This document shows positions 1-46,199 of a stretch of DNA of 46,199 nucleotides, piece after piece (the first letter of the stretch is position 1; each line of letters opens with the position of its first letter). A program made the position numbers and the translations under genes. Origin of the DNA: an uncultured Ignavibacteriales bacterium (lineage in GTDB: Bacteria; Zixibacteria; MSB-5A5; GN15; JAAZOE01); NCBI GenBank assembly GCA_964611355.1, contig CAZSYD010000015.1, positions 1 to 46,199 on the forward strand. The letters run 5' to 3'. The notes beneath the pieces are model-generated. The model worked only from the letters and a program-made list of their open reading frames with translations, was not told where the DNA came from and did not search any database.

Positions 1-1389
1 GGCGGTGATTTTAATGGTGATGGCGTTCCGGATTATGCTGTGGGCGCGCCCCATAATAGTATTTGCAGTGATAACGGAGGTATGGTTTACATATACAACG
101 GAAGCACTGGCAACCGGATGGTATCGTTCTGTGGTATTTATAATGATGAAGTTGGGTCCTCAGTCGCCATTATTCCGGACCTGAATGACGACGGAAAGGA
201 TGAAATCGCTTATGGGGCTCCCAACTACCACAATGGTATTAATCGCAGCGGAGCGGTGTTTGTTCGCAGCAGTATTGATGGGAGCGCAATGTATGTTATT
301 TCAGGTTTTTTCGAGGGATCTCGCTATGGAGCATCGATAGCCAATGTAGGTGATATTGACAATGGTGGCAAATGTGATTTTGCGTTTGGTGCACCATTTC
401 AGCTTGGTACGGGTGGGGTCCTTGCCCATTCGGGTGAAGATGGATCGTTTATCCTCGATTTTTATGGCGAAAATTCCGGAGACAAATGCGGGTGGTCGGT
501 TGATGGTCTTGGCGATGTAGATTATGACGATGTTCCTGATATTATTATCGGCGCACCGAATAATAGTGGGATGTACACACAATCCGGAAAAGTGTATATA
601 GTCTCAGGATCGACTGAAGAAACGATTAGAATTCACACTGGGGAAGGTCCATATAATAATCTTGGCTATTCAGTGGCCGGTGTCGGGGATATAAATGATG
701 ATGATGTCAACGACTATGTAATTGGGGCTCCTGGCAATAATGAAGGTGGAGGCGAAGCTGGTAAGGCGTATATATATTCCGGGGCGACTGGAGAGACTCT
801 ATATGAGTTTACCGGTTACTCATCTGATGATTGGTTTGGGATTGATGTTGCCGATGCAGGAGATGTCAATGGCGACGGATATAACGATATCATTATCGGA
901 GCCAGTGGTTATGAGGAGCTTGATCAACACGGAGCTACATATATTTATTCCGGCCAGAATGGCGCTTTGCTTTACAGTCTTTATGGCTCAAGCGCAATAT
1001 CCAACACTATTGGATTTGGAGAAGCACTATCCGGCCTTGGTGATTTAAACGGTGATTGTTTTGGCGATGTAATTATAGGTGCATGGGCGGCAACACCGCC
1101 AGGCGGAAATCTGGAGGGTCGTGCGTTTGTGTATTTGATGGAAGATATATGCAATCCCGATCCGATTTGCCCTCAGGAATACATTTGCGGCGATGCCAAC
1201 GGAGATGAATCAGTCAACCTCGGTGATGCTGTTTATATCAACAATCTTGTCTTCCACGAAGGCCCGCCCCCCGATCCACAGGAGGCCGGAGATGTCAACT
1301 GCGACGGAAGCGTCAACCTTGGCGATGCGGTTTACCTGATAAACTTCATCTTCCACGATGGCCCGGTGCCGTGCGCGTGGTGTAAGTAA
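1..1389 (+). CDS. FG-GAP (integrin-alpha-like beta-propeller) repeat protein with C-terminal dockerin-type-I-like domain; 5'-partial
   Basis: Frame 1 is open from base 1 (GGDFNGDGVPDYAVGAP), so the gene starts upstream of the window. Repeated D-x-N/D-x-D-G-x-x-D...GAP Ca-binding FG-GAP motifs. C-terminal duplicated GDANGDESVNLGDAVY / GDVNCDGSVNLGDAVY is dockerin-like. Stop TAA at 1387-1389. Confidence 0.88.
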   Translation, partial: GGDFNGDGVPDYAVGAPHNSICSDNGGMVYIYNGSTGNRMVSFCGIYNDEVGSSVAIIPDLNDDGKDEIAYGAPNYHNGINRSGAVFVRSSIDGSAMYVISGFFEGSRYGASIANVGDIDNGGKCDFAFGAPFQLGTGGVLAHSGEDGSFILDFYGENSGDKCGWSVDGLGDVDYDDVPDIIIGAPNNSGMYTQSGKVYIVSGSTEETIRIHTGEGPYNNLGYSVAGVGDINDDDVNDYVIGAPGNNEGGGEAGKAYIYSGATGETLYEFTGYSSDDWFGIDVADAGDVNGDGYNDIIIGASGYEELDQHGATYIYSGQNGALLYSLYGSSAISNTIGFGEALSGLGDLNGDCFGDVIIGAWAATPPGGNLEGRAFVYLMEDICNPDPICPQEYICGDANGDESVNLGDAVYINNLVFHEGPPPDPQEAGDVNCDGSVNLGDAVYLINFIFHDGPVPCAWCK

Positions 1390-1432
1390 CCGGTGGCCGA
1401 CGGCTTGGAGTCGGACTTTTAAAATCTACTCA

Positions 1433-1469
1433 ATAAAAAACCCCCCGGACGTCAGACGATCCGGGGGTT
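1433..1469 (-). terminator. Rho-independent terminator between convergent genes (U-tract on minus strand)
   Basis: CCCCCGGA-loop-TCCGGGGG hairpin with an A-run (ataaaaaa) on its left, which reads as hairpin plus U-tract downstream of the minus-strand PDZ gene. Confidence 0.7.
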
Positions 1470-1503
1470 GGTACGACATAAAGGAGGGAATCCAATATGT
1501 GAT

Positions 1504-2487
1504 TTATTCAAGTTTTGATTTCAGTTCACGCAGCTCTTCGCGTAGTTTATTTATTTCTTTTTTGAGCTCTTCCCTCAGTTCCTGCATCGATTCTTCATAT
1601 TCGCCCTCATCGTAGAGATAAACGTCCTCATCCTCAAAAAACGGTTGACCGCCGAACTGCTTGAACTTCGGCATATTCATCTTGTAAAGGTTCATGTTCT
1701 TGGAAAAGGCGCTCGCGCCGGACGAGTCTTCGGTGACTTCAACGGTAACCTTTTTCTTTTCACCTTTTCGAATAAAACCGATTTCGACTTTGTCACCCTC
1801 TTCCTTTTCGCCGATGATATCTTTCAGATCATCCGTTTCCGCGACCGCTTCGCCGTCAGCCGAGATGATGACATCGCCCGCTTTAAGACCGGCATCTTCG
1901 GCCGGTGAATCCTCAAAGACCTCGGTTACCAACGCGCCCTCACCGTCCCCGACTCCGAAATATTCACCCAGTTGATCATTCAAATCCTGAATGGCAACCC
2001 CGATATATGAATCAGACATAGAAGAAAAGGAAAAACTGCGGGTAATCGATTTCGGAGAATGGCCCGGCATGAAATAAGCGCCTTTCCAATCCGCTTTGGG
2101 ACGGCGAGCGATTTCTATTGTCGCTGTCTTTTCCTTACCCTTTCGGATATAGACGATTTCGGCCTTGTCGCCGACTTCAGCGCTGCGAACAAGATCGATC
2201 AGCATATCAGGATCGTCAACTTTTTTGCCGTTAAATTTGATGATAATATCCTTGCGGCGCAGGCCGGCTTCTTCGGCGGGCGAATCATCGACAACATTAA
2301 CGATCAGGGCGCCTTCAAGGCGATCAATGTCGAAGGCTTCCTTTAAGTCTTTGTCAATTGCCTGAGTATAAACTCCGATCCACGGGCTTCGTGAACCGTG
2401 CTTCTCTGCCGAAGCGGCGCCTGCGGCAATAACGGCAATTGCAACAAGCGCCAAAACAAACGCAAATCCTTTTAGCTTTGGTTTCAT
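1504..2487 (-). CDS. Secreted protein with two PDZ domains (HtrA-type PDZ, no protease domain) and C-terminal coiled coil
   Basis: ATG at 2487 preceded by SD GGAGGAGG. Signal peptide MKPKLKGFAFVLALVAIAVIAAGAASA. Two PDZ units (WIGVY...VVDDSPAEEAGLRRKDII and YIGVAI...VFEDSPAEDAGLKAGDVII). Heptad-like tail ELREELKKEINKLREELRELKSKLE. Confidence 0.85.
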   Translation of the reverse strand: MKPKLKGFAFVLALVAIAVIAAGAASAEKHGSRSPWIGVYTQAIDKDLKEAFDIDRLEGALIVNVVDDSPAEEAGLRRKDIIIKFNGKKVDDPDMLIDLVRSAEVGDKAEIVYIRKGKEKTATIEIARRPKADWKGAYFMPGHSPKSITRSFSFSSMSDSYIGVAIQDLNDQLGEYFGVGDGEGALVTEVFEDSPAEDAGLKAGDVIISADGEAVAETDDLKDIIGEKEEGDKVEIGFIRKGEKKKVTVEVTEDSSGASAFSKNMNLYKMNMPKFKQFGGQPFFEDEDVYLYDEGEYEESMQELREELKKEINKLREELRELKSKLE

Positions 2488-2870
2488 TTTCCTCCTCCGG
2501 GCAGCAGGTTTTTTTCTTCTCCCTGGCAATTTATACCGGAAATTAATAATCCCGGTTCCATGATTTGATGAAAATCCTTCAGTCAGGGTTTACTCCATAA
2601 AGGAAATTCGCGCCCGCCGCGGCGGACCGCCCGGCAGGCATCCTGTTGCCTGATTAGCTATTTGCCCACAGATAGGTGGACGATCCCCATAATTTGTTCC
2701 GGCTGAAACGCAACTAAAGTCGCATAATCCGGTGTAGGGAGCTATCCCCATACCTTATTCCAATGATTGCCAGCAATTTACACCTTTCTCGAAATACCTG
2801 TCGGCTCCGGCATCCGCCTTGCAAAAAAGACCCGTTGGAAAGAGGTAACTCCTAACGGCAGGCGGATTAA

Positions 2871-3083
2871 ATGAAAGTCAGATTTACCTTGACAATGGAT
2901 GATGTAACCATTGACGACCAGCGCCTCGATAATATAATCCTTGATTGGGAGGAAGAAGTCTCCCAGGATGAGGTGCTGGAGTTGTCACAGAAGTGGATTA
3001 CTTCCAAAAACTTCCTGACGAGCCGGATGGTCGGTCTTCGACGTGTCGGCGAGTCGAGCCTTACCATTGAACCGGTCGACTAA
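2871..3083 (+). CDS. Small hypothetical protein (70 aa, acidic, alpha/beta-like pattern)
   Basis: ATG-to-TAA ORF filling the intergenic space, with protein-like composition. No family recognised. Confidence 0.7.
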   Translation: MKVRFTLTMDDVTIDDQRLDNIILDWEEEVSQDEVLELSQKWITSKNFLTSRMVGLRRVGESSLTIEPVD

Positions 3084-3107
3084 TGACTTCAAAGATGGAA
3101 CCGATAA
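3080..3107 (+). promoter_or_regulatory. Putative sigma28 (FliA/SigD)-type promoter
   Basis: CTAAT-N15-ACCGATAA versus consensus TAAA-N15-GCCGATAA, about 40 bp upstream of the 3147 ORF. Confidence 0.4.
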
Positions 3108-3146
3108 CTGGAAGGGCAGCTATAATACTGTGATACAGGTGAGTGC

Positions 3147-3485
3147 ATGAGTTTACTTGCCAATATACAAACCGGGGATGTTACACGGGCGATATCGGAT
3201 AATCGGGAACTCCTGGATCCGGTTCGTCAGTTCATTCTTGATAATTTTGGCCAGAACGGCCTTTATGCCGCCTATATACTTGCCGCAGCAATAGTTATCC
3301 TTTTATTGTACAAATTGGTAAAATTTTCATTTGAACTTATATTTTTTATCGTTCTGCCTTCGGTGATCAGCGCCTTTGTTTTGACGTTCTTCCTGCCATA
3401 CAACTTCCTTTATCTCTTACCGGCTACGGCGGCCCTTTTTACGATGGGCCTGGTCTTAAAAACGATAGGTTTATCCAAAGGATAG
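3147..3485 (+). CDS. Small hypothetical membrane protein (about 3 TM helices)
   Basis: AGGTGA SD-like element upstream; long hydrophobic stretches in the 112-aa product. Confidence 0.75.
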   Translation: MSLLANIQTGDVTRAISDNRELLDPVRQFILDNFGQNGLYAAYILAAAIVILLLYKLVKFSFELIFFIVLPSVISAFVLTFFLPYNFLYLLPATAALFTMGLVLKTIGLSKG

Positions 3486-3663
3486 CTATCGTCTATTATA
3501 TCATTATAACAGAAAGCCGGGATCAGGTCCTGGTTCAGGCCGCCTATAAAATCCAACCTTTTGACAATAAGCGTCCTCTATTAGAATATGTATTCACGGA
3601 TTACATGCCATATGATTGTCCATAACGGTAAGGTTTGACCAGGTAAGAAACGGTAAGAATCCA

Positions 3664-4689
3664 CTATCTCTTCAAGAGCGTAACTTCGCCTGCGTTGAAC
3701 GATCTCCGGCCGTCGGCGGTATCGAGTACAAGGTTGCCGTTTTCGTCAATATCAACAGCTTTTCCCGAAATAATCGAGCCCCGCATATCCAGTTTGACTT
3801 TATTGCCAATAAGGTTGGAATAGGCAAGAATCCTTTGGCGAAGTCCCTTTAATCCTGACTTCTGAAAACGGCGGTAGTCTTTTTCGAAGGCGGTCAAAAA
3901 CCTCTGCAGGAATTCGACACGACCGATTTCTTTGTTAATTTCCGCCCGCAGGGAGGTCGCCGTTTTCGCCACTGCCCGCGGGAAATCGTTGCGGAGTTGA
4001 TTGACGTTTATCCCCACGCCGACAATTACATAATGCACCCGCCCGATCTCGGCCGAAAGTTCTGTCAGGATTCCGGCTGCTTTACGGCCGTTTAACAGGC
4101 AGTCGTTGGGCCATTTGATACCAACTTTCATCGAACCATAACCGGCGAACGTATCGGCCAGCGAGACCGCGGTTAGAAGCGATATCCACGGCGCGCTGGC
4201 AGGGTCGATATCAGGATAGAGTATTATCGACAGGCAGATGCCTTTGCCTTCGAGCGAAAACCATTTTCGCCCCATCCGCCCGCGTCCTTTCGTCTGCGAT
4301 TCGGCGACGACAATCGTTCCTTCGGGAACCGGCCCTTTGGGAATAGACCCTTTAACGGCATGAATATCGGCCAGTTTGGACGCGATAGTATTGGTTGATT
4401 GAACCGACTTGAAAGAATAGACCGTTTTCCCGATCATTGATGTTTTTAGACCATGCGTGATTTCCGCCGCAAGGAGAAGATCGGGCGCTGATATGAAGGC
4501 GCATTCTTCTTTGTGTTTTGTTTTGACCTGATATCCGGTCTCGCGCAAAAAATCGACGGCCGATATGACATCTGTTTTTTCGCAGCCGAGTTTTTTGGCA
4601 AGGCGCCCTATGGAACAAAAATGCTTCGGTCGGCGGCGGATAGACGCCAGAACCTGATCGGCGAGACCACTGAGTTCGGGATTAATCAT
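3664..4689 (-). CDS. birA: Biotin--[acetyl-CoA-carboxylase] ligase with N-terminal wHTH-like region
   Basis: Motifs STN, QTKGRGRMGRKW, KWPND, KAAGIL, GVGINV; C-terminal SH3-like domain. Overlaps the nadC stop. Confidence 0.95.
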   Translation of the reverse strand: MINPELSGLADQVLASIRRRPKHFCSIGRLAKKLGCEKTDVISAVDFLRETGYQVKTKHKEECAFISAPDLLLAAEITHGLKTSMIGKTVYSFKSVQSTNTIASKLADIHAVKGSIPKGPVPEGTIVVAESQTKGRGRMGRKWFSLEGKGICLSIILYPDIDPASAPWISLLTAVSLADTFAGYGSMKVGIKWPNDCLLNGRKAAGILTELSAEIGRVHYVIVGVGINVNQLRNDFPRAVAKTATSLRAEINKEIGRVEFLQRFLTAFEKDYRRFQKSGLKGLRQRILAYSNLIGNKVKLDMRGSIISGKAVDIDENGNLVLDTADGRRSFNAGEVTLLKR

Positions 4690-5578
4690 CTTCGATGAAT
4701 TTGAGGGAAAAATCGGAGGCGGGGGCCGAGTGAGTCAGCGCCCCGACCGATATATAGTCAACTCCGGTCTGAGCGATTTCGCGGACGTTTTCGAGGGTGA
4801 CGTTACCTGACGCTTCCAGTTTGACGTCCGAGCCGTTCGGATGATTATGCGTGAAACGAACCATTTCGGCCAGGTGTTCGCTTGATTTGTTATCGAGGAG
4901 GATTCTTTTGACGCCGCTATCGAGAGTTTCCCGAAGCTGATCGACCGTTTCCACTTCGATTTCAAAGCCGACGTTAGTGGGATCGGTATGGAAAATCTTC
5001 AGGAATTTTTCCGAATCGAGGAAATCGCGCACCTTCTGAATCGCCCTTGACACCGAACCGACCGCCGCGATATGATTGTCCTTGATCAAAACCATGTCGT
5101 AGAGACCGTAACGATGGTTTTCTCCTCCGCCGATGGCCACGGCGTATTTTTCAATGTAGCGCAGACCCGGCGTCGTTTTTCTTGTATCAAGGATTTTGAC
5201 TTTGTCGGTTCCGGCGGCTTCGATCATTTTGTGCGTAAGGCTGGCGATACCGGACAGGTGCATAAGGAAATTCAAAGCCGTTCGTTCGGCGGTCAGTATC
5301 GAACGCCGGGGCCCCATAACCAGGGCCACCCGGTCGCCGACATTGAACGGCCGGCCGTCTTCTATCAGCATCCTGAATTCGATCTGGGGATCGACCTCGA
5401 GAAAAGTGTATTCGCAAAGCGGCAGGCCGCAGACAATGCCGTCCGATTTGGCGATGATTTCTCCCACGCCGGTAAGGTCTTTATCTATGGCGGACAGGCT
5501 CGTGATGTCACCGGCACCGACGTCTTCGTGAAGAGCATTCAGAACCTGTTGCCTGAGAATCTTCTCACGGCTCGGCAT
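4682..5578 (-). CDS. nadC: Nicotinate-nucleotide pyrophosphorylase (quinolinate phosphoribosyltransferase)
   Basis: Motifs EDVGAGDITS, ERTALN, DTRKTTPG, HRYGLYD, LIKDNH, EVE, LLDN, EASGN, SVGALTHSA. Start taken at ATG 5578. Confidence 0.95.
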   Translation of the reverse strand: MPSREKILRQQVLNALHEDVGAGDITSLSAIDKDLTGVGEIIAKSDGIVCGLPLCEYTFLEVDPQIEFRMLIEDGRPFNVGDRVALVMGPRRSILTAERTALNFLMHLSGIASLTHKMIEAAGTDKVKILDTRKTTPGLRYIEKYAVAIGGGENHRYGLYDMVLIKDNHIAAVGSVSRAIQKVRDFLDSEKFLKIFHTDPTNVGFEIEVETVDQLRETLDSGVKRILLDNKSSEHLAEMVRFTHNHPNGSDVKLEASGNVTLENVREIAQTGVDYISVGALTHSAPASDFSLKFIEDD

Positions 5579-5691
5579 GTTGTATTGGTAACATTTATTT
5601 GAGTCCTTTGTCAATAATTATTCATGCCGCAAAAAATGATCTTGGACAGACGGTGATTGGCTATATATTGGATGAATCAAATGAGGTAATT

Positions 5692-6618
5692 ATGACAAAA
5701 AATGATCTGATCGCCGTACTGGGATACGGGTCGCAGGGAAAAGCGATAGCTTTGAACCTGCGCGATTCCGGATACAACGTCGTTGTCGGGTTGCGGAAAA
5801 GGTCAAAATCAATCCCCAAGGCGCGCCGCGAAGGATTAAAAACAAACGGCATCAGCGAAACCGCCGCCGCGGCTGATCTTATTATTGTAGCCATCCCCGA
5901 TCATGTGCAAAAGCGTGTTTTGAGTGATAGGTTTTTCGAGTGTCTGAAAAAAAAACCTCCTCTTGTTTTCCTGCACGGTTCAACGATTCATTTCGGTTTG
6001 GTCAAACCGCCGCCGCAAATTCCTGTTCTGCTTCTGGCGCCGCACGCTCCGGGGCTGGCCGTAAGGGAGAATTACCTTAAGAAAAAACCGTATTCGGCCT
6101 TTTATGCCGTCGGTCAGGGGCCAAAGAAGAAAGGGCATGATCTTTTGATAAAGCTTGCCCAGGGAACTGGCATCCCCCGGTCGCATTTGATAAAGACCAC
6201 CTTTTCCGATGAAGCGGTCGGCGATCTGTTCGGCGAACAGGCGGCGCTTTGCGGCGGTCTGGCGCGGCTTTTGAAGTTTGGTTTCGAAACGCTGGTCGAA
6301 GCGGGATTGCCGGCGCAAAACGCATACCTTGAGGTTGCCTACCAGCTTGATCTGATTGTCGAGCTGGTCAAGCAGCACGGTCTTTCAGGAATGTTTGATC
6401 GCATCTCGCCCCTGGCGAAATACGGGTCGGTCATAAACGGCCCACGGGTGATACCCGCTGACGTGAAAAAAAGGATGAAAAAACTGTTGGTCGAAATCAA
6501 ATCGGGCAAATTTATCCGCGAGGCGGAAAAGAAGAATTTGAAAATCAACAGGAATCAGATAGAGAAACTGACCAATCGTTTATTCGACCGACAGGCAGTC
6601 AGATTCAGCGGGAAGTGA
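5692..6618 (+). CDS. ilvC: Ketol-acid reductoisomerase (class I KARI) homologue, divergent active site
   Basis: GYGSQG Rossmann motif, NLRDSG, VGLR, DLFGEQAALCGG, FETLVEAG. SD GAGGT precedes ATG 5692; an alternative in-frame GTG lies at 5653. Confidence 0.85.
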   Translation: MTKNDLIAVLGYGSQGKAIALNLRDSGYNVVVGLRKRSKSIPKARREGLKTNGISETAAAADLIIVAIPDHVQKRVLSDRFFECLKKKPPLVFLHGSTIHFGLVKPPPQIPVLLLAPHAPGLAVRENYLKKKPYSAFYAVGQGPKKKGHDLLIKLAQGTGIPRSHLIKTTFSDEAVGDLFGEQAALCGGLARLLKFGFETLVEAGLPAQNAYLEVAYQLDLIVELVKQHGLSGMFDRISPLAKYGSVINGPRVIPADVKKRMKKLLVEIKSGKFIREAEKKNLKINRNQIEKLTNRLFDRQAVRFSGK

Positions 6619-7262
6619 TCGTGATAAGGGATACAAAAAAGCGAGCGGCCAAAATTATCGAGCTTCTCAAGAAAGTATATCCCGACTCGCGCAGTTCTCT
6701 TAATTATAAAACGGCTCATCAGCTCCTGGTGGCGACAATTCTATCGGCTCAAACCACCGATGGACAGGTCAATAAAATTACGCCGGGTTTGTTCAAAAAA
6801 TACCGTTCGATAAAAGATTTTGCCGCCGCCGATCTGACTGAACTGGCAGACGATATTAATTCAATCGGGCTTCATCGCAGCAAAGCCAAAGCGATTAAAC
6901 TGTCTTCGGCGATGATACTTCACGAATTCGGCGGTAAAACGCCTGATACTTTAGACGAAATCACTCGACTCCCCGGCGTCGGCCGAAAATCCGGCTCGGT
7001 CGTTCTGGGATCATGGTTCGGCAAAGCGGAAGGCATAGCGGTTGATACTCACGTCAAACGTATTTCGCGGCTTTTGGGTTTGACTAATCAGAAAGACGCC
7101 GGTAAGATCGAGCAGGATTTAATGAAAGTAATAAATAAAAGGGACTGGATAATCTTTACTCATTTAATAATCAATCACGGCCGTGCGGTCTGCATCGCCC
7201 GCCGCCCGAAATGTAGGATTTGTATATTAAGCAGGCAATGTGCGTCGGTAAAGACACTATAA
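6615..7262 (+). CDS. nth: Endonuclease III (HhH-GPD DNA glycosylase/lyase, 4Fe-4S)
   Basis: LLVATILSAQTTD, HhH motif LPGVGRK, AVDTHV, and C-x6-C-x2-C-x5-C cluster motif. GTG start overlaps the ilvC stop. Confidence 0.95.
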   Translation: MIVIRDTKKRAAKIIELLKKVYPDSRSSLNYKTAHQLLVATILSAQTTDGQVNKITPGLFKKYRSIKDFAAADLTELADDINSIGLHRSKAKAIKLSSAMILHEFGGKTPDTLDEITRLPGVGRKSGSVVLGSWFGKAEGIAVDTHVKRISRLLGLTNQKDAGKIEQDLMKVINKRDWIIFTHLIINHGRAVCIARRPKCRICILSRQCASVKTL

Positions 7263-7419
7263 ATTTCTTTTCCCCCCAATAAAATCCCTGTTATAGAAAA
7301 AATGACCGCATAATTTTTAATTGAATAAAACGCGCCATTGTTAATATATAGTCTGAAACAGGGACATTAGCCGGATATTTTTGTTTCCCTGATACAATCG
7401 AACCGATAGGGAGGCTTTT

Positions 7420-7842
7420 ATGGATACTGCACTCTGGATCTGGCTGGCGCTGGCGGTGGTTTTTGTTATCCTCGAGATATTCGCTCCGGGGTTTATTTTC
7501 GCCTGCTTTGTCGTGGGCTCTGTTGCCGCCGGACTGACTTCGCTGATAACCGACTCTTATGTCATCCAGGGGATAATCTTCGCCGTCATATCCGTGGTTT
7601 TGATTCCCCTGACGCGGTCGCTGGCGCAGAAAATTACCAAACCTTCTCCGGTGAACTCCAATGTTGACGCTCTCATCGGCAAGGTGGGGATTGTTAGAAA
7701 CGATGTTTCGATGATGGAAGGCCAGGTAACCGTTGCCGAACAGGTTTGGCAGGCGCGCTCCGAAACCGAAATCGCCGTAGGCAAAAAAATAAAAGTGCTG
7801 GCCGTGGAGGGCGCCAAACTCAGGGTGGAAGAAATTGAATAA
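7420..7842 (+). CDS. NfeD family membrane protein (short, OB-fold C-terminus)
   Basis: N-terminal TM helices, then LIGKVG...GQV...WQARS...VLAVEGAKLRV. SD GGAGG; directly upstream of an SPFH gene. Confidence 0.9.
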   Translation: MDTALWIWLALAVVFVILEIFAPGFIFACFVVGSVAAGLTSLITDSYVIQGIIFAVISVVLIPLTRSLAQKITKPSPVNSNVDALIGKVGIVRNDVSMMEGQVTVAEQVWQARSETEIAVGKKIKVLAVEGAKLRVEEIE

Positions 7843-7863
7843 TCGATAGAAAGGAAAAACGAT

Positions 7864-8838
7864 ATGACGCCAGGAGCATTAATAATTTTTGCAGGGGTGC
7901 TTGTATTTTTCGCCTTCGTTATGGCCGGGATGTCGTTCAAGATCATTCGGCCGTATCAGAAAGGTATGGTCGAAAGGCTGGGAAAATACCAGCGGATTCT
8001 TGATTCCGGACTAAACATCATCGTGCCCTTTTTGGACATTGTAATCAAGGTTGATATGCGTGAGGTTGTGCTCGATGTACCGGCCCAGATGGTTATCACC
8101 AAGGATAACGTCGGCGTGGAGGTGGACGCCATCGTTTATGCCCAGGTGACTGATCCGGTCAGGTCGCGTTACGAAATCGCCAACTATATAATGGCGGCCA
8201 CCAAGCTTGCCCAGACCAACCTCCGTAATATCATCGGTGAAATGGAACTGGATCAATCGCTGACGTCGCGCGACGTTATCAACACCCAGTTGCGGGATGT
8301 GCTCGACACCGCCACCGACAAATGGGGCATCCGCGTCAACCGGGTTGAACTTCAGCGTATCGACCCGCCTGTGGATATTACCGAGGCGATGAGCCAGCAG
8401 ATGAAAGCCGAGCGCGTCAAACGGGCAAATATTCTTGAAGCGGAAGGTATCAAACAGGCCGAAATCCTCAAGGCCGAAGGCGATAAACGAGCCAGAATCC
8501 TCGAAGCCGAGGGCGAGGCCGAAGCGATTAAGCGGGTGGCCGAGGCGGATAAGTATAAGAATATCACCGTCGCCGAAGGCGAAGCTCAAGCCATTATCAA
8601 TGTCTTTAATTCGATTCACGAAGGCCGCGCCACCGAAGATGTGATTACCATCAAGTACCTCGAAGCGCTGGCCAAGATCGCCGACGGCAAGGCTTCCAAG
8701 ATATTCCTGCCGATCGAGGCTTCCGGCATATTGGGTTCCCTGGGGGCGGCCATTGAAGCCATAGCTTCCGGTAACAGTGGAGGCAAAAGCGGTTCCGGAG
8801 AAAGGTCAGACCCTGCTCCGGGCGATCCCCGGGCCTAA
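7864..8838 (+). CDS. SPFH/band 7 (stomatin-like, QmcA-type) protein
   Basis: VERLGKY, VITKDNV, LAQTNLRNIIGEMELD, SRDVIN, WGIRVNRVE, QMKAER...AEG repeats. Confidence 0.93.
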   Translation: MTPGALIIFAGVLVFFAFVMAGMSFKIIRPYQKGMVERLGKYQRILDSGLNIIVPFLDIVIKVDMREVVLDVPAQMVITKDNVGVEVDAIVYAQVTDPVRSRYEIANYIMAATKLAQTNLRNIIGEMELDQSLTSRDVINTQLRDVLDTATDKWGIRVNRVELQRIDPPVDITEAMSQQMKAERVKRANILEAEGIKQAEILKAEGDKRARILEAEGEAEAIKRVAEADKYKNITVAEGEAQAIINVFNSIHEGRATEDVITIKYLEALAKIADGKASKIFLPIEASGILGSLGAAIEAIASGNSGGKSGSGERSDPAPGDPRA

Positions 8839-8850
8839 TCAGATTTTCCT

Positions 8851-8877
8851 GCCCCCGGTCTCAACCCGGCCGGGGGT
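8851..8877. terminator. GC-rich hairpin downstream of the SPFH gene (possible terminator/pause)
   Basis: GCCCCCGGTC / GGCCGGGGGT stem; no clear U-tract on the plus strand. Confidence 0.4.
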
Positions 8878-8895
8878 AAATATCCATCAAATCTG

Positions 8896-8923
8896 TTGAA
8901 TTTTTCGAAAAACCGTATATATT
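8896..8923 (+). promoter_or_regulatory. Putative sigma70-type promoter
   Basis: TTGAAT-N16-TATATT upstream of the 8995 CDS. Confidence 0.4.
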
Positions 8924-8994
8924 CCTTTTTCAATTAAGTACGGCACCGGGGAGGTTCCATGACGTTTGGTTGTTTCGGATAACAGGAGGTTATC

Positions 8995-10752
8995 ATGAAA
9001 GAGTGGAAAAAAGCCGCCGTATCAATATTGGTACTTACGGTTTTGGTTGCCTTGCCCGGATTCAATCAGGCAGTAAACGCCGGGGAAAGCGAGCTTCCGA
9101 CCGTCAGGTTTGCGGTTATCGGAGACCGTACCGGCAGCCATGTCCCGGGTATATACGGGCAGGCAGTTGGGGAAATCCAGCGCCTGCGGCCGGAGTTTGT
9201 CATAAGCGTCGGCGATATGATAGAAGGATACACCGATGACACCACCCGGCTTCACGCCCAGTGGCAGGAATACATGTCGCTGGTCGAGCCGCTAACCATG
9301 AAGGCCTACCATACCTGCGGAAACCATGACGCCATGAACGAAACCCAGGAAAGTATTTACCGCCAGTATATGGGCTCGCCTTACTACTCTTTTGATTACG
9401 AACACATCCATTTTATTTTCATAGACAACGGCCGCTACGAGACGAGCAACGATATCGCCGGTGAGCAGATTGAATGGCTGATTGATGACCTGGAAAAATC
9501 TAAAAAGGCCGGGTATACCATAGTCTTTATGCACCGACCGTTCTGGTATAAGACCACAGCCGTCGGCAAACCGGATACGCTTCATACGCTTTTCGTAAAA
9601 TATGGCGTCGATGCCGTTTTCACCGGCCATTATCACCAGTATTTCTCGGGTGAATATGATGATATTATCTATACCGGCGTCGGAAGTTCCGGCGGAGGCA
9701 CCGAACCCGGCCCAAGCGGCCTGATGTATCATTTCTGCTGGGTTACCCTTTCCGGAGACGATATCGCTATTGCTCCGATTAAAATGGGAGCGGTTCTGCC
9801 GTGGGATGAAGTCACCGCCGATGAGCTTCGCATTGTCACCAGAATGCAGAAATTCGGCCTTGCCTGCGAAAAAGTATCGGTGGAAAGCGACTTAACCGTT
9901 TCGGACCGAAAATTTACTCTAACGGTAAACAATCTTTCGCCGGAACAACCCTTCCAGGATACTTTGAAGTGGAAGTTGCCGGAAGGGTGGACGATACAAC
10001 CGGAGTATTCCCCGGTAGATATTGCCCCGGGTGAGACGGGCAGGTTTGAATTCACGGCCTCATGCGCCGCGTCGCTTTATCCTTTACCGGGCGCAACGGT
10101 TGATTTTACCTACAGAGAAAGCAAAAAGACGACCATAAATATCCCTCTGTTAATTTCCCGTGAAGTCGATTGTCCGAAAGCCGCCAAACGCCCGAAGATT
10201 GACGGAAAACTCAGAGAAAAAGTATGGCAAAACCCGACCACGCGGCTTTTTTCGCCTGACGGCGGGCCGATGGAGATTGACCCGGTTGAATTTTATTTCG
10301 CCTATGACGATAAAAATCTCTACCTGGCCGCCCGATGCACCGAAACCGTGATGGACTCGCTGGTCGCCAAAGTGAAAAAGCAGGACGGCACCGTTTGGGC
10401 TGAAGATTGTGTCGGCTATTTTTTCCAGCCTGATATAGATAAAGAAATTGCGTATCAAATCTATATCAATGCTTTGGGAGCGGTTTTTGATCAGAAGCTG
10501 ACTATCAATCAGGATGGATTTGTTGATGGAAACATAGAGTGGAACGGCAAGTATAAAATAAAAATCGGGCGCGGTGACGATTACTGGACGGTCGAGGCGG
10601 CCGTACCGCTGGATCAGTTCGAAACCGCCGGCGAAGCCGGGAAAAAGTGCGGCATCAATTTCCGGCGCAAACAAAAGCGTCTCGGTACCGCCGGTGACTG
10701 GCAGGAGATCGATCACGATCCCAAATCATACGGGACTTTAATCATGAGGTAA
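8995..10752 (+). CDS. Secreted calcineurin-like metallophosphoesterase with Ig-like (NEW3-like) and CBM9-like sugar-binding domains
   Basis: SD AGGAGG and signal peptide. Metallophosphoesterase motifs GD-R, VGDM, GNHD, FMHRP, GHYH. Middle W-x-LPEGW...IAPGET Ig-like domain. C-terminal PKIDGKLRE..W...AYDDKNLYLA...DCV...WTVEAAVP resembles CBM9. Confidence 0.85.
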   Translation: MKEWKKAAVSILVLTVLVALPGFNQAVNAGESELPTVRFAVIGDRTGSHVPGIYGQAVGEIQRLRPEFVISVGDMIEGYTDDTTRLHAQWQEYMSLVEPLTMKAYHTCGNHDAMNETQESIYRQYMGSPYYSFDYEHIHFIFIDNGRYETSNDIAGEQIEWLIDDLEKSKKAGYTIVFMHRPFWYKTTAVGKPDTLHTLFVKYGVDAVFTGHYHQYFSGEYDDIIYTGVGSSGGGTEPGPSGLMYHFCWVTLSGDDIAIAPIKMGAVLPWDEVTADELRIVTRMQKFGLACEKVSVESDLTVSDRKFTLTVNNLSPEQPFQDTLKWKLPEGWTIQPEYSPVDIAPGETGRFEFTASCAASLYPLPGATVDFTYRESKKTTINIPLLISREVDCPKAAKRPKIDGKLREKVWQNPTTRLFSPDGGPMEIDPVEFYFAYDDKNLYLAARCTETVMDSLVAKVKKQDGTVWAEDCVGYFFQPDIDKEIAYQIYINALGAVFDQKLTINQDGFVDGNIEWNGKYKIKIGRGDDYWTVEAAVPLDQFETAGEAGKKCGINFRRKQKRLGTAGDWQEIDHDPKSYGTLIMR

Positions 10753-10836
10753 AACAGATCGGGTTTAGGCGCCTTATTTGATAAATGGTGTAATTGCCTT
10801 CTTAAGGAAGAGCAGATAGCAGCATTCGGAGCAGTG

Positions 10837-11211
10837 ATGTATAACGAAAAGATAATGGATCATTTCCAAAATCCCCGCAATGTCGGCGAACTGGAAGACG
10901 CCGACGGCGTCGGAACCGTCGGCAATCCTTCCTGTGGAGACATAATGACCATATATATAAAGGTCAAAGACGACGTAATTTCCGATATAAAATTCAAAAC
11001 GTTCGGGTGCGGTGCGGCGATTGCCTCCAGCTCCTACACCACCGAACTGGTGAAAGGAAAAAAGATCGACGAGGTTCTCAAGTTCACCCGCAGGAATGTC
11101 TCCAATGGTCTGGGAGGGCTGCCGCCGATTAAGATGCACTGCTCCAACCTGGCCCTTGACGCTCTCCGGGAAGCGATAGAGGATTACCGGTCGAAACAAA
11201 AAAAGGATTAA
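10837..11211 (+). CDS. iscU: Fe-S cluster scaffold protein, IscU/NifU N-terminal type
   Basis: YNEKIMDHFQNPRNVG, GNPSCGD, FKTFGCGAAIASSS, LPPIKMHCSNLA. Alternative GTG start at 10834. Confidence 0.93.
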   Translation: MYNEKIMDHFQNPRNVGELEDADGVGTVGNPSCGDIMTIYIKVKDDVISDIKFKTFGCGAAIASSSYTTELVKGKKIDEVLKFTRRNVSNGLGGLPPIKMHCSNLALDALREAIEDYRSKQKKD

Positions 11212-11479
11212 TATCTTCCCTGCCGGGTGCCGCTCACATTATCAGTGGACACTATTATTATGCTCGTACTGCCGGCGTATTCGATAAGTCATTTAATTTT
11301 CCAGTAATTGTAACCATCCTGCCGCGAAATCGAAACCAATCCGGTATTCAATAGCTGACAGTTATATTCTGACTCGCGGCTATTGACTTGCCGTGCCTAT
11401 GTATTAATTTGATTTTTCTTTCAAGGACGTGGTCAAAACGGTTGCAAGTTAACGTCAATACAAGGGTAAGGAGTCGGTT

Positions 11480-12334
11480 ATGATAAAAAAACTGGGAATT
11501 GTCGGCTGCGGCCAGATGGGAAGCGGTATCGCTCAGGTGGTCGCTCAGGCAGGGGCACCGGTGATCGCCTGTGAGGTATCCGAAGAGTTATGGAAGAAAG
11601 GTTTTGCCCGGATAGAAAAAAACCTGAACAAAGCCATAGAAAAAGGGAAAGCCGATTCGGCCTTTAAGGAAAAAACAATGGGCAACCTGACCGGCACGAC
11701 GAGTCTTTCCGATCTTGCCGACTGCGATCTTGTGGTCGAGGCGATTATTGAAAATATGGACGCCAAGATAAAAACTTTTAAGGAGCTGGATAAGATATGC
11801 AAACCGGAAACGATCCTGGCCACCAACACTTCGTCGCTTCCGGTCGGTGATATGGCCGCCGCCACGGGCCGCCCCGATAAGTTCTGCGGCCTGCACTTTT
11901 TCAACCCGGTTCATATCATGAAACTTTGCGAGCTGGTGCGCACGATTGACACCTCCGACGAAACCATCGCTGCAGCCCGGGGATTTGCCGAGGCGTGCGG
12001 CAAGACCGTCGTTTCGGCCAAAGATCGACCCGGCTTTATCGTCAACGGCCTGTTGATACCGTACCTGCTCGATGCCATCAGGATGCTGGAAGACTGCGTG
12101 GCCTCGCGCGACGATATTGACAACGGCATGATGCTGGGATGCGGCCATCCGATGGGACCGTTGACGCTGAACGATTTTATCGGCCTCGATACCATGCTGC
12201 ATATCGCCGATATCATGTTCGAGGAGTTCAAAGACAAACACTACGCCGCCCCGCCGCTACTTCGCCGGATGGTCAACGCCGGATATTTGGGCAGAAAATC
12301 GGGACGCGGCTTCTACGATTACACCAAGAAATAA
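11480..12334 (+). CDS. hbd: 3-hydroxybutyryl-CoA (3-hydroxyacyl-CoA) dehydrogenase
   Basis: GCGQMGSGIAQ, VVEAIIE, TNTSS, GLHFFNP, PGFIVN, GHPMGP, DFIGLD, GRKSGRGFYDY. SD AAGGAG. Confidence 0.93.
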   Translation: MIKKLGIVGCGQMGSGIAQVVAQAGAPVIACEVSEELWKKGFARIEKNLNKAIEKGKADSAFKEKTMGNLTGTTSLSDLADCDLVVEAIIENMDAKIKTFKELDKICKPETILATNTSSLPVGDMAAATGRPDKFCGLHFFNPVHIMKLCELVRTIDTSDETIAAARGFAEACGKTVVSAKDRPGFIVNGLLIPYLLDAIRMLEDCVASRDDIDNGMMLGCGHPMGPLTLNDFIGLDTMLHIADIMFEEFKDKHYAAPPLLRRMVNAGYLGRKSGRGFYDYTKK

Positions 12335-12347
12335 TGCGAGGGTAAAG

Positions 12348-13127
12348 ATGGGTTATAAACATATTGAAGTAAAAATCGAAGACGGCATCGCGGTGATGAC
12401 AATAAATCGCGAAAAAGCGCTCAATGCTCTCAACGCCGAATTAGTCGCTGAACTGGAAGATTTCCTTTCCGAAAATCGGCTGAAACGTGATTTCCGCTGC
12501 GTGGTTCTTACCGGAGCGGGCAAAGCTTTCGTGGCCGGGGCCGACATCGGCGAACTTGCGGAACTCGACGCCGCCGGCGCCGCCCGCTCAGCCGAAATCG
12601 GTCAGCGCCTGACAAAAACGATTGAGGATTTCCCCTGCCCGGTAATTGCCGCCGTCAACGGTTTCGCCCTCGGCGGCGGATGTGAACTGGCTATGGCCTG
12701 TGATATCCGGCTGGCGTCGGAAAAGGCCAGAATCGGTCAGCCGGAAATTAGCCTCGGTATAATTCCCGGTTACGGCGGGACTCAGCGCCTGATCCGCCTG
12801 GTCGGCCGGGGCAAAGCCAAGCAGATGGTTTTCACCGGTGATATGTTCGACGCCGCCGAAGCGCATCGGATCGGCCTGGTTGATGAAGTCTATCCTCCCG
12901 AAGAGTTGATGCCGAAAGCGATGAAATTAGCTAAAAAGATAGCTTCCAAAAGCGCACCGATAATGAGGCTGGCCAAGGAACTGATCAACCGCGCCGCCGA
13001 TGTCCCCCTTTCCGCCGGTTTGAACCTTGAACGCAACGCGTTCGGTATCTGCTTCGGTTACAAAGACTCCAAAGAAGGCTTGAAAGCGTTCCTGGAAAAA
13101 CGCCAGCCCGTTTTCAGGCATGAGTAG
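12348..13127 (+). CDS. crt: Enoyl-CoA hydratase (crotonase)
   Basis: AFVAGADI, AAVNGFALGGGCELAMACD, QPEISLGIIPGYGGTQRL with both catalytic Glu present. Follows hbd. Confidence 0.92.
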   Translation: MGYKHIEVKIEDGIAVMTINREKALNALNAELVAELEDFLSENRLKRDFRCVVLTGAGKAFVAGADIGELAELDAAGAARSAEIGQRLTKTIEDFPCPVIAAVNGFALGGGCELAMACDIRLASEKARIGQPEISLGIIPGYGGTQRLIRLVGRGKAKQMVFTGDMFDAAEAHRIGLVDEVYPPEELMPKAMKLAKKIASKSAPIMRLAKELINRAADVPLSAGLNLERNAFGICFGYKDSKEGLKAFLEKRQPVFRHE

Positions 13128-13139
13128 TATTACAATACT

Positions 13140-13167
13140 GCCCGGCGGATGGAAATATCCGCCGGGC
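13140..13167 (+). terminator. Inverted repeat after crt (probable terminator stem)
   Basis: Perfect 11-bp stem GCCCGGCGGAT-ggaaat-ATCCGCCGGGC; the sequence following it is cut by the N gap. Confidence 0.5.
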
Positions 13168-13173
13168 GCTTGC

Positions 13174-13273
13174 NNNNNNNNNNNNNNNNNNNNNNNNNNN
13201 NNNNNNNNNNNNNNNNNNNNNNNNNNNNNNNNNNNNNNNNNNNNNNNNNNNNNNNNNNNNNNNNNNNNNNNNN
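13174..13273. other. Assembly gap (100 N)
   Basis: Run of exactly 100 n, typical of a scaffold gap of unknown size. Confidence 0.98.
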
Positions 13274-13831
13274 CCGCTTTTGACGGTCAATATCGCCGAA
13301 GCGACCCGTAAAGGTTTTTGGGCCGGGCCGATCCTGACCGGCGGGCACGCCGTCGCCGAATTGGGGGTGGTTGTTGCGCTGGCGTTTGGATTGTCCGAAC
13401 TTCTTGCGTCGGAGAAAGTTTTCCAGGTCATAGGCATTGCAGGCGGCATCGCCCTGATTCTTATGGGCGCGGCGATGACCTACGATATTATTCGGAAAAA
13501 GATTACGTTCGACCCCGATCAACCCGGTTCGGGTTCCGGGCTTTTGGTCGGCAAAGGTATCACCGCTTCGCTTTCCAACCCGTACTGGTTTGTCTGGTGG
13601 GCGACAATCGGGTCGGCTTTTTTGTCCAAATCGCTGGTACACGGTGCAATCGGGCCGGTGATTTTCTATTTCGGGCATATCATGTCGGATCTTGTCTGGT
13701 ACGGTTTTGTCTCGTTTCTTATTTCAATCGGTAAAAAACTTTTGGCCGGGCGGCCGTATTATATTCTTATTTCACTCTGCGCCGTGTTTCTTATTTACAT
13801 TGGCGTGAAATTTATTATCGACGCCCTGTAA
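13274..13831 (+). CDS. LysE/RhtB family translocator, 5' end lost in the gap
   Basis: Reads PLLTVNIAE...GHAVAE...SLSNPYWFVWWATIG...GHIMSD, a LysE-type hydrophobic pattern. The usual N-terminal ...PGP motif would lie in the gap. Confidence 0.85.
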   Translation, partial: PLLTVNIAEATRKGFWAGPILTGGHAVAELGVVVALAFGLSELLASEKVFQVIGIAGGIALILMGAAMTYDIIRKKITFDPDQPGSGSGLLVGKGITASLSNPYWFVWWATIGSAFLSKSLVHGAIGPVIFYFGHIMSDLVWYGFVSFLISIGKKLLAGRPYYILISLCAVFLIYIGVKFIIDAL

Positions 13832-13929
13832 CGGAAAAAGCAAGTATGACTTTCCTGCCTGCTAATATTGCAAAAACGGTAAAGAAATGGTTGAAATATA
13901 ATCGGATAGTCTGCCGCCGAATTAAAACC

Positions 13930-13957
13930 TTGACGGTCGCCGGTTACCTGTTAACAT
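13930..13957 (+). promoter_or_regulatory. Putative sigma70 promoter for dnaE (extended -10)
   Basis: TTGACG-N16-TAACAT with TG one base upstream of the -10. Confidence 0.45.
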
Positions 13958-13991
13958 AACGTTTGGCTTTGGGAAGAATCAGGATGCAACC

Positions 13992-16900
13992 ATGAAAAGA
14001 AGCGGTTTCGTTCATCTCCATAATCACACCCAGTATTCGTTGCTTGACGGCGCCAGCAGGATTGACGATCTGGTGGTGACGGCCAAAAAGTTCAATATGC
14101 CGGCCATGGGGATCACCGACCATGGCAACATGTTCGGGGCGATTGAGTTTTACAGGAAAACGACCGCGGCCGGCATTAAGCCGATTATCGGCATGGAAGC
14201 CTATGTCGCCGGAACCTCCCGGTTTGATCATAAGCGGGTCCCCGGCTACCCCGACGGCGGCTTTCACCTGGTCCTTCTGGTTAAAAACCAGACTGGCTAT
14301 AAAAACCTAATGAAACTCTCTTCGGCCGCCTACCTGGAAGGATTCTACCATCGGCCGCGGATCGACAGGGAAATATTAAAGCAATACCGCTCGGGACTGG
14401 TGGCCCTGTCGGCGTGCCGCAAGGGTGAGTTGCAATATCGGCTTGCCAGGGGAGAACATGATAAGGCGGAAGAAGCGGTTCGGTTTTACAGCGAGCTTTT
14501 TCAGGACGATTTCTACGTCGAGCTTCAGGATCACGGCATGCCGTTTGAAAAGGAGATGATATCGCAGTTGGTCGCTGTTGCCGAAAAATACGACCTGCCG
14601 CTGGTGGCAACCAACGACTGTCATTATATCAACCGCGAAGATGCCGAGGCGCATGATGCTCTCCTCTGTATCCAGACCGGCAAGTTGATTTCCGACACCG
14701 ACCGGATGAAGTATGAAACCGACCAGATTTATTTCAAGTCGCCCGAGGAGATGGAAAAGATTTTCGCCGATTTCCCCTCGGCAATTGAAAACACCGTAAA
14801 AATTGCCGAAAAATGTAATCTCGAAATCGAAATGGGCAAACTGCTTCTGCCCGCTTTTCCCATACCGGACAAGACCAAAACCCCAGATGAATACCTTGCC
14901 GAACTGGCTCGTAAAGGGCTTCAAGAGCAGTATCCAAAAATTACGTCGGAGATCGAAAACAGACTTAACTATGAATTGGACATTATTCGACAGCTCGGAT
15001 ATGCCGGGTACTTCTTGATTGTGATGGACTTCATCGAATATGCTCGCGCCAACGATATCCCCGTCGGGCCGGGCCGCGGCTCCGCCGCGGGATCGATTGT
15101 GTCTTACTGTCTCGGTATAACAAAAGTCGATCCTATCAGGTATGAGTTGCTATTCGAACGGTTTCTCAACCCGGAACGAATCTCGATGCCGGATATCGAC
15201 ATCGATTTTTCCGACCGTGGCCGGGACAGAATCATCGATTACGTGGTCAATAAGTATGGCCGTGAGAATGTTACCCAGATCATAACATTCGGAACCATGG
15301 CCGCGCGGGGGGTGGTGCGCGATGTCGGCCGGGTTCTGGCAATGCCGTACGCCGAGGTCGATAAAATCGCCAAGATGATTCCCGCCGTGCCCGATATGAC
15401 TCTGGATAGGGCTCTCAGGCACAGTCCCGAATTGAAAAGTCTGGTCGAATCCGACGAACGGGTCAATAAGCTGATCCAATTATCCCGAACGCTCGAGGGT
15501 CTCACTCGCCACGCCTCAACGCATGCCGCCGGTGTGGTAATAGCGCCCGCCAACCTGACCGATTTCGTTCCGCTTTTCCAGAGCACCCGCGATGAAGTTA
15601 CCACCCAGTACGATATGAAACAGGTGGAGGCCATCGGCCTTTTGAAAATGGATTTTTTGGGACTGCGGACTCTGACGGTTATCGACGACGCCGTCAAGAT
15701 GATCAAAACCGGTAAGGGAGCGGAGATCGAGCCTGATAATCTTGATCTTAAGGATGAGGAAGTCTATAAGATTTTCGGCGCCGGTCAGACGATCGGGGTT
15801 TTCCAGTTTGAATCGGGGGGTATGCGCGAATACCTGCGCAAATTGAAACCGACCTGTCTGACCGACCTGGTGGCAATGAACGCCCTGTACCGGCCGGGGC
15901 CGCTTGATTCCGGCATGATTGATATCTACATCAACCGCAAACACGGCAAAGAAAAGGTCGCCTATGAGCATCCGATGCTGGAAAAGATTCTCAAGGATAC
16001 CTACGGCGTAATCGTTTTCCAGGAGCAAGTGCTCAAAATAGCCAATAAACTGGCCGGATATTCTCTTGGCCAGGCCGATCTTCTGCGCAAAGCGATGGGC
16101 AAAAAAGACGCCAGGATTATGGCCGAACAAAAGAAAGGGTTTATCGAAGGGGCGGTCAGACAAAAAGTCCAAGAAAAAACGGCGGAACGGATTTTCGATT
16201 TGATTGAGACTTTCGCCCGTTACGGATTCAACCGGGCTCATTCGACCTGTTATGCTCTTCTGGCGTACCAGACGGCGTGGCTCAAGGTGCATTATCCGCA
16301 CGAATTCATGGCGGCATTGCTGACTTCGGAGATTGGCGATTCCGATCGGGTGTTTGTGTTAATGGAGGAATGCCGCCGAATGGGGATCGAGGTTTTGCCG
16401 CCTGATGTGAATGAATCGCCGGGTTCATTTACCGTTGTCGGCGATGAAATCCGTTTCGGGCTTCTGGCAATTAAAAATGTCGGCACCGGGCCGATAGAAC
16501 AGATAATCAAGGCTCGTGAAGAGGGCGGAAGGTTCAACTCGCTGGCTGATTTCGTTTCCCGCGTCGATCTGCACGCCCTCAACAAGAGGGCGCTGGAATC
16601 GATGATCATGACCGGCGCTTTTGATTCGATATACTCCAATCGCAAGGCGATGCACCAATCCGTTGAGCAGATGATCTCATTCGGCCAGGCCGTTCAACAG
16701 GACTCGCCTACCGTCGATATGTTCGGCGACCGAAAATCCGACCAGACTCGCCGTCCCCCCGAAATGAGCGACATTGAAGACTGGCCGCTTTCGACAAAAC
16801 TCAACGGCGAAAAGGAAATGTTGGGTTTTTATGTTTCCGGGCATCCGCTGGCTCACTACCGCCGCGAGCTGGGTCATTTCGCCACCGTTACCACTCGAAA

Positions 16901-17417
16901 AATCGGTTCCGCCGATGACGGTCGGGAGATGCGACTGGGCGGGATCATTCAGAACATTAAGGTAATGCTTGATAAAAAGGGCAACCAGATGGCTTTCGTG
17001 ACCATCGAGGATTTTGCCGGCAGCCTGGAACTGATAGTATTTTCCGATTGCTATGAAAAGGCGAAGAGTTTTTTGGCGGTCGATGGTATAATCCTAACGT
17101 CAGGGCGGGTGTCAACCCGTGAAGGACAGGCTCCAAAGCTGATCGTATCGAGCATTGTGCCGTTGAATCGGCTGAGCGACTTTTATAATTGCCGACTGGT
17201 TCTGAGTATTGAGAGGAAAAACTATGACCGGATATCGCAGTTGATGCCGATCCTGAAGTCCCATCAAGGGGATAAGGAGTTGGTGATTTTAACCCGCAAC
17301 AACGGCGAGGAGTTGCAGATAAGACCTCGAAACCTGCGCGTAAATCTGGCCGGAGAGTTCGTTGATGATCTCAAGGAGATACTGGGTGAGACCGGCGCGT
17401 ATCTGGCCCCGGCCTGA
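13992..17417 (+). CDS. dnaE: DNA polymerase III alpha subunit (DnaE1)
   Basis: PHP motifs HLHNHTQYSLLDG, TDHG, TNDCHY; GPGRGSAAGS, FERFLNPER, PDIDIDF, KMDFLGL, YGFNRAHS; OB-fold C-terminus. 1141 aa with no intein. Confidence 0.98.
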   Translation: MKRSGFVHLHNHTQYSLLDGASRIDDLVVTAKKFNMPAMGITDHGNMFGAIEFYRKTTAAGIKPIIGMEAYVAGTSRFDHKRVPGYPDGGFHLVLLVKNQTGYKNLMKLSSAAYLEGFYHRPRIDREILKQYRSGLVALSACRKGELQYRLARGEHDKAEEAVRFYSELFQDDFYVELQDHGMPFEKEMISQLVAVAEKYDLPLVATNDCHYINREDAEAHDALLCIQTGKLISDTDRMKYETDQIYFKSPEEMEKIFADFPSAIENTVKIAEKCNLEIEMGKLLLPAFPIPDKTKTPDEYLAELARKGLQEQYPKITSEIENRLNYELDIIRQLGYAGYFLIVMDFIEYARANDIPVGPGRGSAAGSIVSYCLGITKVDPIRYELLFERFLNPERISMPDIDIDFSDRGRDRIIDYVVNKYGRENVTQIITFGTMAARGVVRDVGRVLAMPYAEVDKIAKMIPAVPDMTLDRALRHSPELKSLVESDERVNKLIQLSRTLEGLTRHASTHAAGVVIAPANLTDFVPLFQSTRDEVTTQYDMKQVEAIGLLKMDFLGLRTLTVIDDAVKMIKTGKGAEIEPDNLDLKDEEVYKIFGAGQTIGVFQFESGGMREYLRKLKPTCLTDLVAMNALYRPGPLDSGMIDIYINRKHGKEKVAYEHPMLEKILKDTYGVIVFQEQVLKIANKLAGYSLGQADLLRKAMGKKDARIMAEQKKGFIEGAVRQKVQEKTAERIFDLIETFARYGFNRAHSTCYALLAYQTAWLKVHYPHEFMAALLTSEIGDSDRVFVLMEECRRMGIEVLPPDVNESPGSFTVVGDEIRFGLLAIKNVGTGPIEQIIKAREEGGRFNSLADFVSRVDLHALNKRALESMIMTGAFDSIYSNRKAMHQSVEQMISFGQAVQQDSPTVDMFGDRKSDQTRRPPEMSDIEDWPLSTKLNGEKEMLGFYVSGHPLAHYRRELGHFATVTTRKIGSADDGREMRLGGIIQNIKVMLDKKGNQMAFVTIEDFAGSLELIVFSDCYEKAKSFLAVDGIILTSGRVSTREGQAPKLIVSSIVPLNRLSDFYNCRLVLSIERKNYDRISQLMPILKSHQGDKELVILTRNNGEELQIRPRNLRVNLAGEFVDDLKEILGETGAYLAPA

Positions 17418-17531
17418 ATGACTAAAGCAGTCTTGATTTTTCCCGAAATTTGATTAAACTATAAAGCCTGTGATACATATAATCTGAAGCGCGGCGTAGC
17501 AGCCGCCGGGATTTTAGGGCGTTGTTGAGAC

Positions 17532-18098
17532 ATGAGGAAACTTTATACCTGTCTGCTACTTTTGGCCGCATTTCTTATCTGCGGAATTGTCCAGGCCGAC
17601 CCGACCGTTTCCAAAAAAGAATCAGCTGGAGAGAAGCCTGATACCTCGCAAAAGGCCGGGGAAAATCCGGGAGAAATCGCCTGGCGCCGGTATGATAAAG
17701 GTTTGAAACTGGCCAAAAAAGAGGGTAAAAAGCTTTTTGTCGAATTCATGTCTAAATCGTGTTTCTATTGCAAAAAAATGCGCACCACCAGCTTTAAGGA
17801 TCCCGATATCATCGCTATGCTGGACAAGTATTACATAAGCGCCAGTATTAACGGCGAATCGCGAGATACTATCAGTATCGACGGCTGGATAACCAGCGGG
17901 CGAAAGCTGGTCAGAGAATATAGAATTACCGGTTATCCGACATTATGGTTTTTAACTCCCGAAGGCGAAAAGCTGACTCCGGTGCTCGGTTATCGGAACA
18001 AGGACGAATTGTATAATATTCTCGACTATCTCAAGGATGACCTCTACAAAACGGTCCGTTACAAGGATTTTCTTAAGCAAAAAAAGAAAGGGAAATAA
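17532..18098 (+). CDS. Exported thioredoxin-fold protein (SoxW/Thioredoxin_2-like)
   Basis: Signal peptide, CFYC motif, cis-Pro loop GYPTLWFL. Confidence 0.88.
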   Translation: MRKLYTCLLLLAAFLICGIVQADPTVSKKESAGEKPDTSQKAGENPGEIAWRRYDKGLKLAKKEGKKLFVEFMSKSCFYCKKMRTTSFKDPDIIAMLDKYYISASINGESRDTISIDGWITSGRKLVREYRITGYPTLWFLTPEGEKLTPVLGYRNKDELYNILDYLKDDLYKTVRYKDFLKQKKKGK

Positions 18099-18165
18099 GC
18101 CGGGCTTCAAGCGGTTATTGATTTCGTCAATGCTTTCCGGGAATTTGTAATACGGGAGTAGTAAA

Positions 18166-18708
18166 ATGAAAAAATTCCGGTCGTCAATAAACGGTATTAT
18201 ACTCGTAACGGCAGTTATTCTGCTTCTTTCCAACTGCGGCGGGGATAGTTCATCCGAGACTGAATCGGCCAGCCAAACGGGAAAAGTTGCAACCGCCCGG
18301 ACGAGAGATAAATTTATCCTTTATGATATCCGCGGCAATCAGCGGAAGTGGTCGGAATTTATCGGCCGGCCGTTTATTATAAACTTCTGGGCAACCTGGT
18401 GCGGCCCCTGTCGCAGCGAGATGCCGCTGCTGAAAAAGATTTACGAAGAGTACCATCCGCAGGGACTCGAAATTATAGGTATTTCCATCGATCATCAGCG
18501 GAACAGGGTTGCCCCGTTTGTGGAGCAATTTAAGATACCGTACGTGATTCTTTATACTGATAATAACGCGCCCAGGAAGCTCAAGCTGGGGCAGGGAATA
18601 CCGATGACTATTTTCTTTGACGCCGAGGGGAACGAGACAGGCCGCATCGTCGGCGCCCAGCCGCCGCAGGTTTTCTATAAAGAGGTAGAGAAATTATTCG
18701 GTTCCTGA
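18166..18708 (+). CDS. TlpA/ResA family thiol-disulfide reductase, probable lipoprotein
   Basis: INFWATWCGPCRSEMP, GIPMT, and lipobox-like LSNC. Confidence 0.92.
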   Translation: MKKFRSSINGIILVTAVILLLSNCGGDSSSETESASQTGKVATARTRDKFILYDIRGNQRKWSEFIGRPFIINFWATWCGPCRSEMPLLKKIYEEYHPQGLEIIGISIDHQRNRVAPFVEQFKIPYVILYTDNNAPRKLKLGQGIPMTIFFDAEGNETGRIVGAQPPQVFYKEVEKLFGS

Positions 18709-19839
18709 ACAGGAATTATTAGCTTTATTGCGAATATTGAACCGGCTTGCGGACCGGTTTTCAATTCGGGTTTCCTTTTCATCCCTGGATAATAACGCTT
18801 TTGTTGCAAGAGGGTCGGGGTCGGCGATTGACCTGAGATATCCTGCCGGTGCGGCGGCGGCATCATCGGCCGGGAGGTTGTTGTTACTGCAAAGGAAGCT
18901 ATAGATTACACAAGGTTTTCTGACCGATTCGCGAGCCCATTCAAAACCGCCGATTGCCAGCAAAGCGCATAAAAGCAGGATAGCGGCCGAGATATATCCG
19001 GAACGGCGCGGGAAGATTATCGTCCCCAGCAGGGTCAGAAGAAAAAGAATGGCCGAGGAAAAGAGCATCACCTGCAGGGCGGTCGCAGGCGTCGAGCCGG
19101 GGATAAAGCCGGCGGCGACATCTTCGGGCAGAGAATTGAAATACCACAATCCGGCCGGAATCGCCAGAATAAGCGACGCCAGTATCAGGATTCCGTTTAT
19201 TCGCATAATCCGAATCTTGAGATCGAGTTTCTTTTCTTTGGCGATAATTAAATTGGCAAAGAGACCGGCAAGGATAAGACAGATAAATATTCTGAATATC
19301 AGCGACGGCCAGTAAACCGGCTTGAAAAAGCCTTCCCAAAAACCGCCGCTTTCAATCCATCCGCCCGCTGTGAGTGTGAAAGTCAGAATGCCGTTGATAA
19401 TTGCCAGTAACAACAAGGCGGCGGCAAATAAAATCCAGCCGACGGCCAGATGCGTTTTGGGCGACATCCGTCTCCAGCCATAACAATAAATAATGGCGGC
19501 GACAATAGCGACGAAGAAGAAAAGCCACAGAGCAATCCAACCCCAGATGAAGCCATTAATCAACAACTTGACGCCAGTCGGGTGGATCAAATAAGCGGTC
19601 ATCCAGGTACCGATGGCGGTTACGGCGCCAGAGACCAGCGTAACCAGGATAAAAAACCGGCAATGCTTTTCAATACAGGCCAGGTGGTCCTGGTCGTTTT
19701 TACGGCGAGCCCGGATTTCGGATAGGACAAGATAAAGCCCGCCGCCGATGGCAAAGTGTGACACGAAGACGTGCAATATGGCCATGATAGCGATCAGGTT
19801 GCTGTTGCCCATAAACGGCTCCAAAACAGGATAGATCAT
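18694..19839 (-). CDS. Cytochrome bd subunit I (CydA)-superfamily membrane protein, divergent and short
   Basis: N-terminal HVFVSHFAIGGG, INGILTF, FWEGFFKP.YWPS and C-terminal FEWARESVRKP resemble CydA-like proteins; about 9 TM helices. SD AAGGGG. The 3' end overlaps the TlpA gene by 15 bp. Confidence 0.75.
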   Translation of the reverse strand: MIYPVLEPFMGNSNLIAIMAILHVFVSHFAIGGGLYLVLSEIRARRKNDQDHLACIEKHCRFFILVTLVSGAVTAIGTWMTAYLIHPTGVKLLINGFIWGWIALWLFFFVAIVAAIIYCYGWRRMSPKTHLAVGWILFAAALLLLAIINGILTFTLTAGGWIESGGFWEGFFKPVYWPSLIFRIFICLILAGLFANLIIAKEKKLDLKIRIMRINGILILASLILAIPAGLWYFNSLPEDVAAGFIPGSTPATALQVMLFSSAILFLLTLLGTIIFPRRSGYISAAILLLCALLAIGGFEWARESVRKPCVIYSFLCSNNNLPADDAAAAPAGYLRSIADPDPLATKALLSRDEKETRIENRSASRFNIRNKANNSCSGTE

Positions 19840-19865
19840 GTTCCCCTTCGTGAATTCAAGGGCTT

Positions 19866-20285
19866 TTACTTAAACACTTTTCTAAAGTAAACGATTTCCG
19901 ACCATGCCTCGTAACCGCAATGGCGAAAGGCCGCCATCGATGGAAAATTATTTTCCTCAACCAGAGCCGCGATAACCTTGACACCCATCTCCGACAGCGC
20001 CTCTTCCGCCTTTTCCACGAGCCGGGCGGCCAGACGCCGCCCGCGATAATCCGGGTCAACGGCCAGCCGGTTGATCCATCCTTTACGGCCATCGGAACTG
20101 GCGACAATCGACCCGATTATCCGGCCTTTATCCTTGAGAGTCAAAATCGCCACATGGTCGTCGAATATCTGTCTTTCGATCGATTCACGGCTATCCCGAT
20201 CAGCCCGGTCATAAGAAAGGCCGGTTCGTTCCCAGAGGGACAGCATCTGATCGTACTCATTGATTCTGAAAGATTCAATCTCCAT
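19866..20285 (-). CDS. GNAT family N-acetyltransferase (YpeA-like)
   Basis: DGRKGWINRLAVDPDYRGRRLA acetyl-CoA binding motif and N...AFRHCGY. Confidence 0.9.
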   Translation of the reverse strand: MEIESFRINEYDQMLSLWERTGLSYDRADRDSRESIERQIFDDHVAILTLKDKGRIIGSIVASSDGRKGWINRLAVDPDYRGRRLAARLVEKAEEALSEMGVKVIAALVEENNFPSMAAFRHCGYEAWSEIVYFRKVFK

Positions 20286-20370
20286 TGGCCGCCTTTACCG
20301 TCATTGATTCTCTGCAAAGATATTATAAGGCGGATGTGGCAATCAAGTATCAACTTTCTAAAAATCGGCG

Positions 20371-20397
20371 TAAACAAGACCGCAAAAGTTCCGATGA
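20371..20397 (+). promoter_or_regulatory. Putative sigma28 (FliA/SigD)-type promoter upstream of the Roco gene
   Basis: TAAA-N15-TCCGATGA with exact consensus spacing. Confidence 0.45.
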
Positions 20398-20532
20398 GTT
20401 GTAAGGGGGGCAAGCTGGATTGGGGTTGAATACTATGAATCGGGTATCTAATACGAAGAAATCATCATTGTCGGTGGGGATTACAGGGTCGCGAACAGGT
20501 CGTGTTTTTTATGGCGGGGGCAGGGACACGGA

Positions 20533-23500
20533 TTGACTGAACAGGAACTATACAGGATTATCCAGCGGGCAAAGGAGTTCGAGTGGAAGACTCTTGATCT
20601 GTCCGGTGAAGGATTGGAATCTCTGCCTGATGAGATCGGCGGCCTAACTACGCTCACCCAGCTTATTCTGGATAACAATAATCTCGAATCAATTCCTGAC
20701 AGTATCGGAAACCTGGTAAACCTAAACCATCTCAACCTGAATAATAATCACCTGGATTGCCTGCCCGATTCAATAGGCAACCTGATATATCTGACACACC
20801 TCTCGGCGGAGAAAAACTATCTGGCCTTGCTGCCGTATTCTATCGGGAATCTGGGGAATCTGTCCCGGCTCAGCCTGAACGAAAATCATCTTGAGTCTCT
20901 TCCGGACAGCATCGGCAAATTAACCGGCCTGATTCAGCTTGGTTTAGATAACAACCGGCTCGTTTCTCTTCCGGAAAGTATAGGCTTTTTAACCAGCTTG
21001 AGCCATCTTGGTCTGCGCAGTAATCAGCTTACCTCCCTGCCCGATAGTATAGGAAGGATGGTAAGCCTGACCACCCTGTCAGCCGATAGCAATCGGCTGA
21101 CCGCTCTGCCCGACAACATTGAGAAGCGAACGGGCTTGACCGGACTGTACCTGTCCGGAAATCAACTGAAGTCTCTTCCGGAAAACATCGGCAGGCTGGT
21201 CAACCTGGTTACTCTTGATCTGAGTAATAATAAGCTTGCCTCCCTGCCGGAATCGATCGGAAAGCTAAAAAAACTCAGGGGATTCCGGTTGAACAACAAC
21301 CCGTTGGACGGCCTGTCGCCGGATGTTGTTGCCGAAGGCGGCGAGGCCGTTTTGGAATATTATCGCGAGTTGAAGCTGGGCCGGGCAAACAGATATGAGG
21401 GACAACTGATAATAGTCGGGGACGAGGGCGTTGGAAAAACCTGCCTTACCGGAGCGCTCTGCGGGGAACCGTTCAGGGAGCAGCAACCGACCTGCGGTGT
21501 AGAGATCAAAACACGTTCCGAAAAACATCCGGAAAATCCCGAAGAGGTGCTGTCAATCAATATCTGGGATTTCAGCGGCCGCGAAAGCAGCCGTCCGTTT
21601 CTTCAGCGATTCTTTACGCGGCGGGCGCTTTACCTTCTTGTCTTTAACGCTCGCCTGGAAACCGACCCCGATCACCTGTTTTCATGGCTTGATATGATAA
21701 GGTCACGGGCACCCAAAGCCCGGGTTCTGCTTGTCGCCACACAATGCCGGGATCACTGCCCAAAACTTGATTTTGAGCGGCTCACGGAACACTATAAGGA
21801 TATCATCATCGGGGATGATTTTTACCGCGTCGATGCGGATACTAATACGGGTATCGATCAGTTGAACAGGGATATCGGCAAATATATCTGGAACCTGGAG
21901 ATAATGGGACGTAAATGGCCGAAATCTTTCGCTGACGTCGTAAAAGAGATTGAACGCCGCACGGCGAAGGGCGAGACCTGCATAGAACGAAATAAGCTTT
22001 ACCAGATAATAGGCAACGCGGGTCTGGATGGTTTACGCAACCGGGAAATGCTGACCAGCGTCCTGGCCGGCATTGGCAAAATTATTCATTTTCCAAACAG
22101 TTTCGATCTTGGCGATCTGATTATTATAAACCTGCAGTGGTTGATTCGCGCGCTCAGCCTTGTTTTTGACCGGGAAGAGTTGCCCGCGGAAAACGGCCGC
22201 CTGAATCATCAAGGCCTGACGGAGATCTGGTCAAAAGATTATCCCGACCAACACGATCTTCTTATGCGCTGTCTTGCGGAACTGGAATTGTGTTTTCCGC
22301 TCATGGATTATCCCGGCTTAAGCTTGGTGCCGTTGCATTTACCGGCCGCCAGACCGGAGAAAATAGAATGGACCGAGCAACCCGGCTCAATAACTCGCCG
22401 TTTGACTTATCGTTTTTCCCGTATTCCTCCGGATATCATGCCCCGGTTCACAGCCAGGACCCGCCGGATGGCTACCGGTATATTCTGGAAAAACGGCGTT
22501 TTCCTGAGAAAGGGTCAGGCCGAGGGGCTCTGCGAACTGTGCCCCGAAAGACATGAAATAGTAATCGAGGTGCGTTCGGTTTACCCGTTGAATCTTCTCG
22601 AAAGGCTTGGCGAATATCTTGAGGCCATCCTTGATAAGTATAAGGGGCTTAAGTACCAGAAACTGCTGGGCACCATCGGCGAGGTAACGGTCCTGGCGCC
22701 GGGCTCGCCCGGCAATGCCGGAGAAAAATCGGAAGACGCCATGCCGGGAGGGGTTGATAGAAGTCTGAGCGATTCCGACAAAAACCAGGTTGACGCCCTT
22801 GACCTCGTCTGCGGCTTAAAGGAGTTTACCACTCACTTGGATGTTCTTAAGTCGATCGAAGACAGCGCCAACAAGACTCTGGAGGAGACGCGTCCCGTCA
22901 AAGATTCCGTAATCGCTACCAGTAGAAAGCTGATTGAAATGTACGAACATCAGCAACGGGTTTTTATGGATTGGATGTGGCGTACGGATAAAGAGATTTT
23001 CGAGCAATTTCCAACCCTTATAACAATTATGCCAACCAGCACCCACCGCGTCAAACCGGCTCACTGGGCAGATCGAATATACCAACTCAGCCTTTGTTGC
23101 CAGGCGGAGGACGGCATCCACCCGGTCGGCGAAATATACGAATTCAAAAGATCCCTGGAATGGTGGCAAAGGATATATCCTTATTTGATTCACCTGCAGC
23201 CTATACTCCGGGTAGTCGGCGGCCCTACCGGGCAGATGCTTCCCAGCTACCTGCCGGGGCGGTTATGGCGACGCACAAAAGGCGAATTCGAGGTCATGAA
23301 CGGGTGGCTTGATGAGATCGACTTGCCGACGCTCGATCCCCGCAAAACCGAAACCGCCAGGCAGGATGATATGTTGGAATCGGAGGATATAACCATTAAA
23401 GCGATATCTTCTCTTATCGGTGAGGTTGATAAGCGAAACTCATGGAATGATCGCCTGACCAAAGTCTCTATGCCGGGCGGCAAGATTCTCTGGCTATGCG

Positions 23501-23613
23501 ATATGCATCTTAAGAAATACCTCTCCCACGAAGTCGGGTTTGAGAACAAGGCGCAAAAAAAGCCGGGTAAAACGGAAGTTTTATCCGGCCTTGCAGCTTC
23601 GCCAAAAAACTAA
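20533..23613 (+). CDS. Prokaryotic Roco protein: LRR-Roc GTPase-COR plus C-terminal domain of unknown function
   Basis: TTG start after AGGGA. About 11 LRRs of 23 aa. P-loop GDEGVGKT, G2 PTCGVEI, G3 IWDFSG, FFTRRALYLLVFNAR, WLDMI..RAP, VLLVAT. COR-like IIHFP...LIIINLQWL and FWKNGVFL. Confidence 0.9.
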   Translation: MTEQELYRIIQRAKEFEWKTLDLSGEGLESLPDEIGGLTTLTQLILDNNNLESIPDSIGNLVNLNHLNLNNNHLDCLPDSIGNLIYLTHLSAEKNYLALLPYSIGNLGNLSRLSLNENHLESLPDSIGKLTGLIQLGLDNNRLVSLPESIGFLTSLSHLGLRSNQLTSLPDSIGRMVSLTTLSADSNRLTALPDNIEKRTGLTGLYLSGNQLKSLPENIGRLVNLVTLDLSNNKLASLPESIGKLKKLRGFRLNNNPLDGLSPDVVAEGGEAVLEYYRELKLGRANRYEGQLIIVGDEGVGKTCLTGALCGEPFREQQPTCGVEIKTRSEKHPENPEEVLSINIWDFSGRESSRPFLQRFFTRRALYLLVFNARLETDPDHLFSWLDMIRSRAPKARVLLVATQCRDHCPKLDFERLTEHYKDIIIGDDFYRVDADTNTGIDQLNRDIGKYIWNLEIMGRKWPKSFADVVKEIERRTAKGETCIERNKLYQIIGNAGLDGLRNREMLTSVLAGIGKIIHFPNSFDLGDLIIINLQWLIRALSLVFDREELPAENGRLNHQGLTEIWSKDYPDQHDLLMRCLAELELCFPLMDYPGLSLVPLHLPAARPEKIEWTEQPGSITRRLTYRFSRIPPDIMPRFTARTRRMATGIFWKNGVFLRKGQAEGLCELCPERHEIVIEVRSVYPLNLLERLGEYLEAILDKYKGLKYQKLLGTIGEVTVLAPGSPGNAGEKSEDAMPGGVDRSLSDSDKNQVDALDLVCGLKEFTTHLDVLKSIEDSANKTLEETRPVKDSVIATSRKLIEMYEHQQRVFMDWMWRTDKEIFEQFPTLITIMPTSTHRVKPAHWADRIYQLSLCCQAEDGIHPVGEIYEFKRSLEWWQRIYPYLIHLQPILRVVGGPTGQMLPSYLPGRLWRRTKGEFEVMNGWLDEIDLPTLDPRKTETARQDDMLESEDITIKAISSLIGEVDKRNSWNDRLTKVSMPGGKILWLCDMHLKKYLSHEVGFENKAQKKPGKTEVLSGLAASPKN
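20593..21306 (+). repeat. Tandem leucine-rich repeats (69-nt / 23-aa period)
   Basis: Consensus LxxLxLxxNxLxSLPxSIGxLxx repeated about 10 times plus a capping NNNPL repeat. Confidence 0.92.
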
Positions 23614-24146
23614 AAAGCCTTTTTGTCACGCTCGTCTTTGCGTGCTTCCGCCTTGATTGTTTTAACTCTAATACGTTCGATTCCGGCCCTGGCCTCGGAA
23701 AGACCTGGATTCATTTTCAGAGCGCAGGCATATTTTTCGCCGGCCTTGTGAAGATACCCTTCCTTTTCCCAGCTTACACCCAGAACATAGCTTAAACAGG
23801 CGAGAGTCACGTTGTCCGATGGACAGAATTTCAGACTGTTGTTAAATGATCCGATAGACCGGTCATAACGTCGTGTCTTCTGCTGGCAAAGTCCCAGGAA
23901 GTAGTGAGCCTCCCAATTCTTAAAATCATTGGATATTGCCCGGACCAGGTGCTTGATCGCCTGGTTATGCTTCCCCTTAAAATACAAGGCCTTGCCCTGT
24001 TCAAGATGATTATTCGCCGCGACCGCCTGGCTCTGGACAAAAGCCAGAGACGCTTCATCCGCCGGATTCGTCTTGATAGTCGTGGTTTTACTTCCGCATC
24101 CGGCGACTAAAGAACCAATTATAAGCAAATATATAAATCTGCGCAT
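23610..24146 (-). CDS. TPR-repeat lipoprotein
   Basis: Lipoprotein signal MRRFIYLLIIGSLVAG-C; three TPR-like units (HLEQGKALY..., EAHYFLGLC..., LSYVLGVSW...). Stop overlaps the Roco stop by 4 bp. Confidence 0.85.
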   Translation of the reverse strand: MRRFIYLLIIGSLVAGCGSKTTTIKTNPADEASLAFVQSQAVAANNHLEQGKALYFKGKHNQAIKHLVRAISNDFKNWEAHYFLGLCQQKTRRYDRSIGSFNNSLKFCPSDNVTLACLSYVLGVSWEKEGYLHKAGEKYACALKMNPGLSEARAGIERIRVKTIKAEARKDERDKKAF

Positions 24147-24192
24147 AGGACGGTTTTCCCCTATTTTTGCAATTAACTCCCCACTGGTCAGT

Positions 24193-24219
24193 TTATCGGC
24201 TCGTGTCGGATGATTATAA
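24193..24219 (-). promoter_or_regulatory. Possible sigma28-type promoter for the TPR lipoprotein
   Basis: Perfect -10 GCCGATAA on the minus strand (24200-24193); the -35 is only weak (TTAT at N15). Confidence 0.35.
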
Positions 24220-24360
24220 GGCAACCGGGGTTAATCCGGGGTAGAATCGGTTTGACCTGATTAATTTTTGAGCAGGAAATCTTTGAATTTGGCGATCCTG
24301 CTAAGGAAAGACGTCAGACTTTTAGGAATAATAACTTACTATCCCGCCCTTGAGAGGTAA

Positions 24361-25638
24361 TTACGGGCTTTGGGATAAATTACGTTTTTTAGCCAATCTC
24401 AGGAAAAACTCGGATAACATACGTCCAAATACCCTTAATGTAGCAGGGAAGTCCTTCAGATCAATATCATCGAGGTATAGATTCCTGAAATTGAAGTAAT
24501 CCAGCAGATTAGCCGCAATCCGGCGGCCTTTGAAAATGTTGAGAACCAATGACAGGGTATCCGAAAACAGTATTCTGGCCCGGATATTCTTGCGGTTAAC
24601 CACTCGCGGTATTTCCATGCTCGTTGCCGCCCGGCAGAGAAGGACCGGGAAATTGACGCCGTTGGCGATCGCCAGCGGAACCGATCCCCAGAAGCGCGGA
24701 TTGGCTTCGAGGAACTTGTACTTATATTGACCGTTTTCCGCTTCGACTTCCTTGAATTCAAACATTACCACCCCGCGCCAGTCGAGTTTTTCGAGCAGAT
24801 CGGCAATAGTGTAAGCCAGCGGATGATCGTCAATATCCCACGGCTCCCGGCTGGTGGAAGCCCCGCCTGAAATCGGGTATTCGCGCACCCGTTTATGTCC
24901 GAAATGATGCATTATATTCGGGTTGTTCCAGCGGATCGATGATATCCCCACTCCTCGGCCGGTGATATTTTCCTGAATTATAATATCGACGCCACCCAGA
25001 TTGTTGCAGGCGAGGCGCAATTCATTCTCATTCCGCGCACGATAAACCCCGACAGCGGAAGTAGCCCGACGCGTTTTAACCATCAGGGGATAGACCATTC
25101 CCGGATTGGCATTGAGGAAATGATCTACGGTGGGGTAATCTTCCATCGGTTGAAAGCAAGGCGACGACTGGAAGTCGGCCTGTTCCATGACGTCAGTGAC
25201 GGGAGGGGTCTGGTTGCCGACCGACCAGCTTCGCGGCAGATATTCAATGTCAACGTTGGCGGTCAGAAGTTCATAAAAGTACTTTTTGTCGTGCAGTAAA
25301 AGGAGCTTGTAGTAACTCTCGAATGGGAACAGGGCGTGCTTTAATATCTCGTCTCGATGTCGCGCCAGAGCCATCATTTCGGCGGCGTTTACCGGAAGGA
25401 GTATATCAAATTTCCCCCGCGAAATATGAGCAATGACCGATTCAATGAATTTCCGTTCGCCGGTCTTGGGATCGGGATAAATCAGGTTTTTTGACCTGTC
25501 CCTGATACGGTTTGAAAAAAGCCCTGGAGCGTTCGGACGGTAATCGCCGCCGTTGACCTCAAAGCCGTCGTCAGCCAGCGACTTGAGAATATTCCAGCCT
25601 TTAATAAAACAGTTAAGAACGAGAATTCGGGCTTTCAT
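24361..25638 (-). CDS. ATP-grasp domain protein (carboxylate-amine ligase-like)
   Basis: LHDK, YPLMVK, IIQENITG, HKRVREYPISGGAST, WRGVVMFEFK, FLEANPRFWGS, GVNFP. Confidence 0.88.
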   Translation of the reverse strand: MKARILVLNCFIKGWNILKSLADDGFEVNGGDYRPNAPGLFSNRIRDRSKNLIYPDPKTGERKFIESVIAHISRGKFDILLPVNAAEMMALARHRDEILKHALFPFESYYKLLLLHDKKYFYELLTANVDIEYLPRSWSVGNQTPPVTDVMEQADFQSSPCFQPMEDYPTVDHFLNANPGMVYPLMVKTRRATSAVGVYRARNENELRLACNNLGGVDIIIQENITGRGVGISSIRWNNPNIMHHFGHKRVREYPISGGASTSREPWDIDDHPLAYTIADLLEKLDWRGVVMFEFKEVEAENGQYKYKFLEANPRFWGSVPLAIANGVNFPVLLCRAATSMEIPRVVNRKNIRARILFSDTLSLVLNIFKGRRIAANLLDYFNFRNLYLDDIDLKDFPATLRVFGRMLSEFFLRLAKKRNLSQSP

Positions 25639-26554
25639 CCGGCTTTTCCCCGACAGGTTCTATCGTCGAGCGACGATGTTTTCCGGCTTTCTCACCGATT
25701 ATTCTGCCCCGGTAACGGGTCTTTCCCATAAATTTCTTGGCCATGTTTTTGGCCGTGTCAAAAGCGAAATCAAAAAGCCAGACGGCGGCATTGCCCGACC
25801 ATCGATCGGGATGGAGGCTCATATATACCCGCCCGTATCGGTCGTCACGCAAAATCTTTTCCAGGCCTTTCATATTCGAGATACCGGCAATGGGACAATC
25901 GTCGATGCGGTCTTTCAGATTATATTTCGGATTAAACCTTCCGGTATCGGGGATATACAGGTCGAAATCTTTGCCGGTAACGTCAATGGAAGCGTCGCCG
26001 ATCAAACGGTCGGATATCTTTTCTTTGACCACGGCCCGGTCGTATGTGAAAGCAAGATTATCAAGATATTTTTCATCCCGCAGGAGATGAACCACCTGGC
26101 GGTTATCGACGTCAGTGAGGGGATTGCCATGCGCGCAGACCGACCGAACCGGAAATCCAAGACTGTCGATATCAAGAAGCGAGCCTATGAAAAACCCGAC
26201 GGCGTCGCGTTCCACCTGCAGGTTGGGAGCTTTTTGATGGGTGTCGATTTCTTCGTAATGGTACCCGATCTGGTGTCCCAGGTCGGCGATTTCGCGAATC
26301 AGACCGGGATCACGGTCGAAAAAACGGCGGCGAATATAATATGTCGCCGCGATCTTTCGCTTCGCTTCAATGGATGCCATAGCCAGCGCTCTTTTCGGGA
26401 AATAATCGACGTCGTGCCGAAGGGCGATAAATTTGCCTTCCGGTACAAAACCTTCCAGCCGCGAAGCGAGAATTTTTTCTATGCCGTAGATAGTAAAGCC
26501 GTTGTCGGCGATAATATCCAGTATCCGTTGATATGAGTTGAAAGTAAAGAGCAT
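25613..26554 (-). CDS. Polysaccharide deacetylase-like (NodB/CE4-like fold) hypothetical protein
   Basis: ALRHDVD, GHQIGYHYE, VCAHG and LHPDRW metal-site-like motifs. Alternative TTG start at 26566. Overlaps the ATP-grasp start. Confidence 0.7.
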   Translation of the reverse strand: MLFTFNSYQRILDIIADNGFTIYGIEKILASRLEGFVPEGKFIALRHDVDYFPKRALAMASIEAKRKIAATYYIRRRFFDRDPGLIREIADLGHQIGYHYEEIDTHQKAPNLQVERDAVGFFIGSLLDIDSLGFPVRSVCAHGNPLTDVDNRQVVHLLRDEKYLDNLAFTYDRAVVKEKISDRLIGDASIDVTGKDFDLYIPDTGRFNPKYNLKDRIDDCPIAGISNMKGLEKILRDDRYGRVYMSLHPDRWSGNAAVWLFDFAFDTAKNMAKKFMGKTRYRGRIIGEKAGKHRRSTIEPVGEKPDESPNSRS

Positions 26555-26663
26555 CTTGTAATCCAAAACCTCACCGTCTTATATGCCGGTAAACGACGCT
26601 AAAACCTGTAATTTCTCAGGCTATATACAGTTTTGTCGGAAGATTGTCAAAAATGATTTGGAA

Positions 26664-27428
26664 TCATAGCAAGGGGAAAATTCCGCCGGGGTCATATTCG
26701 GCTTTAATCTTTCGGCACATATCGGAGAGCGAAGTATTGCCCTTCAGTTCGTCAATGAATCTTTGCCGGTCGGTCGGCCGCAAAGTAATCCGCCCCGACC
26801 CGTCTTTTTTCGAAAGCGGCAGGACGCGAAACGATAATTCCGTAACCAGTCCCAGCGTGCCCCAGCTGTTGAAAAAAATCCGCGAGATATCGTACCCGGA
26901 GACGGATTTGAAAGTAATCGCGCCCGGTTTCACGACCGCGCCGTCGGGCAGAACAACCTCCACCGAAAGAAGATAACGGCTTAATGGTACATCTTGCCTG
27001 CCGTCCGATCCGGTCAGCCCGGCGGCCAGAGCTCCGCCAGACGAGCCGGGATAGTTGGTGTCGCCGAACCCAAACCAGAGCTTGTCTTTGGCGATTACTC
27101 TATTGATTTCTTTTAACGGATATCCGGCTCCGACCGTAACACGGAAATCTTTTGCTTCGATAGCGATAATTCTGTTTAGCCGGTCGGTTTGGATTACCAG
27201 CAGATCGTTGAACTGCTGGCCGACCGGATCGATATTGTTGCCGTAGCCGGATATGAAAAGTTTCTGCCCGTGATCGGCAGCGCGGCGAAAAATATCAGAT
27301 GCTTCCTCGGCTGACTCAGGGTGAAACGTCGGAATGGTCTTCTGCCAGGTGAGACCGTCCGGATAAGCGTCCCGGATTTCCTTTTCGAGTTGATTAACCA
27401 TTTGCGATGGTATATTATCAAATTGCAT
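26664..27428 (-). CDS. FAD-binding (PCMH-type) oxidoreductase, GlcE/GlcD-like, short
   Basis: P.S.EE, SGYGN, VTVGAG, SSGGALAAG, VVLPDGAVVK.G, KSVSGYDISRIF..SWGTLG.VTE, KIKAEYDPGGIF. Alternative TTG start at 27440. Confidence 0.85.
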   Translation of the reverse strand: MQFDNIPSQMVNQLEKEIRDAYPDGLTWQKTIPTFHPESAEEASDIFRRAADHGQKLFISGYGNNIDPVGQQFNDLLVIQTDRLNRIIAIEAKDFRVTVGAGYPLKEINRVIAKDKLWFGFGDTNYPGSSGGALAAGLTGSDGRQDVPLSRYLLSVEVVLPDGAVVKPGAITFKSVSGYDISRIFFNSWGTLGLVTELSFRVLPLSKKDGSGRITLRPTDRQRFIDELKGNTSLSDMCRKIKAEYDPGGIFPLL

Positions 27429-27453
27429 ATGGGTGGTCAAGTTTTTTGGGTAA

Positions 27454-27669
27454 TATAAGAATCCGGCGATGGTTTACGGCCGGAAGATATATGACCTGGA
27501 TTCGTCGAGCGACGCTCTCTATACCATGGCCTTTTCATCCTATAATATGGGAGACAGGCCAAAATCGGTGGAGTATTTCAAACGATACGTCGAGACCGCG
27601 CCGGACGGCCCGAAAAAAGAACAAATTAGAAGAATTTTGGGGCGACTTCCGCCAAACCTGTTGAAGTAA
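27454..27669 (+). pseudogene. Probable 3' remnant of a TPR protein (or a 66-aa single-TPR protein from ATG 27469)
   Basis: ALYTMAFSSYNMGDRPKSVEYFKRYVETAPDGPKKEQIRRIL is a typical terminal TPR plus capping helix. In-frame TAA at 27451-27453, no SD, and only 40 bp from the divergent start at 27428. Confidence 0.5.
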
Positions 27670-27792
27670 AACCATATATCGAACGCTCGCAATCTTTGTA
27701 ACTGGGAACAAAAGTTCTAAGTGATATTCTTTTTATTAAATCCCGCTTTGATAATTGCTGAGCTTGCGGCGTATTGAATATTTTACGTTGCT

Positions 27793-29217
27793 CTATTTCA
27801 AATTCAATCCCAGTATCTTGATTTCAGTCATGTCTTCGATACCGTATTTGATACCTTCGCGCCCCATGCCGGACATCTTGACGCCGCCATAAGGCATATG
27901 ATCGGCCCTGTAAGTCGGGACGTCATTTATCATCACGCCGCCGGTTTCGACGTATTTGAAAGCGTAAAAGATGTCCTTAACACGATTAGTAAAAATACCG
28001 GCCTGCAGACCATAGCGGGAATTGTTGATCTCGCCGACCATGCGTTTGAAATCTTTATACCTGGAAAGTACGGCTACCGGGGCGAAAACCTCTTCCGAAC
28101 AGACTTTCATCGATGGCTTGATATTTCCAAGCAGCGTCGGTTGGACTATTCTGCCTTTGCGTTTTCCTCCGGCCAGAATTTTCGCCCCGCCCCGGACAGC
28201 TTCTTTGATCCAGTTTTCAGTCCGTTTGGCCGATTCGGTATCGACCATAGGGCCGAGGTCGGTTTTGTCATTGAGCGGGTCGCCGATTTTGATCTTTTTG
28301 ATAGCGGCGAGAAATTTTCTTACAAAGCGATCATAAACATCAGCGTGAACAAAAATCCGCTGGACGGAAATACAGCTTTGTCCTGCCTGGCCGAATGCGC
28401 CGGAGACCATTCTCGATACGGCGAAGTCGATATCGGTGTCGTCGGCCACGGCCGCGGCGGCGTTGCCGCCCAGTTCGAGGACGGTCTTTTTGGTGCCGCT
28501 GTTGGCCTTTATCCACCACCCCACCGGCGATGAACCGGTAAAAGTGATCAATTTTACCCGTTCATCCTTGATTAAAGGCGTAGTATCTTTCGACGATCCG
28601 GGAAGAATCGATACGGCCCCTTTGGGAAGTTCGGTTTTGTCAATTAGCTCCGCCAGCATCAGCGCGACAATCGGCGTCTTGGAAGCAGGCTTGAGCACAA
28701 TCGAACAACCCGACGCAATCGCCGGAGCAACTTTGTGAACCACCAGGTTTAGCGGAAAGTTAAACGGCGATATTCCTGCGACGACTCCTATCGGAAAACG
28801 GCGAATCAGGCCGAGGCGTTCTTCGGAACCGGCCGTCCAGTCAAGATCGGTAATTTCGCCCGCAACCCGTTTAGCTTCTTCGGCGGCGATACGGAAACAG
28901 TTTATAGCCCGAGAAACTTCCACACGAGCATCTTTTATTGCTTTGCCCACTTCGAGCGACATCATCCGGGCGAATTTTTCTGAATTTTTTTCCAAACCGT
29001 CGGCAATCCGGCGACAGATTCGTTCGCGTACGTAGCAAGGGAGATTACGCGTAATCTCGAACGTTTTTTCGGCGGCGTCTATGGCTTTGGTGTAATCTTC
29101 TTCACCGGCTGCCGAAACAAGGCCAACAAGGCGGTCATCGTACGGCGATTCGACTCTGATTTTCTTTTTGGAACCAACCCACTTCCCCGCCAGGTAAAAC
29201 TTGTATGATTTAGCCAT
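27793..29217 (-). CDS. Aldehyde dehydrogenase family protein
   Basis: ISPFNFPLNL, LKPASKTP, FTGS, LELGGNA (catalytic Glu), GQSCISVQR (catalytic Cys), EEVFAP, YGLQAG, PYGGVKMSG.GREG. SD GGGAG. Confidence 0.95.
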   Translation of the reverse strand: MAKSYKFYLAGKWVGSKKKIRVESPYDDRLVGLVSAAGEEDYTKAIDAAEKTFEITRNLPCYVRERICRRIADGLEKNSEKFARMMSLEVGKAIKDARVEVSRAINCFRIAAEEAKRVAGEITDLDWTAGSEERLGLIRRFPIGVVAGISPFNFPLNLVVHKVAPAIASGCSIVLKPASKTPIVALMLAELIDKTELPKGAVSILPGSSKDTTPLIKDERVKLITFTGSSPVGWWIKANSGTKKTVLELGGNAAAAVADDTDIDFAVSRMVSGAFGQAGQSCISVQRIFVHADVYDRFVRKFLAAIKKIKIGDPLNDKTDLGPMVDTESAKRTENWIKEAVRGGAKILAGGKRKGRIVQPTLLGNIKPSMKVCSEEVFAPVAVLSRYKDFKRMVGEINNSRYGLQAGIFTNRVKDIFYAFKYVETGGVMINDVPTYRADHMPYGGVKMSGMGREGIKYGIEDMTEIKILGLNLK

Positions 29218-29273
29218 TTCTTCTCCCGTGTCGTATAGGGCAAACGATTTCGTTCGATTTTCAGGGCGCTGTG

Positions 29274-29690
29274 TCATTTCTCCAGATTAACGAATAATTT
29301 CCCGTTATCAATATCAACCGGATATATCGTCAATGGCTCTTTGGCCGGGCCGGATATGACCTTGCCGTCGTATTCATAAGTGGACCTGCTGATACTGCAA
29401 CATTGCACAGTTTCCGTATCGGGTGCCGGGTCAAGACGGCGTCCCATATGCTGACACCTGTTTTTGAACGCATAATACCGGCCGTCATCCCCGTGCACGA
29501 TTAAGACCCTCTCCGGCAATTTATTGTCTTCGAGACGTATGGCTCCTGCCGGCTGAGTCAATTCCGGAACGCGACTCAGGTCAATTGTCAAAAGGCCCTC
29601 GGAATAAGTCCAGCATTCTTCATCCTGCAGTTTTTGAGTGGCGCAAATGCCGAAGATTCGCTGCCATATGCTTCTTTTCAGGGTCTTCAT
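29274..29690 (-). CDS. Rieske-type [2Fe-2S] domain protein with atypical second box
   Basis: SD AGGAGG. YYAFKNRCQHMG (box 1), VQCCSISRSTYEYDGKVISGPAKEPL (box 2 without His), YPV..DNG.LFV. Confidence 0.8.
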   Translation of the reverse strand: MKTLKRSIWQRIFGICATQKLQDEECWTYSEGLLTIDLSRVPELTQPAGAIRLEDNKLPERVLIVHGDDGRYYAFKNRCQHMGRRLDPAPDTETVQCCSISRSTYEYDGKVISGPAKEPLTIYPVDIDNGKLFVNLEK

Positions 29691-29712
29691 GACGTTTGGT
29701 TCAACCTCCTGT

Positions 29713-31863
29713 TCAGTCGAATATTCCCAGTTCCGGAATTTTCCCACCGTCGGCGTCAATGCCTATGCCGAAATTGTTATGTCCGTAATTTGAATCCGAT
29801 TTTTCGGGAGTAAACCAGATTGTGTTGTCTTTCATTTTTTCCGATGCGGCAGTTTTAGCTTCTTCCTTTATAAGATAATTATCGGTACCGGAAGCGTCGA
29901 TAAAAATCCCGGCCGATTTGGTGTAATAGTCATAAGTGCGGAGTTCGCTCGGTTTGGTGTAAATGTCGCGAAACGAAGCCGCGCCGAATCCCTGCTGGCC
30001 TTTTGCGTATGTATAGCTGTCGGCCCCGCCCATCTCGAAGAAAAACGCAAACGACCTTATCTGGGCAAGTCCATACGATATCATCTTCGCTTCATATTCG
30101 TCGTTGCCGCCGCGGTCGACGAAAAGGGCATTGGTAAAGTCCCAGCCAAAAGCAAAGGCCGCCCCGGCGGTTTCATACAAAATATGTTTGTCGTCGCCGG
30201 ATTCATCAATTAAAGCCCCGTTGCAGAAATGCGCACCGGATGCCTGGGTGAAATAGACCGAACGGTAGACATCGTCGCCGGCTTCGTCATAGCAGATGCC
30301 GGTGCCGAACCAGTACCCGCATCCCAGCGACCAGTTTCCTGATTCGTAAACGTCGTTTCCGCAGATATCGACAATTACGCCCAAACCGCCCGCCCAGCTA
30401 TGTCCGTCGGAGCCGTCGCCGCGCCGGCCGAACCCACATCCCTGGGCGCTGTTGGCGTTTATTTTGAATTGACTGTGGTAATCGGCCCGGTTGACAATCT
30501 CCGGCGACGGTTCCGCCATGTATTTATCATCTCCCGAATAATTGGCCAGGCAGCCGACTCCGCCGCCAACGCCGCCCATACCCTGGCCGTCGCCGTAAAG
30601 GTAGTAGCTGTCATCACCGGCGCAATCGATGGCCAGACCTATTCCAAAGTATCCGGCTCCCTGCGACGACGTTTCGGATTTATAGTCGTCGCTTCCGCTT
30701 TTATCAAAAAGCATCCCCAGTCCCAGAAATCCGGCCCCCTGAGAAAACACTTTCCCCTCATATCGGTCCGAACCGGCGGCGTCATATAAGAGTCCAACGC
30801 CCAGGATACCCGCGCCGAACGAGGGCGTCATGTTTTCGGATTTATAGATGTCGTTTCCTTCGAGATCAATCAGAACCGAGACGCCGTGCCCGGGGCGCGA
30901 TGTCGCTCCAGCCGAACCGGTGTAGCTGTCATCACCGCCAAAATCTATTATCAAAAGACAATAGTCGCCGTTTACCTGATTGTCGCCGCGACCGTTTATT
31001 ACCACCCGGCCGTACGGCGTGATAAAATCGAGCGCGAAATCGCGGGGAACATCCTTCAGCAAAGGCGTCAGTTCCTTTTCTGCGCGTTCAGCGGCGGCGG
31101 CGACTTTCAAGGTCGCATAACAGACAGATTCAAAATCGACGGCCTGGGCGGCATCGTCGATTTCGGGATAATATTTCATGCCGTCGCCCTGCGTTTCGGC
31201 CAGATCGCGAATGTAGAAAACCCGGTTAATGATTTCGCTCGGTATATTTCGTACGCCAAGATTTCGCCAGTAAATCGCCTCACGCAAATTTTCCATCAAC
31301 CCGGCCAGGGCAAGGCGAACCGGACGCCGAAGGGTTGCGATTTTTTCCGATAATTCTTTTTTCAAATCAGGCCAGTCGGCCTTTTGATTAAAAGTAACGT
31401 ATTGCATTTTTCCGCCGGCCATGATGTAGAGATTTTCGACGGCACGAATAAACGGCCGCTCGCCGCCCGGAGCGTCAACCAGATTGGCCCCGTATGAACG
31501 AAAACCGCCCGTTTTCCGCTCAATGCCCAGATGGTAAACCAGATTGTAAAGATTGTTATCGGCGCTGTCGAGCCCGGCCGGATTGCAATACCGGCGCACT
31601 GCGCCGCCAAACGAGCGGGCGTAATTATAAAGGCTAATCGGCTCGGCGTAAAGATCGTCAAATGATTTCAATTTATATGGTATTCCGGTCGGGAACCTGT
31701 TCCAGTATCCTTTGGGCCGGTAACCGAGGTCGGAATATGTGTATCCAATCGAATCGAGCGCTGCCTGAAGCAGGTTAACACCGTTTTGATCGATATTATC
31801 TTCCGCCGGCCCGGTCGCCGACAGACCGAGCAGAAACATTCCGCAAATAATTAATCGCCGCAT
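29713..31863 (-). CDS. Secreted hypothetical protein with about 12 Gly/Asp-rich D-x-x-G-[DNS]-D-x-Y repeats
   Basis: Signal peptide and SD GGAG. Repeats such as IDFGGDDSY, IDLEGNDIY, FDKSGSDDY, IDCAGDDSY and YDEAGDDVY alternate with SQGAG..G.G segments. Confidence 0.85.
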   Translation of the reverse strand: MRRLIICGMFLLGLSATGPAEDNIDQNGVNLLQAALDSIGYTYSDLGYRPKGYWNRFPTGIPYKLKSFDDLYAEPISLYNYARSFGGAVRRYCNPAGLDSADNNLYNLVYHLGIERKTGGFRSYGANLVDAPGGERPFIRAVENLYIMAGGKMQYVTFNQKADWPDLKKELSEKIATLRRPVRLALAGLMENLREAIYWRNLGVRNIPSEIINRVFYIRDLAETQGDGMKYYPEIDDAAQAVDFESVCYATLKVAAAAERAEKELTPLLKDVPRDFALDFITPYGRVVINGRGDNQVNGDYCLLIIDFGGDDSYTGSAGATSRPGHGVSVLIDLEGNDIYKSENMTPSFGAGILGVGLLYDAAGSDRYEGKVFSQGAGFLGLGMLFDKSGSDDYKSETSSQGAGYFGIGLAIDCAGDDSYYLYGDGQGMGGVGGGVGCLANYSGDDKYMAEPSPEIVNRADYHSQFKINANSAQGCGFGRRGDGSDGHSWAGGLGVIVDICGNDVYESGNWSLGCGYWFGTGICYDEAGDDVYRSVYFTQASGAHFCNGALIDESGDDKHILYETAGAAFAFGWDFTNALFVDRGGNDEYEAKMISYGLAQIRSFAFFFEMGGADSYTYAKGQQGFGAASFRDIYTKPSELRTYDYYTKSAGIFIDASGTDNYLIKEEAKTAASEKMKDNTIWFTPEKSDSNYGHNNFGIGIDADGGKIPELGIFD

Positions 31864-31997
31864 AATTTTGTCTCCAATATGCCGGTGACGCCGTCAGTAT
31901 AAAACGATGCGGCTTACTTATCCACAAAAAATAAAACGCTGGCAAGGTCGAGGTTTTTTTCATTTTAAGATTGACCGGCAAAAATGATATTTTTTTG

Positions 31998-32026
31998 TTG
32001 CGTTATACGTATTAATAAGTTAAATA
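31998..32026 (+). promoter_or_regulatory. Putative sigma70 promoter for the OMP gene
   Basis: TTGCGT-N17-TAAATA preceded by an AT-rich UP-like tract. Confidence 0.35.
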
Positions 32027-32248
32027 CGCATTCAACCTGAATGCGGAAAGGCAGATTAGTTCTTTGATATAAATAAAGATGTCAGTGAATACCGCCGTTT
32101 GCGGCGGTCCGTAAACATGGAGGGTTTTGTATGGAGTAAGCGTTAACGTTTAACCTTTTTGTTTGTCAGACGCGAGTTTTTGAAAATACGTTCAAAAGAA
32201 ATATTAAAGACTTGTAGGTAGAGTAAACTCTAAACAAAGGATCAAGTA

Positions 32249-33475
32249 ATGAAAAGGATGCTGATTCTTTCCGTGCTGGCCGCCTTTCTGCTGGGCGGCA
32301 TGGCTTACGCCACCGGCACCCGTGTTATATCGATGGGTGAGGTGAATAATATCGTCAAGGATGGTGCTAACATCTGGCTTTATCCTTCGACAATCAACTA
32401 CTATCCCAACCTTTTTCGCGCTGATATCAGCGGGAGTATGGGGACCAAGAACGGCTCCAGTGGGCTCTGGAAAGCCGGCACGCATCTCCAGTTCGGCCAG
32501 GATTCGGAATCTCCGTGGGTACTGGGCGCCTACTTCTCAACCCAGCCGTATTACCACGAAGTACTGGATTGGGATAAGTCTGAAATTACTGCCGACCAGC
32601 GGATAAACCTGTTCTACGGACGCAATCTTGGCAACACGCCTTTTGGGTTCAGCTTAGGCTATTACAGCGACGGCGACAAGAATGAAGATACTTTAATCAA
32701 CAACAACTATGAAGAATCGTTAAGCAGGTATGAATTCCTGTTTGGTATTTCGCCTATGGAAGGAAAGGCGGATGTTTCGTTTGGCGTTGCTTTCACTACC
32801 TGGACGGACAAGGATTACTACGGAAGTGCAGCCGAAGTTGTCGATATTACCAAGCCTTCCGGCAATATGGACCTTAGTCTCAGGGCCCGTTACTGGATGG
32901 ATCCGATGGGGAAGTTTGTTACCATACCCCACGTTTCGTTTGTGTATGGCAAGCAAGGGATGGAACTCTATGGCTGGAGTGGCACGGCCTGGGAACATCA
33001 GATTACCACTACTTACAATTCGATGGTAATTGATTTCGGTATGGGCCTGAACTGTGAGGCCGACGAGGACGTTCTGGTTGTTACCGATTTTGGTATAGTC
33101 ATGGACAATTTCAAAATCAAGTATGAACCCGTGGGCGCGGACGCGACGGAATACAAGGACAATTACCTTATCCTGCCGTACTTCAAGGTCGGTATCGACG
33201 CTTATATCGTGAAATGGCTCGATCTGCGCGCAGGTATTATCAGCGAATGGGCGAGAAATACCTACGAACCCAGTGAATCGCTGAAAAGGACTTACAGCGA
33301 TGCTTACACCTGGTCTTATCTCGGTGCCGGCGTTCATTGGGGGAATTTCCACCTTGATGCTATTATCGATCCGGATTTCGTGACCAATGGTCCGTATTTT
33401 ATCTCCGGCGAACCAAGCGATGACATGTACAATGGTCTGGCCAGCAGGGTTTCCTTGCTGTATAAATTCGATTGA
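32249..33475 (+). CDS. Putative outer-membrane beta-barrel protein
   Basis: Signal peptide ending AYA; N-terminal TRVISMG segment; aromatic-rich alternating strands; C-terminal strand SRVSLLYKFD. SD AAGGA; monocistronic with a strong terminator. Confidence 0.8.
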   Translation: MKRMLILSVLAAFLLGGMAYATGTRVISMGEVNNIVKDGANIWLYPSTINYYPNLFRADISGSMGTKNGSSGLWKAGTHLQFGQDSESPWVLGAYFSTQPYYHEVLDWDKSEITADQRINLFYGRNLGNTPFGFSLGYYSDGDKNEDTLINNNYEESLSRYEFLFGISPMEGKADVSFGVAFTTWTDKDYYGSAAEVVDITKPSGNMDLSLRARYWMDPMGKFVTIPHVSFVYGKQGMELYGWSGTAWEHQITTTYNSMVIDFGMGLNCEADEDVLVVTDFGIVMDNFKIKYEPVGADATEYKDNYLILPYFKVGIDAYIVKWLDLRAGIISEWARNTYEPSESLKRTYSDAYTWSYLGAGVHWGNFHLDAIIDPDFVTNGPYFISGEPSDDMYNGLASRVSLLYKFD

Positions 33476-33499
33476 TGCCGGTTGATAAACAATGGCGAC

Positions 33500-33531
33500 G
33501 AAAAACCCCCCGCCGCGGCGGGGGGTTTTTC
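33500..33531. terminator. Bidirectional Rho-independent terminator (perfect 32-bp palindrome)
   Basis: GAAAAACCCCCCGCCGCGGCGGGGGGTTTTTC is its own reverse complement. Confidence 0.88.
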
Positions 33532-33765
33532 ATGGCTGTGGACAGAAGAATTGTCATCGTTGCGATCTCGCGATGCCGGTGGCTATCCCAACGTCTCCCG
33601 CCATAAAGTAAGTTGATCTGGGAAATGCTGCCAAATCAGGTCACGAAACCGGCCCGTACCGCATATTAACCTCTTCAACCGATAACATTGCTCAAAAAAA
33701 TCTTTACTTCAACCGAAAAATAGGGTAAATTATTTGGCTTGATTCGATTCGAAGGCCATTGACTT

Positions 33766-36700
33766 ATGAAATTTGATCAACTAAAAGATAATTTCAGTTG
33801 GACCGGGATTGAAGAAAAGATTCTGAAGTTCTGGGAAGAAAACCGCATTTTCGAAAAGTCCATCGAACAGACAAAAGGCAGCGAGCGATTTATTTTCTTT
33901 GAAGGCCCCCCGACGGCCAACGGCCGGCCCGGCATCCATCATATTATCAGCCGGACAATCAAAGACCTGATTTGCCGGTACAAAACAATGCAGGGTTTCC
34001 GCGTCGATCGCAAAGCAGGCTGGGATACTCACGGCCTTCCCGTCGAAGTTGAAGTCGAAAAGGCTCTCAATCTCCATTCCAAGCAGGATGTGGAGGCCTA
34101 CGGCGTCGCCGAGTTCAACGAGAAATGCAGGGAATCGGTTTTCAGATACAAAAAAGATTGGGACGAGATTACCCGCCGCATCGGGTACTGGCTCGATCTT
34201 GACCAGGCATATATAACCCTCGACAACCATTATATTGAAACGGTCTGGCATATTCTGGCCGATTTCTTTGATCGCGACCTGATCTACCTGGGGTATAAAA
34301 CGGTACCATTCTGTCCTCGGTGCGAGACGACCCTTTCGTCGCACGAGGTTTCGCAGGCGTATGAAGACGTTGACGATCCGTCGGTCTTCGTTCGAATGAA
34401 AGCCGCAGACGGTGATTTCTCATACCTGGTCTGGACGACGACGCCGTGGACTCTGCCGTCAAACGCCGCCATCTGCTTGCATCCGGACGAATATTACGTA
34501 CGAGTTAAATACAACGGTGAAGAACTGGTTCTGGCCGAAGCCCTGGCCAACAAGGTGCTGGGAGACGAATTTGAAATCCTCGATCGGAAAAAAGGTTCGG
34601 AATATGTCAACCGGCATTATCAGCCGCTTTTTGACACCTTCGCCGATAAGGCCGATAAAGCCTTTTTTGCCATCAACGCGGAATTCGTAACCATGGAGGA
34701 CGGCACCGGTATCGTACATATCGCCCCCGGATTCGGCGCCGACGATTATGAAATAGGCCAGAAGTATGGCCTGCCGGTTTTGCAGGCGATCTACGAAACC
34801 GGAATCTTCAAGGAAGACACCGGCTGGTTATCGGGCAAATATATTAAAGACGCCGATCTGGAAATCATCAAAGACTTGAAAAAGCGCGGCCTTTTACTCC
34901 GTCAGGAGACATACACCCACAACTATCCGTTCTGCTGGCGCTGCAATACGCCTTTGATTTATATCGCGCGTAAATCGTGGTATATCAAAACGACCTTGTT
35001 CCGCGACAAGTTGCTGGAATATAACAAACAAATCAACTGGTATCCGCCGGAGATCGGCGCCGGCCGCTTCGGCGAATGGCTTGAGGGCAATGTTGACTGG
35101 GCATTGTCGCGGGAACGATTCTGGGGCACGCCGCTCCCTATCTGGGTATGCGAAAAATGCAATCATAAAAAGGCAATCGGTTCGATTAAGCAACTGTATG
35201 AAAAAGGGAAAAACGTTCCCGAAAATATCGACCTGCACAAACCGTTTATTGACGAGGTCGAACTCGATTGCCCGGTCTGCTCCGGGAGGATGAAACGGGT
35301 GCCGGAGGTAATCGACGTCTGGTTCGATTCGGGGTCGATGCCGTTTGCCCAGTGGCATTACCCGTTCGAAAACAAAGAGCGGTTCGACCGGCTCTTTCCG
35401 GCCGAGTTTATCTCCGAGGCAGTTGACCAGACGCGCGGATGGTTCTACGTCCTTCTGGCCATCTCGACAATCTATTACGACCGGCCCTGTTTCAAGAATT
35501 GCATCGTCATCGAGTTCGTGGTCGATAAAGAGGGCAAGAAGATGTCCAAGCATATCGGCAACGTCATCGACCCGTTCGAAATGGTCAACAGATACGGGGC
35601 CGACGCCGTGCGCTGGTACATGATTTCCGCCTCGCATCCCTGGATTGCGTTGAAGTTCGATCCCGAAGGAGTGGGCATCACCCGGAGGAAGTTCTTTGAC
35701 ACATTCAAGAACTGTTATGCTTTCTGGGCTTTATATGCCAATATTGACGATATCGCCGACAAAGCCGCCGGTGAGGGCGTTTCGGTCGGCAAATATCTCC
35801 GCGACCGAAAAGGCGAACAAAAACTGATCGATCGCTGGGTGTTATCACGATACAACTCCGTCGTCGCCCGGGCAAACGAAGCGATGAACGGGTATAACAT
35901 TACACGCGCCGCCCGACTGATTCAGGATTTTGTTATCGAAGATCTGTCCAACTGGTATATCCGCCTTAATCGTTCCCGTTTCTACGGCAGCGGCGAGGAA
36001 CCGGACAAGATACTGGTCTATTCGCTGCTTCACGATCTCCTGATCGGCGTCTGCGCCTTGACGGCTCCGATAATGCCTTTTTTCAGCGACTTCGTTTATC
36101 GTCAACTCCTTGGGGCAAATGCGGGCGGACAGCCTGAATCGATCCACCTGACGCGGTTTCCTGCGGCCGATGATTCCTGCATCGATTCCCGGCTCGAATA
36201 CGAAATGGCGTTTGCAAAAAAGGTCGTATCGCTGGCCCTGGCGGCTCGGAAACGGAAAAGCCTGAAAGTCCGGCAGCCGTTGGCGCAAATCCTGATTCAT
36301 GCCGACAACGGCCCGACCCCGTCGGAAGGCCTCAAGGAAATCATCCTGACTGAGCTCAATATCAAGCAGATAGAATTGACCGATGGCCTTGACAGCTATA
36401 TTTCGTATAATGCCAGGCCGGTTTTTGCGAGACTGGGCCCAAAATTCGGCAGAGAGATGGGAAAAGTAGCCGATATTATCAAGTCGCTTCGGGAAGACCA
36501 GATCAAACGGGCCGAGGTAGAGGGACATTTTACAATTGACATTGACGGCAGTCGAACGGAGCTTACCGGCGATGAAGTTGAAATCGTCCGGGAGGAAAAG
36601 GAGGGGTTTGCGGTCGAGTCCGATGGCGGCATAACCATCGCTCTGGATACCACCCTGACGCCGGGACTGATCGACGAGGGATTCGCGCGGGAGTTGGTCA

Positions 36701-36933
36701 ATAAGATCCAGAATCTCCGTAAGACTTCCGGGTTTGAGGTTACCGACAGGATCCGGATTACGCTTTATGCCGACGAACTGCTGGCCGGAGCAATAGGAAG
36801 ATATGGGGAATATATTTGTTCCGAGACGCTGGCTGATTCCCTGGAACGAGAGGAATTGAGCCGCGCCAACGGTGATGATAAAGAGTGGTCCATCAACGGT
36901 GAAAAGGCAGTAATTTCGGTTATACGAGTATAG
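33766..36933 (+). CDS. ileS: Isoleucine--tRNA ligase, type 2 (IleRS2)
   Basis: FFEGPPTANGRPGIHH, GWDTHGLP, WTTTPWTLP, GTGIVHIAP, DWALSRERFWGTPLP, DVWFDSGSMP, DQTRGWF, KMSKH. Long type-2 C-terminus (EGFARELVNKIQNLRK..GFEVTDRI) without the type-1 C-terminal zinc finger. Confidence 0.97.
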   Translation: MKFDQLKDNFSWTGIEEKILKFWEENRIFEKSIEQTKGSERFIFFEGPPTANGRPGIHHIISRTIKDLICRYKTMQGFRVDRKAGWDTHGLPVEVEVEKALNLHSKQDVEAYGVAEFNEKCRESVFRYKKDWDEITRRIGYWLDLDQAYITLDNHYIETVWHILADFFDRDLIYLGYKTVPFCPRCETTLSSHEVSQAYEDVDDPSVFVRMKAADGDFSYLVWTTTPWTLPSNAAICLHPDEYYVRVKYNGEELVLAEALANKVLGDEFEILDRKKGSEYVNRHYQPLFDTFADKADKAFFAINAEFVTMEDGTGIVHIAPGFGADDYEIGQKYGLPVLQAIYETGIFKEDTGWLSGKYIKDADLEIIKDLKKRGLLLRQETYTHNYPFCWRCNTPLIYIARKSWYIKTTLFRDKLLEYNKQINWYPPEIGAGRFGEWLEGNVDWALSRERFWGTPLPIWVCEKCNHKKAIGSIKQLYEKGKNVPENIDLHKPFIDEVELDCPVCSGRMKRVPEVIDVWFDSGSMPFAQWHYPFENKERFDRLFPAEFISEAVDQTRGWFYVLLAISTIYYDRPCFKNCIVIEFVVDKEGKKMSKHIGNVIDPFEMVNRYGADAVRWYMISASHPWIALKFDPEGVGITRRKFFDTFKNCYAFWALYANIDDIADKAAGEGVSVGKYLRDRKGEQKLIDRWVLSRYNSVVARANEAMNGYNITRAARLIQDFVIEDLSNWYIRLNRSRFYGSGEEPDKILVYSLLHDLLIGVCALTAPIMPFFSDFVYRQLLGANAGGQPESIHLTRFPAADDSCIDSRLEYEMAFAKKVVSLALAARKRKSLKVRQPLAQILIHADNGPTPSEGLKEIILTELNIKQIELTDGLDSYISYNARPVFARLGPKFGREMGKVADIIKSLREDQIKRAEVEGHFTIDIDGSRTELTGDEVEIVREEKEGFAVESDGGITIALDTTLTPGLIDEGFARELVNKIQNLRKTSGFEVTDRIRITLYADELLAGAIGRYGEYICSETLADSLEREELSRANGDDKEWSINGEKAVISVIRV

Positions 36934-36950
36934 CGAGCGGGAGGTTCGCG

Positions 36951-37334
36951 GTGAAAAAATCGGATTTAAAAAAATACGAACAACTGCTTCTTGCCAGACG
37001 GAAGGAAATCCTCGAGGATATCAAGGACCTGCGCAAGGAGTCGATCAAGACGATCAAAGAATCGACCGGTGAACTGTCTCATTACACCTACCATATGGCA
37101 GATCTGGGTACCGATGCCCAGGAGCGGGAAAAGAAATTCATGCTGGCCTCCAAATCCGGAAGACTGGTTTACCATATCGACGAAGCCCTGCGACGGATAA
37201 AAGACGGCACTTACGGCAAATGCCACGTCTGCGGCAAAGAGATAAGTGCGGCTCGCCTGCAGGCGGTTCCTCACGCGCGAATGTGTATCGATTGCAAATC
37301 AAAGGAGGAAAAAGAGAAGGCGCGCCGACGGTGA
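36951..37334 (+). CDS. DksA/TraR family C4 zinc-finger protein
   Basis: GTG start with SD GGAGG. Coiled-coil tip HMADLGTD, IDEALRRIKDGTYGKCHVC, RLQAVPHARMCIDC. Confidence 0.92.
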   Translation: MKKSDLKKYEQLLLARRKEILEDIKDLRKESIKTIKESTGELSHYTYHMADLGTDAQEREKKFMLASKSGRLVYHIDEALRRIKDGTYGKCHVCGKEISAARLQAVPHARMCIDCKSKEEKEKARRR

Positions 37335-37855
37335 CCAGCAAAGCCCAAAGGATACTCCCCCTCTTATTCATTACGGTTTTGATGCTGGATCAGGCGACCA
37401 AGTATATCGCTTTATCGAGCTTGAAAGCAGGCATATCGATTCCGGTTCTGGGAGATTTCCTCCGTTTCACATTAGTCTTCAATCCCGGCGGCGCCTTCAG
37501 TATGCGGCTGGGCAACTCCACTTACTACCTGATAACGTCCCTTATCATTTTCTTCATCCTGATTTACTATGCTTATCACCGACGGCAAATGGCGCATATC
37601 GCCATACCGCTCTCGATTGTCGCGGGCGGCGCGGCAGGGAATATCATCGATCGGTTCCGTTTCGGGCGGGTGATCGATTTTATCGATTGCGAGTTTTTTG
37701 ACATCCATATCGGTTCGTATCACATGGAGCGGTGGCCTATTTTCAATGTGGCCGATATGGCCGTCTCCTGCGGTATTATAACTACTATAATCCTTATTTA
37801 TTATCATTCGCGGGGGGGAAAAACCGATACTGAGGAAAATGAAACAACCGGATAA
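37331..37855 (+). CDS. lspA: Lipoprotein signal peptidase II
   Basis: DQATK, NPGGAFS, GGAAGNIIDR, VIDFI, WPIFNVAD. GTG at 37331 overlaps the upstream TGA. Confidence 0.95.
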   Translation: MTSKAQRILPLLFITVLMLDQATKYIALSSLKAGISIPVLGDFLRFTLVFNPGGAFSMRLGNSTYYLITSLIIFFILIYYAYHRRQMAHIAIPLSIVAGGAAGNIIDRFRFGRVIDFIDCEFFDIHIGSYHMERWPIFNVADMAVSCGIITTIILIYYHSRGGKTDTEENETTG

Positions 37856-37925
37856 TCCGTATCGCTTCCCATAATCTTTAATACGTTTCAATCAATCTCA
37901 GGCAAATATCAGATAGAAATAGAAC

Positions 37926-37955
37926 GGCCGCCCATCGGGTGTGATATGGGTGGCC
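37926..37955. terminator. Hairpin between convergent lspA and ABC ATPase genes
   Basis: 10-bp stem GGCCGCCCAT / ATGGGTGGCC (one G-U pair). Confidence 0.45.
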
Positions 37956-37978
37956 TCGAGGGAGGGTGGTGATATCCG

Positions 37979-38674
37979 TTAAAGCCGGGTTTGCGGCGGG
38001 CCGTTACCGTTCCCGTTATCTATCATGCCGTCTTTGAGCTTTATGATTCGCCGGCAACGATTAGCCAAATTTATATTATGAGTAATCATAATAACGGTAT
38101 GCCCGTCATTCCAGAGTTTCTCGAAAATGCCAACAATCTCGGCGCCGGATTTGGTATCCAGATTTCCTGTCGGTTCATCGGCCAGTATCAGTTTGGGATT
38201 GTTGGCTAGAGCCCGGGCGATAGCTACCCGTTGCATTTCGCCGCCGGACAGTTCTGTCGGCTTATTGGCCATTTTGTCGCTCAGCCCAACCTGGGTTAAA
38301 ACGTCAATCACCCGGCGTTTACGATCGCGGCCTTTGACGCCGGCAAAAATAAGCGGCAGCTCGACGTTCTCATAAGTCGATGCGTACGGCAGGAGGTTGA
38401 AGGCCTGGAAGACAAATCCGACCTTTTTGTTGCGAATTTCCGCCAGTTGATTAGGGTGAAGCGTATCGACGCGTCGGCCTTCGAGCTGATACTCACCACC
38501 ACTCGGCGTATCAAGGCAACCCATCAGGTTCATAAGGGTTGATTTCCCGGAACCCGAGGGGCCGACAATGGCAATAAACTCATTATCTTGAATATCAAGA
38601 TCGATATTTCGCAAAGCTTCAAAAGTCACCTTGCCGGTGTTATAAACTTTTTTAATTTCTTTCATCCTGATCAT
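37979..38674 (-). CDS. ABC transporter ATP-binding protein (MacB/LolD type)
   Basis: [49 protein letters not shown]. Confidence 0.95.
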
Positions 38675-38695
38675 GCTCAACCTGCTATTAATCGG

Positions 38696-39955
38696 TTACT
38701 CGTATCGCAAAGCCTCCGTCGGATTGACCGAAGCCGCTTTCATGGCCGGAAAAAGCCCGGCAAAAAATCCCATGAGGCCGAGAATAATCGTCACCGTAAT
38801 ACCGATCTCCAGCGAGACCGTCGGCCTGCCCATCATTTCGAGGACCTCCGATTCGATTGGCGCTCTCTTGAAAAGTTCGGTGACGATATAGGCAATAGCC
38901 ATACCAATGAATCCGCCCAGAAACGTTATTCCCAGCGCCTCGATGATAAACTGCATTAGAATATAAATGCGGCGAGCGCCCAGAGCCATCTTGACCCCGA
39001 TCTCCCGCGTCCGTTCCTTAATCGAAACATACATAATGTTGGTCACGCCGACGGCGGCAATAAGTAGCGTCAAACCGCCGATGATGCCGAGAAAAATCTC
39101 GATCCCGAAGAGAATACTGTTCGTTACCCGGCTTTGCTCGACAATGTCCCAGGTCGATAAAGCGCGATCATCGTCTGGATCAAACTTGTACTTGGCGCCC
39201 ATGACTTCAAAAAGGCGTTTCTCCACCGCGGCCATATTATCCAAATCGCGCGGTTTGTAAATCAGATCATCCAGCCACTGATCGCCAAAGATCGCCTTGA
39301 AGGTGGTAGCCGGAATGGCGATTACGTCCTGGTCCATTCCGCCGTAGGAGCTGTCCTGCATTTTATGCGCCATCACGCCTATAACAGTATAGGGCGTGGA
39401 ATTGATATAGATTGTTTTGCCGACGACTTCTTCGACGGGCATTTCCTCGCCAAACAGGCGTTCTTTCAGTTTATCGCCGACGTACGCAACCCGTCGTTTT
39501 TGCTCCATGTCGAGCTTGTTGATCATCCGCCCGCCCATTTGCGCCCGGAAGTTGCGGATCGTTTCGAATTCGGGATAAACGCCGTCGACACGTTCGCTAA
39601 GCAGCTTTTTGCCGTAGCGTATTTCCGCACCCCAGCGGGTATATTCGCCCACGACAATTTCAAGCTCCGGCATGCGGCGTTTGAGATAATCGACGTCCTC
39701 GGGATGAAGATGAATCCGGCGTCCTTTGCCGAACCCCTGAAAAGGTACCGAAGTCTGGCCGCCCCAAACGATGACAATTCCTTCCCCCAGGCCCTTGGTA
39801 TTCATGAGCATCTGCTTTCTCAAACCTTCTCCAAAGGCCAGCAGTATCATTATCGACAGGGTTCCCCAGAGAATGGCCAACAGGGTCAAAAACATCCGTT
39901 TCTTCTGGTTTTGGAAGTCGCGGACAAATACGTTGTATATAATTGACGGGTTCAT
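38696..39955 (-). CDS. ABC transporter permease (MacB/FtsX type)
   Basis: One N-terminal TM, a large periplasmic domain, GVTNIMYVSIKERTREIGVKMALGA, and PAMKAASVNPTEALRYE. Confidence 0.93.
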   Translation of the reverse strand: MNPSIIYNVFVRDFQNQKKRMFLTLLAILWGTLSIMILLAFGEGLRKQMLMNTKGLGEGIVIVWGGQTSVPFQGFGKGRRIHLHPEDVDYLKRRMPELEIVVGEYTRWGAEIRYGKKLLSERVDGVYPEFETIRNFRAQMGGRMINKLDMEQKRRVAYVGDKLKERLFGEEMPVEEVVGKTIYINSTPYTVIGVMAHKMQDSSYGGMDQDVIAIPATTFKAIFGDQWLDDLIYKPRDLDNMAAVEKRLFEVMGAKYKFDPDDDRALSTWDIVEQSRVTNSILFGIEIFLGIIGGLTLLIAAVGVTNIMYVSIKERTREIGVKMALGARRIYILMQFIIEALGITFLGGFIGMAIAYIVTELFKRAPIESEVLEMMGRPTVSLEIGITVTIILGLMGFFAGLFPAMKAASVNPTEALRYE

Positions 39956-39962
39956 ATAATGC

Positions 39963-41198
39963 CTAAAACAGTTTCAGAGCTTTCACCGGTTCCAGATTGG
40001 CTGCCCGACGGGCCGGGAAAAAGCCGGCCAGAAGGCCAATTATACCCAGAATCGACACGGCGGCAACAACCTCGGTTGTGTGCATCGTCGGCGTACCGAT
40101 ATATTCGGTTAAGTTAAGCATCGGGTACACCTTTACTATGGTCAGGGCAATTAAGAAACCGATCAAACCGCCGATGCCCGTCAATACAATGGTTTCCAGT
40201 ATAAACTGCAGCATGATGGTCGCCTTTTTGGCTCCCAGTGCCATCTTGATTCCGATTTCCTTGGAGCGTTCTTCAAGAACCACGTTCATGATGTTGGTTA
40301 CCCCGATACCACCGGTAATAAGGGTCAGGCAGCCGACACCGACCAGAAACATTCGCAAAGCCAAAAAGAAAGTATTGAAAAACTTGAGAATTTCCGTGGT
40401 ATCCCATATCGATAGCGCCTCGGTATCATCGGGGTTGAAATTATATTTGGCCGCCATATAACGATAGATTTCGTTTTTGGCCTTTTTCATTGAAGAAGCA
40501 TCCGATGCCTGGATTACGGTATTGCTGGGATAGCGCCGCGAATACATGCTGTGGAAAGTGGTTGAAGGTATCCAGGCCTGGCGCGTATCGCGGCCACCAT
40601 AGCTGGAGTTCTGATCTTTCGGTTGCATGACGCCAACGACAACAAACGGCACACCCCGCACCTGGAGCGTCTGCCCTACCGGATCCTCGCCCGGGAAAAG
40701 TTTTTCGGCCAGTTCATCGCCGATGAAAATGACACGCCGCTTTTCGGCCATGTCGAGATCATGAATAAAGCGTCCGCCCCATTGGGGAATAATGTTGCGC
40801 ATTTCGTGGAATTCCGGCCAGACTCCCGAGACATGCGCCACCATGTTGTTGCGGTGCGACTTGAGCATGACGTTGTACCCGGTAAACTCAGGCGATATCC
40901 GATTGATACCCGGTATAGTCTCCTTAATTTTAACGACGTCATCCTCGGTCATGCGGATGCGCCGTCCGCGGGGAAGGCCGTTCCACGGTTTGGAGGTCAT
41001 CCCCGGCCATATTATAGTTATATGATCTCCCATCCCCTTGAATTGCCGGACCGAATATTCGCTCAGGCCGGTTCCAAAAGCCATCAGAAGCACTACCGAG
41101 ACCGTGCCCCACATGATGCCGAACATCGTCATCAGCGTGCGCAGTTTCTGGTTACGCATATCACGGAAAAACTGCTTGATCGAAAGAAACGACACCAT
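39963..41198 (-). CDS. ABC transporter permease (MacB/FtsX type), paralogue
   Basis: LRTLMTMFGIMWG, GVTNIM...ERSKEIGIKMALGA, PARRAANLEPVKAL. Confidence 0.93.
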   Translation of the reverse strand: MVSFLSIKQFFRDMRNQKLRTLMTMFGIMWGTVSVVLLMAFGTGLSEYSVRQFKGMGDHITIIWPGMTSKPWNGLPRGRRIRMTEDDVVKIKETIPGINRISPEFTGYNVMLKSHRNNMVAHVSGVWPEFHEMRNIIPQWGGRFIHDLDMAEKRRVIFIGDELAEKLFPGEDPVGQTLQVRGVPFVVVGVMQPKDQNSSYGGRDTRQAWIPSTTFHSMYSRRYPSNTVIQASDASSMKKAKNEIYRYMAAKYNFNPDDTEALSIWDTTEILKFFNTFFLALRMFLVGVGCLTLITGGIGVTNIMNVVLEERSKEIGIKMALGAKKATIMLQFILETIVLTGIGGLIGFLIALTIVKVYPMLNLTEYIGTPTMHTTEVVAAVSILGIIGLLAGFFPARRAANLEPVKALKLF

Positions 41199-41200
41199 GT

Positions 41201-42298
41201 TTAAAAAATCCCGGTAATTTCCTTAGGAGGACGCTCCACCACCAGATCACCCTCGGAAAGACCGTCGGCAACTTCAATGTTAATGCCGTCCGAAAGGCCG
41301 GTTTCAACCGTAATCTTTGTTATCACGCCAAGGCTGTCCTGAATCTCCACGTAGGCGGTATCGCCGACAAACTCAATCAGGCGCTCCGGTATAAGCAGAA
41401 TATCTTCTTTCCTGGTAATAAAAATATCGGCGTTGGCCGAATAACCGGCACGTAGTAGAACATCACCCACTTCAGTCAACCTGATTTCGACGTCAAATAC
41501 GGTCGAACCTTCATCCTTGTGCGCCTTGGGGGATATTTTTTCCAGAACGCCCTCAACCTTATCCTTGGGCAGTGCGCCGATTTTGATCTCGACCGGCAAT
41601 CCCAGTTTGAGCTTACCGACGTCGATTTCATCAACGGTACCCCTGAAGATCAAGTCCGCCATATCGGCCAGAGCCATAAGTTCGGTACCGGCCTGGAAAC
41701 TGGTCAGCGGCACCACCGGATCGCCGACATTAACGTTGCGTACCAGTATGGTTCCGTCAACAGTTGATTTGATAACGTTTTCGACCACCCGGTTGGCGAT
41801 TTTGGTCTGCCCTTTTTCGATCAGGGCCAGCTTTTCTTCGGCCAGACTGAGCCTCAGTTTCGCTTCATCACATCGAGCCTTGACGATTTCAAATTCCTGA
41901 TCCGAGATCAGTTTCTTTGCCTTAAGAGCTTTTGACCTGTCTAATTCCCTTTCGGTGTTTTCATAAGTAACCTGGCTGATTTCGACCTGTCTCTTGGCCT
42001 CGGCGTATTCGAGCGGCGTCGGGTCGGGAGCAATATCGAGGAGAGGATCGCCTATTTTGACTTTGTCGCCGATATCGACGTACAGCTTCCTGACAATACC
42101 GGATATCTTCGATTTGACGGCAATCTCGTGCCTTGGCACAATTGTACCGACAGCGAGCGCCTTGTCGATTATCTCCCCTTTCTCGCAGGCAACCGTTTTA
42201 AACTCGTCTTCCTTCGAGGCCGAGCCGCTGATAGCAAAAAACAAAACCGCCCCGACGATTACCACCAGGGAAAAAATAATTATGATTTTCTTGAGCAT
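41201..42298 (-). CDS. Efflux membrane-fusion (periplasmic adaptor, MacA/HlyD-type) protein
   Basis: N-terminal TM; VKSKISGIV..LYV..GD.VK.GDPL lipoyl half-motif; coiled hairpin; VDEIDVGKLK.G; TGLSDG...GL.EGD.V. SD GGAG. Confidence 0.92.
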   Translation of the reverse strand: MLKKIIIIFSLVVIVGAVLFFAISGSASKEDEFKTVACEKGEIIDKALAVGTIVPRHEIAVKSKISGIVRKLYVDIGDKVKIGDPLLDIAPDPTPLEYAEAKRQVEISQVTYENTERELDRSKALKAKKLISDQEFEIVKARCDEAKLRLSLAEEKLALIEKGQTKIANRVVENVIKSTVDGTILVRNVNVGDPVVPLTSFQAGTELMALADMADLIFRGTVDEIDVGKLKLGLPVEIKIGALPKDKVEGVLEKISPKAHKDEGSTVFDVEIRLTEVGDVLLRAGYSANADIFITRKEDILLIPERLIEFVGDTAYVEIQDSLGVITKITVETGLSDGINIEVADGLSEGDLVVERPPKEITGIF

Positions 42299-42538
42299 AG
42301 TTATCTCCGTCTTTTACGATACTCTCTAATACTTGCCGTCCTGCAATATTCTCTACGAACCGAGGACGATATTGTTTCGTAACCGATTTGATTACCTACC
42401 TCGTCGGACAGTCGGCAAATGAATTTGTTGCAGTCTAATTATATTTGACCGCGCAAAAAGCTAAACGGTTGCCAACCGGAATAATTGCGATGACTCTTGA
42501 CGCTTGCCTTACACAGAAAAACTGCGTACCATTATGCT

Positions 42539-42973
42539 ATGATTCACAAAAAAGTAATCGTAGCCGGGCTGGCGGCCGGGGTATTATGCCACATCTTCCA
42601 GGGAGCGGCGGCTTATCTTTTCTTCGACCGATTCTATCTGGAAAATCCCGACCTGATTCGCGATTCCAGTCGGTTGGTCGGTTTCTATTACCTGGCGCTT
42701 AGCCTGATTGTCGGGTTGGTCATCTCCTATCTGGCCTATTACTTGAAATCGGTTTGGAAAGGCGTCGATTGGATAGCGGGAATCAGGGCCGGGATGATTG
42801 TCTGGGTCGCCTCATCGCCGGTGTTTATTATTAAAAGGCAGATAATATTTAATTTGTCGAACTGGCTGCTTCTGGAAATCGCGGCTGATTTCCTGATATA
42901 TATTATCATAGGAGCAGTGGCCGGATTTCTATCCGGCCGGGGAATAATCGAGAACACGAAGGAGAAATCATGA
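42539..42973 (+). CDS. Hypothetical membrane protein (4 TM)
   Basis: Four hydrophobic segments; stop overlaps the next gene's ATG (ATGA). Start chosen at ATG 42539. Confidence 0.75.
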
Positions 42974-43284
42974 TCGTCAGCACTACGCCGACCATACAGG
43001 GAAAAGAGATTCGGGAATACCTCGGAGTCGTAACCGGCGAGGCTATCATGGGTGCCAATGTTATTAAGGACCTTTTTGCCTCCATTACCGATATCGTCGG
43101 CGGTCGTTCAGCCGCCTATGAAAAGGAACTCCGGAAAGCCCGTCATATCGCCATCGACGAAATGGTCGATGAAACCCGGTCAAAAGGCGGGGACGCGGTG
43201 GTCGGCGTCGATCTCGATTACGAGGTAATTCGCGCAGGGATGCTGATGGTGGCGGTTTCGGGGACGGCAGTCAGGTTGGGTTAA
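42970..43284 (+). CDS. YbjQ / UPF0145 family protein
   Basis: [22 protein letters not shown]...[41 protein letters not shown]. Confidence 0.93.
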
Positions 43285-43445
43285 AAAAAGCGGCCTGCCG
43301 CAGGCAACCTGTAACTTTTTGTCATCTTTTTGCACATCCCTGTCACCCTTATGTCCTGATAGGCGTAACTGCCTGAATGCTAATGGATAAAAATCGACCG
43401 AGGGCCGATATACCGGCACGTTCTTCGCTTTGTTTATGGACAACC

Positions 43446-46199
43446 ATGAGTTCATCGACAGAACATATACCCGGATTCAGGTTCATTCCCATTCTCGCAA
43501 TTCTGTTTATACTTCTTTTTTCAATTTCTTTATCAGCCGGAATTATCACGCCGCGGCTTGAAGAAAGAATGGCGACAGCGGATGGGAACGAATTCATCCG
43601 TATTATAGTAAAACCGGTCTCGATCCATAACCCGGCGGCCATGAAAGCCTCGCTGACCGCTTTATATAAAACCAGAGCGGATCGGCACAGGGCTGGAATA
43701 GACCGACTGAAGACCATCGCCGAAATATCTCAACAGCCGGTCGTCAACTCTTTGCTTGACGCTGAACGGAATAAACAGGCCCGGCGGGTGAAATCATTCT
43801 GGATAGCCAACCTGATCGAGGCCGAACTGACAGCCCCTTCCATAAAGGTTCTGGTTTCAGACCCGTCAATCGAGAGAATTGATTTGTACCCGGAAATAAT
43901 TCCAATTTCCTCTTATGGAAGCGTTAGTACCTCGGAAAGCTTGCAGGGTGTAGAATCAAACCTGCAGTTTGTCAAAGCCGACTCCGCCTGGACGGCCGGA
44001 TACGACGGCCGTGGCCGGATTGTCTGTAATTTTGATACCGGCGTTGAAGGCGATCATCCCGCCCTGATCGATAATTATCGCGGCAGCAAAGGTTACCCGG
44101 CATCGCAGTGCTGGTTTTCTCCGACCGACAGTTCCACATTTCCGCATACATTTGAGATTCCCCACCTGCCGAGTACCGAATCGCACGGAACGCATACCAT
44201 GGGAATCATGGTCGGGCATGACGACGCCACAGGCGACACCATCGGCGTCGCCCCGGGAGCCGACTGGATCGCCGCCGTGGCGGTCAACGTGGCCGGTTCA
44301 TCGATATTTGAAGCTTTCCAGTGGGCGGCCGACCCGGACGGCGACCCCAACACGGTTAGCGATCTACCCGACGTCATCAATCACAGTTGGGGAGTAGTCG
44401 AAATCGGCTGCAGCGATATTTTCTGGGAGGTGATTGACAATATCGAGGCGCTGGGCGTGGTAAATATCTTTGCCGCCGGCAATGAAGGGCCGGATACCAT
44501 GTCGATCGTAAATCCTGCCAACCGGGCCGACGATTCTCTCACCTGCTTTGCCGTGGGAGCCGTCGATTCTGAAGATACCACGATATATTATCGTTCGTCG
44601 CGAGGGCCGTCCGAGTGCAACATTGGGGCTGTCAAACCGAACGTGGTAGCGCCCGGAGTAAATATCAGGTCATCAATACCTGAGGACCCGTTCTACGCTC
44701 CCTACAGCGGGACGTCGATGGCCGCGCCGCATGTGGCCGGAGCGGTGGCTATACTGCGGCAAAAGAATCCTGACGCGACTGTTGACGATATTAAAACCGC
44801 CCTTTTGAATTCAGCCCATGACCTCGGCGAAACCGTCGGTCCCGACAATGATTTCGGCTGGGGATTGATTGATATCATGGAAGCTCTACGGCAGATTGAA
44901 CCGATAACCGAACAATCGCTGGAAGTGGCGCGGCTTGAATATCCGGTTATAAATCCCGGCGATTCCGTTTCGGTGGAATTGGCTCTAAAAAATATCGGCG
45001 CATCGGCAAACAATGTTACCGCGCAGTTTTCCAACCCCGATTATGGGCTGACTATACACACTGGTCAGATTAGCTACGGCGATATTAGTCGCGATTCCAT
45101 ATCAGCCGGTGACACGACGCTTGATTTGAAATTCGACGAAACGGTTGAAACGGGTAAATTCTTATCTCTCGATATGGATATTTACATCGACGAGGGATTT
45201 TATAAACAGCAACGGTTGAGTTTCCTTGTCGGTGAACGGGGGGAGAGAAATTATTTCAATCATGAGACCGGCCGGTTAAAATTCACGATTTCCAATTACG
45301 GCGCCTTCGGCTTTGGCGGGACCAATCTGTCGAAAAGCGCGTACGGTTCGTATATTCCTCTCGGCTTCCACGGCTTCCAACTCGACCGCGACACCAATGA
45401 CCTGTACGAAGCATCGCTTATGATCGGCATCGATTCGGCTCATGTCTCCGACTGCGCCCGCAATATCGCGCAGGAACCGGACAATGATTTCGCCGTCATT
45501 CCCGGCGGGTCGATCAGCTTCTTTACACCCGGCCCGCTGGCAGATCAGGAAACGGCTTCGTCGTTTGACGACCGAAACGCAGAAAATCCGCTCGGGCTGA
45601 CCATCAGGCAGAAAAGTTACAGCTGGTTATCCGCGCCGGATGATATGTATATCATCCTTGAATATATAATCACCAATAATTCCGGTGAAGCGATCAACGG
45701 CCTCAGCGTCGGGCTTTTTCTTGACTGGAACATAACCGAATATATTAACAACAGGGGAACCTTCCTGCCGGACAGAGACCTCGGCTACCTCTACTGGTCT
45801 GATGGTATCGATTCATCTGAGTTTCGGGGAGTGAGAATACTCAATCCGGAAGGGACAACCAACCATTGGGTCTATATCAATTCGGATGAAATCTACGGCA
45901 GCAATTTCCACGAAGGAAGAAAATACCAGGGGCTGTCGGATAATTCCCGGCCTGCCTACACATTTTCCAATAACATCGCGCACATAACATCAGCCGGGCC
46001 GTTTGATATGGCCGATGGGCAGTCTGATACGGTGGCCTTCGCAATAATAGGTGAAAACAACTGGAATCAATTCCTGACCGCCGCCGACCGGGCCAAACAG
46101 AAATATGACGATTTCCCGACTTCTGTTGACGATTTCGCCGACCGTCAACTTCCAGGGAAATTTACGCTCGATCAGAATTATCCCAATCCGTTTAATCCG
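43446..46199 (+). CDS. Secreted S8 (subtilisin-family, bacillopeptidase F-like) serine peptidase with C-terminal sorting domain; 3'-partial and absent from the ORF track
   Basis: Manual translation from ATG 43446 gives a signal peptide (FIPILAILFILLFSISLSA), a propeptide (SFWIAN), catalytic FDTGV, HGTHTMG, FAAGNEG and SGTSMAAPHVAG. The last codons in the same frame read DQNYPNPFNP, the start of a T9SS/FlgD-like C-terminal domain (918 codons to the window end). Confidence 0.9.
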   Translation, partial: MSSSTEHIPGFRFIPILAILFILLFSISLSAGIITPRLEERMATADGNEFIRIIVKPVSIHNPAAMKASLTALYKTRADRHRAGIDRLKTIAEISQQPVVNSLLDAERNKQARRVKSFWIANLIEAELTAPSIKVLVSDPSIERIDLYPEIIPISSYGSVSTSESLQGVESNLQFVKADSAWTAGYDGRGRIVCNFDTGVEGDHPALIDNYRGSKGYPASQCWFSPTDSSTFPHTFEIPHLPSTESHGTHTMGIMVGHDDATGDTIGVAPGADWIAAVAVNVAGSSIFEAFQWAADPDGDPNTVSDLPDVINHSWGVVEIGCSDIFWEVIDNIEALGVVNIFAAGNEGPDTMSIVNPANRADDSLTCFAVGAVDSEDTTIYYRSSRGPSECNIGAVKPNVVAPGVNIRSSIPEDPFYAPYSGTSMAAPHVAGAVAILRQKNPDATVDDIKTALLNSAHDLGETVGPDNDFGWGLIDIMEALRQIEPITEQSLEVARLEYPVINPGDSVSVELALKNIGASANNVTAQFSNPDYGLTIHTGQISYGDISRDSISAGDTTLDLKFDETVETGKFLSLDMDIYIDEGFYKQQRLSFLVGERGERNYFNHETGRLKFTISNYGAFGFGGTNLSKSAYGSYIPLGFHGFQLDRDTNDLYEASLMIGIDSAHVSDCARNIAQEPDNDFAVIPGGSISFFTPGPLADQETASSFDDRNAENPLGLTIRQKSYSWLSAPDDMYIILEYIITNNSGEAINGLSVGLFLDWNITEYINNRGTFLPDRDLGYLYWSDGIDSSEFRGVRILNPEGTTNHWVYINSDEIYGSNFHEGRKYQGLSDNSRPAYTFSNNIAHITSAGPFDMADGQSDTVAFAIIGENNWNQFLTAADRAKQKYDDFPTSVDDFADRQLPGKFTLDQNYPNPFNP

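Follow-up and report, generated by a model that had tools for sequence, protein, structure and literature searches.

Within the window, a stretch of 46,199 nucleotides of which six salt-marsh metagenome runs, one of them possibly its source, contain at least half of the sampled words, a single plus-strand gene encodes a Roco protein in which LRRs precede the domains Roc and COR, a long helix and a C-terminal domain (CTD). On the opposite strand it is flanked by a gene for a GNAT acetyltransferase and, tail-to-tail, by a gene for a TPR lipoprotein. The features of the locus are as follows.

19866..20285, minus strand: GNAT acetyltransferase gene, directly after the TPR gene in nine relatives without Roco; marks the insertion slot
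20533..23613, plus strand: Roco gene (LRR-Roc-COR-helix-CTD), TTG start, 1026 aa
20533..20583, plus strand: N-terminal cap ahead of the repeats, aa 1-17, helical by sequence reading
20584..21342, plus strand: 11 LRRs, each 23 aa long, spanning aa 18-270, from Pfam and repeat reading
21397..21897, plus strand: Roc G-domain, aa 289-455, retaining the P-loop (GDEGVGKT) and the switch-I Thr320
21565..21615, plus strand: eroded G3/switch II, WDFSGRESSRPFLQRFF, aa 345-361, with Arg350 aligned to Ras Q61 / LRRK2 R1398 and without the TH dipeptide of the family
21736..21753, plus strand: eroded G4, ATQCRD, aa 402-407, Arg406 at the family Asp site
21919..22332, plus strand: COR-A, aa 463-600, from Pfam
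22399..22656, plus strand: N-terminal part of COR-B, aa 623-708, from Pfam
22657..22827, plus strand: eroded C-terminal cysteine knuckle of COR-B, aa 709-765, Gly/Pro-rich, aligning with the CtRoco dimer element 892-940
22834..22986, plus strand: 51-residue helix, aa 768-818, predicted (AlphaFold2 model)
22993..23541, plus strand: CTD, without family name, aa 821-1003, with Cys856, His863, Cys989 and His992 as a predicted Zn site
23610..24146, minus strand: gene for a 178-aa TPR lipoprotein (lipobox LVAGC), part of the family core and convergent with the Roco gene

Domain architecture of the Roco protein

Matches to Roc (aa 292-405, 71.9 bits, cut-off 27), COR-A (aa 463-600, 78.3 bits, cut-off 35.3) and COR-B (aa 623-727, 43.6 bits, cut-off 27) follow one another in direct series, all above their curated Pfam cut-offs, which assigns the protein to the Roco (Roc-COR) family, and the N-terminal LRRs place it in the prokaryotic Roco group. 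In the PDB the best sequence matches are to chains of prokaryotic Rocos, namely 4wnr, 3dpu, 6hlu and 8r4b (E 4e-24 to 3e-21), with LRRK2 next. The order of about 11 LRRs, Roc, COR, helical linker and C-terminal domain proposed in the initial annotation is upheld by Pfam and by an AlphaFold2 model of aa 750-1006. Two of its assignments require qualification. COR does follow Roc, but the COR-B match spans only profile positions 5-103 of 145, and the Roc domain, while matched by Pfam, carries non-canonical motifs whose erosion had been overlooked. No 19-residue segment of the Roco protein attains a Kyte-Doolittle mean of 1.6 (maximum 1.56), so the protein has no signal peptide and no TM helix, in keeping with the cytoplasmic location first suggested. 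Neither NB-ARC nor NACHT gives a Pfam match in the protein, its NTPase being Roc, and a search of its own genome (G000) found no second Roc or COR gene. The LRR-Roc-COR core, P-loop, DxxG and DSR-type arginine align with those of CtRoco from Chlorobium tepidum (3dpu, 6hlu, 8r4b) and of the archaeal-type 4wnr, whereas four elements are altered here, namely the G3 Gln, the distal part of switch II, the G4 Asp and the COR-B dimer element. The tail of CtRoco is also different, with the CTD profile match ending in the linker.

Erosion of the Roc switch and the COR-B dimer element

In an alignment with 55 other full-length CTD-type Rocos, the Roc domain retains the P-loop GDEGVGKT (GxxxxGK[ST]), the switch-I Thr320, and Asp346 and Gly349 of DxxG. 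It also keeps Arg374, which aligns with the DSR arginine of CtRoco and which we take to occupy the equivalent position. A catalytic role has been described for this arginine in CtRoco (PMC6337361). The remaining switch motifs are eroded. Arg350 replaces the G3 Gln (Gln in 45 of the 55 family rows), Phe-Leu replaces the switch-II Thr-His (Thr in 41, His in 45) and Arg406 replaces the G4 Asp (Asp in 37/55), with 2-6 of the 55 rows gapped at these sites. Of the conserved switch II (Q-x5-TH-Q-FF), 8/15 consensus residues are kept, the losses comprising Gln, Tyr, Thr, His and one Phe. Among CTD-type Rocos of named genomes, of which 61 were parsed from 65 full-architecture copies in 80 loci and which the search motif biases to one subclade, the G3 Gln is present in 61/61, TH in 59/61 and the G4 Asp in 56/61. 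In the present protein Arg406 stands at the site of the guanine-reading G4 Asp, and a one-residue shift onto Asp407 is possible; a one-residue gap in the pairwise alignment to CtRoco can put Asp407 on the G4 Asp, whereas in the family alignment it sits one column past. Two aspects of this pattern are more general. The G4-G5 region is variable among Rocos (PMC6337361) and the G3 Gln is absent from half of 20 UniProt Rocos (PMC13345514). Divergence here is not restricted to the switch either, as COR-A retains 12/28 and the CTD 17/26 consensus residues.

The erosion is shared by a clade of seven proteins (P0002, P0003, P0004, P0161, P0006, which is the G006 copy, P0007 and P0167), supported by an SH-aLRT of 96 in a quick tree. 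Within it an acidic G4 residue is found in 0/7 proteins, (S/T/A)H in 0/7, the G3 Gln in 1/7 and the Arg374-equivalent in 2/7, with retention of the P-loop Lys in 7/7 and of the switch-I Thr in 6/7, the exception being the G006 copy. A sister clade, also of seven members, has Gln in 7/7, (S/T/A)H in 7/7 and Glu at G4 in 6/7.

A cysteine knuckle with 3-5 Cys characterises the C-terminal part of COR-B in 52/53 other family rows. In this branch it has become a Gly/Pro-rich stretch, and in P0004 the knuckle is deleted; three knuckle Cys are kept in P0006, P0007 and P0167. The present protein has 1/7 knuckle consensus residues with no Cys in register, versus 4-5/7 in the sister clade. The nucleotide-free dimer of CtRoco has order in switch-2 residues 520-533 and in COR-B residues 892-940, whereas both segments are disordered in the monomer with GTP bound (PMC11052575). 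Once a five-residue offset in CtRoco numbering is fixed by H554 and Y558, sequence alignment maps these segments to aa 351-364 and about aa 713-765. Both eroded segments are therefore those that hold the off-state dimer, and by this mapping the C-terminal COR-B dimerisation element of switching Rocos is absent. Given the loss of the G4 Asp, distal switch II and the COR-B knuckle, it is likely that the protein has ceased to act as a GTP-driven switch between dimer and monomer.

The identity of the residue at the G3 Gln site allows a different interpretation. DFSGRE here aligns with DFAGRE of LRRK2, and both proteins carry Arg at the Q61-equivalent position, although unlike human LRRK2 the bacterial protein has no kinase, WD40, ARM or ANK domain. 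Among 20 UniProt Rocos, Arg at this G3 site is confined to LRRK2, where R1398 is a proposed gamma-phosphate sensor (PMC13345514, a preprint). The present protein is a bacterial counter-example to that restriction and gives a small bacterial case with which to compare a mechanism that has been claimed for LRRK2 alone. Conceivably Roc is an active but rewired GTPase, in which Arg350 would read the gamma-phosphate as proposed for R1398, Asp407 would serve as the G4 Asp, and the helix or the CTD would replace the COR-B dimer surface. Retention of the P-loop, Thr320, DxxG and Arg374 is consistent with such an enzyme, as is the Arg common to P0002, P0003 and P0004 that appears again in P0007. The clade, however, has R, R, R, E, T, R, Q at this position, and P0007 and P0167 differ there while being 75% identical. 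The G006 copy has also dispensed with the switch-I Thr, and Asp407 would have to act from one column past its expected place. Because the site is so variable, drift is likelier than an LRRK2-like mechanism, and with Arg not fixed in the clade the resemblance to LRRK2 is probably convergent drift. A rewired GTPase is regarded as unlikely, though it is the rival to be taken most seriously.

The C-terminal domain and a model for signalling

The AlphaFold2 model of aa 750-1006, built from an 81-sequence alignment, has a mean pLDDT of 85 and a pTM of 0.75 and consists of the helix at aa 768-818 followed by a folded alpha/beta domain of ~180 aa at aa 821-1003. This CTD gave no match in Pfam (searched with 81 aligned members), NCBIfam, PADLOC or the PDB, and a fold search yielded no name. 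It is nevertheless common. A CTD search matched 167 cluster representatives, and a motif scan of named genomes returned 203 confirmed CTD stretches, the best 80 of which come from cyanobacteria, Chloroflexota, Planctomycetota, myxobacteria and others. Roc or COR lies upstream in 105/153 CTD proteins, a set that includes the query twice, and the 48 without either are for the most part short fragments. Twelve proteins were flagged as unusual, six of them without a further family; in the other six the CTD comes after a REC (receiver) domain (P0102, P0145), after kinase+vWA (P0111) or after TPR (P0106), and is followed by TIR in P0143 and by WD40 in P0135. Its near-invariant residues are Cys856 (151/152), His863 (152/152), Cys989 (144/146) and His992 (144/145), all four of which are kept in 7/7 proteins of the eroded clade. 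They are predicted to form a structural zinc site that would tie the two ends of the CTD together round a helical hairpin. The CTD had been proposed as an effector. It does hold the C-terminal output position, but the receiver and kinase fusions, with TIR or WD40 downstream in some proteins, fit an adaptor at least as well; placement behind three kinds of switch and ahead of TIR is less natural for a terminal toxin than for a module that serves as an adaptor or in clustering. As a confidently folding domain without a name, the CTD provides a concrete handle on Roco output.

At the other end of the protein the LRRs are the likely sensor, and their exposed strand positions are identical to P0003 at 33/45 sites versus 143/162 elsewhere. 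The model we prefer, while stopping a little short of calling it probable, is that of a switch-less monomeric cytoplasmic sensor in which ligand binding by the LRRs exposes or clusters the CTD. The protein would likely be monomeric in the cytoplasm, and the retained P-loop would go on binding nucleotide, or a phosphate group, in a structural capacity. The LRRs would bind a protein that is foreign or stress-related, in a putative counter-invader function, and this ligand would move the long helix such that the CTD, acting as a predicted zinc-stabilised adaptor, becomes exposed or clustered. A broader proposal reaches beyond this one protein and is possible, if rather doubtful: that the clade, preserved intact across deep divergence, consists of pseudo-GTPase Rocos which have shed both off-state-dimer elements and signal straight from the LRRs through the helix to a zinc-stabilised CTD of undescribed fold, the CTD being a portable output or adaptor module of hundreds of bacterial Rocos, response regulators and kinases. 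If true, a Roco can function without the GTP cycle, and the present copy supplies a natural bacterial Roc carrying the Arg1398 of LRRK2. The question addressed is what bacterial Rocos do and whether they need GTP turnover. Naturally occurring Roc domains grade from the canonical state (Gln, TH, Asp) by way of an intermediate one (G4 Glu) into the eroded state, all with the same CTD, and this makes that need directly testable.

Alternatively, the CTD may be a toxic effector of an abortive-infection-type system, either a membrane-acting helical hairpin or a Cys/His enzyme. The CTD occupies the variable C-terminal slot that carries TIR, TM and other domains in related Rocos (PMC8195603), and its central helices are moderately hydrophobic, with 43/148 homologues reaching a 19-residue hydropathy of 1.6. 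A toxin sits less easily with the TIR or WD40 domains that follow the CTD in some proteins and with its fusion to ordinary receivers. Few polar residues are conserved outside the Cys/His set, and the family Arg956 is not kept here, being Lys or another residue in this branch. Some other restraint would also be needed once the off-switch had eroded, and we judge a toxic CTD to be improbable.

For the class as a whole a defence role is already a published prediction: Kaur et al. 2021 (PMC8195603) predict that LRR-AP-GTPase-COR proteins of prokaryotes, whose C-terminal domains number at least 24, are counter-invader systems, and the present protein has the corresponding layout of LRR, AP-GTPase, COR and variable C-terminal domain. 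Rocos of the order likewise occur as patchy single-gene insertions with varied C-termini, which suits that prediction and parallels the interchangeable C-termini of the published class. The CTD differs in having no Pfam match, although it may be one of those at least 24 domains, and the section of PMC8195603 on the AP-GTPase class makes no mention of an eroded switch. As in NLR/STAND receptors, a repeat sensor, NTPase and output lie in one chain (a works-like comparison, PMC8195603), but here a Ras-like Roc stands in place of the STAND ATPase and the sensor is N-terminal. The initial view of a cytoplasmic sensor-NTPase-output protein is borne out by Roco identity, location and layout. Whether this copy is also a switch is doubtful, given the erosion of G3/switch II, of G4 and of the COR-B dimer element. 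Survey of homologue neighbourhoods appears to lend the defence role little support. The Roco protein itself has no PADLOC match and its gene lies among housekeeping neighbours. Elsewhere, PADLOC matches (1e-15) were obtained for 10/133 neighbours at 8/45 CTD-type loci (the 80 loci minus 34 redundant, mostly cyanobacterial, and one without a called CTD ORF), several of these look like housekeeping relatives, and the counts stand without a control set. Nostoc copies of CTD-type Rocos lie among recurring core-looking genes. Architecture and immune hypothesis are thus already in print, whereas the eroded-switch clade and the LRRK2-like Arg in a bacterial Roco are new here. In an incomplete coverage of the literature, no paper was found that dealt with bacterial Rocos of eroded switch, described this CTD or tested a Roco against phage.

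The insertion slot and maintenance of the gene

The convergent TPR gene is real, with ATG 24146 as its likely start rather than TTG 24224, and as first noted its stop overlaps that of the Roco gene, by 4 nt (23610-23613, CTAA). It is present in 13/13 other genomes of the family. In nine of these 13 relatives, i.e. 9/11 informative ones, it runs straight into the GNAT gene without a Roco; in two (G006, G005) a Roco lies at its 3' end, and in two more the contig ends there. Direct TPR-GNAT contact in nine relatives shows this pair to be the older arrangement, into which the Roco gene was inserted. Intact, accessory and present as a single copy, the Roco gene runs on the strand opposite to that of the conserved TPR-GNAT pair. 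The stop overlap itself is not conserved, being replaced by a gap of 21 nt in G006 and of 121 nt in G005.

Across the order, 16 COR-A (Roco) genes are present in 14/160 genomes and TPR matches in 91/160. Of the Roco genes in TPR-holding genomes, 4/11 are adjacent to the TPR gene and 7/11 lie elsewhere; the flanks of the remaining five Roco genes have no TPR match. The four that flank a TPR orthologue, from all 16, are those of G000, G006 and G005, which are tail-to-tail with it, and that of G183, which lies upstream and co-oriented. They fall into three lineages, between which identity is only 25-27%: the G000 and G006 Rocos share one clade, the G005 Roco has no CTD and groups with the G003 Roco, and the G183 Roco, from a genome of another family, is 25% identical. 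Both flanks of the TPR gene have also accepted other insertions, a squalene-synthase-like gene and a 1280-aa gene, from which the locus is tentatively read as a permissive slot, and the G005 Roco may have taken over the place of an earlier insert.

If the Roco protein and the TPR lipoprotein worked as a pair, as initially suggested, they would stand in a guard or envelope-stress relation by which Roco genes are drawn to the site again and again. That three unrelated Roco lineages flank the TPR gene keeps the pairing from being refuted outright. Against it, 87/91 TPR genomes have no adjacent Roco, which is not the adjacency of a two-gene system, and in G004 a CTD-type Roco lies elsewhere with the TPR-GNAT pair unbroken. 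A lipoprotein and a cytoplasmic protein are on opposite sides of the membrane, and other genes have entered at both flanks. The TPR lipoprotein gene is probably not a partner of the Roco gene, the pairing being mostly positional, and a functional relation is very improbable.

The Roco gene is maintained. Contigs ~90% identical to the locus were found in four runs, two of them extending across most of the gene, and no indel inside the Roco ORF is listed in any of the four. DNA divergence from these relatives is about 9.8% in the Roco gene versus about 7% in the ATP-grasp region, indicating that the Roco gene evolves faster than its neighbours. The COR-A scores of the G006 and G000 copies are the lowest in the phylum, the present copy being second-lowest of 28 matches. 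That faster divergence, these low scores and the knuckle deletion in P0004 could be read as a once-mobile defence gene decaying under relaxed selection, which is just as hard to credit as a functional TPR pair when full-length Roco proteins persist at only 33-51% identity with the CTD Cys/His set complete throughout the clade.

The Roco and TPR lipoprotein gene locus in other genomes

The TPR lipoprotein gene convergent with the query Roco has an orthologue in genome G183, where it adjoins an unrelated Roco.

L057 (G183, contig C136), 4232-10135: canonical CTD-type Roco (ending in the query's unnamed C-terminal domain, CTD), unrelated to the query Roco

This Roco is inserted with a pantothenate-kinase-like gene on one side and the TPR lipoprotein gene on the other; in 7 further genomes of the same family those two genes sit next to each other. 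The assemblies G005, G007 and G012 all break at the TPR gene's 3' side or just beyond it, and none of the three yielded the GNAT gene that lies on the query's other flank.

The cytochrome-bd-like region and unmatched window ORFs

18694-19839, (-): cytochrome-bd-like gene, 381 aa
13130-13678, (-): ORF, 182 aa, no Pfam/NCBIfam match
29713-31863, (-): ORF, 716 aa, no Pfam/NCBIfam match
42497-42973, (+): ORF, 158 aa, no Pfam/NCBIfam match

The cytochrome-bd-like gene encodes about 497-500 aa in relatives compared with 381 aa here, and the membrane gene of ~362 aa that follows it in relatives is missing here. A ~90% relative carries 1671 additional letters at 18677-18691. The region looks like the site of a recent deletion in this genome. 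None of the three ORFs (0/3) was matched in the Pfam and NCBIfam scan; at 32249-33475 a PopA-family porin model matched with a score below cut-off.

Settings and domain variants of Roco genes

L143 (G156), 4759-14319: Roco gene
L149 (G018): Roco gene
L035 (G026), 2-2152: Roco, truncated COR-B plus DUF218
L007 (G003), 832-3252: Roco with C-terminal membrane segment
L073 (Streptosporangiaceae genome), 1707-8672: CTD-type Roco, 2322 aa

L143 and L149 are the two Roco genes of the order whose surroundings appear defence-related or mobile, with a restriction-subunit-like gene near one and recombinase- and conjugation-like genes around the other, as judged from N-terminal sequence. At L035, COR-B stops after about 50 residues and a DUF218 domain follows, in an ORF that is incomplete and extends past the contig end. 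The membrane segment of the L007 Roco scores 40.9 bits against the Pfam family MCU (mitochondrial calcium uniporter), which exceeds the cut-off. The same relative, G003, encodes three WD40-Roc-type proteins (L009, L011, L012), one having an N-terminal TIR and a C-terminal DUF4365 domain.

The CTD-type Rocos P0061, P0152, P0100 and P0024 include fusions to NB-ARC, Hsp70 or a Ser/Thr kinase; one of the four reads LRR-COR-B-CTD, without a Roc or COR-A match. The L073 protein contains 66 LRR motif matches.
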